Source: Euglena gracilis (Eukaryota). From it: 64,000 nt of DNA. This document shows, piece after piece, positions 1 through 64,000 of the stretch. The position numbers and the translations under genes are program-made. Numbering within the stretch: the stretch's first letter is position 1; each line of letters starts with the position of its first letter. The stretch is from contig CP154954.1 of the NCBI GenBank assembly GCA_039621445.1, positions 34,321,737-34,385,736 of the forward strand, in the 5' to 3' direction. The notes below the pieces were generated by a model. It saw only the letters and a program-made list of their open reading frames with translations. It was not told where the DNA came from and made no database searches.

Positions 1-417
1 ACTCGGAGTAAGGCCCAATTTGGTCCATTTTTACATGGTAACCTGGGCTCACCTGGTAAATGTCCCCCGGAATGGTCGAACGCACCCATCCAAATGTGCT
101 CATTTGTTGCAACCAACATTCCCGCTGCATGTTTTTCTTACCATTAAACCACGACAATCATGAAACCGACGGGTCCCCTGACTTTGGAGGCCTCCTGCAA
201 CACCCATTCGGTTACTCGGAGTAAGGCCCAATTTAGTCCACTTTTACATGGTAACCTGGGCTGACCTGGTAAATGTCCCTCGGAATGGTCGAATGCACCC
301 ATCTAAATGAGCTCATGTCTTGCAACCTACATTCCCGCTGCATGTTTTTCTTACCATTAAACCACGACAATCATGAAACCAACGGGTCCCTGACTTTGGA
401 GGCCTCCTGGAACACCC
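1..417 (+). repeat. ~213-bp tandem satellite, forward orientation (window starts inside array)
   Basis: ACTCGGAGTAAGGCCC at 1 and 214. The monomer contains palindromes GGAGGCCTCC and TTACTC-G-GAGTAA. Confidence 0.97.
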
Positions 418-585
418 TACTGGAGGGTACGTTTTTGTTGGCCCCCCCAGGACCCAGGGATGACTGCCCAGGGGGGGGGTGACAATTCGGGCACATGGCA
501 GATCAGGGTGAGGTTGGAATTTTGACTTGGCAAATTTGACCTGCGAATGCCAATTGACATTCCAAGGAATGTTCTGAAGGAAGGG

Positions 586-1305
586 GGGTGCATTCGACCA
601 TTCCGGGGGACATTTACCAGGTGAGCCCAGGTTACCATGTAAAAATGGACGAAATTGGGCCTTACTCCGAGTAACCGAATGGGTGTTCCAGGAGGCCTTC
701 AAAGTCAGGGGACCCGTTGGTTTCGTGATTGTCGTGGTTCAATGGTAAGAAAAACATGCAGCGGGAATGTTGGTTGCAAGGAATGAGCACATTTAGATAG
801 GTGCATTCGACCATTCCGGGGGACATTTACCAGGTCAGCCCAGGTTACCGTGTAAAAATGAACCAAATTGGGCCTTACTCCGAGTAACCGAATGGGTGTT
901 CCAGGAGGCCTCCAAAGTCAGGGGACCCGTTGGTTTCACGATTGTCGTGGTTCAATGGTAAGACAAACATGCAGCGCGAATGTTGGTTGCAAGACATGAG
1001 CACATTTAGATGGGTGCATTCGACCATTCCCGGGGCATTTACCAGGTCAGCCCAGGTTACCATGTAAAAATGGACCAAATTGGGCCTTACTCCGAGTAAC
1101 CGAATGGGTGTTCCAGGAGGCCTCCAAAGTCAGGGGACCCGTTGGTTTCATGATTGTCGTGGTTCAATGGTATGAAAACCATGCAGCGGGAATGTTGGTT
1201 GCAAGAAATGAGCTCATTTAGATGGGAGCCTTCGAGCATTCCGGGGGACATTTACCAGGTCAGCCAAGGTTACCGTGTAAAAATGGACCAAATTGGGCCT
1301 TACTC
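586..1305 (-). repeat. Inverted block (~3.4 monomers) of the 213-bp satellite
   Basis: Reverse complement of the monomer (GGGTGCATTCGACCATTCCGGGGGACATTTACCAGG...), bounded by non-satellite DNA at 418-585 and 1306-1773. Confidence 0.95.
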
Positions 1306-1773
1306 TGTAGGATTCGCCAAGTCTGCAATTCCTAATTCAATATTGCAAAGTCATTGAAGAATGCCAATTTTTCTGTAGGGAGCAAATTGCTTACACTGAT
1401 TGCGTGGGTCACTGATTGAACCTCAAAGAATTCCTGTCTTTGCTTTTGCTGTGCTGGAAGTTTTGAAAAGCTCAATGCCAGAAAGGTCAAAAGTGAGACA
1501 CTGGGTCCAGGCCAAGAATGGGCACTCAAACAATCAGTGTACACCCTGTACAATCAGTCAGCTCCCGGGCTTGATCAGCCCAGATGTCATTGAGGAAGCG
1601 TCCAGAAAGTTGCTGCAGGATGGAATGGGAAGATGCACCACATCCATGACAGAATGGGTACAGAAGATGCAATCCGGCAGCTGCAGATGTGGACAGATTG
1701 GGGTCCACTGCTGTCTAAGGACTGTGGTTGAAGGTGAAGCTGATCACCATGTACATCCTGTGTCTGAAGTCTA

Positions 1774-4700
1774 TGGGCTGACCTGGTAAATGTCCCCCGG
1801 AATGGTCGAATGCACCCATCTAAATGAGCTCATTTCTTGCAACCAACCTTCCCGCTGCATGTTTTTTCTTACAATTAAACCACAAAAATCATGAAACCAA
1901 CGGGTCCCCTGACTTTGGAGGCCTCCTGGAACACCCATTCGGTTACTCGGAGTAAGGCCCAATTTGGTCCATTTTTACATGGTAACCTGGGCTGACCTGG
2001 TAAATGTCCCCCGGAATGGTCGAATGCACCCATCTAAATGAGCTCATTTCTTGCAACCAACCTTCATGCTGCATGTTTTTCTTACCATTAAACCACAAAA
2101 ATCATGAAACCAACGGGTCCCCTGACTTTGGAGGCCTCCTGGAACACCCATTCGGTTACTCGGAGTAAGGCCCAATTTGGTCCATTTTTACATGGTAACC
2201 TGGGCTCACCTGGTAAATGTCCCCCGGAATGGTCGAATGCACCCATCCAAATGTGCTCATTTGTTGCAACCAACATTCCCGCTGCATGTTTTTCTTACCA
2301 TTAAACCACGACAATCATAACACCGACGGGTCCCCTGACTTTGGAGGCCTCCTGGAACACCCATTCGGTTACTCGGAGTAAGGCCCAATTTGGTCCATTT
2401 TTACATGGTAACCTGGGCTGACCTGGTAAATGTCCCCCAGAATGGTCGAATGCACCCATCCAAATGTGCTCATTTGTTGCAACCAACATTCCCGCTGCAT
2501 GTTTTTCTTACCATTAAACCACGACAATCATGAAACCAACGGGTCCCCTGACTTTGGAGGCCTCCTGCAACAACAATTCAGTTACTCGGAGTAAGGCCCA
2601 ATTTAGTCCACTTTTACATGGTAACCTGGGCTGACCTGGTAAATGTCCCTCGGAATGGTCGAATGCACCCATCTAAATGAGCTCATGTCTTGCAACCTAC
2701 ATTCCCGCTGCATGTTTTTCTTACCATTAAACCACGACAATCATGAAACCAACGGGTCCCTGACTTTGGAGGCCTCCTGGAACACCCATTCGGTTACTCG
2801 GAGTAAGGCCCAATTTGGTCCATTTTTACATGGTAACCTGGGCTGACCTGGTAAATGTCCCCCGGAATGGTCGAATGCACCCATCTAAATGAGCTCATTT
2901 CTTGCAACCAACCTTCCTGCTGCATGTTTTTCTTACCATTAAACCACGAAAATCATGAAACCAACGGGTCCCCTGACTTTGAAGGCCTCCTGGAACACCC
3001 ATTCGGTTACTCGGAGTAAGGCCCAATTTAGTCCATTTTTACATGGTAACCTGGGCTGACCTGGTAAATGTCCCCCGGAATGGTCGAATGCACTCATCTA
3101 AATGTGCTCATTCCTTGCAACCAACATTCCCGCTGCATGTTTTTCTTACCATTAAACCACGACAATCATGAAACCAACGGGTCCCCTGACTTTGGAGGCC
3201 TCCTGGAACACCCATTCGGTTACTCGGAGTAAGACCCAATTTGGTCCATTTTTACATGGTAACCTGGGCTGACCTGGTAAATGTCCCCCGGAATGGTCAC
3301 CCATCCAAATGTGCTCATTTGTTGCAACCAACATTCCCGCTGCATGTTTTTCTTACCATTAAACCACGACAATCATGACACCGACGGGTCCCCTGAATTT
3401 GGAGGCCTCCTGGAACACCCATTCTGTTACTCGGAGGAACTTTGGAGGCCTCCTGGAACACCCATTCGGTTACTCGGAGTAAGGCCCAATTTGGTCCATT
3501 TTTACATGGTAACCTGGGCTGACCTGGTAACTGGCCCCCGGAATGGGCGAATGCACCCATCTTAATGTGCTCATGTCTTGCAACCGGCATACCCGCTGCA
3601 TGTTTTTCCTACCATTAAACCACGACAGTCATGAAACCAACGGGTCAATGACTTTGGAGGCCTCCTGGAACACCCATTCGGTTACTCGGAGTAAGGCCCA
3701 ATTTGGTCCATTTTTACACGGTAACCTGGGCTGACCTGGTAAATGTCCCCCGGAATGGTCGAATGCACCCATCTAAATGAGCTCATGTCTTGCAACCTAC
3801 ATTCCCGCTGCATGTTTTTCTTACCATTAAACCACGACAATCATGAAACCAACGGGTCCCTGACTTTGGAGGCCTCCTGGAACACCCATTCGGTTACTCG
3901 GAGTAAGGCCCAATTTGGTCCATTTTTACATGGTAACCTGGGCTGACCTGGTAAATGTCCCCCAGAATGGTCGAATGCACCCATCCAAATGTGCTCATTT
4001 GTTGCAACCAACATTCCCGCTGCATGTTCTTTCTTACCATTAAAACACGACAATCATGAAACCGACGGGTCCCCTGACTTTGGAGGCCTCCTGGAACACC
4101 CATTCGGTTACTCGGAGTAAGGCCCAATTTGGTCCATTTTTACATGGTAACCTGGGCTGACCTGGTAAATGGCCCCCGGAATGGGCGAATGCACCCATCT
4201 TAATGTGCTCATGTCTTGCAACCGGCATACCCGCTGCATGTTTTTCTTACCATTAAACCACGACAATCATGAAACCGACGGGTCCCCTGACTTTGGAGGC
4301 CTCCTGCAACACCCATTCGGTTACTCGGAGTAAGGCCCAATTTGGTCCATTTTTACATGGTAACCTGGGCTCACCTGGTAAATGTCCCCCGGAATGGTCG
4401 AATGCACCCATCCAAATGTGCTCATTTGTTGCAACCAACATTCCCGCTGCATGTTTTTCTTACCATTAAACCACGACAATCATGAAACCGACGGGTCCCC
4501 TGACTTTGGAGGCCTCCTGCAACACCCATTCGGTTACTCGGAGTAAGGCCCAATTTAGTCCACTTTTACATGGTAACCTGGGCTGACCTGGTAAATGTCC
4601 CTCGGAATGGTCGAATGCACCCATCTAAATGAGCTCATGTCTTGCAACCTACATTCCCGCTGCATGTTTTTCTTACCATTAAACCACGACAATCATGAAA

Positions 4701-7700
4701 CCAACGGGTCCCTGACTTTGGAGGCCTCCTGGAACACCCATTCGGTTACTCGGAGTAAGGCCCAATTTGGTCCATTTTTACATGGTAACCTGGGCTGACC
4801 TGGTAAATGTCCCCCAGAATGGTCGAATGCACCCATCCAAATGTGCTCATTTGTTGCAACCAACATTCCCGCTGCATGTTTTTCTTACCATTAAACCACG
4901 AAAATCATGAAACCAACGGGTCCCCTGACTTTGGAGGCCTCCTGGAACACCCATTCGGTTACTCGGAGTAAGGCCTAATTTAGTCCATTTTTACATGGTA
5001 ACCTGGGCTGACCTGGTAAATGTCCCCCGGAATGGTCGAATGCACTCATCTAAATGTGCTCATTCCTTGCAACCAACATTCCCGCTGCATGTTTTTCTTA
5101 CCATTAAACCACGACAATCATGAAACCAACGGGTCCTCTGACTTTGGAGGCCTCCTGGAACACCCATTCGGTTACTCGGCCCAATTTGGTCCATTTTTAC
5201 ATGGTAACCTGGGCTCACCTGGTAAATGTCCACCGGAATGGTCGAATGCACCCATCCAAATGTGCTTATTTGTTGCAACAAACATTCCCGCTGCATGTTC
5301 TTTCTTACCATTAAACCACGACAATCATGAAACCAACAGGTCCCCTGACTTTGGAGGCCTCCTGGAACACCCATTCGGTTACTCGGAGTAACGCCCATTT
5401 TGGTTCCAATTTTACATACATACATGGGAACCTGGGCTGACCTGGTAAATGTCCCCCGGAATGGTCGAATGCAGCCATCTAAATGTGCTCATTTCTCGCA
5501 ACCAACATTCCCGCTGCATGTTCTTTCTTACCATTAAACCACGACAATCATGAAACCAACGGGTCCCCTGACTTTGGAGGCCTCCTGGAACACCCATTCG
5601 GTTACTCGGAGTAAGGCCCAATTTGGTCCATTTTTACATGGTAACCTGGGCTGACCTGGTAAATGTCCCCCGGAATGGTCGAATGCACCCATCTAAATGT
5701 GCTCGTTTCTTGCAACCAACATTCCCGCTGCATGTTTTTCCTACCATTAAACCACGACAATCATGAAACCAACGGGTCCCCTGACTTTGGAGGCCTCCTG
5801 GAACACCCATTCGGTTACTCGGAGTAAGGCCCAATTTGGTCCATTTTTACATGGTAACCTGGGCTGACCTGGTAAATGTCCCTCGGAATGTTCGAATGCA
5901 CCCATCTAAATGAGCTCATGTCTTGCAACAAACATTCCCGCTGCATGTTTTTCTTACCCTTGAACCACGACAATCATGAAACCAACGGGTCCCCTGACTT
6001 TGGAGGCCTCCTGGAACACCCATTCGGTTACTCGGAGTAAGGCCCAATTTGGTCCATTTTTACACGGTAACCTGGGCTGACCTGGTAAATGTCCCCCGGA
6101 ATGGTCGAATGCACCCATCTAAATGAGCTCATTTCTTGCAACCAACCTTCCCGCTGCATGTTTTTCTTAACATTAAACCACGACAATCATGAAACCAACG
6201 GGTCCCCTGACTTTGGAGGCCTCCTGGAACACCCATTCGGTTACTCGGAGTAAGGCCCAATTTGGTCCATTTTTACATGGTAACCTGGGCTGACCTGGTA
6301 AATGTCCCCCGGAATGGTCGAATGCACTCATCTAAATGTGCTCATTCCTTGCAACCAACATTCCCGCTGCATGTTTTTCTTACCATTAAACCACGACAAT
6401 CATGAAACCAACGGGTCCCCTGACTTTGGAGGCCTCCTGGAACACCCATTCGGTTACTCGGAGTAAGGCCCAATTTGGTCCATTTTTACATGGTAACCTG
6501 GGCTCACCTGGTAAATGTCCCCCGGAATGGTCGAATGCACCCATCCAAATGTGCTCATTTCTTGCAACCAACATTCCCGCTGCATGTTTTATTACCATTA
6601 AACCACGACAATCATGAAACCAACGGGTCCCCTGACTTTGGAGGCCTCCTGGAACACCCATTCGGTTACTCGGAGTAAGGCCCAATTTGGTCCATTTTTA
6701 CATGGTAACCTGGGCTGACCTGGTAAATGTCCCCCGGAATGGTCGAATGCACCCATCTTAATGTGCTCATGTCTCGCAACCAACCTTCCCGCTGCATGTT
6801 TTTCTTACCATTAAACCACGACAATCATGAAACCAACGGGTCCCCTGACTTTGGAGGCCTCCTGGAACACCCATTCGGTTACTCGGAGTAAGGCCCAATT
6901 TGGTCCATTTTTACACGGTAACCTGGGCTGACCTGGTAAATGTCCCCCGGAATGGTCGAATGCACCCATCTAAATGAGCTCATGTCTCGCAACCAACCTT
7001 CCCGCTGCATGTTTTTCTTACCATTGAACCACGACAATCATGAAACCAACGGGTCCCCTGACTTTGGAGGCCTCCTGGAACACCCATTCGGTTACTCGGA
7101 GTAAGGCCCAATTTGGTCCATTTTTACACGGTAACCTGGGCTGACCTGGTAAATGTCCCCCGGAATGGTCGAATGCACCCATCTAAATGAGCTCATTTCT
7201 TGCAACCAACCTTCCCGCTGCATGTTTTTCTTAGCATTAAACCACGACAATCATGAAACCAACGGGTCCCCTGACTTTGGAGGCCTCCTGGAACACCCAT
7301 TCGGTTACTCGGAGTAAGGCCCAATTTAGTCCATTTTTACATGGTAACCTGGGCTGACCTGGTAAATGTCCCCCGGAATGGTCGAATGCACTCATCTAAA
7401 TGTGCTCATTTCTTGCAACCAACATTCCCGCTGCATGTTTTTCTTACCATTAAACCACGACAATCATGAAACCAACGGGTCCCCTGACTTTGGAGGCCTC
7501 CTGGAACACCCATTCGGTTACTCGGAGTAAGGCCCAATTTGGTCCATTTTTACATGGTAACCTGGGCTGACCTGGTAAATGTCCCCCGGAATGGTCGAAT
7601 GCACCCATCCAAATGTGCTCATTTCTCGCAACCAACATTCCCGCTGCATGTTCCTTCTTACCATTGAACCACGACAATCATGAAACCAACGGGTCCCCTG

Positions 7701-10700
7701 ACTTTGGAGGCCTCCTGGAACACCCATTCGGTTACTCGGAGTAAGGCCCAATTTGGTCCATTTTTACATGGTAACCTGGGCTGACCTGGTAAATGGCCCC
7801 CGGAATGGGCGAATGCACCCATCTTAATGTGCTCATGTCTTGCAACCGGCATACCCGCTGCATGTTTTTCCTACCATTAAACCACGACAGTCATGAAACC
7901 AACGGGTCCCCTGACTTTGGAGGCCTCCTGGAACACCCATTCGGTTACTCGGAGTAAGGCCCAATTTGGTCCATTTTTACATGGTAACCTGGGCTCACCT
8001 GGTAAATGTCCCCCGGAATGGTCGAATGCACCCATCCAAATGTGCTCAATTGTTGCAACCAACATTCCCGCTGCATGTTTTTCTTACCATTAAACCACGA
8101 CAATCATGAAACCGACGGGTCCCCTGACTTTGGAGGCCTCCTCCAACACCCATTCGGTTACTCGGAGTAAGGCCCAATTTAGTCCACTTTTACATGGTAA
8201 CCTGGGCTGACCTGGTAAATGTCCTTCGGAATGGTCGAATGCACCCATCTAAATGAGCTCATGTCTTGCAACTTACATTCCCGCTGCATGTTTTTCTTAC
8301 CATTAAACCACGACAATCATGAAACCAACGGGTCCCTGACTTTGGAGGCCTCCTGGAACACCCATTCGGTTACTCGGAGTAAGGCCCAATTTGGTCCATT
8401 TTTACATGGTAACCTGGGCTGACCTGGTAAATGTCCCCCGGAATGGTCGAATGCACCCATCTAAATGAGCTCATTTCTTGCAACCAACCTTCCCGCTGCA
8501 TGTTTTTCTTACCATTAAACCGAAAATCATGAAACCAACGGGTCCCCTGACTTTGGAGGCCTCCTGGAACACCCATTCGGTTACTCGGAGTAAGGCCCAA
8601 TTTAGTCCATTTTTACATGGTAACCTGGGCTGACCTGGTAAATGTCCCCCGGAATGGTCGAATGCACTCATCTAAATGTGCTCATTCCTTGCAACCAACA
8701 TTCCCGCTGCATGTTTTTCTTACCATTAAACCACGACAATCATGAAACCAACGGGTCCCCTGACTTTGGAGGCCTCCTGGAACACCCATTCGGTTACTCG
8801 GAGTAAGGCCAATTTGGTCCATTTTTACATGGTAACCTGGGCTGACCTGGTAAATGGCCCCCGGAATGGGCGAATGCACCCATCCAAATGTGCTCATTTG
8901 TTGCAACCAACATTCCCGCTGCATGTTTTTCTCACCAGTAAACCACGACAATCATGAAACCAACGGGTCCCCTGACTTTGGAGGCCTCCTGGAACACCCA
9001 TTCGGTTACTCGGAGTAAGGCCCAATTTGGTCCATTTTTACATGGTAACCTGGGCTGACCTGGTAAACGTCCCTCGGAATGTTCGAATGCACCCATCTAA
9101 ATGAGCTCATGTCTTGCAACCAACATTCCCGCTGCATGTTTTTCTTACCATTGAACCACGACAATCATGAAACCAACGGGTCCCCTGACTTTGGAGGCCT
9201 CCTGGAACACCCATTCGGTTACTCGGAGTAAGGCCCAATTTGGTCCATTTTTACATGGTAACCTGGGCTGACCTGGTAAATGTCCCCCGGAATGGTCGAA
9301 TGCACCCATCTAAATGAGCTCATTTCTTGCAACCAACCTTCCCGCTGCATGTTTTTCTTAGCATTAAACCACGACAATCATGAAACCCACGGTTCCCCTG
9401 AATTTGGGGGCCTCTTGGAACACCCATTCGGTTACTCGGAGTAAGGCCCAATTTGGTCCATTTTTACATGGTAACCTGGGCTGACCTGGTAAATGTCCCC
9501 CGGAATGGTCGAATGCACCCATCTAAATGTGCTCATGTCTTGCAACCAACATTCCCGCTGCATGTTTTTCCTACCATTAAACCACGACAATCATGAAACC
9601 AACGGGTCCCCTGACTTTAGAGGCCTCCTGGAACACCCATTCGGTTACTCGGAGTAAGGCCCACTTTGGTCCTTTTTTTACATGGTAACCTGGGCTGACC
9701 TGGTAAATGTCCCCCGGAATGGTCGAATGCACCCATCTAAATGTGCTCATGTTTTGCAACCAACATTCACTGTGCATGTTTTTTCTACCATTAAACCACG
9801 ACAATCATGAAACCAACGGGTCCCCTGACTTTAGAGGCCTCCTGGAACACCCATTCGGTTACTCGGAGTAAGGCCCAATTTGGTCCATTTTTACATGGTA
9901 ACCTGGGCTCACCTGGTAAATGTCCCCCGGAATGGTCGAATGCACCCATCCAAATGTGCTCATTTCTCGCAACCAACATTCCCGCTGCATGTTCCTTCTT
10001 ACCATTGAACCACGACAATCATGAAACCAACGGGTCCCCTGACTTTGGAGGCCCCCTGGAACACCCATTCGGTTACTCGGAGTAAGGCCCAATTTGGTCC
10101 ATTTTTACATGGTAACCTGGGCTGACCTGGTAAATGGCCCCCGGAATGGTCGAATGCACCCATCTAAATGAGCTCATGTCTCGCAACCAACCTTCCCGCT
10201 GCATGTTTTTCTTACCATTGAACCACGACAATCATGAAACCAACGGGTCCCCTGACTTTGGAGGCCTCCTGGAACACCCATTCGGTTACTCGGAGTAAGG
10301 CCCAATTTGGTCCATTTTTACATGGTAACCTGGGCTGACCTGGTAAATGTCCCCCGGAATGGTCGAATGCACCCATCTAAATGTGCTCATGTCTTGCAAC
10401 CAACATTCCCGCTGCATGTTTTTCCTACCATTAAACCACGACAATCATGAAACCAACGGGTCCCCTGACTTTAGAGGCCTCCTGGAACACCCATTCGGTT
10501 ACTCGGAGTAAGGCCCACTTTGGTCCTTTTTTTACATGGTAACCTGGGCTGACCTGGTAAATGTCCCCCGGAATGGTCGAATGCACCCATCTAAATGTGC
10601 TCATGTTTTGCAACCAACATTCACGCTGCATGTTTTTTCTACCATTAAACCACGACAATCATGAAACCAACGGGTCCCCTGACTTTAGAGGCCTCCTGGA

Positions 10701-13700
10701 ACACCCATTCGGTTACTCGGAGTAAGGCCCAATTTGGTCCATTTTTACATGGTAACCTGGGCTGACCTGGTAAATGTCCCCCGGAATGGTCGAATGCACC
10801 CATCTAAATGTGCTCATGTCTTGCAACCAACATTCCCGCTGCATGTTTTTCTTACCATTAAACCACGACAATCATGAAACCAACGGGTCCCCTGACTTTA
10901 GAGGCCTCCTGGAACACCCATTCGGTTACTCGGAGTAAGGCCCAATTTGGTCCATTTTTACATGGTAACCTGGGCTCACCTGGTAAATGTCCCCCGGAAT
11001 GGGCGAATGCACCCATCTTAATGTGCTCATGTCTTGCAACCGGCATACCCGCTGCATGTTTTTCCTACCATTAAACCACGACAGTCATGAAACCAACGGG
11101 TACCTGACTTTGGAGGCCTCCTGGAACACCCATTCGGTTACTCGGAGTAAGGCCCAATTTGGTCCATTTTTACACGGTAACCTGGGCTGACCTGGTAAAT
11201 GTCCCCCGGAATGGTCGAATGCACCCATCTAAATGAGCTCATGTCTCGCAACCAACCTTCCCGCTGCATGTTTTTCTTACCATTGAACCACGACAATCAT
11301 GAAACCAACGGGTCCCCTGACTTTGGAGGCCTCCTGGAACACCCATTCGGTTACTCGGAGTAAGGCCCAATTTGGTCCATTTTTACATGGTAACCTGGGC
11401 TGACCTGGTAAATTTCCCCCGGAATGGTCGAATGCACCCATCCAAATGTGGTCATTTGTTGCAACCAACATCCCCGCTGCATGTTTTTCTTACCATTAAA
11501 CCACGACAATCATGAAACCAACGGGTCCCCTGACTTTGGAGGCCTCCTCCAACACCCATTCGGTTACTCGGAGTAAGGCCCAATTTAGTCCACTTTTACA
11601 TGGTAACCTGGGCTGACCTGGTAAATGTCCCTCGGAATGGTCGAATGCACCCATCTAAGTGAGCTCATGTCTTGCAACTTACATTCCCGCTGCATGTTTT
11701 TCTTACCATTAAACCACGACAATCATGAAACCAACGGGTCCCTGACTTTGGAGGCCTCCTGGAACACCCATTCGGTTACTCGGAGTAAGGCCCAATTTGG
11801 TCCATTTTTACATGGTAACCTGGGCTGACCTGGTAAATGTCCCTCGGAATGGTCGAATGCACCCATCTAAATGTGCTCATTTCTTGCAACCAACCTTCCC
11901 GCTGCATGTTTTTCTTACCATTAAACCACGAAAATCATGAAACCAACGGGTCCCCTGACTTTGGAGGCCTCCTGGAACACCCATTCGGTTACTCGGAGTA
12001 AGGCCCAATTTGGTCCATTTTTACATGGTAACCTGGGCTGACATCTAAATGTGCTCATTCCTTGCAACCAACATTCCCGCTGCATGTTTTTCTTACCATT
12101 AAACCACGACAATCATGAAACCAACGGGTCCCCTGACTTTGGAGGCCTCCTGGAACACCCATTCGGTTACTCGGAGTAAGGCCGAATTTGGTCCATTTTT
12201 ACATGGTAACCTGGGCTGACCTGGTAAATGGCCCCCGGAATGGGCGAATGCACCCATCCAAATGTGCTCATTTGTTGCAACCAACATTCCCGCTGCATGT
12301 TTTTCTCACCAGTAAACCACGACAATCATGAAACCAACGGGTCCCCTGACTTTGGAGGCCTCCTGGAACACCCATTCGGTTACTCGGAGTAAGGCCCAAT
12401 TTGGTCCATTTTTACATGGTAACCTGGGCTGACCTGGTAAACGTCCCTCGGAATGTTCGAATGCACCCATCTAAATGAGCTCATATTTTGCAACCAACAT
12501 TCCCGCTGCATGTTTTTCTTACCCTTGAACCACGACAATCATGAAACCAACGGGTCCCCTGACTTTGGAGGCCTCCTGGAACACCCATTCGGTTACTCGG
12601 AGTAAGGCCCAATTTGGTCCATTTTTACACGGTAACCTGGGCTGACCTGGTAAATGTCCCCCGGAATGGTCGAATGCACCCATCTAAATGAGCTCATTTC
12701 TTGCAACCAACCTTCCCGCTGCATGTTTTTCTTACCATTAAACCACGACAATCATGAAACCAACGGGTCCCCTGAATTTGGAGGCCTCCTGGAACACCCA
12801 TTCGGTTACTCGGAGTAAGGCCCAATTTGGTCCATTTTTACATGGTAACCTGGGCTGACCTGGTAAATGTCCCCCGGAATGGTCGAATGCACCCATCTAA
12901 ATGTGCTCATTTCTTGCAACCAACATTCCCGCTGCATGTTTTTCCTACCATTAAACCACGACAATCATGAAACCAACGGGTCCCCTGACTTTGGAGGCCT
13001 CCTGGAACACCCATTCGGTTACTCGGAGTAAGGCCCAATTTGGTCCTTTTTTACATGGTAACCTGGGCTGACCTGGTAAATGTCCCCCGGAATGGTCGAA
13101 TGCACCCATCTAAATGTGCTCATGTTTTGCAACCAACATTCACGCTGCATGTTTTTTCTACCATTAAACCACGACAATCATGAAACCAACGGGTCCCCTG
13201 ACTTTGGAGGCCTCCTGGAACACCCATTCGGTTACTCGGAGTAAGGCCCAATTTGGTCCATTTTTACATGGTAACCTGGGCTGACCTGGTAAATGTCCCC
13301 CGGAATGGTCGAATGCACCCATCTAAATGAGCTGATTTCTTGCAACCAACATTCCCGCTGCATGTTTTTCCTACCATTAAACCACGACAATCATGAAACC
13401 AACGGGTCCCCTGACTTTGGAGGCCTCCTGGAACACCCATTCGGTTACTCGGAGTAAGGCCCAATTTGGTCCATTTTTACATGGTAACCTGGGCTGACCT
13501 GGTAAATGTCCCCCGGAATGGTCGAATGCACCCATCTAAATGAGCTGATTTCTTGCAACCAACATTCCCGCTGCATGTTTTTCTTACCATTAAACCACGA
13601 CAATCATGAAACCAACGGGTCCCCTGACTTTGGAGGCCTCCTGGAACACCCATTCGGTTACTCGGAGTAAGGCCCACTTTGGTCCATTTTTACATGGTAA

Positions 13701-14301
13701 CCTGGGCTGACCTGGTAAATGTCCCCCGGAATGGTCGAATGCACCCATCTAAATGTGCTCATTTCTTGCAACCAACCTTCCCGCTGCATGTTTTTCTTAC
13801 CATTAAACCACGACAATCATGAAACCAACGGGTCCCCTAAATTTGGAGGCCTCCTGGAACACCCATTCGGTTACTCGGAGTAAGGCCCAATTTGGTCCAT
13901 TTTTACATGGTAACCTGGGCTGACCTGGTAAATGTCCCCCGGAATGGTCGAATGCACCCATCTAAATGAGCTCATTTCTTGCAACCAACATTCCCGCTGC
14001 ATGTTTTTCTTACCATTAAACCACGACAATCATGAAACCAACGGGTCCCCTGACTTTGGAGGCCTCCTGGAACACCCATTCGGTTACTCGGAGTAAGGCC
14101 CAATTTGGTCCATTTTTACATGGTAACCTGGGCTGACCTGGTAAATGTCCCCCGGAATGGTCGAATGCACCCATCTAAATGAGCTGATTTCTTGCAACCA
14201 ACCTTCCCGCTGCATGTTTTTCCTACCATTAAACCACGACAAACATGAAACCAACGGGTCCCCTGACTTTAGAGGCCTCCTGGAACACCCATTCGGTTAC
14301 T
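1774..14301 (+). repeat. Main 213-bp satellite array (~59 monomers)
   Basis: Continuous head-to-tail monomers with few substitutions and small indels. Ends at ...CGGTTACT 14301. Confidence 0.98.
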
Positions 14302-14985
14302 TGTTGCATCCCCTTTTTGGTGAATCTTTTATCCTGTCAGTAACCACATTTTGTGTAATGCTGTGCTCTTTGCTGTTTGCTGGATGGCGCCATGAGCCAA
14401 CACACATTTGAGGCATATGTTTGCTGGCGGCCATGCGGTCTGGCAGCCTGACGGGGTGGCGGCTTAGTATTCAGTTGCAGGGGAATCAAAACACTGCCCG
14501 ATGAAGCTTTTTAAAAGGTTTGAATTTGGGTCCCCAGTGAAAATTCTCCTTGCTTGGTGAGTTCGATTCTTTTTGACCCCAAAATTGGCTGAAAATGGCC
14601 ATGGAAAAGTCAAACAGGACGATTCTTCAAACTTCAAATTTAAAATGGCCATAAATCGTGCTTGCCGTGGAGTTACAGGAGAAATAAAATCATTGTTAGA
14701 TGAGACGTTCCAAGGGTTTTGTTTTATCTTTGGCAGCCGGATTCGCATTTAAGCTTTTTTATTTTTATTTTCATTTATTTAGCTATTTATTTTTATTTGC
14801 GCACTTGCGCAAATTTCCGATTTTTTTTGATTCTTCTTTGATTCGGTTGTATGGCCCAGGGGGTTTGAAAACACGTTGACAAGAGAGTGCAAAAAAATGA
14901 GCGAAATTCTGATTTTGGCAGTGTGACCCCTGGGACTTTGGCAAAAATGGTGTTGTTTTTTGGGGTGTCCGAAAATGGACTTTGT

Positions 14986-15239
14986 CCCCCCCCCCCCTAG
15001 TCGTACGACCACCCCTCATTTTCGACCACCCCCCGGTCACAGGTTGCAGGTCATGGGGTGTTCTGACCACCCCCCCGGTCACAGGTTGCAGGTTACAAAA
15101 ATTTTAACACCATTTCACCTATGTCCGCCCCCGCATTTACGACCACCCCCGGGTCACAGGTTGCAGGTTATGGGGGTGTTACGACCACCCCCCCGGTCAC
15201 AGGTTGCAGGAACCCGGTCGTACGATTAGGGGGGGGGGG
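14986..15239. mobile_element. MITE with poly-C/poly-G terminal inverted repeats
   Basis: TIRs C(n)TAGTCGTACGACC / GGTCGTACGATTAG(n). Four internal GGTCACAGGTTGCAGG repeats. A second copy lies at 20610-21022. Confidence 0.85.
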
Positions 15240-15249
15240 TACGTCGAAA

Positions 15250-15617
15250 CCCCTCGGGGGGGGCTGGACTGCAGCTAGTCCAATTTTGGCTAGTGGTATT
15301 GCTAGCTAGTGGAATTTTTTTTCCAGTGACCGGCGCAAAGCGCCAGAATTTTTTTGGGACCCCCAAAAATGGCCAAAAATGCCCGTTTTTGGCCATTTTT
15401 GGGATTTTTTTGGAACAAAATCAGCCAAAAACCTATTAAAAACCTCATTTCCACCTCGGCGCGCAATTTTTTTCCAGTTGGGGGGACCCCCGGACTCCCC
15501 CCCCCCCCCCCCCGGGGGGGGGGGGTCTAGCTAGTCCATTTTTTCCAGTGTCCAGCCAATTGGCTAGCCAGCACCCCCCCCCCCCCCCGGCCCCGGGGGT
15601 CCTTGAGCAAAAGCCTG
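15250..15617. mobile_element. Left-truncated hAT-like MITE
   Basis: Ends CCTTGAGCAAAAGCCTG. Shares GCTAG repeats, C/G runs and the central CGGCGCAAAGCGCC with 18110-18579. Left TIR not seen. Confidence 0.55.
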
Positions 15618-15829
15618 GTGCGGGGAGGAAGTGCCGGGGGGTGTGGGTGTGGTGTGACCAAGCGGGTGGGAAGGACACAAGGGAAGGAAGTTAAGTGCGG
15701 GGTGCTTGGCAAGGGACGCGCAGAGGGGAAGAAATAGGGTCCGCAGGGAATGAAGGGGACGGGTGTCTCCCACCCAGCTTATACGCGGGGTCTGCACAAC
15801 CAGTTGTGTGGCAAAGAACCCAGCGGAAG

Positions 15830-16263
15830 AAGCCCAACCCTTGAAGGACAAAATTGTGTTTATTTGTGCAATGCGCGCACCAACCAGGCTTGTGCTTAGT
15901 CGGGTGCCTACCCCACGGGGGGGGGTGGGTGCTAGGGGCAGGCACCCCATAGCACCCGATCCGAACGGGGGGGGGGGGTAGGGTTTTGGGGGTTGACTGC
16001 CCCTAGCAGGCACCCCCCTCCGACCCCGGCGCCGAAGGCGCCGGGGGCCCGGAAAAGGCCATTTTCAATGAAAATTTTCTGGGTCCGGCCCGGACCCCTA
16101 TCCCCCCCCGGGGGGGGTGTGCCTGCTAGGGGCAGGCACCCTATAGCACCCACCACCCCCCCTCCCCCCCCGGTCGGTAAGCACAAGCATGGCACCAACA
16201 TGTTTATGTTTATTTGCACATTTGCGCAAATAAACATAAACATGTCCTTCAAGGATTGGGCTT
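15830..16263. mobile_element. Short TIR element with TTTGCGCAAAT-type motifs, host of the 15885-16191 insertion
   Basis: AAGCCCAACCCTTGAAGGACA ... TGTCCTTCAAGGATTGGGCTT inverted termini. No TSD resolved. Confidence 0.65.
15885..16191. mobile_element. hAT-like MITE
   Basis: TIRs CAGGCTTGTGCTTA / TAAGCACAAGCATG. Perfect 8-bp TSD GCACCAAC (15877-15884, 16192-16199). Confidence 0.92.
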
Positions 16264-16521
16264 TAGTACCCATGAAAAACGGCGTGACAAAGAAGCTGTG
16301 AGTGCGCAGACCAACGGGCCGTCCAGTTGGTGGGTTTGTCACACTGTTTGTTGACGGCGCAGGCTTATGGGCGCAAATGCGCACACAAACACAAATTATG
16401 TTTTTTGCGCGCATTTGCGCAAATGCGCAAACAAACATGTTTTTTGTTTATTTGCGCAAAGGCGCAAATAAACACAAAGAAGAACGTGGTTCATTTGCGC
16501 ATTCACGTTGTTTGTGGGCGC

Positions 16522-17591
16522 CAGGCACCTATGGCCGACCAGGGCCGACCAGGGCCGACCAGGGCCGACCAGGGCCGACTATGATTTTCAGGACCCCCAT
16601 AGGTGGGGGTTCCGACCAGGGCCGACCAGGGCCGACCAGGGCCGACCAGGGCCGACCAGGGCCGACTTGCATGTGATTGGCCGACCGAAGGGGAATGGAT
16701 GAAGGACTTAGGCAGCTTTCCCTCTGAACCAAGCTCCTTTGATGATGCTGGGCGGTGCTGGGCGATGCAGGACGATGCTGGCCCGGCAGCATCGACCGCG
16801 GGTTACCGCGGGTTTCAGGACTGTCATAGGTGGGTTGCCGACCGCAGCCGACCGCAGCCAACCGCAGTCGACCGCAGCCGACCGTGCAACTTTTTTCCTG
16901 ACTGATGTCATTTTTTCAGTGAGAATGAGGAATTTTATCCCAGATTTTGAGATTTTTCTGGCTCGTTTGGCTCATGTTGTCACTTTTGGCTACTTTTGGC
17001 CGCTTTTGGCCACTTTAGGTCGCTTTTGTCCCCTTTTGGCCCATTTGTCACCATAATTCACCAATTTCGACCTATTTTGACAATTTTTTGCCACTTTTTG
17101 CGCACTTGTTGTAATTTTGGGCCATTTTGTCCTGCTCTGGGGCCATTTTTGACCATTTAAAGCCATTTTCGACCTTTTTTTGTTATTTTGCCCATTTTTT
17201 TTGGTCTCTTTTTGGTCCAATGTGACAATTTTTGAGGCATTTTGTGCCAGTATGGTATATTTTGAAAACTCAACCCCATTTTTGGATAATCCCACAAATC
17301 TCCATTTATCCAACCCATTTTTTGGCATTACGGATCATTTTTTTCTAACTGATCCGTACTTTTGCCATTTGTCACTGATTTGGCAAATATTGGGCTAATT
17401 TGGGTCAATGTGAGCATATTTTATGGTATTTTGGCCATTTTATGCCCTTTTGGTAATTTTGGGTCATTTTTCACAATCTTTTTTTCTGTGACGATACCCC
17501 CACCTATGGCCGACTATTTGCCGACCAGGGCCGACCAGGGCCGATCAGGGCCGACCAGAGCACCAAAATGGGAAGTGACCATAGGTGCCTG
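16522..17591. mobile_element. hAT-like non-autonomous element with GCCGACCAGG subterminal repeats
   Basis: TIRs CAGGCACCTATGG / CCATAGGTGCCTG. Perfect 8-bp TSD GTGGGCGC (16514-16521, 17592-17599). 10-bp tandem repeats near both ends. Confidence 0.93.
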
Positions 17592-17865
17592 GTGGGCGCA
17601 AATGCGCAAATAAACTGCATGAAGAAACTGCACAATTTGCATCTGGTTTATTTGCGCATTTGCCCCAAAAAGCAACGTGATGCGCGCAAATGCACAAATG
17701 AACAACCAATGGAGAAGTAAAAATTGGCCACCTAAGACCTGTGCAAAGAACATCAAGCGTGTTGATTTGTGCTCGCCTGCATCGACATGGGTGTTGCGGT
17801 GTTCTGAACCTCACAATTGAAAATTTTCTAAGTCCCCCCAAGCAGAAATGTGTATACCCGATATC

Positions 17866-17930
17866 AATTTTTCCGCAATTTTTCCGCAATTTCCGCAATT
17901 TTTCCGCAATTTTCCCGCAATTTTTCCGAA
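17866..17930. repeat. Short (CCGCAATTTTT)n minisatellite
   Basis: About five to six imperfect ~11-bp units between two CCGATATCAATT copies. Confidence 0.7.
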
Positions 17931-18096
17931 GGCCTCCGATATCAATTCCCCCCCCCCCTGTATTATGGTGCCATTTTTGGACCATTGACAGGTCCCAAAA
18001 AAGATGGAGACAGATGATTTCCTGAAGGTGGGTGCGCAGCCACCCAGTAATGGTACATCTCCACCGGCACCAATTTTTGGGTCCCAAGGGCCCTAC

Positions 18097-18963
18097 CAGG
18101 GTTTGATATCATACATCTCTCTAAGGTTTTGCGAACCCCCCCGGGGGGGGGGGCGGCTGCAGCCAGCCCCGATTTGGGCCCAGCCCAGCCGCAGGAGCCC
18201 CCCCCCCCCCCCCCCGGGGGGTGCTGCTAGCCCAGCTAGCCAGCCCCTTTTTGGGGGGTCCAGCACAAAATTTTTCGGCGCAAAGCGCCGAAATTTTTTG
18301 AAAAATTGTCTTCAAAAGTGGGCAAAAATGGGGTTTGGGGGGCGTTTGGGGCATTTTTTGGGGGTTTCAGATGCATCATTTTTTCAAAACTGTGTTCTGC
18401 AGGTCATTTTTGGGCATTTTTCCAATTTCAGTCCAGCTCGCCCCGGTTCGGGTCCAGCCGGGGCCTAGCCCCCCCCCCCCGGGGGGGGGGGGGGCGGGCT
18501 AGCCAGCCCAAATTTCTAGCCAGCCCAAATTTCTAGCCCTTGCCCAGCACCCCCCCCGGGGTCCTTAAAGAGATGTATGTTTGATATAAGGAGGGCGTAC
18601 ATGGTTTAGGTGGGGGGTGTCCCCCCCACACCCCCCCCCTCCTGGCCCGCAGGGGGGGCCGGATCCCCCCCACACCTGCCAGGGGGGTCCGGACCGACCC
18701 TCGGGGGGGGGGGGTTCCCGGGACCCCCCCAAAAGGGTCATTTTTTTCCTGCGGCGCTTTGCGCCGAAAATTTTTTGCATTTTGGCACATTTTTGCCCAA
18801 AAAGTGCCCAAAATGGCACTTTTGGTCGTTTTGGGGGGTCAAAAATTTTCGGTAACCCAGACCGCGCAACTGTTTAGGTGGGGGGGTGCCCCCCCCCCCC
18901 CCCCCCCCTCCTGGCCCGCAGGGGGGTCCGGACCCCCCCCACCTGTCCTTATATCGAACCCTG
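18097..18963. mobile_element. hAT-like MITE (outer), left TIR interrupted by a nested MITE
   Basis: Reconstructed TIR CAGGGTTTGATATAAGGA / TCCTTATATCGAACCCTG. TSD GGCCCTAC / GGCCCTGC (7 of 8 match). Confidence 0.85.
18110..18579. mobile_element. hAT-like MITE (inner)
   Basis: TIRs CATACATCTCTCTAAGG / CCTTAAAGAGATGTATG. Perfect 8-bp TSD TTTGATAT (18102-18109, 18580-18587). Confidence 0.92.
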
Positions 18964-19694
18964 GGCCCTGCCACTGGCCCGCGACCTCGGCTCCGCTTCT
19001 GCAGCCACATCAGCTGCTAATACTTCAGCACCCACCAGACCGGCATCGATCTTCCCGGTGCAACAACACCCAGCTTTAGCGGCCACGTTATTCCCCGCAG
19101 TCGGGGTGTGAGACTGGGGGGACAATGTGGTGCCAGTCCATGGCAACCAGCAGCCGGAGAAAGGTGGCCCTCAAACACCCATTGCTTTGGGTGTAAGGAA
19201 GTCTTGAACCTTCACCACTCGATTGGTCGCATCAAAGCTGTGCGACTCATACCCCCCAAATTATGCACAAAAACTGGTGTGTTTTACATTTTTCAAGGGA
19301 AAAATGGTGGAGAATAACCATAAAACGGATTACGGCCCGACACGTCCCAGGTGTTTCAGGTGCCAAATATTGACTTCTTGTAACGTAGTCCTGTTGCAGA
19401 AAAGGTGTCGAACAGTCACAGGTCGTTTGCATGTCATCATTTCATTACGTTTAACTGCCAAACGGATGACGCCAAAACAACAGGCCGTTCGGGCCAGGGA
19501 ACAGCAGTGCAAATGTACACACGTAAGGCCGGCAAATTTTGGCCAGTGAGATGCCATGTTCCAGTGAACATTACACACTACCTCTCACCACAAATTTCAT
19601 CACCACGTAATCGTGGTGCAACTCAATGGTTGGCGTAAGGAATTGCGTTCGCCAGCTTTCACAGACGAGGAGATGGTATCTCACAACCGATGTT

Positions 19695-20250
19695 TTGTTC
19701 ATTTGCGCAAATAAACAAACTTTGTTTGTGTGCGTTAAGGCTCGCTGAAACACATCACTTTGAAGCGGTTTATTAAATATTTGTTTGCGCATTTGCACAA
19801 ATGCGCGCACAAACGTTTATTTGCGCAATTGCGCGCACCAACACGCCCGTCACGTTTTAAAACCTCGTAGTGTCATGGTCCTCTTTGGTGTCTTTTAACA
19901 TGGAAAATAAAAATACATGTTTATTTGCGCATTTGCGCAAATAAACATAATTTTATTTGTGCGCGCATTTGCGCAAATGCGCCCGCAAAAAAATTTGTTT
20001 ATGGGCGCATTTGCGCAAATAAAACACAAAACATTGAAAATAAAAATACATGTTTATTTGCGCATTTGCGCAAATAAACATAATTTTATTTGTGCGCGCA
20101 TTTACGCAAATGCGCCCGCAAATAAAATTTGTTTATGGGCGCATTTGCGCCCACAAACATGTATTTTTATTTTCAATGTTTTGCGTTTTATTTGCGCAAA
20201 TGCGCCCATAAACATAATTTTTTTTATTTGCGCAATTGCGCCCACAAACA
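19695..20250. repeat. Array of palindromic ATTTGCGCAAAT motifs with a ~130-bp direct repeat and an inverted copy
   Basis: AAAATAAAAATACATGTTTATTTGCGCATTTGCGCAAATAAACAT at ~19904 and ~20037. Inverted partial copy at ~20155-20230. Confidence 0.8.
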
Positions 20251-20609
20251 CACATCAGTTGTGTGACGGCTGGGGAACGTAGTCTGTGGTGTGTGATGTA
20301 ATGAGGCTTCGTGTGTTCTTACCGGCGGCGGCAGTGTCCAAGCCAGTTCAGCCAGGACTTCATCACCATTTCTAAGTGTCGTAACAAGGGGTGTGTGCCT
20401 CTCTCCTGTTTGATGTACAAGAGCACCAATCTCACCCTCCGCCCTCTCTGCGTCACACGGTAAGTAACATGCGTACCAAACCACCGGGAGTTACATCCCC
20501 TCAAGAATGGGGTGTAACAGTTCATATCTGTGTCAAGGTACAGGGTCCAGGAATTTCGTAAAATTTACGTATTTGCGCAAATGCGCAAATTCTAAAGGAA
20601 AAACCCTTA

Positions 20610-21022
20610 CCCCCCCCCCCCCCTAGTCGTACGACCACCCCTCATTTATGACCACCCCCCGGTCACAGGTTGCAGGTCATGGGGGTGTTATGACCACCCC
20701 CCCCCGGTCACAGGTTGCAGGTTGCGAAAAAAATTTAACCCCCAAAATAAGTCCCCCCACTGGCCGGTCCGTGCAAAAATCCATGAAATGGACCCCCCAA
20801 AATATACTTCCCCCTGCCGGCGCGAAGCGCCGGATTTTTGAAAAATGGGACATTTTGGGGGGGTAAAAAATGCCATTTTGGGACACTTTTCACACGCTTC
20901 TACGACCACCCCCTCATCTATGACCACCCCCCGGTCACAGGTTGCAGGTCATGGGGGTGTTATGACCACCCCCCCCGGTCACAGGTTGCAGGAACCCGGT
21001 CATACGACTAGGGGGGGGGGGG
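20610..21022. mobile_element. MITE, same family as 14986-15239, with TA TSD
   Basis: TIRs C(n)TAGTCGTACGACC / GGTCATACGACTAG(n). TA at 20608-20609 and 21023-21024. Confidence 0.88.
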
Positions 21023-21302
21023 TAAGTGCGAATCCGGCCGCCTAAGTTATGTCGCCAGGCATTTCCTTTGATTTTGCTTCAGTTCTGAGAAATTTTGGAA
21101 AAATCAATCTCCCCCCAAACAACCCGAAAACACCCAAAATGGCCAATTTGGCCTACAAAAAAAAACAACCAGAATTCGGGTCAGGTGTGTCGGCTGCCAA
21201 AAGGGTGCACGGGGGGATGCACTTCCAGGATGGTTTGGTTTGTGTCTCAAAGTGCATATTTTTCATTGCTGGATTTCAAGTGACCTCAACTGTTTTTTGC
21301 AG

Positions 21303-21380
21303 GTGGCATGATGCCCCCACCTGGAATGCCACCTCCACCAGGAATGCCCAATATGGGCATGATGGGTCGCGGAATGCCAG
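21303..21380 (+). CDS. Internal exon of a Pro/Gly/Met-rich protein (SmB/snRNP-tail-like)
   Basis: TTTTTTGCAG acceptor and GT donor at 21381. Encodes (G)GMMPPPGMPPPPGMPNMGMMGRGMP(G). Phase 1 at both ends. Confidence 0.7.
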
Positions 21381-22748
21381 GTGTTTGACTTGCACACTGC
21401 ACGGCTAGAACCGGGGGGTTTCCTGAGTGGAAAAGGATATCCCCCGCTGGTGTGCCTCAAGGTGGAAATGAGGGTTTAATGTTATTTTTGGCTGATTTTG
21501 TTCCAACGGCCGAAACCGGGTATTTTTGGACATTTTTGGAGGACCAAATTTTTTCCCGGCGCTTGCCAATTTTTTTCTTTGCGCTGGCCACTGGAAAAAA
21601 ATTCCATTAGCCCTGGTCCCCCAAAATAAGGGGATATGGATTGGCATTCATCAAGTTTCCCCATCTGTCCCAGACGCAACGTGCCTTCGCAAGCATTTAT
21701 TTTTGGAACGTTGTCAAAACTTGCCAAAATTCTTTAAATTATCGGGACATTTTGGTTTTGTTTATCCAGTTATAGGTCATTAATCAATTCTTGTTTTTTG
21801 TGTAATCAGCAGTTTTTTTTGGCACATTTTTTCGGTTTCATGTTTTGCTACTCTGTTTGAATCTGAGTCAAGCCCAGTTCCAGCCATAAGCTTTTTTTGC
21901 GCTGAAAATTTTTAAAAAAATGCCCCAAAATGACCAAGGATGAGAATGGGCTTTGGGTTTTTGGGCGATTTTTTTTGGGTTGTCAGATGCTCATTTCTTT
22001 TCAACACAGTGTTTTGCGGGTCATTTTTTGTGCAGTTGTCCGATTTTGGCACCCTGGCCCGGGGGGGGGGCAAGCATTGCGTAAAAACCAGCGACCGACA
22101 CGCAAACTGTTTGTGTCAAGGGAATTTTATTCACTTTTTTTGTTGTTCATGTCGAACCATAGAATCAGTCATATACCCTCACCCCCCCCCCCCCCCGGGC
22201 CAGTGGCCACCCTCCAGGCACCGTGAGACCCCAAAATGGCCACTCTGAGGGTGGGGACACTTGGGGGGGGGGGTCAAAATCAGCACCGAAGGAAAATCTC
22301 CACTTTGCGGAGGGAGTAATCACAAAATTTGCCAAATTTTTTAGTCACTTTGGGGGGGGGTGAGGGTAGTCACTGCCCTCAGACAGAGTTTTGGAGGAAA
22401 ATCCTACAAGCAATGGCTGCATTGTGTGGAACCGGAAGAAGAGGCTACTTTTTCTGTTTTTTTGGGAGATTCCCTCCTGGTTGGGATTTGAGTGGCTGCT
22501 TTGCCTTTTTTGAAAGTGGAAGGCGACCATTGAGGGGTGGGGGATGATTTGCCCCCCATCAACCTTCTTGTGGGCTCAATCTCAATAGTTTTGGTGGTTG
22601 CTTTTCTGAACAGTCAAAAAAAAGTCGGAACCCTTTGATGAAGATGCCCTAAAACATATTTTTGAGGAGCATTTTGGTGGAGACAATGGTGGAGTTTTGC
22701 ATTCTGAATCAAGCTCCCTCGCGCTCCCCCCTCTCTCCTTATCGACAG

Positions 22749-22855
22749 GAAAAGGGATGCCTCCTCCGCCGGGGATGCCGGGGATGCCACCGCCTGGAAT
22801 GGCAGGGATGCCTGGCCTACCACCGGGCATGCCACCACCTCCAGGGCGGCGTTGA
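22749..22855 (+). CDS. Terminal exon of the same Pro/Gly/Met-rich protein
   Basis: Pyrimidine tract and CAG acceptor. Phase matches the upstream exon. Encodes (G)KGMPPPPGMPGMPPPGMAGMPGLPPGMPPPPGRR*. Confidence 0.72.
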
Positions 22856-23189
22856 CACACTCCCGTTGGATTTTTTGACTTTGTGCTGCAGCACCGGCTG
22901 CGCGTGCAATCATTTCTCAATCAACTGTGGATCTGCACCTGTCTCTTTGGCCCAGAAAACTTTGCTGCATTTGCCGCATTTGGGGTTTTGCTTATGCTGG
23001 CGTTTGAATCAGCCACCTTCCAATGTTTCCCTAACTGCCTGATTTGGGGGGGGGGTTGACGCAAACCCACTGAAAACATCAATAAAATGGCAACAAGACT
23101 GGAAACTGTGGAAAAAATGAAAAGAAATTTTTTTTGGTCTTCCCCAACAATGCTGTCTTCCTCCGAAGGGAAAGAGGAGGGCCCGGCGC

Positions 23190-23436
23190 GCTCCGGCGAC
23201 AACAGGCATTTCGCAGCAACGTCTGGCTCAGCGCGCCAAAATCGACAAAGAAAACCGCCGGCGGTCAAGGCTATGGCCGCACAAGGGCAGAGTGTGGAGC
23301 CCGAGGTTTCCGGTATCACCAAATTCGGCACTGAGCAGGGACTCCTAACCGAGCGCGAAAATACAACGCAGACAAACAACACTGCCGGCGAACGACGCAT
23401 GGCATCGCAGCGGCAAGGTTTGGACCTCAAGGTCTC
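23190..23436 (-). mobile_element. Two diverged remnants of DIRS left termini
   Basis: ...AAACCGCCGGCGGTCAAGGCTATGGCCGCACAAGGGCAGAGTGTGGAGCCCGAGGTTTC and ...CTCCTAACCGAGCGC...GCCGGCGAAC...AAGGTCTC resemble the reverse complement of 23531-23640. Confidence 0.65.
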
Positions 23437-23650
23437 GCTGCTCTTTTTTAGGACCATAGTCCTTTTGCGACAGCCCTTCGCTTGGGACAAAAGACTCTGG
23501 CAGCCACCCATTCCACTCTACAGACAAAATGACACCTCGGGCTCCGCACTTTGCCATTGTGAGGCCATGCCTTGCTCGCCGGCGGTTTGTTGTGTGATTG
23601 TTCGCTGCGCTGGGTTAGGGGGCCCCGCTTAGTGCCTTTTTTCGCCGGAG

Positions 23651-25531
23651 TTGGCTGATTCCAAAATTGCCCTTCGACACCCAGAAGAAAGGAAAAGAGT
23701 TCACGAACGAAGAAGAACCAAGAAAAGAAGTCAATATCAATTCAATATACAGAAGTACACGAACCAGACGAATATCAAATCAAAAGTCAATTATCAAATT
23801 TCGAATTTGACTTCAATGAACAATGCAGTTGAGAAGAAATTGGAATTTCACGCCCGCGGACGTCCTGGTGCAGATGCCGCAGCAGCTGGAGAACTTGGAG
23901 ATGCGGTCATCACGTGGCAAACCGTGGCCGTTCTTCCCACCCAGCCCCCCACCCCAGAAATTTCCCAGCCCAAAACCCCCCCAGTGACGGCCACGGTCCT
24001 TGGACCACAGTGGCCAGAAGGCCCAGAAGACAGAAGCCAGCACCAGCCCTTTGTGGGCAAAGAATGGGCCATGGGGGCCCAAAATGCTTCAAATGCAAAA
24101 TGCTTGGCCAATCAAAGCCCACACATCAGGGGCATCTCCCCCAAAGGCGCCCAGCAGCCTGGGCACAAATTGGTCAGAAGATGGGGAGATGGAATCAAGG
24201 CCAAGGAGGTCAACACCACAGGGGCCATGGGGGCCAGTTTTTCAAGCAAATCCCCTCAGGAAGGGGCAGAAAAGGTCTGTCCAACCCCCCCAATTCATCT
24301 ATCACAACAGCCCCTCTCAAGGGGACAAGGGGGGGCCACAGCAGCCCCCCCAGATTTCCAATGGGGTTGGAGGCCAAGAAGAAATCAAGGCCTGGAAGAC
24401 CACAAGATGGATTATGGAAAAAAATTTATACATGGAAACCTTGGAGACCAGCAGGGTGGACCCACAGTGGCCACCAAGAAGCTAAAGCACCAGCAGGGTG
24501 GACCCACAGTGGCCACCAAGAAGCTAAGGCAGCTGCTGGAGAAATCCCCCGAGGGACCCACAGAGGCCCTCTGCCAAAAATGGGGGAAAAAGGGACCCAC
24601 AGTGGCCCTTTCATTGACCCAGCCCCAGGAGGAAAAGGGACCCACAGTGGCCCTTATGGAGGGAGGGGCAGGAACCCCTCCAACAATTATTCCTCAATTC
24701 CCAATGATTCAATCAAGGGGGGGACCCACAGAGGCCCCCCTATGGTATGTGAACCAACCACATCAACCTGGAGAAGACCAGATAGGCCAAACAGGGGCAT
24801 TAAGCCCTATGGTATGTCTTCCAACAACAAGATCATCCAGAGAGGTGAGCAGAGAGGGAGAGAGTGCATGCACATCCCCCCAGAAAAAATTTCTTTTTTC
24901 CAAGGGCCCAAGCCCTAGGGGACCTAGGGGTGCAATGTCCAACACCCCCAACCCAGCCCCCCCAGAGTCATCTTATCCAGAAAATATATTCAATGGGGGA
25001 AAGAGGGGGAGACACCCCCCTCCATCAAAGGTTGCAAAAAAGCCTAAAATGTCCAACACCCCCAGCCCAGCCCCCCCAAAATCATCTGATCCAAGAAATA
25101 AATTCCATGGAGGAAAAATGGGGAGACACCCCCCTCCAAAGGCTGCAAAACAGCCTAAAATGGTGGACAAAAAATGCCCCCCCCCCCCAACAACGTGTCA
25201 ACTCATCAGGGATGGCATTCAACCCCCCTGGCTCAGCCCACCAAAATTGTCCACCCACCCAAAACCCAGAGCCAACCTGGACCTGAACCAGGCAGAAAAA
25301 ATCCTGTTGGATTACGAAAAAACTGGGTCAATAAAACGAGTTTGGGAATCAGAAACCCAGCATTTAATCCCATGGTTTCTAATTTCGAAACCAGAAGGGG
25401 GAACAACCAAATGGAGAATGATCAGCGACTGCAGAGAATTAAATCAGCAGTTTCAAGTGAAACCTTTCAAGCTGGATCACATCCAGCACATTTTTCCAGT
25501 TTGGAAAAGGGCCACTGGGCAGCCAGAATAG
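23651..25531 (+). CDS. DIRS ORF1 (gag-like, repetitive) running into the RT N-terminus
   Basis: Low-complexity ORF with GPT(V/E)A repeats. C-terminal PWFLISKPEGGTTKWRMISDCRELN is RT-like. An overlapping frame 23914-24918 has a CxxC motif. Confidence 0.7.
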   Translation: MADSKIALRHPEERKRVHERRRTKKRSQYQFNIQKYTNQTNIKSKVNYQISNLTSMNNAVEKKLEFHARGRPGADAAAAGELGDAVITWQTVAVLPTQPPTPEISQPKTPPVTATVLGPQWPEGPEDRSQHQPFVGKEWAMGAQNASNAKCLANQSPHIRGISPKGAQQPGHKLVRRWGDGIKAKEVNTTGAMGASFSSKSPQEGAEKVCPTPPIHLSQQPLSRGQGGATAAPPDFQWGWRPRRNQGLEDHKMDYGKKFIHGNLGDQQGGPTVATKKLKHQQGGPTVATKKLRQLLEKSPEGPTEALCQKWGKKGPTVALSLTQPQEEKGPTVALMEGGAGTPPTIIPQFPMIQSRGGPTEAPLWYVNQPHQPGEDQIGQTGALSPMVCLPTTRSSREVSREGESACTSPQKKFLFSKGPSPRGPRGAMSNTPNPAPPESSYPENIFNGGKRGRHPPPSKVAKKPKMSNTPSPAPPKSSDPRNKFHGGKMGRHPPPKAAKQPKMVDKKCPPPPTTCQLIRDGIQPPWLSPPKLSTHPKPRANLDLNQAEKILLDYEKTGSIKRVWESETQHLIPWFLISKPEGGTTKWRMISDCRELNQQFQVKPFKLDHIQHIFPVWKRATGQPE

Positions 25532-26550
25532 ACCTGAAAGATGCCTATTTTCATATTCCAGTAAGTCCAGGCCTAAGGCCATTTTTAAGGCATCAGGTGT
25601 GGGGGCAAACCTGGGAATTCCAGGCAGGCTGTTTTGGCCTGAATGTAATGCCCCAAATTTTCATGTCAGTCATGAAAACATTCGAAAAGCTGTGGAGGAA
25701 AAGGGGCATCCAGGTATTTATTTACCTGGACGACATTTTGCTGGTGGCCCCAACACAAATCATCTTACAAAATCACCTGAACACAGTGGTCAGGGATTTA
25801 ATCAAATCAGGGTTCAAAATCAATGTAAAAAAGTCCACCCTGCAGCCCACCCAAATCGTAAATCATCTTGGATTTCAACTAAACTTCCAAGAGGGAAAAT
25901 TGCAGGTGCCCCCACAGAAAATAAAAACAGTAAAAAAGGAGCTGGGAAAAATGGTGAAAAAAGATTACATGTCAAAAAGGCAATTGGCTGCCATTTTGGG
26001 CCAAATCAGATGCAATCTCATGGCCCTGCCCTTTCTAAGGGCCTTTACGGATGCCCTGGCAAATTTTTTAGTGGAAAATTCCACAGCCCCCTGGGACTCA
26101 AAACACCCCATCTCCCAAAGAATAAAGGACCAATTAAGAGAAATAAAAACCTGCTGGACACCTGGGGGGGCAGACCCTTCCCCCAAAATGCAACCAGAGA
26201 GTTACACTCAGACAGCAGCACCCATGCCTGGGGGGGCTGGACATTCGAACAGGAAAAATTGTGCAAGAATTTTGGAGGGAAAACTCCATTCTGCACGTAA
26301 ATGTCAAAGAATTAAGTGCAGCAATAAGCACAGTTCAAAGCCTCAGCCAGCCAGGGGAAACTGTGTCCCTATCCGTGGACAATCAAGTAATTTACTATTA
26401 CTTAACAAAAGGGGGGGGGGCAGAAAAGACCCCTTCAATTCCATGCTAAGACCCTTCTTCAAATGGTGCATGGAACACAACATAAACCTGCAAGTAAAGT
26501 GGGTCCCCTCAAAAGAATGTCTGGCAGACCCCATAAGTGGGTGGGAAATG
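25500..26550 (+). pseudogene. DIRS reverse transcriptase and RNase H (frameshifted)
   Basis: RIDLKDAYFHIP, FGLNVMPQIF, YLDDIL and LGF motifs. RNase H motifs LHSDSS..AWGG, HVNVKEL and VDN lie in shifted frames, followed by LADPIS. Confidence 0.92.
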
Positions 26551-26995
26551 GACAGGGGGGATTATTCCCTAGATCCCCAACTTTTTCAATGGCTGAGGCA
26601 GCAGTTCAAAAATTACATAAGCCTGAAAACAGACCTTTTTGCCTCACCCGGCAACAAAAAACTGCCACAATTTGTGGCCAGGTGGCCCCACTGGGAAGCC
26701 ACAGCAGTGGATGCATTGCAATGTCCACTGGACAACATGGGGGGCCTTTATGCAAATCCCCCCTGGTCTGTAATTCAAAAATTTCTCCCCAGATTAAGAA
26801 GGATTCCTCAAGCCAAAGTTTTGATGGTCACCCCCTACTGGGATTCAGCCACATGGTGGCCCCAGTTAATAAAAATGAAAGTACCAGGGTCCCCCTGCCT
26901 GAAAATCACCACTTACAAGGGTATGTTCACCAATTGCAGGGGGGAAGAAATGCCACCCCGCAGGTGGCCCCTACTTTGCATGGTTTGCTCAGGCA
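26550..26995 (+). CDS. Dam-like DNA N6-adenine methyltransferase domain of DIRS
   Basis: DYSLD..LF, DLFASPGNKKLPQF, DAL, YANPPW and TPYW..ATWWPQL. Confidence 0.88.
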
Positions 26996-26999
26996 AATT

Positions 27000-27860
27000 C
27001 TGGAGGGGAAACAAAAACAAAATACACCCATTAACGATTTCCTGGGAGGGAACCCCAGCTTAAAGCGTTATCAAAGCGCTTTTACGCTTTTATGGGTGAT
27101 TTTGGACAAAATGGAGGTACCCCCCCTGAAGCCACCACTGACCAAGTGGTTGACGCTTTAATTCAACTGTTTCAATTTTCAAAGGCCCAAGCACGCAATG
27201 CATACAGTGCTATGCTATTAATCCCTGGCTTTGGGGGCCTGAGGTTCCATACCATGTTAGCACCTTATAAAAGGCTTTGGAACCAAAACCTGGAGAAATA
27301 TGGTGCATTCTGGGATCCACTCCCAATCCTCCTGGGGCTGGCACAGTCCCCCCTGCCCTCTGATATTTGTACATTGCGTACACAACTCATTTTCTGTTCA
27401 CGCATCCTCTGTTTATACAGAAGTTCAGATTTGGCACAGGTCCAAAGAACCACCAGTGTGTTGGGGGGGCACCCTACATCAAAATTAAACGTAAAGGGCA
27501 AAAGCTCCGTAAGTGGGAGAGAGTTGTCTCCATTCCCCAGTGCCCCCAAATCAGCCCCTTTCATTTAATGATGGCTTATGTGGCAGCAACACGTTTCTTT
27601 ATGAATCCTGGGGGCCCCCTGTTAATTACGTTAAAACCCCCCTACAAAGCCATTAAGGCAGATACCATTGCTTATATCACCAAAGAATTTTTGACCAAAC
27701 AGGGGGTACCCCCCCCCCCCCAGGTTTGGGGACCCCACTCCACCAGAGGGGCATGGGTTGGTTTACTCAAAAAATTGGGCCTTTCTGCCCAAGAAGTTTG
27801 TGAAATTGGTCAATGGAAGGGGGTGGAGGCTTTCACAGCCAATATCAAAGACTTGGTGCC
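27000..27860 (+). pseudogene. DIRS tyrosine recombinase (frameshifted)
   Basis: YRSSDL (catalytic R), IKRKG (K), HSTRG (HxxR) and GQW in the expected order across ORFs 27092-27568 and 27367-28344. Confidence 0.88.
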
Positions 27861-28599
27861 CAAGGTTCTTTGGAGAATGCCCTGGCCCCCCTTTTTTCAG
27901 TGCACAATCTGGCCTCACAATGACAAAGTGCGGAGCCCGAGGTATCTCGTACTCCCTCGAGGCAGACCGAGAAGGGAGGAAGGGACACCGAGGGCGAAGC
28001 ACAAAGACATTGTGAGCACGACACCCCGACCCACATACGAAAATTTGTCTTCAAACGCCCTCGGTCAGAAGATGGGGGCCAGGGGGAGGCAGAGGGGGGG
28101 GGGGACCCCCCCAGGGGAAAAGACAGCGCCATGGTCGCCACGTCGGAGACAATGCAGCCAACTCCGGCGAGGCGGCACTAAGCGGGACCTCCTAACCCAG
28201 CGCAGCGAACAATCACACAACAAACCGCCGGCGAGCAAGGCATGGCCTCACAATGTCTTTGTGCTTCGCCCTCGGTGTCCCTTCCTCCCTTCTCGGTCTG
28301 CCTCGAGGGAGTACGACTTTGCGCGTCTGTCCTTTGGAAGGTAAATACGGAATGTCAATGAACAACACCCAGAGCCAAAAGAGTACCAAAACCAGAAAAA
28401 AATCCAAGTCTACGATTTGAAGCGCAATGCCATTTGCGGTTTGTAAGACAGTGAAGCGATCGACTCGGCAATCTGTACAACGGGCGGATCATTTAGCGCC
28501 ATCTGGGGGACCTGGTGGTGCGGTTTCAACGTGACGAACCGATGCACTCTGGGACCTTTAGGGAACAACGAGGACATGACCAGGAGGGCGAAGCACAAG

Positions 28600-29229
28600 G
28601 GCTGGGTGAGCGCTTTCAAATTTATGTACCATCCATGATTGCTTCTCCAAAAATTGTGCAGTTTTTGACGAAAATTTAGATCCAGGCCCCCCCACCCTTC
28701 ACTGGAACTGTGTGGACACAAAATCTCTGTTGGGATGGGCCAAAAATGGTGGCCCACGGGCCTCTGCAAGAAAAGGCTTTAGAGTCAAAAACTGTTCTTT
28801 TACTGGTTGGGGAACGGGCACCTGATAATCCCAGCTGTGGGTTTTATCAAGGTCTAAAAATCTTTGAGGGTGTTGGTGAATGCCCTTAAAAGTCGTAGGG
28901 GGGTGCGGTTTGAACGAATTTGATCCAGAATTGCAGCCATTTTTCGACAGTTGAGGTGATTTGCAACCAAAAACTTTCCTATTGATTTTCTAAGGGTTTT
29001 CTTTTTTTTTTGAGGTGGGACTGGAAGTTTTCCTTCCTCCAAATTTATCACAGCTCCCAAGTGGGGAATACTGAAAACCTTCCTTGGTTCGCTGTTTTTG
29101 CGGATACTTCGGCCTCGGTTTTTTGTTGAGGCGGCCGCCGGGCTTCGAAGCCAAACTTTTCAATGTCTTCTTTTTTGTCCTTGTACTTTTGCCAGTGAAC
29201 CTTGCAATTCATTTTTTTCAGATTCCTGG
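28600..29229 (-). pseudogene. Decayed fragment of a second DIRS (RT C-terminus/RNase H)
   Basis: INLEEGKLPVPPQK...MAAILDQIRSN...LRAFTNTL aligns to LNFQEGKLQVPPQK...LAAILGQIRCN...LRAFTDAL of the intact copy. SSSEGWGGLD..FWR is RNase H-like. Confidence 0.8.
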
Positions 29230-29230
29230 T

Positions 29231-29579
29231 TCTTGCGTGCACAATCAATTGATATTTTTTGTAGTCTTGTACCAGTGCATTGGGTGGGCAAATAACCCTG
29301 TGTGTGAGATTGGTTTGAAATTGGTGGGTTAGAGTAGGGACTTTCTTAGGTTAATTAGGGAAAAATGGCAAGTCCTACTGTGGAAAATTGGTCGGCCGGT
29401 CTTGAAAATTTCAAAGAATCGGCCCAGCAAGGTCAAAAATTTAGTTCAGGCCTTCCAGCCGAACCACAGTAATATTTTCCCAAGGTTAAATTCGACTGAA
29501 AACCAAAAAATGGTATTTCAGTGATTTTCGGCCCCACTCAGGCAGATTTTGGACAAATTTTGGGTTAGGAACCCTTTAC
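29231..29579 (+). repeat. ~350-bp repeat, inverted partner of 39514-39864
   Basis: TCTTGCGTGCACAATCAATTGA...GGGTTAGGAACCCTTTAC is the reverse complement, with substitutions, of GTAAAGGGGTCCTAACCC...TCAATTGATTGTGCATGCAAGA. Confidence 0.92.
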
Positions 29580-30499
29580 ACTCCCCCACTTAGAAAAATA
29601 TCGGGGAGATTTTGAAAAACGGAAGTAAAAAAGAAGGGGTCCGAACGAAAGAAACAATTTGGTTTGCGAAAAAAAGAAGTATGTGTGCGGTTGGTAAGAG
29701 CAACGAGAGGGGGGGGGGGTGCAGCCAAAAAGGCCACCCCGCGTAGGCAACGGCGGCGGGGGGGTAGCCCAAACGGGCCACACCGCACCCGGGGGGGGGG
29801 GGGATGATGCAACGGTGCAACAGGTGATGCGGAAAATCAGTGTGGGGCAACGGTGCGTGGGCAACGGTGCGGCACAACTCAGCTGCGTACGCCGTCGCCG
29901 CAACCGCCGCCTCCCACTCGAGGTCGTTGCCACGGTACCGCGTATGTGTGAGTCGTGTGTTCACAATCACAATATGGTATGCTATTTTTTGTCCCACGCA
30001 CCACACGACACTCATGCTTAGAATGACACTTTGCGGGCACCCAGGGCGGGTCAGGTTGCAACTACGAAAGTTGCACGCCGAGCCACAATGGGGCCTAGGC
30101 ATGGTTTCGCGTTTACAACCCTTGCGAACCGTTTTTTTTTTTTTGACTAACCGTCTTTCAAGAGATCTGGTGGTTAGACTTCAGGGTTTTTTGATGTTTA
30201 GGCTAGCCTTCCGTTAGGGATTCTTTCTCTTAAGGAGAAAACTCCTTTTTTTGTTGGTTGGGCCATTTTTTTTGTTGGGTTTTTGCTTAATCCCTCTTTG
30301 AGGAGCAAGTTATGCAACTTTTTTGTTGGGGCGATTGTTGAATTTCGTGATCTGTTGCTTGTCGCGACCAAACACCAAAAATCAGAATCAACGAAAACAA
30401 CCCCGCAACCGCGGGATTGGTTCCCCGCAATGACAATTCATCACTTTTCCCACAACCGTAACGGGAATGTGACTCACGGACCCTTTTTTGTGGGGGCGT

Positions 30500-33400
30500 C
30501 ACATCAACCCGTGCCCTCCCGGGCCATCTCTCAAATCTTGGTCAAAAATTTCCACCACTTTTAAAGAAATAAAATGTGCTGAGAAATCTGGCCCTCTTTT
30601 GCTTTTCAAAAAGCAAATCCAAATCTGTGAAGTTCTCACCTCCTTGCCATTCCAAAAATTGTTCCTCCGAACCCCGAAATTCCTTGGGTGGTACTTACGG
30701 GAGCCTCACCGACAAAATTGTCGGCCATGTCCCATGCCAGGGCAAGTTTCGTTCCAAAAATTCTCTGAAAATCCTGCACACCGTCCTTTACGGGGGGGTT
30801 GGGTTTCACCTCCTCTCCGTAAATAATACCTTTTAATTCCCTGAAATTGTGTCGGTACAACACGTCGACTGTTCGTTGGAACGCCCCCCACTCACTCGCC
30901 TCCGAATGAGTGGGGCTCATCCCCATTTTGTTCTTTCCAACTTTATTCCTTTCTTCCACACAACACGACCCGTAAAATTGAACAGATTCCACCTCCCACA
31001 CTTGCCCAATAAAAGCGTCAGATTTTGTGCCTTGGGTAAAATGGGCAGACTCAAAATTTTCATTGGTCGACCGTTCAACCTGTTTTTTCTTCTCTTTCCC
31101 CAAATTGGCGGAAGAAAATTGAAATAATTAACTGTTTTCCACTTGGGAGAATTGAGGGGTTTCAAAAGGCGTGTCAACCCTCCCCTCTTCCTTTTCCACC
31201 TGAAAATCAACACTTCCACCACCGTTTCCCAAAATCTGGGGTTCATCCAAATCCCAAATTCGCTTACGTCATGGGTCATTCGTGAGGGGGTACCCTGGGG
31301 GACCAACACCAAACCCTCCCCCTTTTCCTTTGGAATATGCCTTTCCTCTTTCCCGTCCACCTGAAAAAAGACCAAGTCTGGGAATCGGTATTTTTTATGT
31401 GACGTGCCACCAAAAATGTTTCCACCAAAACGGCGAAATTGTCCTTTGGACCCGGGGATGGTGAACTTGCATCAAACACGAACGGTTTGGCAAACCCTCC
31501 GCCATTCCCCGTATACGAGTGGGCTTTTTGTAGTCAAAGGGACTGCACTGACAAAAATCAAAATTCAAAAAAATCAGCCATTTCAAAAATTCACGGTCCT
31601 TCATGAGGCCGTTTCGGGGAACTTTAATGAAAATTATGAGGAGTTGTAAAAACTTGGTGAAGGAAAGTGTCATTTTGTGCGGGAATCGGCATACTCCAAA
31701 TTTCTTTCACACGTGGTGGGGCCATGACCATATTTCGTTTGCAGCACGGATGCAAAGGTCAAGTCCACCCCCCTCCAAATTTTGTTCCTGTAAAAAGCTT
31801 CAAACCCTTTGGTACTTTTGGCCCAAAAAATCGCTGGACTTTGTCCACAAAAGTGTTTGACTGTGGCGCAAACATTTTCTGAAACAAATTTTGCGCTGGG
31901 GGCACTTGAACAAAAGTGCTGCCCCTGAATCGTTGGCCACCATTTTTTCCTTGGGCAGTTTCCTAACCTTTGCCATTAAAATTGGTCGTCCCGCCCCCCT
32001 TGCCTCGTCCTCCCCTCCATGGGCATGGGGCCGAAAACTGGGTGTGGGGGGAGCTTGATTTGCATCCAGAATTTTTGTCCAACAGTTAGAGGCATTATTT
32101 CCAACCTCACCACAACACTTACATGGTGCTCTGATTGCACAGGTTGTGTGGTTGGGGTTTGGGAGCGGTGCTTCTTTCACATATGAAGAATTTTTTGACA
32201 GCGCCCGCCTTTCTTGACGATTTCTGGTGAAATTCTGAGAAAAATCCTCGTTCCGCGCTTTCTGAATGAATTTGGTCCCCCCATCCAATCGGGGGTTGAC
32301 TCGTTTCAGGGGGGGGCACCTGGCCCTTTAAATTCCATCCCCCCTCCGTTTGTTCAAGGCATCCCTGTGTCATTCCCATGATTTGAGCGGGGGGGATATG
32401 AGAATCGTTGGGGGAAAACAGCAATTTTTGTCCAAATGACCACCCATTGAGTAAAAGAAGCGAATTTTTGTCCCCTGCCAACTCCTTTGTGATTTTTTTC
32501 TTCGCTCTGGTTTTCATTCTTCCTTTCTTTGTGAAAAGTTTGGGGAATTTCCCGTCTTAGCACATGACAGGTGTGCATGAGATTTGAAAAAATCCTGAAT
32601 CGTCAACAATTCTGTCTCAAAATGTTTCCAAACTTCCCCAAAATACGTTGTTGAAAATCTGGACAGTTTCGTTGTAAAAATCTGCCAACGAAAAGAAAAT
32701 TCAGGCCTGTGACCTGAAACCTGTTGATTTTTGCCTCTTTTTCCACCATGTCCCAAAATGGGATACTAACAAAAATTGAAATCTGGCAACCAAAAACGGT
32801 GCCTTCCCCCATCATCCCTACCACTGCCCCCATCCCTGTGAGCAAAATTTGCACCGGATCCACAGAGATGGAAATTTTTCATTCGTTTCAAGGGGAAATT
32901 TCAGCACGCTTCGTTGGGGGGCATTCAAAGGGGTTATTGTTTGTGAGGCTGTTACTTCCAAACTTACGGAAGGAAAATCCACCATTCTGGGGGAAACAAA
33001 AAACAGAGTGAGGGGGGTGAAAACTGTTGTGGGTTGGGTAATGGGAACGTGCAAAGTGTGGCTTTGCCAACAGGGGTAGAGACAACCTTATGGTGCTCCT
33101 CCCATTTGGGCAAGACCACCACTCCAGCACTGTTGCCCGAAAAGCCTACCTCTGGGCCTAGGTTGCCGGAGTAGGGATCGACGGGGGAAAAATTGAAAAA
33201 TTGAAAAACGAACCCACTCACTCTCTCTGGGCTTCTCCTTCTCGTTCCTTCAGGTCCCAACCCAGGCCTTCTCATCGCTTCAAGTCCCAACCGTGGTCCC
33301 AACCCATAGCTCAGTCCCAACCCATAGCTCCTGGGTGGGGTACTCGTCGCTGCTCTGGGTGCTCCTGGGCCCCCCTGCACCGCCACCACAGCGGTGCGGG

Positions 33401-34600
33401 GGAGTGGGCCCCCGGACGCCGCCACCACAGCGACGCCGGGGTTGGGGGTCGTCCTTCCCGCGGTGTGAAAACAAAATTTGCGGCCAGTGATCTGGGCAGG
33501 GGGAAAACACTGCCCACGTTGACCCCCTTCCGCAATAAACTGGGATTCTGTCTGTTTGAAAATTCCGAGACCCTCCAATTGAGAAAAGCATCGCTCAATC
33601 CCAATAACCAAAGTGGAAATTTATACAAACCCTTTAATGTTCAGCAAAACTGCCTGAAACGGCGTTTGATTTGAGTTTTCCAAACCCAAAACTGGTAATT
33701 TCTCGTCAAAAAGTTCTTGCCTTTTGGCGCTGTCGTCCAAAGTTAAATTGGGCTGGAATTCCACTGAATTTTGATCACCTTTGACCAAAGCGATTTCTAT
33801 TTTTGAACCTGGGGGATCTGAAGTTTTTTCCAAAATTGCCCAGGGAAATTGACAACAATCTTCGCCAAGCACCATAAACTGAATTATTTCGTGCACTCTC
33901 CTCCTTGCACCTTCTTACCAAGGATCTTTGTTTCCCTCCTCCATCTCCGTTTGCACGGGGGGGGACTGAAATTTGTGTGAGTAGGACAATTCCCGTTTCT
34001 CCTCCACCAGCCAAAAAAGTTGATCCGTGCCCACTCCCAGCCTGGCGGGGCAAAAGTGAAAAATTTCCCGTACGGAGGATTCCACACAGCTTCGACAAGT
34101 TTAGCTGAAAAAATATGAAAACCACAGCAAAAATCTGTGGCACAAGGGAAAGTTGTTCCGTACAGAGGATATCACCCATCTCTGACCGTTTTGGCTGAAA
34201 ATCTGCTAAAGTCACAGGAAATTTCTGTGACAAGGAAAGGGAAAATCCACTTTTTTCACTTGAAAACTGAAAGATCCTTGGGTGAGACAACACCTGGGTT
34301 TTTTTTGTGGGGGAAAATCCGTGCCACTTTGCAAATGGGACCCTGCCTTCGACAACAAATCTTGCTGAAAATGAATTCCGTTGGCAAAAACTGTGGGGAG
34401 ACTTCAGAAAATTCCAGAAAATTCAGGGTCCTCATCGTAATTCTTGCTGAAGTTGGCCAATTTAACTGTGAAATACATTCTCGTGTCTGAAAATTCAGTG
34501 GTCACCCATGAAAATCTGCTGGGATTTCACTTTTCTGAAAAATCTGTGGTGATGCAACAAGTAAATTTGGCAAAGAATGATATTTCTGAAAATTCTGCAG
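30500..34600 (-). mobile_element. Heavily decayed LTR-type (gypsy-like) retroelement: gag knuckle, protease, C5-MTase-like domain
   Basis: CKCCGEVGNNASNC (CCHC remnant) and ANDSGA (aspartic protease remnant) in ORF 31800-32288. PNPPV pre-RT-like motif at ~30790. Boundaries uncertain and no LTRs found. Confidence 0.6.
31360..31810 (-). pseudogene. C5 cytosine DNA methyltransferase-like domain (degenerate)
   Basis: Collinear LKLFTGT (motif I-like), DLTFASV-(P)C-x-EY with compensating indels (motif IV-like), RNLEYADS, FIKVPRNGLMKDREFL (ENP position), DFCQCS..YKKPTRI.G and KYRFP. Confidence 0.65.
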
Positions 34601-34902
34601 ATGGAATGCACTGTTTCACCAAAATTTCCCCACCTGACACTTCTGAATGCCTACCATTCTTCGGGTTCTTTAGTAGCTGTGGTTGGCTGTGGTTGGGGGT
34701 TGTATGCTGGCACACCCTTGTCGCGTGTTGTATGTGTCCACAGCTTCTGTACCGCGCGCAGCTTCAATACCGCTCAGCTTCGACAATGTTTTTGTTGTTG
34801 CTTCGGCTTGAACGTTCTTTCTTGTCTTTTTTCTTTGTCATTCTTCTGCTTCAGCTGCCTGGCGCGCCTCGCTCTGGCCGGAGGATCCGGGTAGGACCTC
34901 CA

Positions 34903-35055
34903 TGAAAACACTTCCTTTGTTCGATGTTTTTGCGGACCCTTCGGCCTCGGCTGTTTTTTGAGGCGGCCGCCGGGCTTCGAAGCCTAATTTTTCAAACTTT
35001 TTCTTTTTGTCCTTAGGCTTTTCCAGTGCACCTGGAAATTCAGTTTTTTTTTCAA
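34903..35055 (+). repeat. ~150-bp direct repeat of 29072-29225
   Basis: Shared TTTTTGCGGA..CTTCGGCCTCGG..TTGAGGCGGCCGCCGGGCTTCGAAGCC..TTTTTGTCCTT..CCAGTG. Confidence 0.85.
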
Positions 35056-35263
35056 ATTATGTTACCCGAACGACGACTGCAACGAAGGGAAACCTTGTTG
35101 TCAGTCGGTTTTAGTGCTGTTGCACTGAAAAAAGAAGACTTCTATCTTAACCAAAAACCCTGTGAGAAAGACGGAAAATGAAGTGCAGGGGGGGGGTATA
35201 AATATGAAACATTCACATAACACACACGCATTGTTCAAAACGAAATCGTTTCAGAAAGTGTTT

Positions 35264-38200
35264 ATGTTTATGTGCATCATGCTGCCTGGGTGCGGACCTG
35301 GACCAGGTCCACCATGGACGCAGCCTTCCGGCGCGCCATACCCTCAGTACCCTCAGTATGCTGAACCCCCGGTTCCGGGTGCCCCACATGCTGAGAGGGT
35401 TTCAGCCCCGGTATTCGCCGCGGCTACCAGCTGCCGGTCCGCATATGCCGTACCGGATCCATCTGCCATCCAGCAGCTGGCACCCCAGCCACCAGTGCAG
35501 CGCAGATTGTGTCTGCCCCAGTATGCAGGAGAGATGATCTTCCGCACTACGGAAATGTTGGAGCAGGACATGCGTATGTGCGCACACCCCCAAACGGAAC
35601 CATTTATGCAAGCCCTTTGGGATGCATACCGTGCTCAGTTGTTGGTGGTAGCAAACGCGCCTGTGGCTCAGTGGTGTCCCCGTGGTCAAGCCCTGATGAC
35701 GGGGAGCCGGTACTTCTCGTCGGCATCCGATTCCGGATTTGAGCCTGGCGAGACAATGATGGACCTGGGCGTGTATGTACCGCCCACGCTGCAAACGCAG
35801 TCGCCGGTGGGATCCCACACCGTGCATATGCGTGAGCACACGCCCCCACCGGTAGGTGAGGCTGTGCATGTCCCACCTGGGATGACGAGACTTATTGCTC
35901 GCCCGCCCTCGCCGCAGCGAATGCCGCCGCGCAAGCCGCCAGCGGAGCAATTACGACGCACGCGGATTACCCGCGCGGCGCATGCGTGGTCCCTGCTGGA
36001 CAGTCGGCCGTGCCCCCTGAGGCATACGTCCAACACATGTTTGCGCACTGGATGCCACAGGCATCGCCGGTCGCCCCTGACCCTGGCGTTGAGCAACGGC
36101 GGCAGTTGGATCCCATAGTGGTGGAGGATGAACCTCCCCACCGTGTGGCAGCCCGACCGCCCAGTGCACCTCCTGTCCAGACCGGGGATATCCTCCGTCG
36201 GCAGGAGACTCCCTACTACCACATGGCAACTCCGAGAACCGAGCAGGATGAGCTTGCTCGGCACTTCCTGCAGGAGCCAGTATTCGCATCTGAAGAGCAC
36301 CGGACGAGGTATTACGCCTCTCTGGCTTCCCTTCAGGGCCGTGGATACACCCCATACCATCCGTACCAGCCGCAGCTGCGGGTGGCAACCCCGGTATTAC
36401 CCCGTGAGCCCCCAACAGGTGTGGCAGTATTACCTGCCACTCTGAAGCGCGACAGGGCTACGGATAACCTTACCCCACAGCCCAGGCGACCCAGCCCACG
36501 GGACGCGGAAGGCGGTGTGGCAATGCAGGTGGAAGCTGGCCAGGATACCACGGGTGGACGACCACCGGCTGAGACCCAGGGGGAGATGGTTCGTCCTGTT
36601 GCCGCAATGCCACCGCCGATCCCTCCGGTATGGAGCCACGACCCCCTGCGTCGAAGCCAAGCCCACACCAGGCTCCTAGCCAACGCCCAGCCACGCCATC
36701 ACCGCGACGTGCAGCGGATCGGCCAAGTCCCTCCACAGAGATGGAATGGGAAGGATCCGATCCGACTCCTGCGGCACCGAGCGCCCGACCCGTATTCGCC
36801 AGACGGGGAAGGACACTGGAGAGGCTGGGGGCAAAGGTAAGGAGAAGGCAAAGGCGTGGCCGGCAAAGGTAAGGGTGAGGGCAAAGGTGAGGGTTAAGGT
36901 AAGGGTACAGGACGTGAGGAGGAATAAGAACCAGCGGAAGTCCTCTCGGACTTTGAGCAAATGCTCAGGTTCAAGGAGGAGCTGGAGGACGAAGGCTGGA
37001 GAATGCAGCACGATTACCACGTTGCAAGAAACAGCCCCGTCACCCCTCCACGAGCAGTCATCGATGTGGTATTACGCCACACCGAGAACAGAGTCAGAGA
37101 ATTACATTACAGAAATGATCTGTACGCCTTCGAAGGTGAAGGTGGCAGACCCTTGATGGATGCCCAGCCAGGTTTCTGGGAGATCTGGTTTTGGCTGGGA
37201 TACCCCTGCCAGAACTGGGGTCTCTTCAGCGATTCCACTGGTCGCAGTTACCTGCACCAACTGGGATTCCGGGACCAGCATGTGTTGGCTCGGAGGCTGA
37301 AGGCCAACATCGAATGTATTCATTCGATAGGACCCCTCGGAGTCCAGTGGAAATACTACCCACTGAAGCCCGACATCGAACGCCTGATCGGGGTGTTGTG
37401 GTGCAACAACCTCCAGGTGTGGCTGGTGAGCCATTACGGCTCAACCTTCCGCGTTCGGCGCGTTTCCCTGGCTTACCCACAGAGGTATGACCCCTGTTGT
37501 AATTACTGTAAGCAGGAATTCCCTGTCTACTCCTGGGGATTCGGCGTCCGCGGAAGCCCTCCACCGCCTCGGGATAACCCGGGTCTGGAGATGGGACGCC
37601 GCATGCTTTTGCATGTGTGCCGCGACGCCCCGGATCTCCATCGCAGAAGTCGTCGCGTCCGCAAGCAGCATATTTTTATGCTGCAGCAGTTCTGGTGGCG
37701 AGCCTGGACCACCTACGTCATGGAGGTGTATTTGCATCTCCATGACCCCCAGGAGGATAGGCCTGGTATGACAAGCTTGCTACCGGACATTGAGGGTCCT
37801 CATCGTCGTCCGGTCGTCGCCGACCTGCGCCCTAACTGGAACCTGGCTGATATCAACCTGAAAGAACATTTACGGCGACAGTTTGGCGGTACCCTCGACA
37901 GGGAGGTACTCCGCCAGTTGATGGTGCACCCGAATGCCATCCTCGACATGTGTATGCTGATTCTGGCATGAGTTCAGGAGTTCGAGGAGGGCTTTCTCGA
38001 GGTCTGGGAGGATACGCGTTACAGCGGATTCCTGGGCCCGAAAAGGCCTCCCAACGCCTGGGTGCAGCCATCATGGCCGCCACCCTGGCCCAACAGCGCC
38101 AGTAGCAGTACGCTGGCCTTTTACAGGCTGGCGGATGCTCAGGGATGCCGATGGCACCCCGCCGATCCTCGTTTGCCCCAAGATCTGCGCGCCTTCATCG

Positions 38201-39040
38201 TCCCGGAGGATGAACCTCTGGCCCGAAGGAGACGTGAGGCGTCAGTCGCTTACACCACCGCGATTCTTCGCCCCTCCGTCACCATTCTGGAGGCAGCACC
38301 GCCGTCTCGGACAGGAACGGCTGTATCCTTCGTCTCTGCCGTGCGAGCGGCAGGGGAACGATCAGTTTCCCCGGCCCCCGCGGCGGCTCCCGTCTGTCCA
38401 CCGGTAGGTGGAGACCAGGAACTCCCTCAGGAGGAAGGCGAGTTCGTGGAGGATATCCTCCACGCTGCTCTCCCTGCTCCGGCACAGCCTAGGCCAGTCG
38501 AAGAACCTGCAGGCAATATACCTGTGGCTGCTACGCCTGTTCCAACGGCTGAGCCTCCCGCCGAGGTGACTGGCATGGTCATCGAGGATATCCTCGAAAA
38601 ACATACCAGCCCCGCAGCACGCACCTCATTAGGAGGCCGTGTACTCGGCGCCGTGGTCACTGGTATCACAGCCGTGGCTGCAGAACTAACGCTACCAGGT
38701 GGAGGCGTAGCGTCAGGCTCCGCCGCCGAGGTCGTGGAGACACCGACAGTTGGATCAAGGACTGGGAGACCCCGTCCTTTGATGTCAATGATCCGGAGCA
38801 CAACACCATCCGGAGCGAATCAGCTCCGCAGCGTTCCCCACGCCAAATGGAGATGGTTGAGAACCCATTAGGGGACCCACAACTCGACTACTGGCGTGAG
38901 GTGCAAGAACGTCCAGCCGATAAAGGCAGGTGAGGCGGCAGTCTTTCAGAACCCTCGTCAGGTATGCCTGACACCCTGTTCGGTTATTTGCCCGAACACC
39001 CCTTCGAAGACCCTTTGCGGTACTCGCCGCTAGTAAGTTC
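35264..39040 (+). pseudogene. Large orphan ORF (~1200 codons, a few frameshifts/stops), probably an extra ORF3 of a gypsy family
   Basis: ORFs 35162-36118, 35986-36840, 36961-37971 and 38062-38871 join up; the last two are in frame across one TGA. Pro-rich N-terminus, GKG repeats, Trp/Cys/His-rich core. Followed by gypsy 3'-UTR homology. Confidence 0.7.
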
Positions 39041-39159
39041 CCACCAGGATGCTGCCATATGCGGGATTCCGTGCGCATGCATGCACACCCCTCTCTCCTC
39101 TACCCTCTCGCGGGCGTGCGACACGCAGCGCACAGGGCCGACGGCCTCTTTTCCTTTCC

Positions 39160-39495
39160 TTTTTCTTTTCGGCCGTTTGAGGCTATAAGGCTGCCAGACA
39201 GCACAACTTTTCTGAACTAATACAACCCCTCACTCTTCTTTATTTCCCCCCCCCCGGGGCAAATGCTGTCGCCGGCAGTAGGTGTTGTAGAGTAGGATTT
39301 CCTTTTGCGTGGTCAGGTTTGACTGGCCATGCGCCTTGCCCAGTTTTGACTGGTCAGAGGCCCTCTCCTTCAACACCCTCCGCATGGGTTGTCCTGGAAT
39401 GCCCATGAACCCTACCCCAAGTGCCTTTGGTACATCCAAACTGGGTGAATTGGTTGCTTGGCAAGGAAACCTGCCAGCCCCATTTTCCCCAGTAG
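39160..39495 (+). repeat. Gypsy 3'-UTR homologue (inverted relative to 42748-43050)
   Basis: The reverse complement shares GGAAAATGGGGCTGG.AGGTTTCC, CTGACCAGTCA, ACTGC.GGCGACAGC..TTTGCCC.GGGGGG, TGCTGTCTGGCAG.CTTAT and GGCCGAAAAG with 42748-43050. Confidence 0.85.
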
Positions 39496-39513
39496 ATTAT
39501 AATATACTATATC

Positions 39514-39864
39514 GTAAAGGGGTCCTAACCCAAAAATTGTCCAAAATTTGCCTGAGTGGGGCCGAAAATCACTGAAATACCATTATTTTGGTTTTCAGTC
39601 GAATTTAACCTAGGGAAAAGATTATTGTGGTTCTGCTTGAAGGCTTGAACTCAGTTTTTGACCTTGCAGGGCCGATTCTTTGCAATTTTCAAGACTGGTT
39701 GACCAATTTTCCACAGTAGGATTTGCCATATTTCCGTAATTAGCCTAAGAAAGCCCCCACTCGTACCCACCAATTTCACACCAAATCTCACACACAGGGT
39801 TATTTACCAACACAATGCACTGGTACAAGACTACAAAAAAAATCAATTGATTGTGCATGCAAGA
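39514..39864 (-). repeat. ~350-bp repeat, inverted partner of 29231-29579; abuts the chromodomain
   Basis: Reverse complement of 29231-29579 with scattered substitutions. Confidence 0.92.
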
Positions 39865-40030
39865 TCTATGTTATTGCGCTTGTTCCACAGCTTCCAATTC
39901 CGCTGGATATATCCAACAAAAGTTGGTGCTGGCTCCCGAGTGTCCTCCTCTGGCCCATACCCTTTCCAGCGAACTTTCCAGTAGTGCACACCCCTGTCGA
40001 CCTTGTGGTCTTTTATCTTATCGACCACAA
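39865..40030 (-). pseudogene. Chromodomain of element B integrase
   Basis: FVVDKIKDHKVDRGVHYWKVRWKGYGPEEDTREP. Confidence 0.9.
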
Positions 40031-40071
40031 AGTCGTTCGTTTCAGGTAATCTGGAACGGGCTTGAAATATC

Positions 40072-40424
40072 GGGGGTGTTCCCCCCGTGACCTCCCCGTG
40101 ACCCCCCCGTGACCCTCCCGTGACCCGAACAAGGACCCTTTTCGACGAAATTTTGTAGAAAAATTTTGGCCGGTGATGACTAATTTGATAAAATTCTCAA
40201 GCAGATTCCTAATCTTGAGGCTTAAACTTTTCAAATTTTCGCTTGGTGATTCCTAATTTGGTGTCAAAATCGTAATTTTGGGTGTGGGGATTCCTAATTT
40301 GTGGAAATTTTTCCCAAAAATTAAGGCTCGGTGATTCCTAATTTTGCTACCAAAAACGTGGCGTTCCCCCCGTGACCCCCTTCGTGACCCCCCCCGTGAC
40401 CCCCCCGTGACCCGAACCACCCCC
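40072..40424. mobile_element. MITE-like insertion with CCCCGTGA repeats in the integrase C-terminal region
   Basis: GGGGGTGTTC / GAACCACCCCC termini and two clusters of ~11-bp CCCCGTGAC repeats. Interrupts pol. TSD not resolved. Confidence 0.65.
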
Positions 40425-40649
40425 ATGGACAGGGGATAGCTTTTCAGTCTGGGGGGCTTAGGTACGGTTTGAAGCCGTCCATATGGACGTCCTCAATCCC
40501 GTTGGGCAAGGCAACTTTATATCGCCCGCTACTACCTAACCTCTCCAAAATTTTGCATGCGCCGAGCCAAAGAAGATCTAGCTTGGAAATTTGCTTTCGG
40601 GTGTGGTTATTCCGTATTCACACGTGGTGACCTGGAATATACGCAGGTG

Positions 40650-41500
40650 TGTTTTAGTTTTGTAAGAACGATTTCCGTTTGTTGGAATTAATTTCTGTGA
40701 TACGTGATTGGAGTGCATAGCGGAGTGATTCCACTTCTGCAAAACACGTTTCACAGCCGACACTGCTTCGGGCGGGTCTCTTCGAGGGTATATCCCCTGT
40801 GGCCGGAGGGTCTCGTCCGAAAACAATTTTGTACGGTGAGTGTGGTAATACCAACCCTGGCAAGGTATTGATGTGAAATAAACACCAACGAAGAAAGTAT
40901 AACCAATTCTTTCCCCAGTCAGTCAGTGAAATTGCGAAGCATATTCACGACGTATTTCACGGCTGCCTCGGCTCTACCATTGCCTTTCGGGCGTTATATA
41001 ATGGAAAAATGCTGCTCAATGCCGAGTAAACCGCACAAAGTTGTGAAAAACCACCAAGAGATCAAGGGATCTTGATCACTCAGGATTTCGTTCGGTAACC
41101 CCATTAAGCATATACATTTATCCAGGAATATGGATGTCAAAATTTGGGCTGTCAACCCTGCTTTCCGGCATGGAATGGCTACTATGTACCAACTCAGCCG
41201 ACAGACGACAACAAAAACGTAATCGTAATTTTTTTTTGTCTTGTCCTTTGCAAGGTTCATGTTCGAGAAAATCCATTCAGATGGACGTAAAAATGTCTGG
41301 TGGTACGGGAAAAAGTCCATCGTACCAGGGGGGGTACGTCTGTGTGGTTTCGCAGCCTGACAAAATTGGCACCGTTGGGAAATTCGCAAACGGCGCGAAT
41401 ATAAATCTTTTTCACTCAGTGTTGTGCAATATTTGCGACCCACTAGTGAATGAAATTATGGGGCCCGAGGGTGACCTGGTTAAACAATATTTATAACCAG
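40650..41500 (-). pseudogene. Gypsy integrase (element B)
   Basis: CQFCQAAK, FVVVCRLSWY..AIPC, GLPNEILSDQD, a KGNGRAE-like motif, and SPYKIVFGRD. Confidence 0.92.
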
Positions 41501-41829
41501 AATCCTTCCGGAAAATAAGTCACAATGGTGATGGAGAGTAATTCTCTCTGCATTCACCATTACGAAGTCTATTCGCAATGGTACTATATATTAGGTCACG
41601 CGAAAAATCACATTCGCGTAAAAATAGGGGGGTAGGAGTTTCCGTACGCGTAATGCGACGGGGTCCGGCAGTGCGTCCACGCCGGCGCCTTTCACACAAT
41701 GGTGAAAAGGCGATGATGCGATATCCCCGGGAAATAGGTAGTGAATCAGGCATGTTGTGCGCAGCGTCGGATCGACGTGCGAGCTCGTCAGCCTCAGTCA
41801 GTCGCATCACCCCTCATCCGGGTTCCCAA

Positions 41830-42082
41830 GATAATACGAGGGGGCTCGGCTGAGAGGATCCGCAACTTTTTGCGTGTGACCTGGGGCATAGATAACCACC
41901 AGGTTAAACTGGCTCAAGAACTCATGCCATCGGCATCTTCAGCCAACTGATGACATGGCCTTGTTCAGGTCCTCGGTATATCAGTGTTGAAGGCTCTCAT
42001 GATCCGTCAACACGAGTATCTGGACCAAGCTGCCTGGCTATCCAGCTGCGGAATTGCTGTGGAATAAGCACAATGGGATATG
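41830..42082 (-). pseudogene. C-terminal half of element B RNase H
   Basis: Continues from REKETY: PIVL..FRSWI, VLTDHESL, RWHEFLSQFNL and ADPLSR. Confidence 0.88.
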
Positions 42083-42501
42083 AGTGTACGTCCCCTGACT
42101 CTATTCCCACTGCCTGTCGGCCTACTTACACCCTCCCGTGGGAACAGAACCAGGAGAGTAACAAAAAAGAAAATCTTTCACTTAACTATTAGTTTTTATT
42201 GCCTTTGGGCTTATGCAGAGCACAAGGCAAAGAGAGGGATTTGTTTGGAAACTCGTTCCTCCAATGTCCTCCTATCGGAGTGTTGAACTTGAAATCTTGG
42301 TTTGCCCTTTTGGGCTAATGAAATGTGAAACAGAATAACAATACCACCTGTGAAAAGAGAAGGCAGATCCGAGATAGGATAGGCTATTCCTAATTCTGCA
42401 ACTTGTATTGCAGAACTTGGAATAGTACTATCTGGCATAACATTGTACATTCTGCAGGCTGCTGCTATGCACAGTGCCATGTTCATGCTGCCTGGTACAC
42501 A
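42083..42501 (-). repeat. 3' LTR of element A
   Basis: Direct repeat of 50255-50673, preceded on the element strand by the PPT GGGAGGGGGA. Confidence 0.95.
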
Positions 42502-43199
42502 TCCCCCTCCCAGGGCTTTGCCCGATTTCCTTACTGGACCAGGCCAGCAAGGATTCAAGCATAGCTCTAAGACTGATGAAGGTACACCAGGAAAGCATAT
42601 CTTGGGTCTGCTTCTCCATCACAAGGTTGATAAACCAGAAAGGGAAGGAAGAGAGGGGAACCTAACAACCCAAAACGCGCAAAAGAGGTTATCCGCTTAT
42701 GCGGCTAACTACTTATTGCGGTAAAGGGGTGGAAGTGGAAGAGCCCATTGGAAAATGGGGCTGGAAGGTTTCCATTCCAGAAAGTCCCATCCACCCGGTT
42801 TGGGGTGTGTCTATGACACGCGGAGAGGTCTCATTCCATAATCGGAAAAGATTGAAGGGTAGGGTGTGGAAGGGGGGGGCACCTGACCAGTCATATCTGA
42901 CCAGGGAGAAAGACCTATTTACAAAACCAACTGCTGGCGACAGCGATTTTGCCCGGGGGGGAAAGGGGAGAGGAGGGGAACTGGTCTAAAGACCTTACAA
43001 AGAATTTTTGCTGTCTGGCAGTCTTATGGTGGCCTTAAGGCCGAAAAGTAACAAGTTGGGGCTATTATTGCGGTGTGCGCGCTGTACGCTGTGCGTCTTC
43101 TTACTGGCGGCATATACCGCTGTGAAGTCTTCACAGTGCTGCGCGGGCACGATGTTGTCGATGGGGTATCCCCAGAGGCTTATACCTCAGAATAGCGGG

Positions 43200-45960
43200 C
43201 AGTGGCCCTAAAAACTGTAGATTTGGCAGTTGTGCCTTGGGTGTGCAGCCTGTAGGCTGACGGTTTGGCACTAGCCAAAAATAATGGGGGGGGGTAGGCT
43301 TTATCGCCCAGAAACATTGCCTTGCGGAATATGCATGGCACAAAAGTACTACTGGGTGTATACCCGAGTCAAAAAAAAAATTCGGCATATTGCCAAAAAG
43401 ATCATACTGAGGTGTACAACGGCAGAAAAAAATGTGGAATTGTGGCAGGCTGCTGCCAATTAACAGAACAAATGTGGTTGGTGTGGCTTATACCACTTTG
43501 AAAAACCAGAAATGAACTGTGAATGCACGTAAAAGGATGGAACATTGTTCCCGTGCGGTGAAATTCATCACAAAAAGCTGGATTTCACCATTTTTGAGCT
43601 ATGGTTCTTATAAACCCTGCAGAACGACACCATTGGTGTTGCAGATGATGACCATTGGGTCCTCCGAATTATATCGGTAAGGGAATTCCACTGAATGAAG
43701 CGGGGGGGGGCAAGAATGCCTTTGGTGTGGTAAGCAGAAAAAATACTGCAAATATGACAAAATCTCATCATGAGTGACTATGCCAGTAAGAAATACTGAC
43801 TTTTGTCAAATTTTTAGGGAAATCCCTATCAGGATTTAGGGCAGAAATGCAGATTCTGCGTCTAGAGTTGCATTTGTGTAACCAAAAGTGCAACTTTGTT
43901 GCATTTTGAGTCCTTTAAGACTGCAAATTTGCCAAGTGCACATAGTGCCTGTTGAGAGTGTCCAATAACACTGCATGTTTGCTGTTGTATGGATTTTGGG
44001 ATTTGGGTGTCTAATAACACCACATCACCCAAAAAGCGGTAAAATTGTGCAAAAGTATCGCAAAAATGCAAAAATACGCTTGAAAATACAAGTAAAATAT
44101 GTCTATGACATCTTGAGCAAAGGAAAAATTGCCATTATCAGCATATCCCTTTGCATCCCACTCTGGCATAGTGACTCATGGTCACTCCCATTAGGGATAT
44201 GAGTGCCAGAATAGGGAAAAATCACTAAAAATTGGACAAAATCAATGATTTAAATGAAAAATTGCACATACGTGCTCCTAAAAATGATTCTAGTGAGCAG
44301 AAATGACTCCAAATTGTGGGCTATAGCCCTCTGAACTGTACCAGGCCTAATAGCCCATACAGAGGGGGTAATGGGCAGAATGCTGCCAAAGGTATTAAAA
44401 AATGGCCATTAGCCAATCTGGTAACCAATGGTAATTAGCCATCAGAAACGATGTAGGGAACAGTATAGAAGCCTTTCAGGCTGATTTGCCAGTCTGGTAC
44501 ACGATCGTACAAGATCTGGCTCAAAATTTGGCTTTTGGTCGGATTGGCTTGGCTTAATTCAATTTTTCACGATCTCCTCAAATAAGAGTACCGTGCAGAG
44601 TTACAGCGATCTGTTTGCACCGCTGGACGGCTCATCGAAGGAGCTTTCGAATGAGGGGTAACATGGCCTATCGGCCAGCTACAGGCGCTGAGATACGTCT
44701 TTGATCTTTTGCCTGTGTGAGTGAGCTTTTGCTATAAGCTCCCATAATTTATTCTACAAAGACAACTTTTGGTTTCTATCTCATAGGCACTACTACGTAC
44801 AGTCAAAACCTCATGGCACGAGGTGCCAGAAATGTTGAGGCTTTTGTGGTGGTTTTGAGGCTATGCCAAAGTGACACTTATGCAAATCTGCATAAAATTA
44901 GCCTATTTGGCTTGTTTTGGCCAATTCAGCCACTTTCAGCCATGTAATATGGCTTTTTGTACCATTTTTTGAGGTCCTATGGACTTTAAACTTTATAATA
45001 TGGATTTGTGGACCTTTGGTCCTTTTGGTCCTTGCAATTTGTGCAAATTGGTCCCATGGACCCATGGACCACATGGGTAATGGCCTATAAGCCTTCCACA
45101 TCATAGGTTGTATTGGTCACAAAGACCTAAGGCTAAGTGGTCAAGTCCATACAAATGCATGTTTGAATGGATTTTCTTCATTTTCTTTTTGGGGGGGGGA
45201 GCAACTATGTTGCAGATTTTCTCAAGGAATTCAACTTATTCCCTATCGGGATTCACTTCTGTAATTTTGAGCATTTTTCCATATCGGGATTGCATTTTGC
45301 CAAAATAATAAGCCATTTAAGGCACAAAACTGCTATTTAAGCACAAGTTGGATAAGTTTTCGGGAAAAATGCAGTATTTGCAATGCATCCCAAAAACTTT
45401 ATCACGTTACTTGTGTTGCTTTGCTCTATAGAGCTTTGGGAACACCGAAATATTTTTGGTGTGGGAGTGGATTGGGTAAAAAACCCTATTCACATAAAAC
45501 TTCACTTCTTGTTTGCTGTCATCAAACAAAATCTGCAATTTGATCATGTGGTACAGATACAAACATCCATGAACATAGTTGCGGATTTCCACACATATAT
45601 CTTTAGGAATGATTCCCAAAAGAATATGGGTGGTTTGGGCATATACACATGGGTCAGAAATGCACGATAGTGCTCACACGACATTGTGAGAAAGGGGGGG
45701 TTGCTAAGGTGGGTGGCGCGATACGCCCGGGGTCTAGCGCGATACGCGCATGATATGGCGCGACACACGCGGGGGGGGGGGCAGTTGCCTCACTGCACAA
45801 CATGTGCGTGGGGGTAGGCTTGGCAGCGCGATATGCGCAGGATTCGCGCGACGCGCGGTGTGCGCAATTAGTGCTTGCGGAGGAATGTCAGCCATGCACA
45901 TCGGCATTGATGTGCGCTATGCGCTTCGGGGGGAATGTGCACATAGTGCTGAATTTGTCT
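43200..45960. other. Non-coding, DNA-transposon-like debris replacing pol in element A
   Basis: No pol homology. Starts CAGTGGCCC at a sharp boundary. GCGCGATA repeats at ~45715-45850. AT-rich. Confidence 0.5.
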
Positions 45961-46768
45961 TGCACTTGACAAAAATCGGTCAATGAATAGAGCTCTCCGT
46001 TGGAGATAGAGTGTGGGGGATTAGTTTTGATGTATATATTCACCTTTGTGTTTGGTTGGTGATTGTGTGGAAAGTTCTCCCAGAGTGCACACCATGGGGG
46101 GAAGGTGCGGAGTAGTTGTCCTGGTCGCGCATGTCGGTCTGCGGGGGTGAGTGTGTAAAAAAAAAATTGAGCATGCGAATTTTGGAGCTGCTGGGGGTGT
46201 ACAGGATTGTCTGAATCGACAAACCTGGTGGAAAACGAAAAGTTCAAAGCAGCTGGGCGACTACTCGACACCGTTTAAACTTCAGGCCTTAGGGCTTTCG
46301 TCTTGGAACCCAGTGGAACGAATGGGGGTTAAGCTACTTGTTACCCCTACCGCATGTGGAACGTTTGTGGATATGCAGTGGGTAGGGGGGGGCACTTTCT
46401 CTTTACCCCGGGTTGAAAACAGTGTTGGTGTTGTTGAAAACGGTGTTGCTGTCATCAAAAACGGTATGTAAAAGTGATGATTAGTGGAAGTTTGAGGGGG
46501 GGGAAGAATTTTGCGGTGTTGTGTGCATTCTTGGAGCGGGAATCCACTCAACCACATGGCCATACATGGGGTATCCCACGATACACCACAACTGGAAACA
46601 CAAAAGTGTTTATATGTCAAAGGTTCATGTAAATTTTGAGCGGGGACACCAGAAAATCCTTGCACACTGACCCGAAAGGATACTGGGCAGGGGATGGCTA
46701 GGGTCGCGACTCCTGTCACCTCCTTTCTAGTACCATCTGTAGTCCGTATCCTTGGATTTTTGGTTCCT

Positions 46769-49700
46769 TCACTCAAAAACCGAACAGGTGGCCATATCAG
46801 CCGTTGACTTTCTTGACGCATATACGTCTCTGACTATATGAGCGCTAAAGCGGGGATGATCCCTTTGGTTACGTGGGGTATCATCCCCCTCCCTGCCCGA
46901 AGCCGGGTGATAATCCTCGATAGAGGGTGTTCTTTGACCTACCTTGTGCCTTTTGGCTAAAGTATGATCTTTTGAACTGCGACTCATATCGCGATGGCTG
47001 TGGCTTAGGTGGTGAGAGTTCGCATAGCGACAGTTGAGGGAGGGGTGGTTGCTGGATCCGCACAGTGAACATTTTGATCGTGATTGGTATTTTGATTTTT
47101 GCGAATGCGCATTTTGTGAAAAACGAGAACTGCGTGATGAGGTTGATCCTCTTGGGCTTGTGTTGCGCCTTCGCGCTGCAGGATTTGGACAATGGCAAGA
47201 TATATGACCCTTTTTGTTACACAAAAAGCACAATTTGTCCGAAAATTCTCCTGAAGAGCGCGAATTGCGCAATTTAGATTCCGCTATAGCGGTATGTGAT
47301 AAGCGTGACACATTTTTCACAGAACTGACGTGGATAGCGGGTATTCCTGCTGTGGGGTAGCTCGTATAAGCCGACTGGATTTGTCCTAAAAGCTGTGATA
47401 GCTTCAATTGTTTGGAAACATAGTTCCATCGCTCATCGAGCGTCAAAATATGTCCTGCGAGTTCCTCTCGGTGAATTTCTTTTATGAGTTTGGGTATAAA
47501 GTGCAGTAATACTGCGTCAAATTGCTCTTTCATTTGGTTTTCGCCTAAGTCGTCTACTTCGGCTGCCAAAGAAAGCCATTTTGAGTACCATAGGTCTATC
47601 GACCTCTATTTTCGGTCATGGGGGGCATATTGCCGCCATTTTTTCTCCAGAGTGATTCTGGAAACCAAACTTGAACATGATGAAGCGTATTGCTCAACCA
47701 AATCCTGAAAAGAAATGCACCCGCGAATGACCAATTGTCTGGCGCGTTCCTTTTCATCTTTTGGTAGACAATCTATGAATTCCATTTTGGTCACCTCTGG
47801 ATTTTCGTCCTGGGTTGGTCCCTTCAATTCCCAGTAGTACTCCCAGTCACGGAAAAACTGTTTCCATGTTGTTGGGTCACCGTCCCATTGGGGCTTCACC
47901 TTTTTCGCGATAGCGATACTTCCTTTGATATCTTTTTGAGGCTCCCATGGCCCTTCGGTGGTATTCAAGCAAGTTGGGCCTGGGCGCAAAACCGCACCAT
48001 GCGCGGGTACCTCGGTGGTTGCACCAAGTGTACTTTTGGATGTATTTTGCGAATGCGCATTCAATATTCCACTTGGTGTACCGTAGGTACCTTGCAAACT
48101 TGGTGAATCGCGAATGCGCGAATGGTGATGCTGATGCATCTCAGGATCAATACCATGTGCGGGAGTGCGGCTCATACCGCAACAAAGTTCATATTCCCAA
48201 ATTTTTCGATTTCTTTGAGGGTTTCGTTTGGCTTTCTCTTGAAAACTAACCCTATCATCCAAAAAATGGTCCATTGGGACTGGTACCGCTTGGGGAGGGA
48301 CTACTGCATGAGCAGAATCGTAATTTTGTGGCAATGTGCCAATAGGCTCTGCCACAGGTGCAGTGTTAGCGCTTTTGGAGCTGGAATCTGCGGCAAGTGT
48401 GCCTACAACACCCGTATCGGGTTTTTGCTGTAAAAAACGCAATTGTGCGTGTACTTGATCCAAATTTTCTGTAAAGTCATGAAAATTTTTCTCCAAATCA
48501 TCGAGAATTTTCAGATGATCGGTGATTGCACCAATATCTTCCTGCAAGCGCTTAATACGCCTGCGGTGTTTGGACATATCGTCCAGAAGAGGGATTTTGT
48601 CAGAAATCAACAGGAAATCCTGCGAAATTGCACCAAAAACAGTGTCCAATTCTTGAACTCGTACTGCTAAAGTACGTATCGCACTGGAAATGATCTCCAA
48701 TTGTGGAGATGGTTGGTCCGAATGCAGACTTTTGACTATTTCAGCCTTTGTCTGTTCCATCAAGACCGAAACTTGCGCGGATAGCGCGATAATGTCATTT
48801 TGCAGTTTTGTGACATCCTGCTTCACCGTTTTCTCGGTGTTCATGAGACTATCACAAAATCCTTGCATAAATTCGTCATTTTCCGCGCGCATTTCAGCGC
48901 AAAACTGCTCCAAGTGTAGGGATGTGAGTGTGGGTATGGGTGTGGTCGACGGCAATGCGTCTGGGGTTGGTGATTGCACCTGAAGCAATTTTGTGCTTAA
49001 TTCTTGCATGCATATCTGTAAATCCGCTATCGCGGTTTGAATTACGGTTACATCTGTAATTTTGCCATTTGTTTCCGCACAGCGGGCATGGAACTTAGCC
49101 AAAGCGGCTTCAATTTCTACCATGTCACTTTGCCGCTGTTGTTGCAAATCCTCAAACCTACTCGCAATATTTGCGATTTGGGTGTGAAAACTTGCAACTT
49201 CAGCAGGAAATTCACCAGAATGATGAGATTTCTGCTCCAATCGAGAAAGTCTCTCCTCCAATTGTTTCACATAAGTAGGGGTTGCAAAACTTTCATGTGC
49301 TTGAGCAGAAACTTGTGCAAAATTCGCGGAATCACCGCTCAATTGGAGAATGCGCTGTTGCGCTTTCTGGAAATCAGTTGCAAGGTTGGAAAACTGCTGC
49401 AGTGTGATAAATTGTCTGATAGGACTTGGACATGGGAGCACATGGGGGGGGCGGGATAAAATTTGGTATTTCTAACCCAACCTCAATAAAAAGTGGATGT
49501 GGAGCAACCGCCTCAGAATCAAATGTGCCTATCGGCATTGGTGCGATATCTCGCTGGGGGGTAAAACTGTCAGCCAATCGGCTTTCCACCAAAAGTGGTT
49601 GAGCCTGTTGGGCTATGGGCAGCTCGATAGGGCTGCTGGACACCGATAGGTGTGGGGGAGCCCATTGGGCGGGGGGATGAGGCACCATTAGGTTTGCACC

Positions 49701-49994
49701 CCTTTGGGGTTGGGAATGCTCGATAGAGCTGGACATTCGGGTGGGGGGGTGCTCAATAGAGCTGTTAATTTGGGTTGGGGGATGCTCAATGGAGCTGGGG
49801 ATTTGGGTGGGGGGATGCTCAATAGAGCTGGGGGTATACCTTGATGGGAGCGTATCCTCCTCTTGTGACAATTCATGTGAAGTGCTTCTCAAAGAACCAA
49901 TCAGTTCTTGGTAATCAATGAGTGTGTTGGTGCTTGAGCTCTGCATATTTTTATTTGCAGAAACAAACACAAGCAAACCCAAAAAGGTAAGCAA
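46769..49994 (-). pseudogene. gag: gag of element A (coiled-coil N-terminus, capsid-like region, zinc knuckles)
   Basis: ORFs 49374-49994, 47606-49441 and 46769-47569. CFLCNKKGHISCHC and CSLCGSSNHPSLNC knuckles. KKVKPQWDGD.TTW..FFRDWEYYW is shared with B. SSIEHP repeats. Confidence 0.85.
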
Positions 49995-50244
49995 AGGAAC
50001 AAACTTAGAAGGGTGTGGCAGTGTATACTGCCCAGAGCCTCCTGAAGCTCGTACCTGTGCTTAGAAGTTGGCTCCAAACAGCTCGTGGATGCTTTGTAGC
50101 CTATAGGCTGAGCACCACTCACTGTTTGAAGTCACCTGTTCAGATGGGGGGGAGAAGGGGCGTAGGAAAGAAACCTAATCTGCTACCAAGTGTATTCCTT
50201 GATAGTCTTTCTGATTGTGAAGTATGTGTAGGTTCGTAACCTAT

Positions 50245-50254
50245 TCTGCTACCA
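50245..50254 (-). promoter_or_regulatory. Primer-binding site, initiator tRNA-Met type (element A)
   Basis: TGGTAGCAGA directly after the 5' LTR. Complementary to the ...UCUGCUACCA 3' end known for many eukaryotic tRNAiMet. Confidence 0.85.
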
Positions 50255-50673
50255 AGTGTACGTCCCCTGACTCTATTCCCACTGCCTGTCGGCCTACTTA
50301 CATCCTCCCGTGGGAACAGAACCAGGAGAGTAACAAAAAAGAAAATCTTTCACTTAACTGTTAGTTTTTATTGCCTTTGGGCTGATGCAGAGCACAAGGC
50401 AAAGAGAGGGATTTGTTTGGAAACTCGTTCCTCCAATGTCCTCCTATCGGAGTGTTGAACTTGAAATCTTGGTTTGCCCTTTTGGGCTAATGAAATGTGA
50501 AACAGAATAACAATACCACCTGTGAAAAGAGAAGGCAGATCCGAGATAGGATAGGCTATTCCTAATTCTGCAACTTGTATTGCAGAACTTGGAATAGTAC
50601 TATTTGGCATAACATTGTACATTTTGTAGGCTGCTGCTATGCACAGTGCCATGTTCATGCTGCCTGGTACACA
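50255..50673 (-). repeat. 5' LTR of element A
   Basis: TGTGTACCAGG...GTACACT on the element strand. Direct repeat of 42083-42501. Confidence 0.95.
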
Positions 50674-51900
50674 ATATGTCTCCTTTTCGCGAACGCTCCA
50701 TTTAACCTGTCCTTTCCCGTTGTCGCCCTGTAGCTTCCTGTTGAAGAAAGCCACAGGTCGGAGTTCATTCGCCGCATTATGCTGGCTAAGAACCCCGCCA
50801 ACAGCGTAATCGCTGCTGTCGCCTATCAGGACACATGGTTTGTATGAATCCGCGATATCGAGAACCACGTCCTCGAGGAGCAAGTCCTTGATTTTATTCA
50901 AGGACTCGCACATTTGCGTTATCGGGTGTCCGATTTTTGAGTTGTCGGGTTAAGGGTACCGCGATTGTTTGCCAAATTCTTCATGTAAATCGGGTAATAT
51001 TGGGCTAATCCCCAAAATCCATTTAAGTGCGTTAAGGTCTTAATGACCTCAGGAGTCCGTCTCTTAATGGCCTCCATATTGCTGGGTGCGGCTTTACACT
51101 GCCCGTTGCTCAGGATGTGCCCGCAAAACTTAATAAATTCGCGAAACAGGTGCATTTTGGAACCCTTCACAAAAATCACATGCTTTTGGAACGCGGATAA
51201 TACCGCCTGCACATCGCGATAATGCCGTTCAAGGACACCCTCGCCCGATTTCGCGGATGGTGGTTGGGTTCCCACCAGTGCATCATCGATGTACACCAGA
51301 GCAAACGGCAAATCGCGCAAAACCCACTGGATCATGCGTTGATACATGACTGGGCCATTCTTCCCATGACTGGGTCCATTGGTACACACCCTTGGATGTC
51401 ACGAATGACGTGTACGTTGCGAATCAGGATGCAAATGCATCTGATGGACACCGTCTTCCAGAAATAAGATTGACCACAACCGGTTATCCGATCGTTTAGT
51501 GATTAAATCCTCGATCAGCGGTAACGGGAGGGAGTCATCATTCATTTGGGAGTCAAGGTACCGGTAATCCAGCACCAGTCTCCACTTCTTCTGACCAGAC
51601 TGGTCAGCGGGTTTCGGCACCACAAAACCTTGTGATGTCCACTCGCTCCTGGAAGGGATAATCCATTTCCACTAGATGAGCTTCTCAATCATCTCGTTGG
51701 GAGCTTGTTCGCTTTCACACGAAAAACGGAATATTTTCGGGTGCATGAGTTTAGCGCCTTTCTTGAGCTCGTTTTTGCAAACACCGAACGGCCCGCCAGT
51801 CGCGGGGTCGATGCCGCAGGCGTAAACTGGGTTATCCAGTACACCATGGAATTCGCGAGTGATTCGTGAACAATAGTCATCTGACTTGGTGTGTTGGTCC
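50674..51900 (-). pseudogene. pol: Gypsy reverse transcriptase and N-terminal RNase H (element B)
   Basis: VPKP..KWRLVLDYR..LPLIEDL, YQRMI..VYIDD, FCGH, DSSDYAVGGVLSQ and RPVAFF.RKL. Confidence 0.93.
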
Positions 51901-52089
51901 GCACTCTTGATAACCGCAGAAATCTGCGTTGAGGGTGTGGCCACCCCATTGGTACCAAGGCATCATAGCACACGCAAAACGGATATTCCGAATGCGACAA
52001 AGAAACAAACGTGAAAAATGTATTCTTTAACAGCTGTAATACTATACCGCAAAAATCCTCGAATAGTGGTTCATCAGAGGGTTAATCCC

Positions 52090-52420
52090 ACCAATGAAAA
52101 CACACACATACAATAGCTGCTGAACCCAATCCGCATTCGGATTGACGGGTATGATGAGAGCTCCTCGCGCTTCATCGCGGAGGATTCTCTGCACCACATC
52201 CGGAAGAAGTTTTGGGGTAGGGTGCATCCACAGCACCGTATCACCCCAGAATTTTAGAAACACGTTGGAATGTCACGACCAATGTCGCGAGAAGCGCGCA
52301 TGCGCTTGTGATGAAAACGCATCAATTTCCAGCGACAAATCGAGGGAATCAGCCAACATCGCGATTTTGGAGAACGATTCCTCCAAAATACGGTATTGGC
52401 CAAAGTTAAATGCATTCTAT
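52090..52420 (-). pseudogene. Dam-like N6-adenine methyltransferase domain inside gypsy pol
   Basis: YRILEESF..LEIDAFSSQAHARFSRHW*..NVF..FWG..LWMHPT..LPDVVQRILRDEARGALIIP...W...L. Collinear with the DIRS MTase at 26550-26995. The NPP position reads HPT. Confidence 0.72.
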
Positions 52421-53149
52421 ACGCGCATCGCGTACCTGTCGACCTGGTTCGCGGGTTGAAGGGCGGTAACACAATTAAGGGATCCGCAAACATAAGTCAA
52501 GGGTCTGCCATCCACACTCCCAAGGGGCATTCCCAAGCGTTTATGGGTCGGATGAGTGCATACCCAGTCCTATCATGGCAGCTGGAGGTGGGGGAGGTTA
52601 CTTGATGTACGGTCGCGCATTGTGATCAGCAACCAAGTGTATGTGGGTGAAAAATCGGGATAAGTGTTGGTGTTTGGACTAAACATCCACAATCGAAATC
52701 TGGCTGGGGGAAATTCTCCCTGGAAGGAAGTGTCGGAGTAGTGGTCCTGGTCGCGCATGTTGGTCTGGTGGGTGTGTGTGTAAAAGCTGGGATGCGCTTT
52801 TGTAGCTGCTGGGGGGTGTACTGGTGTATCTGAAAGCGGTACATCTGGTGGAAAACGGGGTATTGTTGCAGCTGGGCGACTACTCGACACCGTACGTACT
52901 TCAGGCCTTTGGGCTGTCGCCTTGTAACCTAGTGGAACGAGGGGGGTGCCGCTACTCACCTGCCCTGCCTCATGGGGAACGGAGGTTGGTGTGTCATTGG
53001 GCAGGGGGAGAACTTTCTCGGTACACCCAGTTTGGAAAACGTTGGTTGGTGTGGTTGATAACGGGGTAAAATTTTTCGAAAACGGTGCGGAAAAATTGGT
53101 GGTCGTCGTGGTTGACACCACAGGTGATGAAGGTTTTAGGGGCAATGAA

Positions 53150-53500
53150 GAGGATGGTGATGTGCGCAAACCGTGGGAGCGGCAATGCACTACCAGCCGG
53201 TGTTGACGTAAAACGGGGAATCCCAGAATTACGTCCGAACCATGCATTCCGGCTTCGTATCCCCAGGTATCCAGAAAAATTTGCGGTTTGGAGGGGTGTG
53301 AGTGGTGCTTGGGGATGAGGGGTAGGACAATGTCCTAAAAGCATCCTAAGTCACGACCGCACATGAGGGTGTTGTCAGCCGTCGTAATTTTGATCAGCTC
53401 TTGGCTTTCACGAAGAGGGGGGTGGGCATCAACCCGAACCCAAAAAGTAGTGCAATGCGACAACCAGTGTCAATGAGAATTTTGACTTTTGCACAAAAAT
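53150..53500 (-). pseudogene. Aspartic protease (element B)
   Basis: VKILIDTGC at ~53460-53490, ITTADN, and SDVILGFPVL. Confidence 0.85.
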
Positions 53501-53779
53501 TTTGGATTTTGATTTCCGCTTGGACCAAAAGTTTCCATGGAGGGTAAGCAAAGTGAAGGGTCTGGCGAAAATACGTTTTCTTGCCAACTTTCCCATGAAC
53601 CGTTTCCTACTTTGCACAACATTCTGAGCGAAAAATTGGAGTGGAGGGTGGGGGACCCGATAATTTTCCGGGTACCGACCGGAAAGGCAGATGGGCTGGG
53701 GGGGGGCAGGGTTGATCAGGTCCTACCTCCATCTTTTCATCAGCCCAGAGGTCCGTGCCCTCGGACCTCGGGCTCCCCT

Positions 53780-56700
53780 ACTCCAGGTCCGAACCGGCCG
53801 AATAGCCGGCTATGGGCGTTTTAGAGGTATAAATGGATTTCAACGTGCGCACCGCCCTGCAAGCGTCGTCGAAATCGGTATCCGTGGTCTCATCCCCCAT
53901 CCTGCCCGAAGCCGGGGTGTCATCGTCCAAACAAGATATCTTGAAACCGACTTTATTGCGGTTGGAGGATTGACCCTTGTCACCGCGATTCATACCGCGA
54001 TGACGTTGGCCAGCGCCGGGAGAATGTAAACGCAGACATTTGGATGAGTGGTGATCACTCGATCCACAAAGCGAACACCGAGCTTTGTGTCGCCATTCTG
54101 GGTAACGGGGGATCGGTTTCCTTAATTCCCGTCAAACCGTCGTGGTGAGCGGGTATCACGTCGAACATGACCGGTGTGTCGGGGTTTTCCGGATGAGGAT
54201 CGCGAAGAGGATGATCCGCTTCGCGAACGCGATTGCGCTGTCTCGCGATAAGAATCACGGTTTTTGGACGAGGCACCGGGTGACCTACCCCGAGGGGTAC
54301 CGTGTTTCCGCTCATCGCGGAACAGGATCCGGGGGCTAATACCACCGGAACGGGGACCCGATGACCGTGAATTGCCCGATTGGCGTAAAAATGCGGAAGA
54401 ACCCAAACCTCGTGATAAGGTCGAGCCTCGCGGACTCTGAATACTCTTTCTGGCATCAGGATTAGGACATTCCCAAGACATATGTCGCGCTTTGTTGCAC
54501 GAAAAGCGCACTTTATCCGTGGCTTGGTCCGAAGTTGGCAGATATCGTGTTTTCGATCCCGTGGTGGGTGAAGTGGGTGAAACCGGTCATTTTTACAATA
54601 CGTTCACCGAACCAGCCGGTAATCCAGCGGTTGGGTGTGCGTTATACGCGGCTTGAATTTGACCGAGAAGCTGTGATACCTTCAATTGCTTGGAAACGTA
54701 GTTCCAGCGTTGGTCAAGAGTCATTGGATGACTCGCCATCTCCTCACGGTGTATATCCTTGATGAGTCTAGGCGTGAAATGTATGAGAACAGCATCAAAC
54801 TGTTCGCGCATTTGCTTTTCACTGAGTTCATCCACCTCGGTGGCAAGTCCTAACCATTTGGCATTCCAAAGTTTAATGGACTTCCACTTGCGATGGGGAG
54901 CATTGCCGCCACTTTGTCTCTAGGGTAATCCTAGCGACCAAAGTTGAAGTGGTGTAAGCGTATTGCCCAACCAGGTCATCAAAGGAAACGCGGCAGCGAA
55001 TCACAAGTTGTCGCGCGCGCTGCTTATCATCCCTTGGGAGGCAATTGATGAGTCCCATCTTTATTCCCTCCTGGTTTGTGCCTTAGGTTGGCCCTTTCAA
55101 TGCCCAGTAGTATTCCCAGTCCCGGAAAAAGTGTCTCCATGTGGTTTGATCACCGTCCCATTGGGGTTTCACCTTTTTCGCAATTGCGATGGTGCCCTTG
55201 AAGTCTTTCGGAGGAACCCATTGACCCTCGGTGGTATTCCGCGGTTTTGGGCCTGGGTCCGCTCGAGCACTAAGCATATCCTTTCCGGATTTTTGTCGGA
55301 ATTGCGAAATTTCTCGCGAACGTGAACCCTGGTACCGAAAACTTGGTCGCCAACCCTGTTGGTCACCCGTAATATGGGGACTCTCGGGTGTGGTGGTATG
55401 TCGTGCATGCAACATGTTGTCCTCTCCTGGTGTACGGGTTTGCTCCTTCCACGCACAAGCATGGAATGGTGAATTTCTTGGTTGAGACTTGGCGGAATCG
55501 CCGTGATTTCCGAAAATTCGGTTCCCGTAAACCCCCCTCCCCTAATAGAAGCACGGGTGCGCTTATAGGGGATCGCCGCCTCCGGCGGCGGGGGGTGCGC
55601 TTCTATTTGGACCCTACCTGCGCGATTTTTGTTGATTTCCTTTAGAAATCCATCAAAATGGGGGGTGCGCTTGTAGCGGACCGCCGCCTTTGGCGGCGGG
55701 GGGTGCGCTTTTATTTGGACCCTGCGCTTGTAGCGTCCCCGTGCTTCTATTAGGGGGGAGGGGTTTAATGGGAACTTCGTCGGAAAACTGGGTTTGGTTT
55801 GAGGACAGGGCCAATTGGTGGCACAATTCGCGGAGTCGCGGGTTGTGACACTCAGGACACGGGTGATGGTGGTGCATGTGCACCCAGATTAGTGTTGTGG
55901 AAACGCAAATCTGGAGGATTTGGCGCATCTTCGGCAATGCATACTGCCGAATTGCGGTGTGAAACCCGCTGTTGGTTGGACACATTATCCAACCCCGCAG
56001 ACAAGTCATGCAAACTTTGCTCCAAATGCTCAAGGGGGGGTGCGCTTATAGGCGGACCCTTGGCGCGGTGCGCTTATTCGGTGAGTGAATGCGCGAGGCG
56101 ATTTGTGAATTCAAAGTGGGTTTTGGGGTTTTTGAGAGGAAAGGGTCCCGGTTCATGGCGGGGGGGTGGGGGATTCGTGTGGGAAAAACGGGTTTGGTTT
56201 GGGCCGGGGGACAATTCGGAGTCGGGTTGGCAATGCACCTCAAACGGTGTGTGTGAAATGTTTGCCGATTAGTTTGTGGAAACGCAAATCTGGTGGGACA
56301 TTCCCAGCAGCATACTGCACTGTGAAACTTGGTTGGCACAATACTCCAATCATGTCATCCTCAAAATGGCCGCAACCGCTCCGCGCGCATCCGTTTGCAG
56401 GTGCCCAATCTGCGCGGACATCGCGGTTTCCTGTGAGGTGTGGTTGTGAATCGGAGAGAATGCAAGGTGGCAAGGTGCGGGTGGTGTTGGCTGCAACACA
56501 ACGCGGTTGTGGTACACACGGTCAAATTTCCGGGTTGTGGGTTATCCAACAACGCAGAAATTCGCTCGTCCAACGTGGTAATCTCACCCTGCGTGGATCG
56601 GGCATTCCGATTCACCGATTCCTCAAGCCGTAATAGGCTGTTGCCGAAATCTTGCAAGGTTTCCTGATTGCCACTGAGCATTTTGTTAAAAAAAGCTTTG

Positions 56701-58195
56701 AAATCAGGGTTCTCGGTAATCCGGGAACTGGAACCTGCAGGTAAAGACTGCATTTCAGTTACTTTGGTAGATACCGATGCGTACCGGGTCTGTAGTTCCC
56801 CAATAGCAGCCTGAATACCGCTAATGTCCGGAACTCGGTGGGAAAGTGCGGAATAGATTCGTTGCAAACCAGAAATGGCCGAGTTCATCCCGCCAGTGTC
56901 GGATCGCAGCTGCAACTGCAGGGAATCCTACCGTTGTGCTACTTCCGCGACTTTCGCGTTCAGAGAGGATAATCCAACCTGATTTGTGTCACAAAAGCAG
57001 GTTTTCTGCTCCAAACGGGAAAGTCGCTCCTCCAACTGCCGCACTGGATAAACTTCTCGTTGGCTTGTGAGTGGAATTGCCGAAACGTTTGTGTTTCGTC
57101 GCACAACTGCATAATGCGGTGTTGCGATTCATGGAAAGTTGCGGATAGGGTGATGAAGTGCTCCATAGACACAAATCCACCAGTACCGGATGTTGCAGAC
57201 GAGGAATCTCGTGCATGCAACTGTTGTTGCAAGTGCAACAGCGCGGATGAACAGGACTCCATTTGTCCCAATAACTGTCGTAGTGAATCATGCAAGTGCA
57301 GAAACTTGGTGTCATTCCGCGTTTCCGCTTCGTGCATGCATTCACTAATTTGCTGGAAGTTTTGTGGGAGCTGTTGGCACATTTTGTCGAAGATTTCCCA
57401 AAAGTTTTCAAGGTCAATACCCGCACTTTCGAAATTCCTCTGACAATATTTGCCAACTTCCTGCAAGTAATTCCAGCAGTATTCCAGCTTGGTGAAGTCA
57501 TGTTTTGGTTGTACGCATCAAACTGAAGCACTTTGTTCTGTGCGGTTGCAAAATGTGCAGCGACTTCTTTCACATGGTTGAACTGCCTCACAATGGGGTG
57601 ACCCTCTGGAAGCACATCCTCAGCAGTGAGTAGCCCCCCCGTGCACACCGCATAACCATCCATGGGTTGGGACATACCGGAGAATTCCGGTACCAATAGG
57701 CGTGTCTCCGGCTGCCAACTTAATGCGGGATAGCAGCCGAGATCGGGTGGTGGTGGCAAAGCTCTGTAAGGGCTTGCTGGTGGAAGAGCGGGTGGTGGTT
57801 GAAAATAAACACGGGGCTTCTAGCCCACCATCACCAGAGAAGCCCGGTGGCGGAATTACCACCGGTCTGTCCGGTGTGCACAACTGCGCCATTTCCGCAT
57901 AAAGAGGTGAATACCCCCGTTGTGGCAAGATGAGTGCGGAAGAGGCCGCATTAGCCTCTGAAGCCAATGATGCGGAGGGCTCATCGCCGACCACTGTCAA
58001 TGATGACAAGAGCTGCAGTTTTGACAATCGAACAAATTGTGCCTCATTGCCGTGGGAACTGGAAGCACTTTCACATAAAAGCTTCCAAATCCCCTGTTTC
58101 TTGGTCAATGTCTTGCAATGATGCCTGTAATATGGCATAGTTGAATTAATGCTTGGGGTCTGTGCTTTGCGTCTTTCTGATACCAAAAACAGCAA
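53780..58195 (-). pseudogene. gag: gag of element B (fragmented)
   Basis: Series of minus-strand ORFs homologous to gag of A (KKVKPQWDGD, EQFDAVL.HF.P, RWNYVSKQLK). FSCNKARHMSWEC knuckle remnant. Confidence 0.82.
55524..55772. mobile_element. MITE (Tc1/pogo-like CCGTA terminus) in gag of B
   Basis: TIRs CCCGTAAACCCCCCTCCCCTAATAGAAGCACGGG / CCCGTGCTTCTATTAGGGGGGAGGGGTTTAATGGG. Internal TGCGCTT repeats. Confidence 0.8.
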
Positions 58196-58439
58196 AAACC
58201 CACAAACTAATCAATTGTGCTAGCACCAGAGGGGCTGTAACGTGTAGTACCGTACAGAGCCTTCCGGAGCCTGCTCGTCTGCTTAGACATTGACTAGAAC
58301 CCGGGAGCTGACGCTGTGACCGTGCAATAACGGCGTGGGGGCCCTCCCTGCGAGTCAGGGTAGGATCGAACCAATCTGCCTCCAAATGTAATACCTGGTA
58401 GCCTTTCTTTCTGTGAAGTATGTGTGGGATCGTAACCAA

Positions 58440-58449
58440 TCTGCTACCA
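58440..58449 (-). promoter_or_regulatory. Primer-binding site, tRNAiMet type (element B)
   Basis: TGGTAGCAGA immediately after the LTR end GTACACT. Confidence 0.85.
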
Positions 58450-58764
58450 AGTGTACGTCTGATTCCAAATTCCCCTTTCCCAATTCCTAAAAAAGCCTTC
58501 GCTTTCGCCTTGGCGCACCTATTTGGGAACTGAAAATGAGAGTAACGGAAAAACCCTTTCCCCCTTCCAAAGAAGCAAAGCACGGAGCAATGCAGGGAGG
58601 ACGGACTGGATATCCAAGTCCGGTCCGCAGAAAAGGAAGGAAACAAGAATATAAAGAATTCAACATGGGAGAGAGAAGGGGCAACCATTAGGAAATCCTA
58701 AAAGGATCTGCTTCCATCCTAACTTCCTTAACGGAAGTGGACAGAAGCATACGCCTGGTACGCA
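58450..58764 (-). repeat. 5' LTR of element B, abutting the satellite
   Basis: TGCGTACCAGG...GACGTACACT termini match the LTR termini of A. Flanked by the PBS and by satellite GTGCCCTGGCTTTGGAGG. Confidence 0.85.
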
Positions 58765-59974
58765 GTGCCCTGGCTTTGGAGGCCTCCTGTAACACCCATT
58801 TGGTTAATCGGAGTAAGGCCCATTTTGGACCATTTTTTATATTGTAACCTGGGCAGACCAGGTAAATGTCCCCCGAAATGGTCAAATGCACCCATCCAAA
58901 TGTGCTCATTTCTTGCAACCAACACTCCCGCTGCATGTTTTCCTTACCATTAAACCACAATAATCATGAAACCCACGGGTGCCCTGGCTTTGAAGGCCTC
59001 CTCGAACACCCATTCGGTTACTCGGAGTAAGGCCCATTTCGGTGCATTTTTTTTACATCGTAACCTGGGCAGACCAGTTAAATGTCCGTCGAAATGGTCA
59101 AATGGCCCCATCTAGGTGTGCTCATTTCTTGCAACCAACCTTCTGGCTGCATTTTATTTTTCACCATTCAACCACGATAATCATGAAAGCCACGGGTGCC
59201 CTGGTTTTGGAGGCCTCCTGGAACACCGATTCGGTTACTCGGAGTAAGGCCCATTTTTGACAACATTTTACATGGTAACCCGGGCAGAGCAGGAAAATGT
59301 CCACCGAAATGACTCAATTGCACTAATCTAGGTGTGCTCTTTTCTTGCAACCAACTTTCCGGCTGCATGTTTTTCTTACCATTAAACCACGATAATCAAG
59401 AAACCATAAGGTGCCCTGGGTTTGGAGGCCTCCTGGAAAACCCGTTCGGTTACTCGGAGTAAGGCCCATTTTGCAACACTTTTTACATGGTAACCTGGGC
59501 AGACCAGGTAAATGTTCCACCAAAATGGTCGAATGCGACCATCTAGATGTGCTCATTTCTTGCAACCAACCTTCCTGCTGCATGTTTTTTTTTACCATTA
59601 AACCACAATAATCATGAAACCCACGGATGCCCTGGATTTAGAGGCCTCCTGGAACACCCATTCGGTTGCTCGTAGTAAGGCCCGTTTTGGACCCTTTTTT
59701 ACATGGTAACCTGTGCAGACCAGGTAAATGTCCACCGAAATGGTCGAATGCACCCATCTAGAGGTGCTCATTTTGTTGCAACCAACCTTTCCGCTGCATG
59801 TTTTTCTTACCATTAAACCGCGATAGTCATGAAACCGACGGCTGCCCTGGCCTTGGAGGCCTGATGGAACACCCATTCGGTTACTCCCAGTAAGGCCCAT
59901 TCTGGACCACTTTTTACATGGTAACCCGGGCAGACCAGGTAAAGTCCACCGAAGTGTCCACCGAAATGGTCGAA
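58765..59974 (+). repeat. Diverged forward subfamily of the 213-bp satellite (~5.7 monomers)
   Basis: Diagnostic variants GGGTGCCCTGG, GGGCAGACCAGG and GTCCACCGAAATGG. More heterogeneous than the main array. Confidence 0.93.
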
Positions 59975-62900
59975 AAACACGCAGCGGGAACGTTGGTTGC
60001 AAGAAATGAGCACATTTAGATGGGTGCATTCGACCATTCCGGGGGACATTTACCAGGTCAGCCCAGGTTACCATGTAAAAATGGACCAAAGCGGGCCTTA
60101 CTCCGAGTAACCGAATGGGTGTTCCAGGAGGCCTCCAAAGTCAGGGGACCTGTTGGTTTCATGACTGTCGAGGTTTAATTGTAAGAAAAACATGCAGCGG
60201 GAATGTTGCTTGCAAGAAATCAGCACGTTTAGATGGGTGCATTCGACCATTCCGGGGGACATTTACCAGGTCAGCCCAGGTTACCATGTAAAAATGGACC
60301 CAATTGGGCCTTACTTCGAGTAACCGAATGGGTGTTCCAGGAGGTCTCCAAAGTCAGGGGACCCGTTGGTTTCATGATTGTCGTGGTTTAATGGAGGAAA
60401 AACATGCAGCGTGAATGTTGGTTGCAAGACATGAGCACATTTAGATGGTTGCGTTCGACCATTCCAGGGGACATTTACCAGATGAGCCCAGGTTACCATG
60501 TAAAAATGGACCCAATTGGGCCTTACTCCGAGTAACCGAATGGGTGTTCCAGGAGGCCTCCAAAGTCAGGGGACCCGTTGGTTTCATGATAGTCGTGGTT
60601 TAAGGGTAAGAAAAACATGCAGCGTGAATGTTGGTTGCAAGACATGAGCACATTTAGATGGGTGCATTCGACCATTCCGGGGGACATTTACCAGGTCAGC
60701 CCAGGTTACCATGTAAAAATGGACCCAATTGGGCCTTACTTCGAGTAACCGAATGGGTGTTCCAGGAGGTCTCCAAAGTCAGGGGACCCGTTGGTTTCAT
60801 GATTGTCGTGGTTTAATGGTAAGAAAAACATGCAGCGGGAATGTTGGTTGCAAGAAATCAGCACATTTAGATGGGTGCATTCGACCATTCCGGGGGACAT
60901 TTACCAGGTCAGCCCAGGTTACCATGTAAAAATGGACCAAAACGGGCCTTACTCCGAGTAACCGAATGGGTGTTCCAGGAGGCCTCCAAAGTCAGGGGAC
61001 CTGTTGGTTTCATGACTGTCGAGGTTTAATAGTAAGAAAAACATGCAGCGGGAATGTTGGCTGCAAGAAATCAGCACATTTAGATGGGTGCATTCGACCA
61101 TTCCGGGGGACATTTACCAGGTCTTCCCAGGTTACCGTGTAAAAATGGACCAAAACGGGCCTTACTCCGAGTAACCGAATGGGTGTTCCAGGAGGCCTCC
61201 AAAGTCAGGGGACCTGTTGGTTTCATGATTGCCGTGGTTTAATGGTAAGAAAAACATGCAGCGGGAATGTTGGTTGCAAGACATGAGCACATTTAGATGG
61301 GTGCATTCGACCATTCCGGGGGACATTTACCAGGTCAGCCCAGGTTACCATGTAAAAATGGACCAAAACGGGCCTTACTCCGAGTAACCGAATGGGTGTT
61401 CCAGGAGGCCTCCAAAGTCAGGGGACCTGTTGGTTTCATGACTGTCGAGGTTTAATTGTAAGAAACACATGCAGCGGGAATGTTGCTTGCAAGAAATCAG
61501 CACATTTAGATGGGTGCATTCGACCATTCCGGGGGACATTTACCAGGTCAGCCCAGGTTACCATGTAAAAATGGACCCAATTGGGCCTTACTTCGAGTAA
61601 CCGAATGGGTGTTCCAGGAGGTCTCCAAAGTCAGGGGACCCGTTGGTTTCATGACTGTCGTGGTTTAATGGAGGAAAAACATGCAGCGTGAATGTTGGTT
61701 GCAAGACATGAGCACATTTAGATGGGTGCATTCGACCATTCCAGGGGACATTTACCAGATGAGCCCAGCTTACCATGTAAAAATGGACCCAATTGGGCCT
61801 TACTCCGAGAAACCGAATGGGTGTTCCAGGAGGCGTCCAAAGTCAGGGGACCCGTTGGTTTCATGATTGTCGTGGTTTACCGGAAGAAAAACATGCAGTG
61901 GGAATGTTGGTTGCCGGATATGAGCAAATTTAGATGGGTGCCTTCGACCATTCCGGGGGACATTTACCAGGTCAGCCCAGGTTACCATGTAAAAATGGAA
62001 CAAAACGGGCCTTACTCCGAGTAACCAAATGGGTGTTCCAGGAGGCCTCCAAAGTCAGGGGACCTGTTGGTTTCATGATTGTCGAGATTTAATGGTAAGA
62101 AAAACATGCAGCGGGAATGTTGGTTGCAAGAAATCAGCACATTTAGATAGGTGCATTCGACCATTCCGGGGGACATTTACCAGGTCAGCCCAGGTTACCA
62201 TGTAAAAATGGAACAAAACGGGCCTTACTCCGAGTAACCAAATGGGTGTTCCAGGAGGTCTCCAAAGTCAGGGGACCCGTTGGTTTCATGATTGTCGTGG
62301 TTTAATGGTAAGAAAAACATGCAGCGGGAATGTTGGTTGCAAGACATGAACACATTTAGATGGGTGCATTCGACCATTCCGGGGGACATTTACCAGGTCA
62401 GCCCAGGTTACCATGTAAAAATGGACCCAATTGGGCCTTTGGGTGTTCCAGGAGGCCTCCAAAATCAGGGGACCCATTGGTTTCATGATTGTCGTGGTTT
62501 AATGGTAAGAAAAACATGCAGCGGGAATGTTGGTTGCAAGACATGAACACATTTAGATGGGTGCATTCGACCATTCCGGGGGACATTTACCAGGTCTGCC
62601 CAGGTTACCATGTAATAATGGACCAAAACGGGCCTTACTCCGAGTAACCGAATGGGTGTTCCAGGAGGCCTCCAAATTCAGGGGACCTGTTGGTTTCATG
62701 ACTGTCGAGGTTTAATGGTAAGAAAAACATGCAGCGGGAATGTTGGATGCAAGAAATCAGCACATTTAAATGGGTGCATTCGACCATTCCGGGGGACATT
62801 TACCAGGTCTGCCCAGGTTACCATGTAAAAATGGACCAAAACGGGCCTTACTCCGAGTAACCAAATGGGTGTTCCAGGAGGTCTCCAAAGCCAGGGGACC

Positions 62901-64000
62901 CGTTGGTTTCATGATTGTCGTGGTTTAATGGTCAGAAAAACATGCAGCGTGAGTGTTGGTTGCAAGACATGAGCACATTTAGATGGGTGCATTCGACCAT
63001 TCCGGGGGACATTTACCAGGTCAGCCCAGGTTACCATGTAAAATGGACCCAATTGGGCCTTACTTCGAGTAACCGAATGGGTGTTCCAGGAGGTCTCCAA
63101 AGTCAGGGGACCCGTTGGTTTCATGATTGTCGTGGTTTAATGGAGGAAAAACATGCAGCGTGAATGTTGGTTGCAAGACATGAGCACATTTAGATGGGTG
63201 CATTCGACCATTCCAGGGGACATTTACCAGATGAGCCCAGCTTACCATGTAAAAATGGACCCAATTGGGCCTTACTCCGAGAAACCGAATGGGTGTTCCA
63301 GGAGGCCTCCAAAGTCAGGGGACCCGTTGGTTTCATGATTGTTGTGGTTTACTGGAAGAAAAACATGCAGTGGGAATGTTGGTTGCCAGATATGAGCAAA
63401 TTTAGATGGGTGCCTTCGACCATTCCGGGGGACATTTACCAGGTCAGCCCAGGTTACCATGTAAACATGGACCAAAACGGGCCTTACTCCGAGTAACCAA
63501 ATGGGTGTTCCAGGAGGCCTCCAAAGTCAGGGGACCTGTTGGATTCATGATTTTCGAGATTTAATGGTAAGAAAAACATGCAGCGGGAATGTTGGTTGCA
63601 AGAAATCAGCACATTTAGATGGGTGCATTCGACCATTCCGGGGGACGTTTACCAGATGAGCCCAGGTTACCGTGTAAAAATGGACCAAAATGAGCCTTAC
63701 TCCGAGTAACCGAATGGGTGTTCCAGGAGGCCTCCAAAGTCAGGGACCCGTTGGTTTCATGATTGCCGTGGTTTAATGGTAAGAAAAACATGCAGCGGGA
63801 ATGTTGATTGCAAGAAATGAGCACGTTTAGATGGGTGCATTCGAACATTCCGGGGGACATTTACCAGATGAGCCCAGGTTACCATGTAAAAATGGACCAA
63901 ATTGGGCCTTACTCCGAGTATCTGAACGGGTGTTCCAGGAGGCCTCCAAAGTCAGGGAACCCGTTGGTTTCATGATTGTCGTGGTTTAATGGTAAGAAAA
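59972..64000 (-). repeat. Reverse-oriented homogeneous 213-bp satellite array (~19 monomers, runs off window)
   Basis: Reverse complement of the main monomer, with variants CCAAAACGGGCC and GGAGGTCTCC. Confidence 0.97.

Follow-up and report, generated by a model that had tools for sequence, protein, structure and literature searches.

A decayed C5 cytosine methyltransferase domain of probable Ty3/gypsy-type retrotransposon origin in Euglena gracilis

Identification of a methyltransferase fossil

The minus strand of the window, a 64,000-nucleotide stretch of the Euglena gracilis genome that was analyzed as a whole, contains a fossil of a C5 cytosine methyltransferase (DNMT) domain. We consider it probable, at about 85%, that this segment (31337-31792) is a dead relic from a Ty3/gypsy-type polyprotein family of the EpiLTR type, in which the DNMT is often located directly behind a Dam-like methyltransferase (DAM). 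The fossil is about 460 bases long and is collinear with the profile of the family over about 160 positions, which are distributed over three reading frames. The segments recognized in the frameshift-tolerant profile alignment are as follows.

31337-31792, minus strand: DNMT fossil, full extent of the alignment
31673-31792, minus strand: piece 1, profile positions 57-98; motif IV region, followed by the stretch R-N-L-E-Y-A-D
31671-31672, minus strand: frameshift, two nucleotides skipped in the alignment path, at a run of four A
31473-31670, minus strand: piece 2, profile positions ~99-170; motif VI, D-F-C-Q, and Y-K-K-P-T-R-I-R-G; inside a 103-aa stop-free frame
31472, minus strand: frameshift, one nucleotide skipped in the alignment path, beside a run of three T
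31337-31471, minus strand: piece 3, profile positions 170-217; C-terminal part, with K-K-Y-R-F-P for the family's K-K-Y-R-I-P
31780-31800, minus strand: candidate motif I remnant, L-K-L-F-T-G-T for the family's L-D-L-F-S-G-T-G, in a frame different from that of piece 1

A first-pass annotation made from the letters of the sequence had proposed a fossil C5 cytosine methyltransferase at this location, and the searches bear this out. The 103-aa stop-free frame (31398-31706, minus strand) matched 40 proteins at E<=1e-3 in a phmmer search of 1.84e9 proteins; the best match had 40% identity, 48.7 bits, and an E-value of 6.5e-8. The frameshift-aware alignment of the fossil to the family profile scored 79.3 bits, versus a maximum of 24.4 bits elsewhere on the two strands of the window (128 kb). 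At the level of sequence, these matches demonstrate homology between the fossil and an element-borne DNMT family. The strings quoted in the annotation are found on the minus strand as it had placed them: LKLFTGT at 31800-31780, FASV... and ...RNLEYAD within 31792-31673, VPRNGLMKDREFL, DFCQ, and YKKPTRIRG within 31670-31473, and KYRFP within 31471-31337.

Each of the three pieces scored higher than every null block against which it was compared: 25.1 bits for piece 1 (0 of 1058 blocks), 60.5 bits for piece 2 (0 of 633), and 20.4 bits for piece 3 (0 of 942). Piece 2, whose Y-K-K-P-T-R-I-R-G corresponds to Y-K-K-P-T-R-I-W-G in the family, was matched in tblastn by 37 of the 40 retrieved proteins with E-values from 4e-14 to 3e-9; piece 3 had weak tblastn matches from the relatives P0048, P0054, P0055, and P0060. 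A chance series of motifs in decayed sequence might be suspected from the failure of the pieces to match Pfam, and from the observation that the same three frames could also be fitted by eye to two other methyltransferase families. The phmmer E-value, the gap between 79.3 and 24.4 bits, and the null comparisons of the three individual pieces make this explanation extremely improbable. A DNMT3-like reading, likewise fitted by eye, was dropped as unquantifiable.

In the phmmer search against the PDB, the five top-ranking chains were from METTL16 (E=0.18-0.3), with I-K-V-P...D-F-C-x-C of the fossil aligned near the NPPF motif, as would be expected if the segment were a pseudogene of a METTL16/RlmF-type RNA N6-adenine methyltransferase. 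These E-values are insignificant, however, and the Pfam family Methyltransf_10 was absent at E<=10; in a search space 10,000 times the size, the same ORF matched the DNMT family at 48.7 bits, and the frames up- and downstream of it extend the DNMT profile collinearly. The METTL16/RlmF identity was rejected on the contrast between the insignificant PDB matches and the strong match to the DNMT family, and we give it next to no weight.

Other searches with this segment had no matches (Rfam scan; word-index search with the fossil ORF) or only noise (tblastn against phages with the fossil ORF as query, E=6-7). Self-comparison by blastn and tblastx revealed no second copy of the fossil within the 64-kb window.

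Loss of the catalytic motifs

The motif order given by the first-pass annotation needs revision, although the motif IV and motif VI regions could both be placed. The "(P)C" that it read in motif IV is absent from the sequence: the best reading is A-S-V-L-Q-T-K-Y, for A-S-P-P-C-T-E-Y in the family, so that the catalytic Pro-Cys is replaced in frame by Leu-Gln and not displaced by a frameshift. RNLEYAD, which had been taken for motif VI, corresponds to a conserved stretch, R-D-L-x-x-A-D, that lies between motifs IV and VI. The actual motif VI is the stretch K-V-P-R-N-G, for E-N-P-R-T-G in the family, in which Glu-Asn-Pro has become Lys-Val-Pro.

Profile positions 1-56, which comprise the SAM-binding motifs I-III, are missing, save for a possible trace of seven residues. 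This trace, LKLFTGT, is present in the sequence where the annotation had labeled it motif I, but the assignment is only suggestive: 7 of 777 null blocks score as high as its 15.4 bits, the trace overlaps with the beginning of piece 1, and in L-K-L-F-T-G-T-K a Lys takes the place of the second Gly of FxGxG. If the trace is real, about 35-40 residues (profile positions ~24-56) would have been deleted behind it.

The fossil lacks a single continuous open frame: the alignment path contains two frameshifts and ten deleted profile positions, although it meets no stop; 59 of the 151 aligned residues retain the consensus. With its catalytic Cys replaced, and likewise the Glu and Asn of motif VI, with its coding sequence broken by two frameshifts, and with its SAM-binding part absent or reduced to seven residues, this copy could methylate nothing and is, as judged from its sequence, dead.

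The breaks might instead be assembly errors in a gene that is intact in the organism. Both frameshifts coincide with short homopolymers (A4 and T3), and same-base dinucleotides are enriched between 14 and 35 kb of the window, with an observed/expected ratio of about 1.5. Homopolymer indels, however, cannot account for a catalytic Cys and an E-N of ENP that were lost in frame, nor for 56 missing N-terminal and ten deleted profile positions, nor for a match to the consensus as low as 59 of 151 residues. The DIRS-like element near the fossil retains open frames of 630 aa in the same assembly. We therefore regard assembly error as very unlikely.

Relatives of the fossil and identity of the family

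Among the 40 phmmer matches, 38 form one family; the remaining two, P0004 and P0040, are low-complexity sequences. The Pfam family DNA_methylase (PF00145) matched 23 of the 40 at E<=0.1, and 14 of these matches reached the gathering score of 22 bits; P0039 additionally carries RVT_1 (3.1e-29) and RT_RNaseH. A further 65 relatives included 15 with RVT_1, 16 with Dam (PF05869), 24 with PF00145, and 19 with Chromo; none of the 65 had a Phage_integrase (tyrosine recombinase) domain. Named proteins from Cymbomonas tetramitiformis account for 11 of these 65.

All relatives long enough to provide context contain Ty3/gypsy-type modules (RVT_1 with RT_RNaseH, rve, Chromo). The usual layout is PR-DAM-DNMT-RT, with the DNMT behind the DAM and both located in the interval between protease (PR) and RT. 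In P0047, for example, RVP extends over residues 27-75, Dam over 208-302, the DNMT over 386-486, RVT_1 over 739-903, and RNase H over 976-1114; the motifs DTGA (54), NPPW (254), FTGTG (388), ENP (484), and YIDD (847) are present. Intact relatives such as this one thus have PC and ENP in one ORF with PR and RT, and the consensus of the family retains both motifs. Four relatives (P0051, P0084, P0013, and P0053) have the alternative layout DNMT-PR-RT with no detectable DAM.

The fossil itself had no match to PF00145 in any of its seven single-frame pieces at E<=10, nor to Pfam or NCBIfam overall; its membership in the C5-MTases is therefore transitive, via its relatives. For the family, the motifs and, in a predicted structure, the fold of a C5-MTase were demonstrated. 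The Cys and E-N-P are invariant in family alignment A1, and counts over the aligned rows of the family were 86 of 89 for PC, 85 of 89 for ENP, and 61 of 77 for FxGxG. The family profile had its best PDB match to DNMT1 (3.1e-5), with the family's ENP aligned to E-N-V of DNMT1. An AlphaFold model of the family has pLDDT >90 over residues 1-210, and its top Foldseek matches were DNMT3B, DNMT3A, and DNMT1, at about 1e-7. In tblastn searches against phages, the family matched 42 records at E<=1e-3 (best 2e-15); 9 of the 12 phage matches listed are annotated as DNA or C-5 cytosine methyltransferase. The E-N-P form of motif VI, as opposed to E-N-V, also occurs in small phage and prokaryotic C5-MTases.

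The read-through of the fossil is only 32-38% identical to any relative, and its position in the tree has no meaningful support (value 0.028, on a branch of length 2.15).

Sequence surrounding the fossil

The first-pass annotation had placed the fossil inside a second LTR-type element, directly after remnants of a CCHC knuckle and a DSGA protease. Both strings exist upstream of the fossil.

31920-31931, minus strand: tetrapeptide D-S-G-A, the sole D[ST]GA in the six frames; unconfirmed as protease
32082-32123, minus strand: C-x2-C-x4-N-x4-C string CKCCGEVGNNASNC, which contains no His; unconfirmed as CCHC

Neither rises above chance. The family's protease sub-profile scored 12.9 bits at D-S-G-A, which 288 of 601 null blocks reached. 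Including CKCCGEVGNNASNC, there are 15 C-x2-C-x9-C strings in the six frames of the window, and its three true CCHC knuckles are elsewhere, at 47071, 47230, and 54077. Pfam detected neither zf-CCHC nor a protease at the two strings.

The enclosing LTR element could not be confirmed either, as no RT, RNase H, integrase, PR, or DAM adjoins the fossil. Scores of the family's downstream profile for RT, PR, and RNase H near the fossil were all at background, and of the 52 ORFs that are 45 aa or longer on the minus strand from 28.4 to 35.1 kb, none matched a retroelement Pfam family at E<=0.1. Upstream (31700-33500, minus strand), the best score of a PR-DAM profile was 16.8 bits, equal to background, and the same profile scored 73.1 and 56.7 bits at the two real DAM domains of the window. 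This profile was built from a cleaner set of 18 sequences; an earlier, heterogeneous 47-sequence profile had missed the DAM of the LTR element. The sole direct repeat flanking the fossil (29072-29224 and 34903-35058) is only about 155 nt long and 83% identical, with no TG...CA termini evident in the alignment; a unit neighboring it recurs in inverted orientation at 39514-39864.

The two elements of the window with real DAM domains are an LTR element and a DIRS-like element.

PR match ending at 53167, minus strand: protease of the LTR element
52329-52111, minus strand: DAM of the LTR element
51923-50937, minus strand: RT of the LTR element
25159-27060: DIRS-like ORF with RVT_1 (3.7e-19) and Dam (0.0012)

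The former, whose Dam-like (6mA-type) domain is flanked by PR and RT, agrees with the annotation, which had put a 6mA-type writer in the post-protease slot of an element. In the DIRS-like element, the Dam domain (aa 474-569) is not in a post-protease position; it is located behind the RT (aa 107-241) and RNase H. Its RT ORF is 74% identical to EukProt EG_transcript_6737, a naming style in use for Euglena gracilis, which gives the window a euglenid appearance.

A DIRS-like RT fragment (29063-28857, minus strand), which shares 51% identity with the RT of the intact element, lies on the same strand as the fossil, 2.3 kb downstream. Together with the complete lack of LTR-element domains adjoining the fossil, it raises the question of a source other than an LTR element, which might be a LINE or a DIRS-like tyrosine-recombinase element, a virus, or a DNMT gene of the host. 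DNMT-bearing DIRS and LINE elements are known from Symbiodiniaceae, as described in the consulted sections of PMC5890265, and mixed DIRS/LTR clades and possible chimeras are reported for Euglena gracilis in the available text of a preprint (10.64898/2026.05.21.726589). However, unrelated repeats truncate the RT fragment at 29063/29072, and 1.7 kb of unassignable sequence separates it from the fossil. The uniformly Ty3/gypsy-type context of those relatives long enough to provide one and the lack of a tyrosine recombinase in the 65 further relatives also argue against such a carrier, which we consider quite unlikely.

Under the preferred reading, a relic of a Ty3/gypsy-type polyprotein, the fossil would once have been part of a full element. 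Deletion, together with later insertions or rearrangement, would then have stripped the parent element of RT, RNase H, integrase, and any DAM and PR, in what is a repeat-rich, satellite-flanked region.

Comparison with known methyltransferase-carrying elements

Elements with both DAM and DNMT are already described. EpiLTRs, according to the accessible part of the preprint that introduced them (10.64898/2026.05.21.726589), are LTR retrotransposons, known from Euglena gracilis and Cymbomonas tetramitiformis, with a Dam-like adenine MTase, a DNMT, and a chromodomain; their DNMT was placed as sister to DNMT4, apart from the DNMTs of the Symbiodiniaceae and charophyte elements. Relatives of the fossil resemble EpiLTRs in combining Dam, DNA_methylase, RVT_1, and RNase H, or rve, Chromo, and DNA_methylase. 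The named relatives are from Cymbomonas tetramitiformis, and DAM-LTR and DAM-DIRS elements are present in the window. In contrast, the fossil is a dead piece of a DNMT that stands alone, adjoined by no DAM, RT, integrase, or chromodomain, and some of its relatives have the DNMT before the protease, a layout not found in the description of EpiLTRs in that part of the preprint. Since the close relatives of the fossil are ENA/JGI records, the link from its family to the Euglena EpiLTRs is through architecture and the description in the preprint, not through a named sequence.

The annotation was correct that DNMTs were captured by retrotransposons of dinoflagellates and a charophyte. SymbioDIRS-Dnmt3 and SymbioLINE-Dnmt from Symbiodiniaceae and a gypsy element from a charophyte are described in the consulted sections of PMC5890265 (2018); the name Gypsy-DNMT3 for the charophyte element is from the available preprint text (10.64898/2026.05.21.726589). 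As in the family studied here, the DNMT is located in the coding region of a retrotransposon, and live copies have intact catalytic motifs; self-methylation of cDNA is the role proposed in those sections. The carriers are different, however, as is the DNMT clade, the latter according to the same preprint text.

Small C5-MTases of phages and prokaryotes (for example those annotated in Bacillus phage Bcp1 and Haloferax tailed virus 1) are 25-33% identical to the family member P0008 over at most 209 of its 302 residues, with E-values down to 2e-15; these are free-standing genes of phage genomes, whereas the DNMTs related to the fossil form part of retrotransposon polyproteins. The Dam-like "MT" domain of DIRS retrotransposons (Goodwin and Poulter, as cited in the consulted part of PMC5890265) is also a retroelement-borne methyltransferase, and is present in the DIRS-like ORF of the window. 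It is, however, an N6-adenine enzyme whose structure is unrelated to that of C5-MTases.

The DNMT of live copies may act at CG on cDNA of its own element or on newly inserted copies, as suggested by the portions of the literature consulted, and this methylation could allow the copies to blend into the heavily CG-methylated host genome. Methyltransferase-carrying retrotransposons bear on the manipulation of host epigenomes by mobile elements, an idea already published (PMC5890265, 2018, and, for this very DNMT family in combination with Dam-like domains, 10.64898/2026.05.21.726589, in the parts available). To this, the locus contributes a single dead copy devoid of context, and its practical value is in annotation: fossils of the DNMT family can be so decayed that Pfam no longer detects them.

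Arrangement of the methyltransferase domains

From the post-protease position that it assigned to both writers, the first-pass annotation had suggested a swappable MTase cassette. Modularity is apparent in the relatives; a one-for-one swap is not, as the DNMT was usually added behind the DAM and in other relatives precedes the protease. A separate old LTR lineage in the host, with the DNMT alone beside the protease and no Dam-like domain, is an unlikely source of the fossil. Were it the source, then this lineage, the DAM-only LTR element of the window (50-53 kb), and the PR-DAM-DNMT-RT and DNMT-PR-RT relatives would together point to repeated shuffling of 6mA and 5mC writers around the protease, in line with the first-pass annotation. 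The screen described in the accessible preprint text started from DAM domains (10.64898/2026.05.21.726589), and DNMT-only elements, if real, could escape a DAM-based screen of this kind. A survey of the whole genome with the family profile could place waves of these elements in time and test whether DNMT-only lineages exist.

The DAM-DIRS element, the DAM-LTR element, and the DNMT relic are found together in one 64-kb island flanked by satellites.

Detection of a decayed C5 cytosine methyltransferase

The minus strand of 31300-32400 was translated in three frames. Every string quoted in the first-pass annotation was found there, with those of the fossil spread over three different reading frames:

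31800-31780, minus strand: LKLFTGT (frame reading)
within 31792-31673, minus strand: DLTFASVLQTKYGHGPTTCERNLEYAD (frame reading)
within the 103-aa stop-free frame 31398-31706, minus strand: VPRNGLMKDREFL, then DFCQ, then YKKPTRIRG (frame reading)
within 31471-31337, minus strand: KKYRFP (frame reading)
from 32123 (CKCCGEVGNNASNC) and at 31931 (DSGA), minus strand: one 175-aa frame upstream of the fossil

By eye, the frames also fit another methyltransferase family, so a three-frame motif reading of decayed DNA proves little. Pfam and NCBIfam returned no family for the single-frame pieces, even at E<=10, and neither blastn nor tblastx detected a second copy within the window. In a phmmer search of PDB sequences METTL16 ranked first; this match was not significant (E=0.18) and was discarded.

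The 103-aa frame, unaltered, was used as phmmer query against 1.84 billion representative proteins and had 40 matches at E<=1e-3, the best with E=6.5e-8 (48.7 bits, 40% identity). Thirty-eight of these belong to one family; the other two, P0004 and P0040, are low-complexity repeats. The Pfam DNA_methylase domain was recognized in 23 of the 40 (E<=0.1), always at profile positions ~2-120, and 14 reached the gathering score. P0039 additionally matched RVT_1 and RT_RNaseH, and P0013 and P0034 had weak aspartyl-protease matches. In tblastn, 37 of the 40 proteins matched window positions 31416-31706, with E values from 4e-14 to 3e-9.

A 225-position HMM was built from 54 full-length family domains, leaving out the window sequence, and compared to the DNA in a custom three-frame local alignment that allows frameshifts. 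The fossil scored 79.3 bits and the next best segment of the whole window, on either strand, 24.4 bits; these scores are approximate, with assumed background frequencies, but target and null were treated the same. Scored apart, the three frame pieces reached 25.1, 60.5, and 20.4 bits, above all 1058, 633, and 942 null blocks, respectively. The fossil is a true C5-methyltransferase relic of a retrotransposon-borne DNMT family, and on this central point the first-pass annotation was right.

The aligned stretch runs from 31792 to 31337 (minus strand) and covers profile positions 57-217, of which 10 are deleted; 59 of 151 aligned residues are identical to the consensus. There is no stop codon on the alignment path. 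Motif IV reads A-S-V-L-Q-T-K-Y where the family has A-S-P-P-C-T-E-Y, an in-frame loss of the catalytic Cys. In motif VI, K-V-P takes the place of the family's E-N-P, and the conserved Y-K-K-P-T-R-I-W-G appears as Y-K-K-P-T-R-I-R-G. Profile positions 1-56 are missing, save for LKLFTGT in another frame, a possible trace of motif I (15.4 bits, a score equaled or exceeded in 7 of 777 null blocks). The alignment crosses two frameshifts, one spanning 2 nt (31671-31672) and the other a single nt (31472). Short homopolymers are present at both, where an assembly error could be responsible, but the substitutions and deletions are not explained in this way. The locus is a dead fragment and has no mechanism.

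The DNMT family and its carriers

The identity of the family as C5-methyltransferases is supported in several ways. In an alignment of 30 family sequences, the Cys and E-N-P are invariant; motif retention in aligned rows is 86/89 for PC, 85/89 for ENP, and 61/77 for FxGxG. A family profile search of PDB had DNMT1 as first match (3.1e-5), with PPC paired to PPCQ and ENP to ENV. The AlphaFold model of the relative P0008 has pLDDT >90 across residues 1-210, and its best Foldseek matches were DNMT3B, DNMT3A, and DNMT1 (~1e-7). With a cutoff of E<=1e-3, tblastn matched 42 phage records, at best with 2e-15; among the phage matches listed, 9 of 12 are annotated as DNA or C-5 cytosine methyltransferase.

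With the DNMT portion of P0039 as query, 65 longer proteins were retrieved, including 11 from Cymbomonas tetramitiformis and one partial "Genlisea aurea" protein. RVT_1 was found in 15 of them, Dam (PF05869) in 16, DNA_methylase in 24, and Chromo in 19; a tyrosine recombinase was found in none of the 65. The motif positions reveal at least two layouts, the first illustrated by the domain matches of P0047:

PR-DAM-DNMT-RT: P0047, P0055, P0041
DNMT-PR-RT: P0051, P0084, P0013, P0053
P0047: RVP 27-75, Dam 208-302, DNMT 386-486, RVT_1 739-903, RNase H 976-1114

No NPPW/Dam motif was detectable upstream in the four DNMT-PR-RT proteins; provided that these proteins are complete at the N-terminus, there are LTR elements with DNMT alone beside the type with both DAM and DNMT. 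Relatives carry their DNMT either in the protease-RT interval, but downstream of DAM, or ahead of the protease. The first-pass annotation had proposed a swappable methyltransferase cassette. This proposal is only partly right: the modules are movable, but the data favour their stacking and rearrangement over a one-for-one swap.

DNMT capture by retrotransposons is established in Symbiodiniaceae and a charophyte (PMC5890265). A preprint (10.64898/2026.05.21.726589) reports DAM-LTRs and, for E. gracilis, clades in which DAM-LTR and DIRS elements are mixed. It also describes "EpiLTRs", elements of E. gracilis and C. tetramitiformis in which DAM and DNMT occur together with a chromodomain, and it places the EpiLTR DNMT as sister to DNMT4. 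The domain sets of the relatives and the presence of Cymbomonas proteins agree with that preprint's description of EpiLTRs; a retrotransposon-borne DNMT of the fossil's kind is already described. For live relatives, the best-supported idea, drawn from the two papers, is that the DNMT encoded in pol would act on the element's cDNA or new insertion and methylate its CG sites, in a host with a genome that is CG-methylated by default.

Surroundings of the fossil

In the first-pass annotation, the fossil belonged to a second LTR-type element and immediately followed remnants of a CCHC motif and a protease. Next to it, the family profiles for the downstream part (PR/RT/RH) and the upstream part (PR/DAM) gave background scores, and the protease sub-profile at DSGA reached 12.9 bits, which 288 of 601 null blocks matched. 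DSGA is the sole D[ST]GA of the window, which is mildly suggestive of a protease remnant at most. The window's six frames contain 15 C-x2-C-x9-C strings; true CCHC knuckles number three, and all belong to other elements. None of 52 minus-strand ORFs of >=45 aa in 28.4-35.1 kb matched a retroelement Pfam family (E<=0.1). The sole direct repeat around the fossil, 29072-29224 and 34903-35058 (~155 nt, 83% identity), has no evident TG...CA termini in its alignment. On these results, neither a second LTR-type element around the fossil nor gag and protease remnants flanking it are demonstrated.

29063-28857, same strand as the fossil: DIRS-like RT fragment, cut off by unrelated repeats

The adjacent repeat units 29072-29224 and 29231-29579 truncate this fragment. 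The former recurs 5.8 kb away, and the latter recurs inverted at 39514-39864, 10 kb away, with 91% identity.

Other elements in the window

50668-53334, 41834-42031, and 40997-41455, minus strand: Ty3/gypsy-type element with Dam-like domain
23523-28344, plus strand: DIRS-like element, nearly intact (RVT_1 3.7e-19, weak Dam-like match after RT)

With a cleaner PR-DAM profile, a Dam-like domain was located at 52329-52111 (minus strand) in the Ty3/gypsy element, between the protease (match ends 53167) and RT (51923-50937). It has one in-frame stop, and N-P-P-W reads H-P-T-P. This element is probably the first-pass annotation's "element B"; the 6mA-type writer that the annotation put after its protease does exist. 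Remnants of RNase H and integrase follow ~8 kb further on (42.0-41.0 kb), separated from the RT part by other sequence with long gag-like ORFs. In this stretch, at 46772-49471 (minus strand), two long open frames lie side by side, 278 and 621 aa in length. They contain two true CCHC zinc knuckles, at 47230 and 47071, and Pfam recognized nothing in them at E<=0.001. They look like a gag-like protein that belongs to a different element, placed inside the DAM-LTR or next to it.

The DIRS-like element ends in inverted repeats, and its RT ORF is 74% identical to EukProt EG_transcript_6737. Identifiers of this style are used in Euglena gracilis papers, which points with moderate confidence to a euglenid host, probably E. 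gracilis. The last ORF (27364-28341) had no Pfam recombinase match; read by eye, it is a candidate tyrosine recombinase. The CpG observed/expected ratio of this element is only 0.29, the window minimum.

A GC-rich block (55-59% GC) at 35129-38868 (plus strand) contains four long ORFs without a Pfam match at E<=0.001; two of these, 36928-37968 and 37972-38868, form one frame with a single stop between them. Same-base dinucleotides are enriched over 14301-34900 (observed/expected 1.43-1.60) versus 1.12-1.21 in 34.9-58.7 kb, and the fossil and its neighbours therefore contain many short homopolymer runs; element composition, mutation bias, and assembly chemistry are candidate causes. Arrays of a 213-bp satellite at 1-14301 and 58765-64000, whose copies match each other at 84-97%, bracket the entire transposon island and run in opposite directions on its two sides. 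The constant GC skew, -0.18 over 2-14 kb versus +0.16 over 60-64 kb, fits this opposite orientation.

Follow-up and report, generated by a model that had tools for sequence, protein, structure and literature searches.

A decayed orphan reading frame convergent with a chromovirus pol in Euglena gracilis: a candidate antisense gene of a Ty3/gypsy retrotransposon

The window analyzed here is a 64,000-nt stretch of the Euglena gracilis genome (assembly GCA_039621445.1, contig CP154954.1, positions 34,321,737 to 34,385,736 of the forward strand), and all coordinates refer to it. On its plus strand lies an open reading frame (ORF) of ~1,200 codons that runs from an ATG at 35264 to a TAG at 38869-38871, with two further in-frame ATGs at 35270 and 35279. 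The Pro-rich N-terminal part (35264-35950) belongs to the frame of 35129-36118. The main part (35953-38871), which consists of a disordered Pro/Ala region, a GKG linker, a Trp-rich core, and an Ala/Pro-rich C-terminal part, belongs to the frame of 35860-38871. Between the two is a frameshift in this copy (35950-35953); P0002, a metagenome protein, has five extra residues at this point and reads through. P0002 begins at the third ATG and is 85% identical to the ORF; its residues 12-224 fit one frame and residues 230-367 fit the other. The main part is further interrupted by four premature stops, of which three are TAA (36838-40, 36895-97, and 36925-27) and one is TGA (37969-71). A first reading made from the sequence alone (hereafter, the sequence-only reading) had described the ORF as nearly continuous. 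This description covers one frameshift and four premature stops.

The ORF is a genuine coding sequence that is decayed, and dead, in this copy. No stops were found in the 222 codons of the first segment and only five in the 974 codons of the second, the terminal stop included, compared to ~31 per 1,004 codons expected from base composition and to 21 and 31 in the other two plus-strand frames of the second segment. The GC content at codon positions 1, 2, and 3 was 0.68, 0.51, and 0.63, respectively. It could be argued that this is no gene but a frame left open by chance in repeat DNA rich in GC, since GC-rich DNA yields long frames (the opposite strand of the region also has ORFs, of 100 to 236 aa) and since there was no Pfam match, no fold, and almost no RNA. 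However, the presence of 5 stops where ~30 are expected, the codon-position periodicity, and the existence of protein fragments with 43 to 85% identity that conserve a Cys/His spacing leave this explanation with hardly any probability, and we regard it as near refuted. Past the TAG, no stop occurs in this frame for another 53 codons (38872-39034), up to a TAG-TAA pair at 39029-39034, and this may be a C-terminal extension; ~1.6 stops would be expected over this length, so the extension is not significant alone. Coding capacity was not demonstrable across 38872-39495, and no polyadenylation hexamer was found on the plus strand of 38871-39900.

The features that had been described for the predicted protein, namely, the Pro-rich N terminus, the GKG linker, the Trp-rich core with CCNYC...HVC, and the Ala/Pro tail, are all present. 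The core contains a putative single zinc site, C-x2-C-x34-H-x-C (37498-37620), and the same spacing is conserved in P0006, which is only 43% identical, and more generally in the fragments with 43 to 61% identity. This agrees with the motif part of an earlier suggestion that the protein binds zinc. Most of the product is probably disordered, apart from one folded, Trp-rich core that probably binds zinc. It has no signal peptide, the N terminus being Pro/Gly-rich, and no clear transmembrane helix. The two hydrophobicity maxima (Kyte-Doolittle, 19-residue windows), 1.72 and 1.68, are only borderline, and a stop interrupts one of them.

The ORF had also been called an orphan, and the searches agree. 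Among 1.84 billion proteins, six relatives were detected, every one of them a short fragment: P0002 (85% identity over residues 12-224) for the Pro-rich part and P0003 to P0007 (43 to 61% identity) for the main part. No full-length cellular homologue was found in this set, and neither this set nor Pfam gave any similarity to a retroelement protein. A word-indexed search of shorter proteins returned P0002 only. Four pieces of the ORF matched no Pfam family at an E value of ≤0.01, which includes env families, TRP28 (PF04195), and the SMC domain, and the three minus-strand frames of 29580-39500 likewise matched no family. There was no Rfam match over 28500-43500, no usable match in the ESM Atlas, and only low-complexity matches (E ≥ 0.011) in a PDB sequence search. 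Structure prediction, which the sequence-only reading had proposed as a check of the core, did not bear fruit; AlphaFold2 returned mean pLDDT values of 35.9 (441 aa) and 42.1 (161 aa), with no usable fold. A metagenome scan with P0002 produced no relatives in 226 candidate stretches, and none were found in the viral contigs and phage records searched. A separate metagenome scan with an integrase-chromodomain alignment detected four loci, all gypsy elements with only 23 to 24% identity, which were set aside.

The ORF lies in repeated, retrotransposon-associated DNA directly beside an integrase-chromodomain region, as had been suggested. The only gypsy pol adjoining it belongs to an element, B, that is on the minus strand and is therefore convergent with the ORF. 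The 5′ part of B (58763-50668) contains a 5′ LTR (58763-58446), a primer-binding site, a long gag-like region, protease, reverse transcriptase, and RNase H (51860-50668), and its 3′ pol (42086-39865) contains the end of RNase H, integrase, and chromodomain, as identified by Pfam (Chromo and rve) and by tblastn of the chromodomain-bearing proteins P0009 and P0010. B is classified as a chromovirus because of its matches to Pfam RVT_1, RT_RNaseH, and Chromo, with a weak one to rve, and because of its colinearity with these two proteins. P0009 (1,066 aa; 71% identity over the integrase query) aligns in order on the minus strand at 51860-50668, then at 42086-40429, and then at 40067-39858. The 3′ pol is decayed and carries ~360 bp of extra sequence at 40067-40429. 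A 3′ LTR matching the 5′ LTR of B was found neither in 28000-35300 nor elsewhere in 14000-64000, and thus a placement between pol and the 3′ LTR stays putative for this copy.

The relationship between the ORF and B is defined by a discrete 4,592-bp block (35273-39864, plus strand), hereafter U, which consists of the ORF, a noncoding tail, and an LTR-like unit and which interrupts the pol of B six codons ahead of its stop. At 39865 the pol of the window reads ...NNID, and the severed end is found on the other side of U, where ININTF followed by a stop is encoded on the minus strand at 35271-35251. P0009 ends in NNIDISVNNF, and all six related polyproteins retrieved stop 11 residues beyond a conserved WNK/YNH. 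The severed end opens a short segment, S (35059-35272), which on the minus strand contains the last six pol codons and stop followed by the 3′ untranslated sequence of B. An inversion of 35059-39864, which would give back a pol-ORF-tail-LTR order, was considered but not adopted because it leaves both the 35272|39865 joint and the pol C terminus unexplained. That joint was found directly in DNA of the same organism (run X1), where 35272 is joined straight to 39865 in 17 contigs with a depth of 3,116. Relatives of B that do not have the block therefore exist. No target-site duplication was seen around U, and no Helitron-like or terminal-inverted-repeat ends were evident by eye.

The block and its flanks are multicopy. 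On an 18-kb stretch of this region, 54,574 X1 contigs were aligned, 12,280 of them with at least 99% identity, 20,167 with 95 to 99%, and 22,127 with 90 to 95%; the method also detected a private indel at 40934, in 35 contigs. Summed depths, which are not copy numbers, were 290 to 420 thousand in the ORF bins compared to 284 to 665 thousand in the integrase/chromodomain bins of B. Among the 15 joints listed out of 155, none was better supported than 35272|39865, and among the 6 loose ends listed out of 1,577, none fell at 35272/3 or 39864/5. Judged from these depths and from the joints and loose ends listed, the block may be present in most copies of the B family.

We consider that the ORF may well be an antisense additional ORF of a high-copy-number subfamily of the chromodomain-bearing Ty3/gypsy element B, and we put the chance of this at about even. 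The sequence-only reading had instead taken it for a sense ORF3 between pol and the 3′ LTR, in the env position. That proposal is not supported, since B has its pol on the minus strand, opposite to the plus-strand ORF, and no pol domain was found on the plus strand upstream of the ORF in 28300-35300. Env-like sense ORF3s, such as those of errantiviruses and Athila/Calypso, do share the position beside the end of pol and the large size (described in part in PMC7264820), but the ORF is on the opposite strand and has neither a signal peptide nor a match to an env family in Pfam. Because the ORF is on the strand opposite pol, it is likened here to the antisense extra genes and not to an envelope-like third gene.

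Several points speak against the antisense interpretation. They include the missing match to the 5′ LTR of B, the lack of a polyadenylation hexamer after the ORF, the scarcity of RNA, and the truncated lists of joints and loose ends behind a family-wide arrangement. Two further ones involve sequences beyond the ORF. The first is the noncoding tail (39120-39488), which in Smith-Waterman alignment is similar to 43097-42750 on the minus strand of a neighboring element, A. Its core, 39162-39488, aligns to 43051-42750 of the opposite strand with 65.8% identity over 342 nt (E = 1.8e-20). A is a nonautonomous LTR element (42083-50673, minus strand) nested in the RNase H of B, with LTRs at 42083-42501 and 50255-50673 that are 98.6% identical and with an empty-site joint at 42075|50676. 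Its gag/protease-like 5′ half is related to that of B, and it also has a primer-binding site and a polypurine tract. It is not a full gypsy element, as no pol domain was found in 42502-46800 or in three of its long ORFs between 46772 and 50060. The homology to A that had been noted earlier was thus upheld, and its "same relative orientation" is right with respect to A, whose ORFs are on the minus strand: in A, a relative of B, the tail is in sense and ~250 bp ahead of the polypurine tract, which relative to gag-pol is opposite to the orientation in B. A "stub" of the coding end had also been reported in A. It is visible in the alignment (39005-39037 versus 43131-43099) and encloses the TAG-TAA pair, but at ~33 nt it is too short for significance alone. 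Apart from the tail, A showed no sign of the ORF, and its 3′ half contained no pol or ORF remnants; hence the link between the ORF and A rests on ~370 to 500 bp of noncoding similarity.

The second feature is the 351-bp LTR-like unit, L, that closes the block (39514-39864, plus strand). It starts with TG and, downstream of the ORF, is oriented as a 3′ LTR would be. At 29231-29579 there is an inverted copy with 91% identity, with a purine-rich tract alongside and then a 156-bp repeat, X. L showed no relation to the LTRs of A or B, nor to S. Both features would fit a separate element with the ORF in sense, that is, a different, A-related LTR element of the order gag-(pol)-ORF-tail-polypurine tract-LTR, with U as a 5′-truncated or recombined piece inserted upside down in B. 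It is consistent with such an origin that the tail is in sense in A at this distance from the polypurine tract, that the other copy of L is immediately preceded by a purine-rich tract, and that flipping U on the B strand brings the ORF ATG to 6 nt past the pol junction, in a compact retrovirus-like overlap. However, there is no pol upstream on the strand of the ORF, A has neither an ORF remnant nor pol, and L is unrelated to the LTRs of both elements. In addition, the 25 nt that separate L from the tail are not rich in purines, the element with the other copy of L has an unrelated internal region, and the joints and loose ends listed contain no better-supported upstream flank at 35273. A weak further point is that none of nine matches to integrase-bearing proteins was on a 5,563-bp contig, the size of the contig carrying P0002, which has ~4.4 kb beside the ORF start. 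Overall, we consider a sense gene of a different element unlikely.

Another explanation is that the block is a passenger that plays no part in the life cycle of B, whether it was captured as a host gene or derives from some unknown mobile element; A and B would then have received it in opposite orientations by independent insertion. In favor of this, U is a single discrete indel whose ends are sharp and lack a target-site duplication, and the tail is found both ways round with respect to gag-pol. Moreover, the protein resembles no retroelement protein, and the GC content of the block is 55 to 59% compared to 46 to 51% in the flanks. On the other hand, transduced genes typically occur once or a few times, according to the account in PMC7264820, whereas the ORF region is covered as deeply as pol. 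A host origin is also opposed by the short length of all six matches among the 1.84 billion proteins and by the nature of the ORF, which is intronless, 3.6 kb long, and embedded in a transposable element. A passenger origin is possible but improbable, to about the same degree as a sense gene.

The antisense interpretation gains from comparison with known systems. PMC7264820 reports antisense aORFs located between pol and the 3′ LTR in Grande, RIRE2, Retand, PvRetro13, and Boty, and the plant Ty3/gypsy "aORF-3R" class comprises maize Grande gene23 and its counterparts in rice RIRE2, Silene Retand, and Phaseolus PvRetro13 (as described in PMC7264820 and PMC11963269). Like these, the ORF lies just past pol on the strand opposite gag-pol (the block starts six codons before the pol stop), and it may occur in most copies of a high-copy-number family. 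It also encodes a product without informative database similarity, for which a nuclear, nucleic-acid-binding regulatory role would be the usual guess. Several differences are apparent. The ORF is very long at ~1,200 codons, the TRP28 (PF04195) domain of the Retand type is absent, as is an SMC domain (Pfam, E ≤ 0.01), and Retand is described as a non-chromovirus whereas B is a chromovirus. Also, aORF-3Rs are located in a long spacer upstream of the 3′ LTR, whereas the block here breaks pol six codons before its stop and the 5′ LTR of B has no matching 3′ LTR in the window. Outside flowering plants, an extra antisense gene of a Ty3/gypsy element is exemplified by brtn of the Boty-like (BcGypsy1) elements of Botrytis cinerea (Zhao et al. 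2011, as cited in PMC7264820 and PMC8365987), to which the ORF is likened by description and not by sequence. Finally, HBZ of HTLV-1 is an antisense protein with its promoter in the 3′ LTR (as cited in PMC7264820). The two genes would share convergence with pol and, presumably, expression from the element's 3′ end, but they have no sequence relation, the ORF product is much larger, and the promoter here is a candidate. The arrangement at this locus would thus resemble that of Grande gene23 or HTLV-1 HBZ.

If the ORF is an antisense gene of B, the block may have been acquired once, and the composite may then have been amplified by B's own retrotransposition. Transcription of the ORF would begin at a promoter in the 3′ region of B and converge on pol, and a candidate for this promoter is TATAAATA, which is on the plus strand of S at 35197-35204, 60 to 80 nt ahead of the ORF ATGs. 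The product might act in the nucleus on transcription or silencing of the element and not have a structural or envelope role. What we say of its function is pure inference, since no domain matched and the AlphaFold2 confidence was 36 and 42, and the passages on antisense extra ORFs of LTR retrotransposons in PMC7264820 likewise give no function shown in any system. A bolder version, which we think quite doubtful, is that the product is an accessory factor of a new kind, a large, mostly disordered, zinc-binding nuclear protein that is expressed in antisense from the 3′ end and that, by blunting silencing or raising transcription of its carrier, let the subfamily reach a very high copy number. 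RNA, which had been proposed as a check, was scarce. Mean depths on the ORF were 0 to 0.62 in two cDNA runs and 0.04 to 2.98, on both strands, in a third, and reads were present over the whole 18 kb (40 in X21, 44 in X22, and 293, on both strands, in X24), too few for calling an ORF transcript, its start, or its strand. A leaf-litter metatranscriptome contained 7% of the sampled words and was not counted as evidence.

Extra genes of LTR retrotransposons are rarely understood. This case would be tractable for the role and capture of such genes: the family has a high copy number, block-less relatives show the acquisition, and there is one conserved Cys/His core. For annotation, the ORF should be masked as transposon borne and treated neither as a host gene nor as an env-like ORF3. 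On the far side of S from the block is the repeat X (34903-35058), with a same-orientation, 84% identical copy at 29072-29224. No pol or ORF remnants were found in 29580-34902, and 29072-35058 forms a unit with a copy of X at each end.

Further analysis of the + strand ORF (35264-38871) showed that it begins with three in-frame ATGs (35264, 35270, and 35279), is open to about 35950, and then changes frame into 35860-38871. With stops read as X, this second frame comprises a region rich in Pro and Ala, a linker of Gly, Lys, and Glu, a core rich in Trp that contains CCNYC...HVC, and a C-terminal part rich in Ala, Pro, and Val. The long, nearly continuous ORF that the sequence-only reading had described with these features is thus present, but with the frame change near 35950 and four premature stops in the window's copy (TAA at 36838, 36895, and 36925; TGA at 37969); its terminal stop is TAG at 38869. 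Stops occupy 0 of 222 and 5 of 974 codons in the coding frames; over the long segment, the remaining two + frames have 21 and 31, and composition alone predicts ~31 per 1,004 codons. The GC content at codon positions 1, 2, and 3 is 0.68, 0.51, and 0.63, respectively. Past TAG 38869, 53 further codons are open, up to TAG-TAA at 39029-39034, so the true end of the ORF may fall within what had been read as a "stub" (39005-39037, resembling 43131-43099 of element A), the open stretch not being significant by itself. Between TAG 38869 and the tail, four DNA contigs (50,893 of the 59,178 depth there) have two extra bases behind position 38965; if intact copies continue past 38869, their C-terminal reading near 38965 departs from the window's. 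Inside the ORF, 19 DNA contigs with one shared consensus diverge from the window's sequence immediately before 36592, which suggests an indel or rearrangement in the window's copy or a subfamily.

Among 1.84 billion representative proteins, the ORF had six matches at E <= 0.001, all short fragments (74-367 aa, 43-83% identity). For example, P0002, a 367-aa "hypothetical protein" encoded on a 5,563-bp metagenome contig, begins at the third ATG of the ORF and matches one window frame with residues 12-224 and the other with residues 230-367, at 85% identity each. P0002 is therefore continuous across the window's frameshift, and, judged from these alignments, the gene appears to occur elsewhere in intact form. 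Another relative, P0006 (43% identity), retains C-x2-C, 34 residues, and H-x-C. The ORF matched no Pfam family, no PDB relative, and no look-alike in the Atlas search, and two AlphaFold2 models were unusable (pLDDT 36 and 42). An N-terminal signal peptide is absent, and the best hydrophobic windows are borderline. The ORF is real, orphan, transposon-borne, and dead in the window's copy.

The minus strand carries a chromovirus, B, whose 5′ LTR (58763-58446) and TGG-starting primer-binding site are followed by a long gag-like region, by protease, RT, and RNase H (51860 to 50668), and by the remaining RNase H, integrase, and chromodomain (42086 to 39865), the latter two segments identified by Pfam and by colinear tblastn of the related chromodomain-bearing polyproteins P0009 and P0010. 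B's integrase and chromodomain are separated by about 360 bp of additional sequence with internal repeats (40067-40429, minus strand; 58-nt repeats at 40075-40130 and 40360-40417); this insert is absent from P0009 and skipped by seven DNA contigs (joint 40060|40430).

The ORF is convergent with B's pol, and no pol was found upstream of it on its own strand. In each of six related chromovirus polyproteins, the C terminus lies 11 residues beyond a conserved WNK/YNH; that of P0009, the most similar of them, is NNIDISVNNF. The window's pol has ...NNID at 39865 and then continues into unrelated sequence; minus strand 35271-35251 reads ININTF and then a stop, and 17 contigs of X1, a DNA run with the same organism code, join 35272 straight to 39865. 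Thus, block U (35273-39864, 4,592 bp) is a discrete insert six codons ahead of the pol stop, and its ORF runs antisense to pol. U contains the ORF from 6 nt before the third ATG, the tail, 25 nt, and the 351-bp LTR-like unit L, with no target-site duplication seen at its ends. On its left, S (35059-35272) represents the 3′ end of B in reverse and carries TATAAATA at 35197-35204 on the ORF's strand. A simple inversion model fails to account for the joint 35272|39865 and the pol C terminus. The earlier proposal of a sense ORF3 in the env position found no support in this arrangement, there being no same-strand pol upstream and the ORF being antisense to B's pol.

The similarity proposed between the ORF's 3′ region and element A is genuine: 39162-39488 aligns at 65.8% with 43051-42750 of the opposite strand (E 1.8e-20; extendable to 39120-39488 versus 43097-42750), and outside the tail A has no similarity to the ORF. 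A (42083-50673, minus strand) is an 8.6-kb interruption within B's RNase H with 419-bp LTRs (98.6% identical), a polypurine tract, and a primer-binding site. Its 5′ half is 60-80% similar to the gag/protease region of B, no pol domain was found in 42502-46800 or in three of its long ORFs between 46772 and 50060, and its empty site occurs in one X1 contig (joint 42075|50676). A is therefore related to B but non-autonomous, rather than a complete gypsy element. On the minus strand, A (46769-50060) and B (52573-57819) have in common an unusually long pre-protease region. In A, this region extends over about 1,100 codons divided among three adjoining frames and has no Pfam matches other than weak ones of coiled-coil type. 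First mates of RNA/cDNA run X24 over this part of A are mostly + strand (2.5-3.2 compared to 0.3-0.5); provided that the library follows the common stranded protocol, this would be consistent with A-family elements being transcribed in sense.

Within A, the tail is in sense orientation about 250 bp before the polypurine tract, opposite to its orientation in B. This orientation, the absence of a 3′ LTR resembling B's 5′ LTR throughout 14000-64000, and the layout of L and the 156-bp repeat X keep alive, as an unlikely alternative, a modified env-position model, with the ORF sense-oriented in a different LTR element, of which U would be a fragment. L begins with TG and follows the tail, oriented like a 3′ LTR. 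A second L copy (29579-29231, minus strand, 91% identical) is immediately preceded by a purine-rich tract and followed by X, and the other X (34903-35058) lies immediately left of S. The two direct X copies (84% identical) delimit a 6-kb unit (29072-35058) that, also in keeping with this alternative, has no domain matches on either strand and resembles neither A, B, nor the ORF. The unit could be a non-autonomous LTR element or a recombination product; on its minus strand, the right X is followed by a stretch starting with TGG, and the left X is preceded by a purine-rich tract and L.

An 18-kb stretch was matched by 54,574 X1 contigs in three similarity classes, with tens of different contigs over single positions; all 18 kb are therefore repetitive. 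Summed depth, which is not copy number, was 290 to 420 thousand over the ORF bins and 284 to 665 thousand over B's integrase/chromodomain bins. The block-less joint 35272|39865 has a depth of 3,116, the best supported among 15 of 155 joints listed, and none of 6 of 1,577 X1 loose ends listed falls at U's borders; a private indel of the window's copy at 40934 does appear, in 35 contigs. From the similar depths, the shallow block-less joint, and the lack of listed loose ends at the borders, we tentatively infer that most copies have the order S-U-K and that the composite was amplified as a unit. The favored reading, given an even chance, is that a high-copy chromovirus subfamily carries the ORF as an additional antisense gene whose product is probably a zinc-binding accessory protein. 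That it is a functionless passenger, a block without a role, is possible at a low probability.

Grande, RIRE2, Retand, PvRetro13, and, outside plants, Boty of Botrytis are described as having an extra antisense ORF between pol and the 3′ LTR (PMC7264820, in excerpt). The encoded proteins show no informative similarity, some of them are nuclear, and they are suspected of acting as regulators (PMC7264820). Most Retand antisense ORFs carry TRP28 (PMC11963269, in excerpt), whereas the window's ORF does not. A full-text literature search for an antisense ORF in a chromovirus found no description, with the Retand paper as sole match, which does not establish absence.

Mean depth over the ORF bins was 0-0.62 in two cDNA runs, each sampled at about 5%, and 0.04-2.98, on both strands, in a size-fractionated run; at these depths, no transcript, start, or strand for the ORF was callable from the three RNA runs. 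No AATAAA/ATTAAA occurs on the + strand of 38871-39900.

More widely, the window is a 44-kb transposon island between two arrays of a 213-bp satellite (1-14330 and 58765-64000) in mutually opposite orientation, the right one with an internal orientation switch near 59960. The island also holds a DIRS-like retroelement (23190-28345, + strand; RVT_1 match, E 3.7e-19) with ~125-bp inverted repeats at 23531-23657 and 28155-28279 (87% identical), and its RVT_1 ORF has a weak Dam-type methyltransferase match (E 0.0012, below Pfam's cut-off).

Follow-up and report, generated by a model that had tools for sequence, protein, structure and literature searches.

Retrotransposons with a Dam-like domain in pol have already been described. 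Fernandez-Moreno et al. (May 2026, bioRxiv 10.64898/2026.05.21.726589) reported them as "DAM-LTRs", chromodomain forms included, in five lineages: Chlorophyta, Chloro-Ochrophyta, Ichthyosporea, Pyropia, and Euglena. As presented in the text of that preprint, these elements have in common with the one studied here (element B) the Ty3/gypsy type, a chromodomain in many members, and a pol Dam domain from DIRS-type elements, and the proposed role is also the same, namely 6mA marking of cDNA or insertions. The Dam domains of transposable elements are said there to align with part of prokaryotic Dam only. The order protease-Dam-reverse transcriptase (RT) is not stated in the preprint's text, where the word "protease" occurs 0 times, and the architectures are given in its figures. 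Beyond this preprint, our search of the literature on adenine methyltransferases in chromodomain LTR retrotransposons found nothing, and the methyltransferase passages of the Ectocarpus transposable element and Chlamydomonas v6 papers contain no gypsy elements bearing Dam.

The DIRS1 group has a small domain that is homologous and whose motifs come in the same order as in element B. There, it lies after the RT and RNase H of elements with a tyrosine recombinase, whereas in element B it lies before the RT, and the integrase is of the DDE type and carries a chromodomain.

Anatomy and decay of the element

The window, meaning the whole 64,000-nucleotide stretch of Euglena gracilis DNA that was analyzed, very probably contains, on its minus strand, a degraded copy of a Ty3/gypsy element that bears a chromodomain and whose family encodes, within Pol, a Dam-type domain of about 145 residues, of the DIRS kind and related to PF05869 (Table 1). 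The Pol order in this family is protease, a Pro/Ser/Thr linker with a four-Cys motif, the Dam-type domain, RT, RNase H, integrase, and chromodomain. An intact relative of 1677 aa, P0149, is collinear with the window along the whole pol, from protease to chromodomain (tblastn), and itself matches RVT_1, RT_RNaseH_2, Integrase_H2C2, rve, and Chromo in Pfam. Element B shows two chromovirus features, the pol order protease, RT, RNase H, and DDE integrase and a chromodomain on the integrase C terminus. The preliminary description had called it a Ty3/gypsy chromodomain element, and this is borne out by RVT_1 (E 5.9e-7), RT_RNaseH_2, Chromo (on ORF 40196-39843), and an rve match below the cut-off (E 6e-4; 20.5 bits against 32.6), together with the collinearity with P0149. 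A DIRS identity was also considered and is ruled out by the DDE integrase (rve) and by the position of the Dam-like domain before the RT.

Table 1. Positions in the window of the parts of element B, the element nested in it, and the DIRS-like Dam domain
Feature	Position	Strand	Evidence
Dam domain (YANPPW) of a separate DIRS-like element	26551..26880	+	ORF 25159-27063; Pfam Dam at aa 474-569, E 0.0012, below cut-off
Chromodomain at integrase C terminus	39861..40067	-	Pfam Chromo PF00385 E 6.6e-7, 29.6 bits (cut-off 25.1); 69.6% identity to P0149 aa 1604-1672
RNase H, second part, and integrase (zinc-binding, rve core, C-terminal parts)	40429..42082	-	tblastn P0149 aa 1034-1601, 11 stops in HSPs
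Nested LTR element A	42083..50673	-	LTRs 42083-42501 and 50255-50673; 5-bp target duplication ATATG
RNase H, first part, interrupted at 50673/50674	50668..50949	-	Pfam RT_RNaseH_2 E 7.3e-14; tblastn P0149 aa 945-1037, 67% identity
Pre-RT connector and reverse transcriptase (YIDD)	50970..51950	-	tblastn P0149 aa 601-930, 60.5% identity, 2 stops
Dam-like (PF05869-related, DIRS-type) methyltransferase-fold domain, motif IV HPTP	51989..52416	-	phmmer, profile, tblastn
Four-Cys motif remnant, only ...PQPDFDCGC... left	52653..52793	-	tblastn P0149 aa 291-343
Aspartic protease (ILIDTGC) and Pro/Ser/Thr-rich linker	52801..53610	-	tblastn P0149 aa 19-273, E 3e-25, 2 stops in HSP
Gag-like region with coiled-coil-rich ORFs and degraded CCHC knuckle	54055..58210	-	ORFs; knuckle read by eye

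The remaining parts were assigned from other evidence. The protease DTG motif sits in ORF 53606-53394, and the window's own ORFs gave no Pfam match for a protease. Since Pfam gave no gag match for element B, its gag is labeled by position and by similarity, with 72% nucleotide identity between 54614-55257 and the gag of nested element A. LTRs of element B were not found in the window, no repeat being shared by 58150-58800 and 38900-39900, so that the term LTR element is applied to element B from its pol and its relatives; on the 5' side, the element runs into a satellite at 58765. The four-Cys motif reads C-x2-C-x10-C-x-C in P0002, P0005, P0009, P0010, P0012, P0149, and P0151, and ends in ...CC, with no residue between the last two Cys, in P0006.

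The Dam-like domain covers about 143 codons between protease and RT. The minus-strand frame ending at 52272 reads NAFNFGQYRILEESFSKIAMLADSLDLSLEIDAFSSQAHARFSRHWS, then one TGA (52273-52275), then HSNVFLKFWGDTVLWMHPTPKLLPDVVQRILRDEARGALIIPVNPNADWVQQL. Thus, the motif-bearing frame that had been proposed between the protease (IDTG) and the RT (YIDD) is present as the same string, with one TGA interrupting it. A further stop lies at 52082-52084 and a frameshift between 52117 and 52100, and the alignment with P0149 extends over 52413-52013 (tblastn). The span first given for the domain, 52090-52420, was right as to place, but the domain runs farther, in another frame after the frameshift, to about 51989. 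Its motifs follow the order motif I (E-V/I-D-A-F-S/A-S), motif III (D/N-A-F), and motif IV.

This copy of element B is dead and does nothing, as had been stated before. There are 17 in-frame stops in the aligned stretches, several frameshifts, and an 8.6-kb LTR element nested in the RNase H. The LTRs of nested element A are 419 bp long and 98.6% identical; its gag and linker are related to those of element B, and no pol was detectable in it. LTRs and a target site duplication are shown by element A only. In samples of about 5-6% of two RNA runs, 36 and 68 reads aligned, in both orientations, and none was >=99% alike to the window copy. At most, these reads are evidence of a low level of transcription from related copies, and not from the copy in the window. 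An Rfam scan of the whole window gave no match.

Homology, fold, and family of the Dam-like domain

Searched with phmmer against a library of 1.84 billion representatives, the window segment matched 148 proteins at E<=1e-3, of which 20 reached E<=1e-10 (best, 1.1e-25), which by these scores is far above chance. Dam (PF05869) is in turn matched at E<=1e-3 by 77 of the 91 aligned relatives, with a best value of 2.1e-18. The window's own Dam-like segment and the neighboring ORFs had no Pfam Dam match at E<=1, and the Pfam-scanned members of its clade reached 16.8-24.9 bits, all below the Dam gathering cut-off of 28.1 bits; more distant relatives exceed it (e.g., P0083 with 42.8, P0042 with 39.7, and P0032 with 37.9 bits). 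Consequently, membership in the Dam family is supported by transitive and profile evidence, and the Dam or N6-methyltransferase profile match envisaged in the preliminary description was obtained for the relatives and not for the segment itself.

The comparison with the DIRS-like element in the same window leads to the same family. Its ORF 25159-27063 has RVT_1 at aa 107-241 and reads ...TDLFAS...YANPPW...WW, with NPPW as motif IV in contrast to the HPTP of element B. Pairwise, the two domains are weakly similar (BLASTP E 0.016; 19/85 identical), and a profile built from the gypsy segment's matches recovers the window's DIRS domain at aa 465-574 with 45.8 bits. Similarly, a profile made from the 16 closest gypsy relatives gives 60-67 bits for the DIRS-order proteins P0103, P0113, and P0114. 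The earlier identification of the segment as a Dam-related domain of the DIRS type is thus upheld by the PF05869 matches of the relatives and by this profile. In the domain tree, which has 98 columns, a support of 2 at its deepest split, and 139 inner branches of which 73 are open, the placement of the window's DIRS Dam beside its gypsy Dam had an AU test p of 0.48; because this pairing was left unrejected, a DIRS donor lineage cannot be named from the domain tree alone.

The AlphaFold2 model of relative P0010 has a pLDDT of 94-98 over residues ~130-270 and predicts a compact class-I (Rossmann) methyltransferase fold for the Dam-like domain. Against solved structures (VIA-align), the model gave Z 10.4 for PCIF1, 9.4 for PH1948, 8.7 for METTL5, and 8.2-8.5 for KsgA/DIMT1/Erm, and, among DNA enzymes, 8.2 for T4 Dam, 8.1 for E. 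coli Dam, and 7.5 for M.TaqI. These structural matches are middling (Z 8-10), and they point to RNA N6-adenine methyltransferases at least as much as to DNA ones. A profile of the relatives' sequences searched against the PDB found no solved structure, the best match being an unrelated DUF (E 0.41), and Foldseek against the PDB gave weak matches only (E ~1e-3). The fold of bacterial and phage Dam (PF05869) is like that of the model over 107-108 residues, but the retrotransposon domain is shorter and without the target-recognition insert, and large parts of the Dam chains fall outside the alignment. PCIF1/CAPAM, the nearest solved fold (132 residues at 3.5 Å), and METTL5, a near one (134 residues at 3.9 Å), are cellular enzymes with RNA substrates and only 11% identity to the domain. 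Both use an NPPF motif, and we know of neither in a retroelement context.

As for the family, P0149 and P0151 (1208 aa) are uninterrupted and share the order protease, Cys motif, Dam-like domain, RT, RNase H, and integrase, with the chromodomain end seen in P0149. Domain and RT share a single open frame in P0151, P0149, P0012, P0024, and P0049, three of them with the protease upstream. Among the 30 long matches scanned with Pfam, Dam lies upstream of RVT_1 in one ORF in 11; a retroviral-type protease match lies upstream of Dam in 4; the DIRS order (RVT_1 before Dam) was found in 3 and a copia-type order (Dam before RVT_2) in 2. A word-based homologue search returned none at similar length and one, P0151, at longer lengths. 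In the ESM Atlas, the clusters brought together various taxa, and in some of them 11-26% of the members had Dam; these are leads only. The Dam-like domain is 44-47% identical to that of P0149, as against 39-44% for the protease, 19-28% for the linker adjacent upstream, and 81% for the RT. The Dam-like domain appears to be kept under constraint, conserved about as well as the protease in uninterrupted ORFs, and these comparisons show it to be a regular component of pol in this family, placed between protease and RT.

It could be argued that a DIRS fragment, e.g., from the element at 23.6-28.3 kb, was inserted or misassembled into this one gypsy copy. A DIRS-like element with a Dam domain is indeed present in the same window, the region is rich in nested insertions, and the short domain alignment left the pairing of the two window domains unrejected. 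However, these domains are only 22% identical, while the segment is 69% identical to P0001 and to P0151 within the domain, both of its flanks are collinear with P0149, and five relatives have the domain and the RT in one frame. Furthermore, in two DNA runs of the same organism, the numbers of contig pieces aligning to 50700-53650 were 12,826 and 13,792, with a depth over the Dam part like that of its neighbors. A private accident is accordingly extremely improbable; it is refuted by the intact collinear relatives P0149 and P0151, whose order agrees with the preliminary description's treatment of the segment as part of the element.

Element B is a member of the known DAM-LTR kind, as it has a Dam-like domain and a gypsy-type RT in the same pol, collinear with the intact P0149 and P0151. 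The capture of Dam by a chromodomain-bearing gypsy lineage, put forward at first as new, holds insofar as the domain is a regular part of a chromovirus pol, but the kind is already in print as DAM-LTRs (bioRxiv 10.64898/2026.05.21.726589).

Motif IV and the possible roles of the domain

Motif IV in the window is HPTP, not the canonical (D/N)PP(Y/F/W). The preliminary description had taken the reading of NPP as HPT for decay. This does not hold, as His is common to the nearest relatives, two of them long open frames: P0151 has HPPL and P0149 HPMF, and these intact relatives also have N for D in motif III. NPP[F/Y/W] occurs in 0 of 21 rows of the window's clade (SH-aLRT 97) versus 79 of 123 rows outside it, and in the clade the canonical Asn, the aromatic residue, or both are gone, giving N-P-P-I/L/V or H-P-P-x. 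The Pro-to-Thr change is the sole one at this motif that looks private to the window. Over all 144 rows, 35 are without Asn (23 His, 9 Cys, 0 Asp, and 0 Ser among them), and the Dam-domain tree needs at least 12 N/H changes at the catalytic Asn. Co-variation of D/N in motif III with N/H in motif IV looked paired within the clade, but across the tree it comes to only 2 independent pairs on supported branches, with a median p of 1 in the sign test, and the idea was dropped. The clade nevertheless keeps the domain at protease-like conservation in open Pol frames of 1200-1700 residues.

We consider it likely that the best overall explanation of the locus joins an element of the DAM-LTR kind with a reading of the role of its Dam-like domain. 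The domain would be translated as part of Pol and, because of this, may be packaged with the RT in the virus-like particle, near the RNA:DNA and double-stranded cDNA intermediates. The integrase chromodomain would then steer integration to marked chromatin, as chromovirus integrase chromodomains do. For the window's clade, we tentatively favor, at a little less than an even chance, a domain that may no longer be a canonical N6-adenine methyltransferase and could instead serve as a binding or scaffolding module (for SAM, adenine, or nucleic acid, or for recruitment of the host 6mA machinery). This non-catalytic reading draws on a comparison of motif IV with known enzymes, and we know of no active amino-methyltransferase with His in the first or an aliphatic residue in the fourth position of motif IV. 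The analogy behind it is METTL14, the catalytically dead partner of METTL3, a conserved nucleic-acid-binding scaffold with EPPL as motif IV. Likewise, METTL14 has a methyltransferase fold that lost the acidic/amide and aromatic residues of motif IV and is still conserved, but it belongs to a different family (MT-A70), which makes it an analogy only. To our knowledge, no partner enzyme is known for a retrotransposon Dam-like domain.

Alternatively, the domain may be an active N6-adenine DNA methyltransferase that directly marks the element's own cDNA in the particle, as an RNA:DNA hybrid or double-stranded DNA, so that new insertions would carry 6mA and be held in permissive chromatin by a host maintenance enzyme. 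Self-marking with 6mA is also the model of the preprint, which reports that more DAM-LTR copies than other LTR copies are 6mA methylated in two ichthyosporeans and Euglena gracilis; this excess in three species favors a writer or recruiter role. The methyltransferase fold, the motifs I, III, and IV in order, the conservation of the domain in intact ORFs, and the rows outside the clade that keep NPP[F/W/Y] (79/123) are consistent with a writer as well. However, no 6mA arose when Dam domains of DIRS, DAM-LTRs, and adintoviruses were expressed in dam-deficient E. coli (Fernandez-Moreno et al.), and Asn-Pro-Pro is kept in almost all Dam domains sampled in the preprint, in contrast to the absence of the canonical motif from the window's clade. 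Because the clade's motif IV is noncanonical, down to the HPPL and HPMF of its nearest intact relatives and the N for D in motif III, and matches no active enzyme that we know of, the 6mA-writer role seems doubtful there, and we hold direct writing on cDNA to be unlikely.

An action on RNA, with a PCIF1/METTL5-like adenosine methyltransferase modifying the element's genomic RNA or a cap-adjacent adenosine, would agree with RNA adenine methyltransferases being the top structural matches and with weak Pfam PCIF1_WW matches (P0103, E 2.3e-5; the window's DIRS ORF, E 0.017). But PCIF1 and the two Dams differ by only about 2 Z units, all these enzymes share the fold, Dam is the only Pfam family matched by most relatives, and the motif degeneration counts against any canonical adenine-N6 transfer in the clade, which leaves this alternative improbable. 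What likelihood remains falls to a domain without function. A further proposal, with rather less weight than the binding module and somewhat more than the cDNA writer, is that the catalytic Asn was replaced many times in retrotransposon Dams and that this clade turned a captured methyltransferase into a pseudo-enzyme or an enzyme of different chemistry, not a 6mA writer. If true, the product could be a pseudo-enzyme binding SAM, adenine, 6mA, or a replication intermediate, or it could perform another chemistry with the clade-specific four-Cys motif.

Retrotransposons that encode modules of their own for chromatin or DNA modification illustrate the adaptation of mobile elements to the epigenome of the host. 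Since the DAM-LTR kind is now in print, the contribution of this locus is mainly to confirm, independently and at the level of sequence, that in a gypsy lineage the Dam-type domain has a constant position between protease and RT. It is also a caution for the 6mA self-marking model: the window's clade has lost the catalytic motif and still conserves the domain, so that presence of the domain is no proof of activity. The natural motif variants (NPPF, NPP-aliphatic, HPPx, and CPPF) offer material for functional comparison.

Place of the domain in the gypsy polyprotein

The preliminary description had placed a methyltransferase-like string between the protease (PR) and the reverse transcriptase (RT) of the outer element, a degraded minus-strand Ty3/gypsy chromovirus, and this string is real. 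It is read as ...NAFNFGQYRILEESFSKIAMLADSLDLSLEIDAFSSQAHARFSRHWS*HSNVFLKFWGDTVLWMHPTPKLLPDVVQRILRDEARGALIIPVNPNADWVQQL... in the minus-strand frame ending at 52272, with one TGA (52273-52275) as its stop, and it lies between a protease ORF and an RT with YIDD (Pfam RVT_1, E 5.9e-7), which is followed by RNase H (RT_RNaseH_2, E 7.3e-14). The chromodomain clears the Pfam cut-off as well (E 6.6e-7). P0149, an uninterrupted library relative of 1677 residues reached by cluster look-up, carries in Pfam a weak Dam match (459-529), RVT_1 (712-882), RNase H, Integrase_H2C2, rve and Chromo (1616-1651), and its tblastn alignment to the window is collinear throughout. The word-based search, run at longer lengths, found one protein, P0151 (1208 residues), also an uninterrupted relative, which shares 69% identity with the window segment and has Dam (312-383) upstream of RVT_1 (549-720) in a single open frame.

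Features of the outer gypsy element and its surroundings in the window
Feature	Position	Strand	Basis or content
PR	53610-52801	-	tblastn of P0149
Protease ORF, ILIDTGC	53606-53394	-	upstream of Dam-like segment
Four-Cys motif remnant	52793-52653	-	tblastn of P0149
Dam-like, frame -2	52413-52114	-	tblastn of P0149
Dam-like, frame -1	52117-52013	-	tblastn of P0149
RT	51950-50970	-	tblastn of P0149
RNase H, first part	50949-50668	-	tblastn of P0149
Nested LTR element	42083-50673	-	8.6 kb
RNase H / integrase	42083-40429	-	tblastn of P0149
Stretch without counterpart in P0149	40428-40068		about 360 bases
Chromodomain	40067-39861	-	tblastn of P0149
DIRS-like element	23600-28350	+	open 634-residue ORF: RVT_1, then Dam with canonical NPPW
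ORF of DIRS-like element	25159-27063	+	RVT_1, Dam
Downstream ORF of DIRS-like element	27364-28344		
Short inverted matches	23531-23657 / 28279-28155		at DIRS-like element
Four overlapping open frames	35129-38871	+	299-347 residues each
Satellite arrays	1-14301; 58765-64000		period ~213 bp

The intact collinear relatives, the order of domains among other relatives and the coverage by contigs lead us to reject the alternative that the segment is a private insertion of a DIRS fragment in one gypsy copy. In a Pfam scan of 30 long library matches, Dam stands upstream of RVT_1 in 11, and a retroviral-type protease match stands upstream of Dam in 4 (one weak); the DIRS order, with RVT_1 upstream of Dam or PCIF1_WW, occurs in 3, a copia-type order with Dam upstream of RVT_2 in 2, and Dam alone in 7, while 3 (P0033, P0095, P0100) are unrelated or ambiguous. 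Furthermore, two DNA runs from the same organism placed 12,826 and 13,792 contig pieces on 50700-53650, with depth over the Dam part similar to that over neighbouring parts. The segment is present in P0149, P0151 and thousands of contig pieces, and so survives the refutation test set in the preliminary description, under which its absence from other family copies would have marked a private insertion. An insertion of DIRS origin could draw on the AU test of a 98-column domain alignment, where a tree pairing the DIRS and gypsy domains of the window was not rejected (p 0.48). We read this result as giving no information on the donor, and not as support for recent transfer, because these domains share 22% identity, whereas the window segment and P0151 share 69%; a long branch leads to the DIRS row, and resolution in the domain tree is poor.

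This copy of the outer element has 17 stops in its aligned stretches and at least 8 frame changes (tblastn of P0149), and no LTRs belonging to it were found in the window. A complete nested element interrupts its RNase H at 50673/50674; the LTRs of this insertion are 419 bp long and 98.6% identical, and its target duplication is 5 bp (ATATG). The nested element has a 621-residue gag ORF and linker with 72-75% DNA identity to those of the outer element and no detectable pol, suggesting a young, non-autonomous relative that would rely on elements such as the outer gypsy. The stretch between the C-terminal part of the integrase and the chromodomain, where ORFs read Gly/Ser/Arg-rich repeats, is probably a small insertion. 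On its 5' side, the gypsy meets a satellite at 58765. The large satellite arrays, with copies 83-97% alike and a period estimated from self-match offsets, flank the transposon-rich middle in mostly opposite orientations. The four overlapping open frames are Pro/Ala/Arg-rich and had no match in Pfam.

Homology and predicted fold

A phmmer search of 1.84 billion representative proteins with a 124-residue read-through of the segment (X at the stop) returned 148 proteins at E<=1e-3, of which 20 also reached E<=1e-10, with P0001 as the best match (E 1.1e-25, 69% identity). The window segment itself matched no Pfam family at E<=1; most of its aligned relatives matched Dam. The alignment (A1, 91 rows) comprised P0010 first, the window segment and 89 of the 148 phmmer matches, the shorter ones; scanned row by row, 77/91 rows matched Dam PF05869 at E<=1e-3 (best 2.1e-18), and every other family was limited to at most one member.

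The motifs cited for comparison in the separate plus-strand DIRS-like element are also present, its ORF reading TDLFAS...YANPPW...WW, with RVT_1 (residues 107-241) and a Dam match below threshold (474-569, E 0.0012). Compared directly, the two domains match only weakly (BLASTP E 0.016, 19/85 identical). A profile of all phmmer matches found the DIRS Dam with 45.8 bits; a profile of the 16 closest relatives scored 60-67 bits against relatives whose domains follow the DIRS order and just 11 bits against the window's DIRS. The downstream ORF of this element had no recombinase match in Pfam, and the short inverted matches may be its terminal repeats.

An AlphaFold2 model of the relative P0010, built from A1, reached pLDDT 94-98 over approximately residues 130-270. 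Foldseek returned weak matches only (KsgA, Dot1L and PCIF1, E ~1e-3), and searching the PDB with a sequence profile of relatives found nothing. In a VIA-align comparison with 48,161 chains, PCIF1 scored Z 10.4 (132 aligned residues, rmsd 3.5 A), PH1948 9.4, METTL5 8.7, KsgA, DIMT1 and Erm 8.2-8.5, T4 Dam 8.2 (107 aligned residues), E. coli Dam 8.1 and M.TaqI 7.5. From the model and the profiles, we conclude that the segment is a small methyltransferase fold of class I within the adenine-N6 group, a relative in sequence of Dam PF05869 and of the DIRS domain. On the modelled fold, DNA and RNA enzymes cannot be told apart.

Catalytic motif and conservation

The window's HPTP aligns to motif IV in a 151-row domain alignment where NPPF (53), NPPW (18) and NPPY (8) are found. 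A quick IQ-TREE analysis of 144 rows, run without the motif columns, groups the window with P0001 (HPPP) and P0108 (HPPQ) in a starred set; this set is enclosed, together with the gypsy-order P0002, P0005, P0006, P0009 and P0012, in a 21-row clade (starred; SH-aLRT 97). Canonical motif IV occurs in 0/21 rows inside this clade and 79/123 outside; ten of its rows combine NPP with I, L or V at the fourth position, eight have His first, and three read NPHY, NPTL or YPPI. The preliminary description took the window's HPT for decay, a reading that does not hold: on sequence comparison, the His is inherited, because the intact P0151 (HPPL) and P0149 (HPMF) share it. In motif III (DAF), N replaces D in P0151, P0149 and the window alike, and a test for co-variation of motifs III and IV on the tree was not significant. 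At two near-invariant positions the window has a change of its own, Thr for the second Pro and Arg for a Lys. In the codon for this Lys, it stands apart from nearly every other copy in the organism (52187 C>T, 57 contigs, DNA run X1).

Asn holds the first position of motif IV in 109 of the 144 rows, His in 23 and Cys in 9; Tyr, Ala and Phe have one row each, and Asp and Ser none. On the tree, N/H requires at least 12 changes. Replacements of Asn confined in bulk to His and Cys are not the spectrum that random decay would be expected to give. Additionally, five clade members are 44-47% identical to P0149 in the Dam-like domain; identity to P0149 is 39-44% in the protease, 19-28% in the 74-residue linker directly upstream of the domain, and 81% in the RT (P0151). 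Judged by these identities, the domain and the protease are conserved to much the same degree; the domain lies within open frames of 1200-1700 residues and is not a decaying passenger.

Between the protease and the Dam-like domain, the window's clade conserves a four-Cys motif, C-x2-C-x10-C-x-C (...QPDFDCGC...), seen in P0002, P0005, P0006, P0009, P0010, P0012, P0149 and P0151 and absent, as judged by eye, from the more distant gypsy-type P0024 and P0049. It may be a zinc-binding module; its pLDDT in the AlphaFold2 model is only 56-75.

Possible role and relation to known elements

Chromodomains direct integration in chromoviruses, and that of the outer element would do the same. The analysis shows where the Dam-like domain lies in Pol, its fold, its homology and its motif states; as part of Pol, it would enter the particle with RT and meet replication intermediates. 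METTL14 is a catalytically dead methyltransferase fold, and the clade's loss of the motif resembles such folds. Because of this likeness, a non-canonical role in binding, scaffolding or recruiting is our leading suggestion, to which we would give slightly less than an even chance. That the domain writes directly on DNA, as the preliminary description proposed, we consider unlikely from the motif states, and action on RNA would be more improbable still; the remaining probability falls to a domain with no function. The architecture and homology in that description stand, and its writer role is unsupported.

The novelty of the arrangement has been overtaken by a preprint, the sole paper describing gypsy elements with Dam in our full-text literature search (bioRxiv 10.64898/2026.05.21.726589). 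Since its available text defines DAM-LTRs in five lineages, chromodomain-bearing ones included, and claims the first such report, this kind of element is already known (bioRxiv 10.64898/2026.05.21.726589). That text does not state the protease-Dam-RT order, which figures or supplements may show. In the model proposed there, the TE Dam puts 6mA on RNA:DNA intermediates and host AMT1 then maintains it; methylated DAM-LTR copies were more numerous in three species, and several TE Dam domains expressed in dam-deficient E. coli gave no 6mA (bioRxiv 10.64898/2026.05.21.726589). Among the library proteins, the Ty1/copia-type polyproteins P0065 and P0083 have this Dam-like domain too, with integrase on one side and RVT_2 on the other, an order fitting the lineage described there as 'DAM flanked by the integrase and the RT'. 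P0100 (622 residues) combines a Dam-like domain (435-530) with a weak match to C-5 cytosine methylase (210-278, E 0.007), and may represent the dual-methyltransferase type that the same text calls 'EpiLTR' (bioRxiv 10.64898/2026.05.21.726589). What may be new here is the clade-wide loss of the canonical motif despite continued conservation of the domain, along with the conserved four-Cys motif upstream of it.
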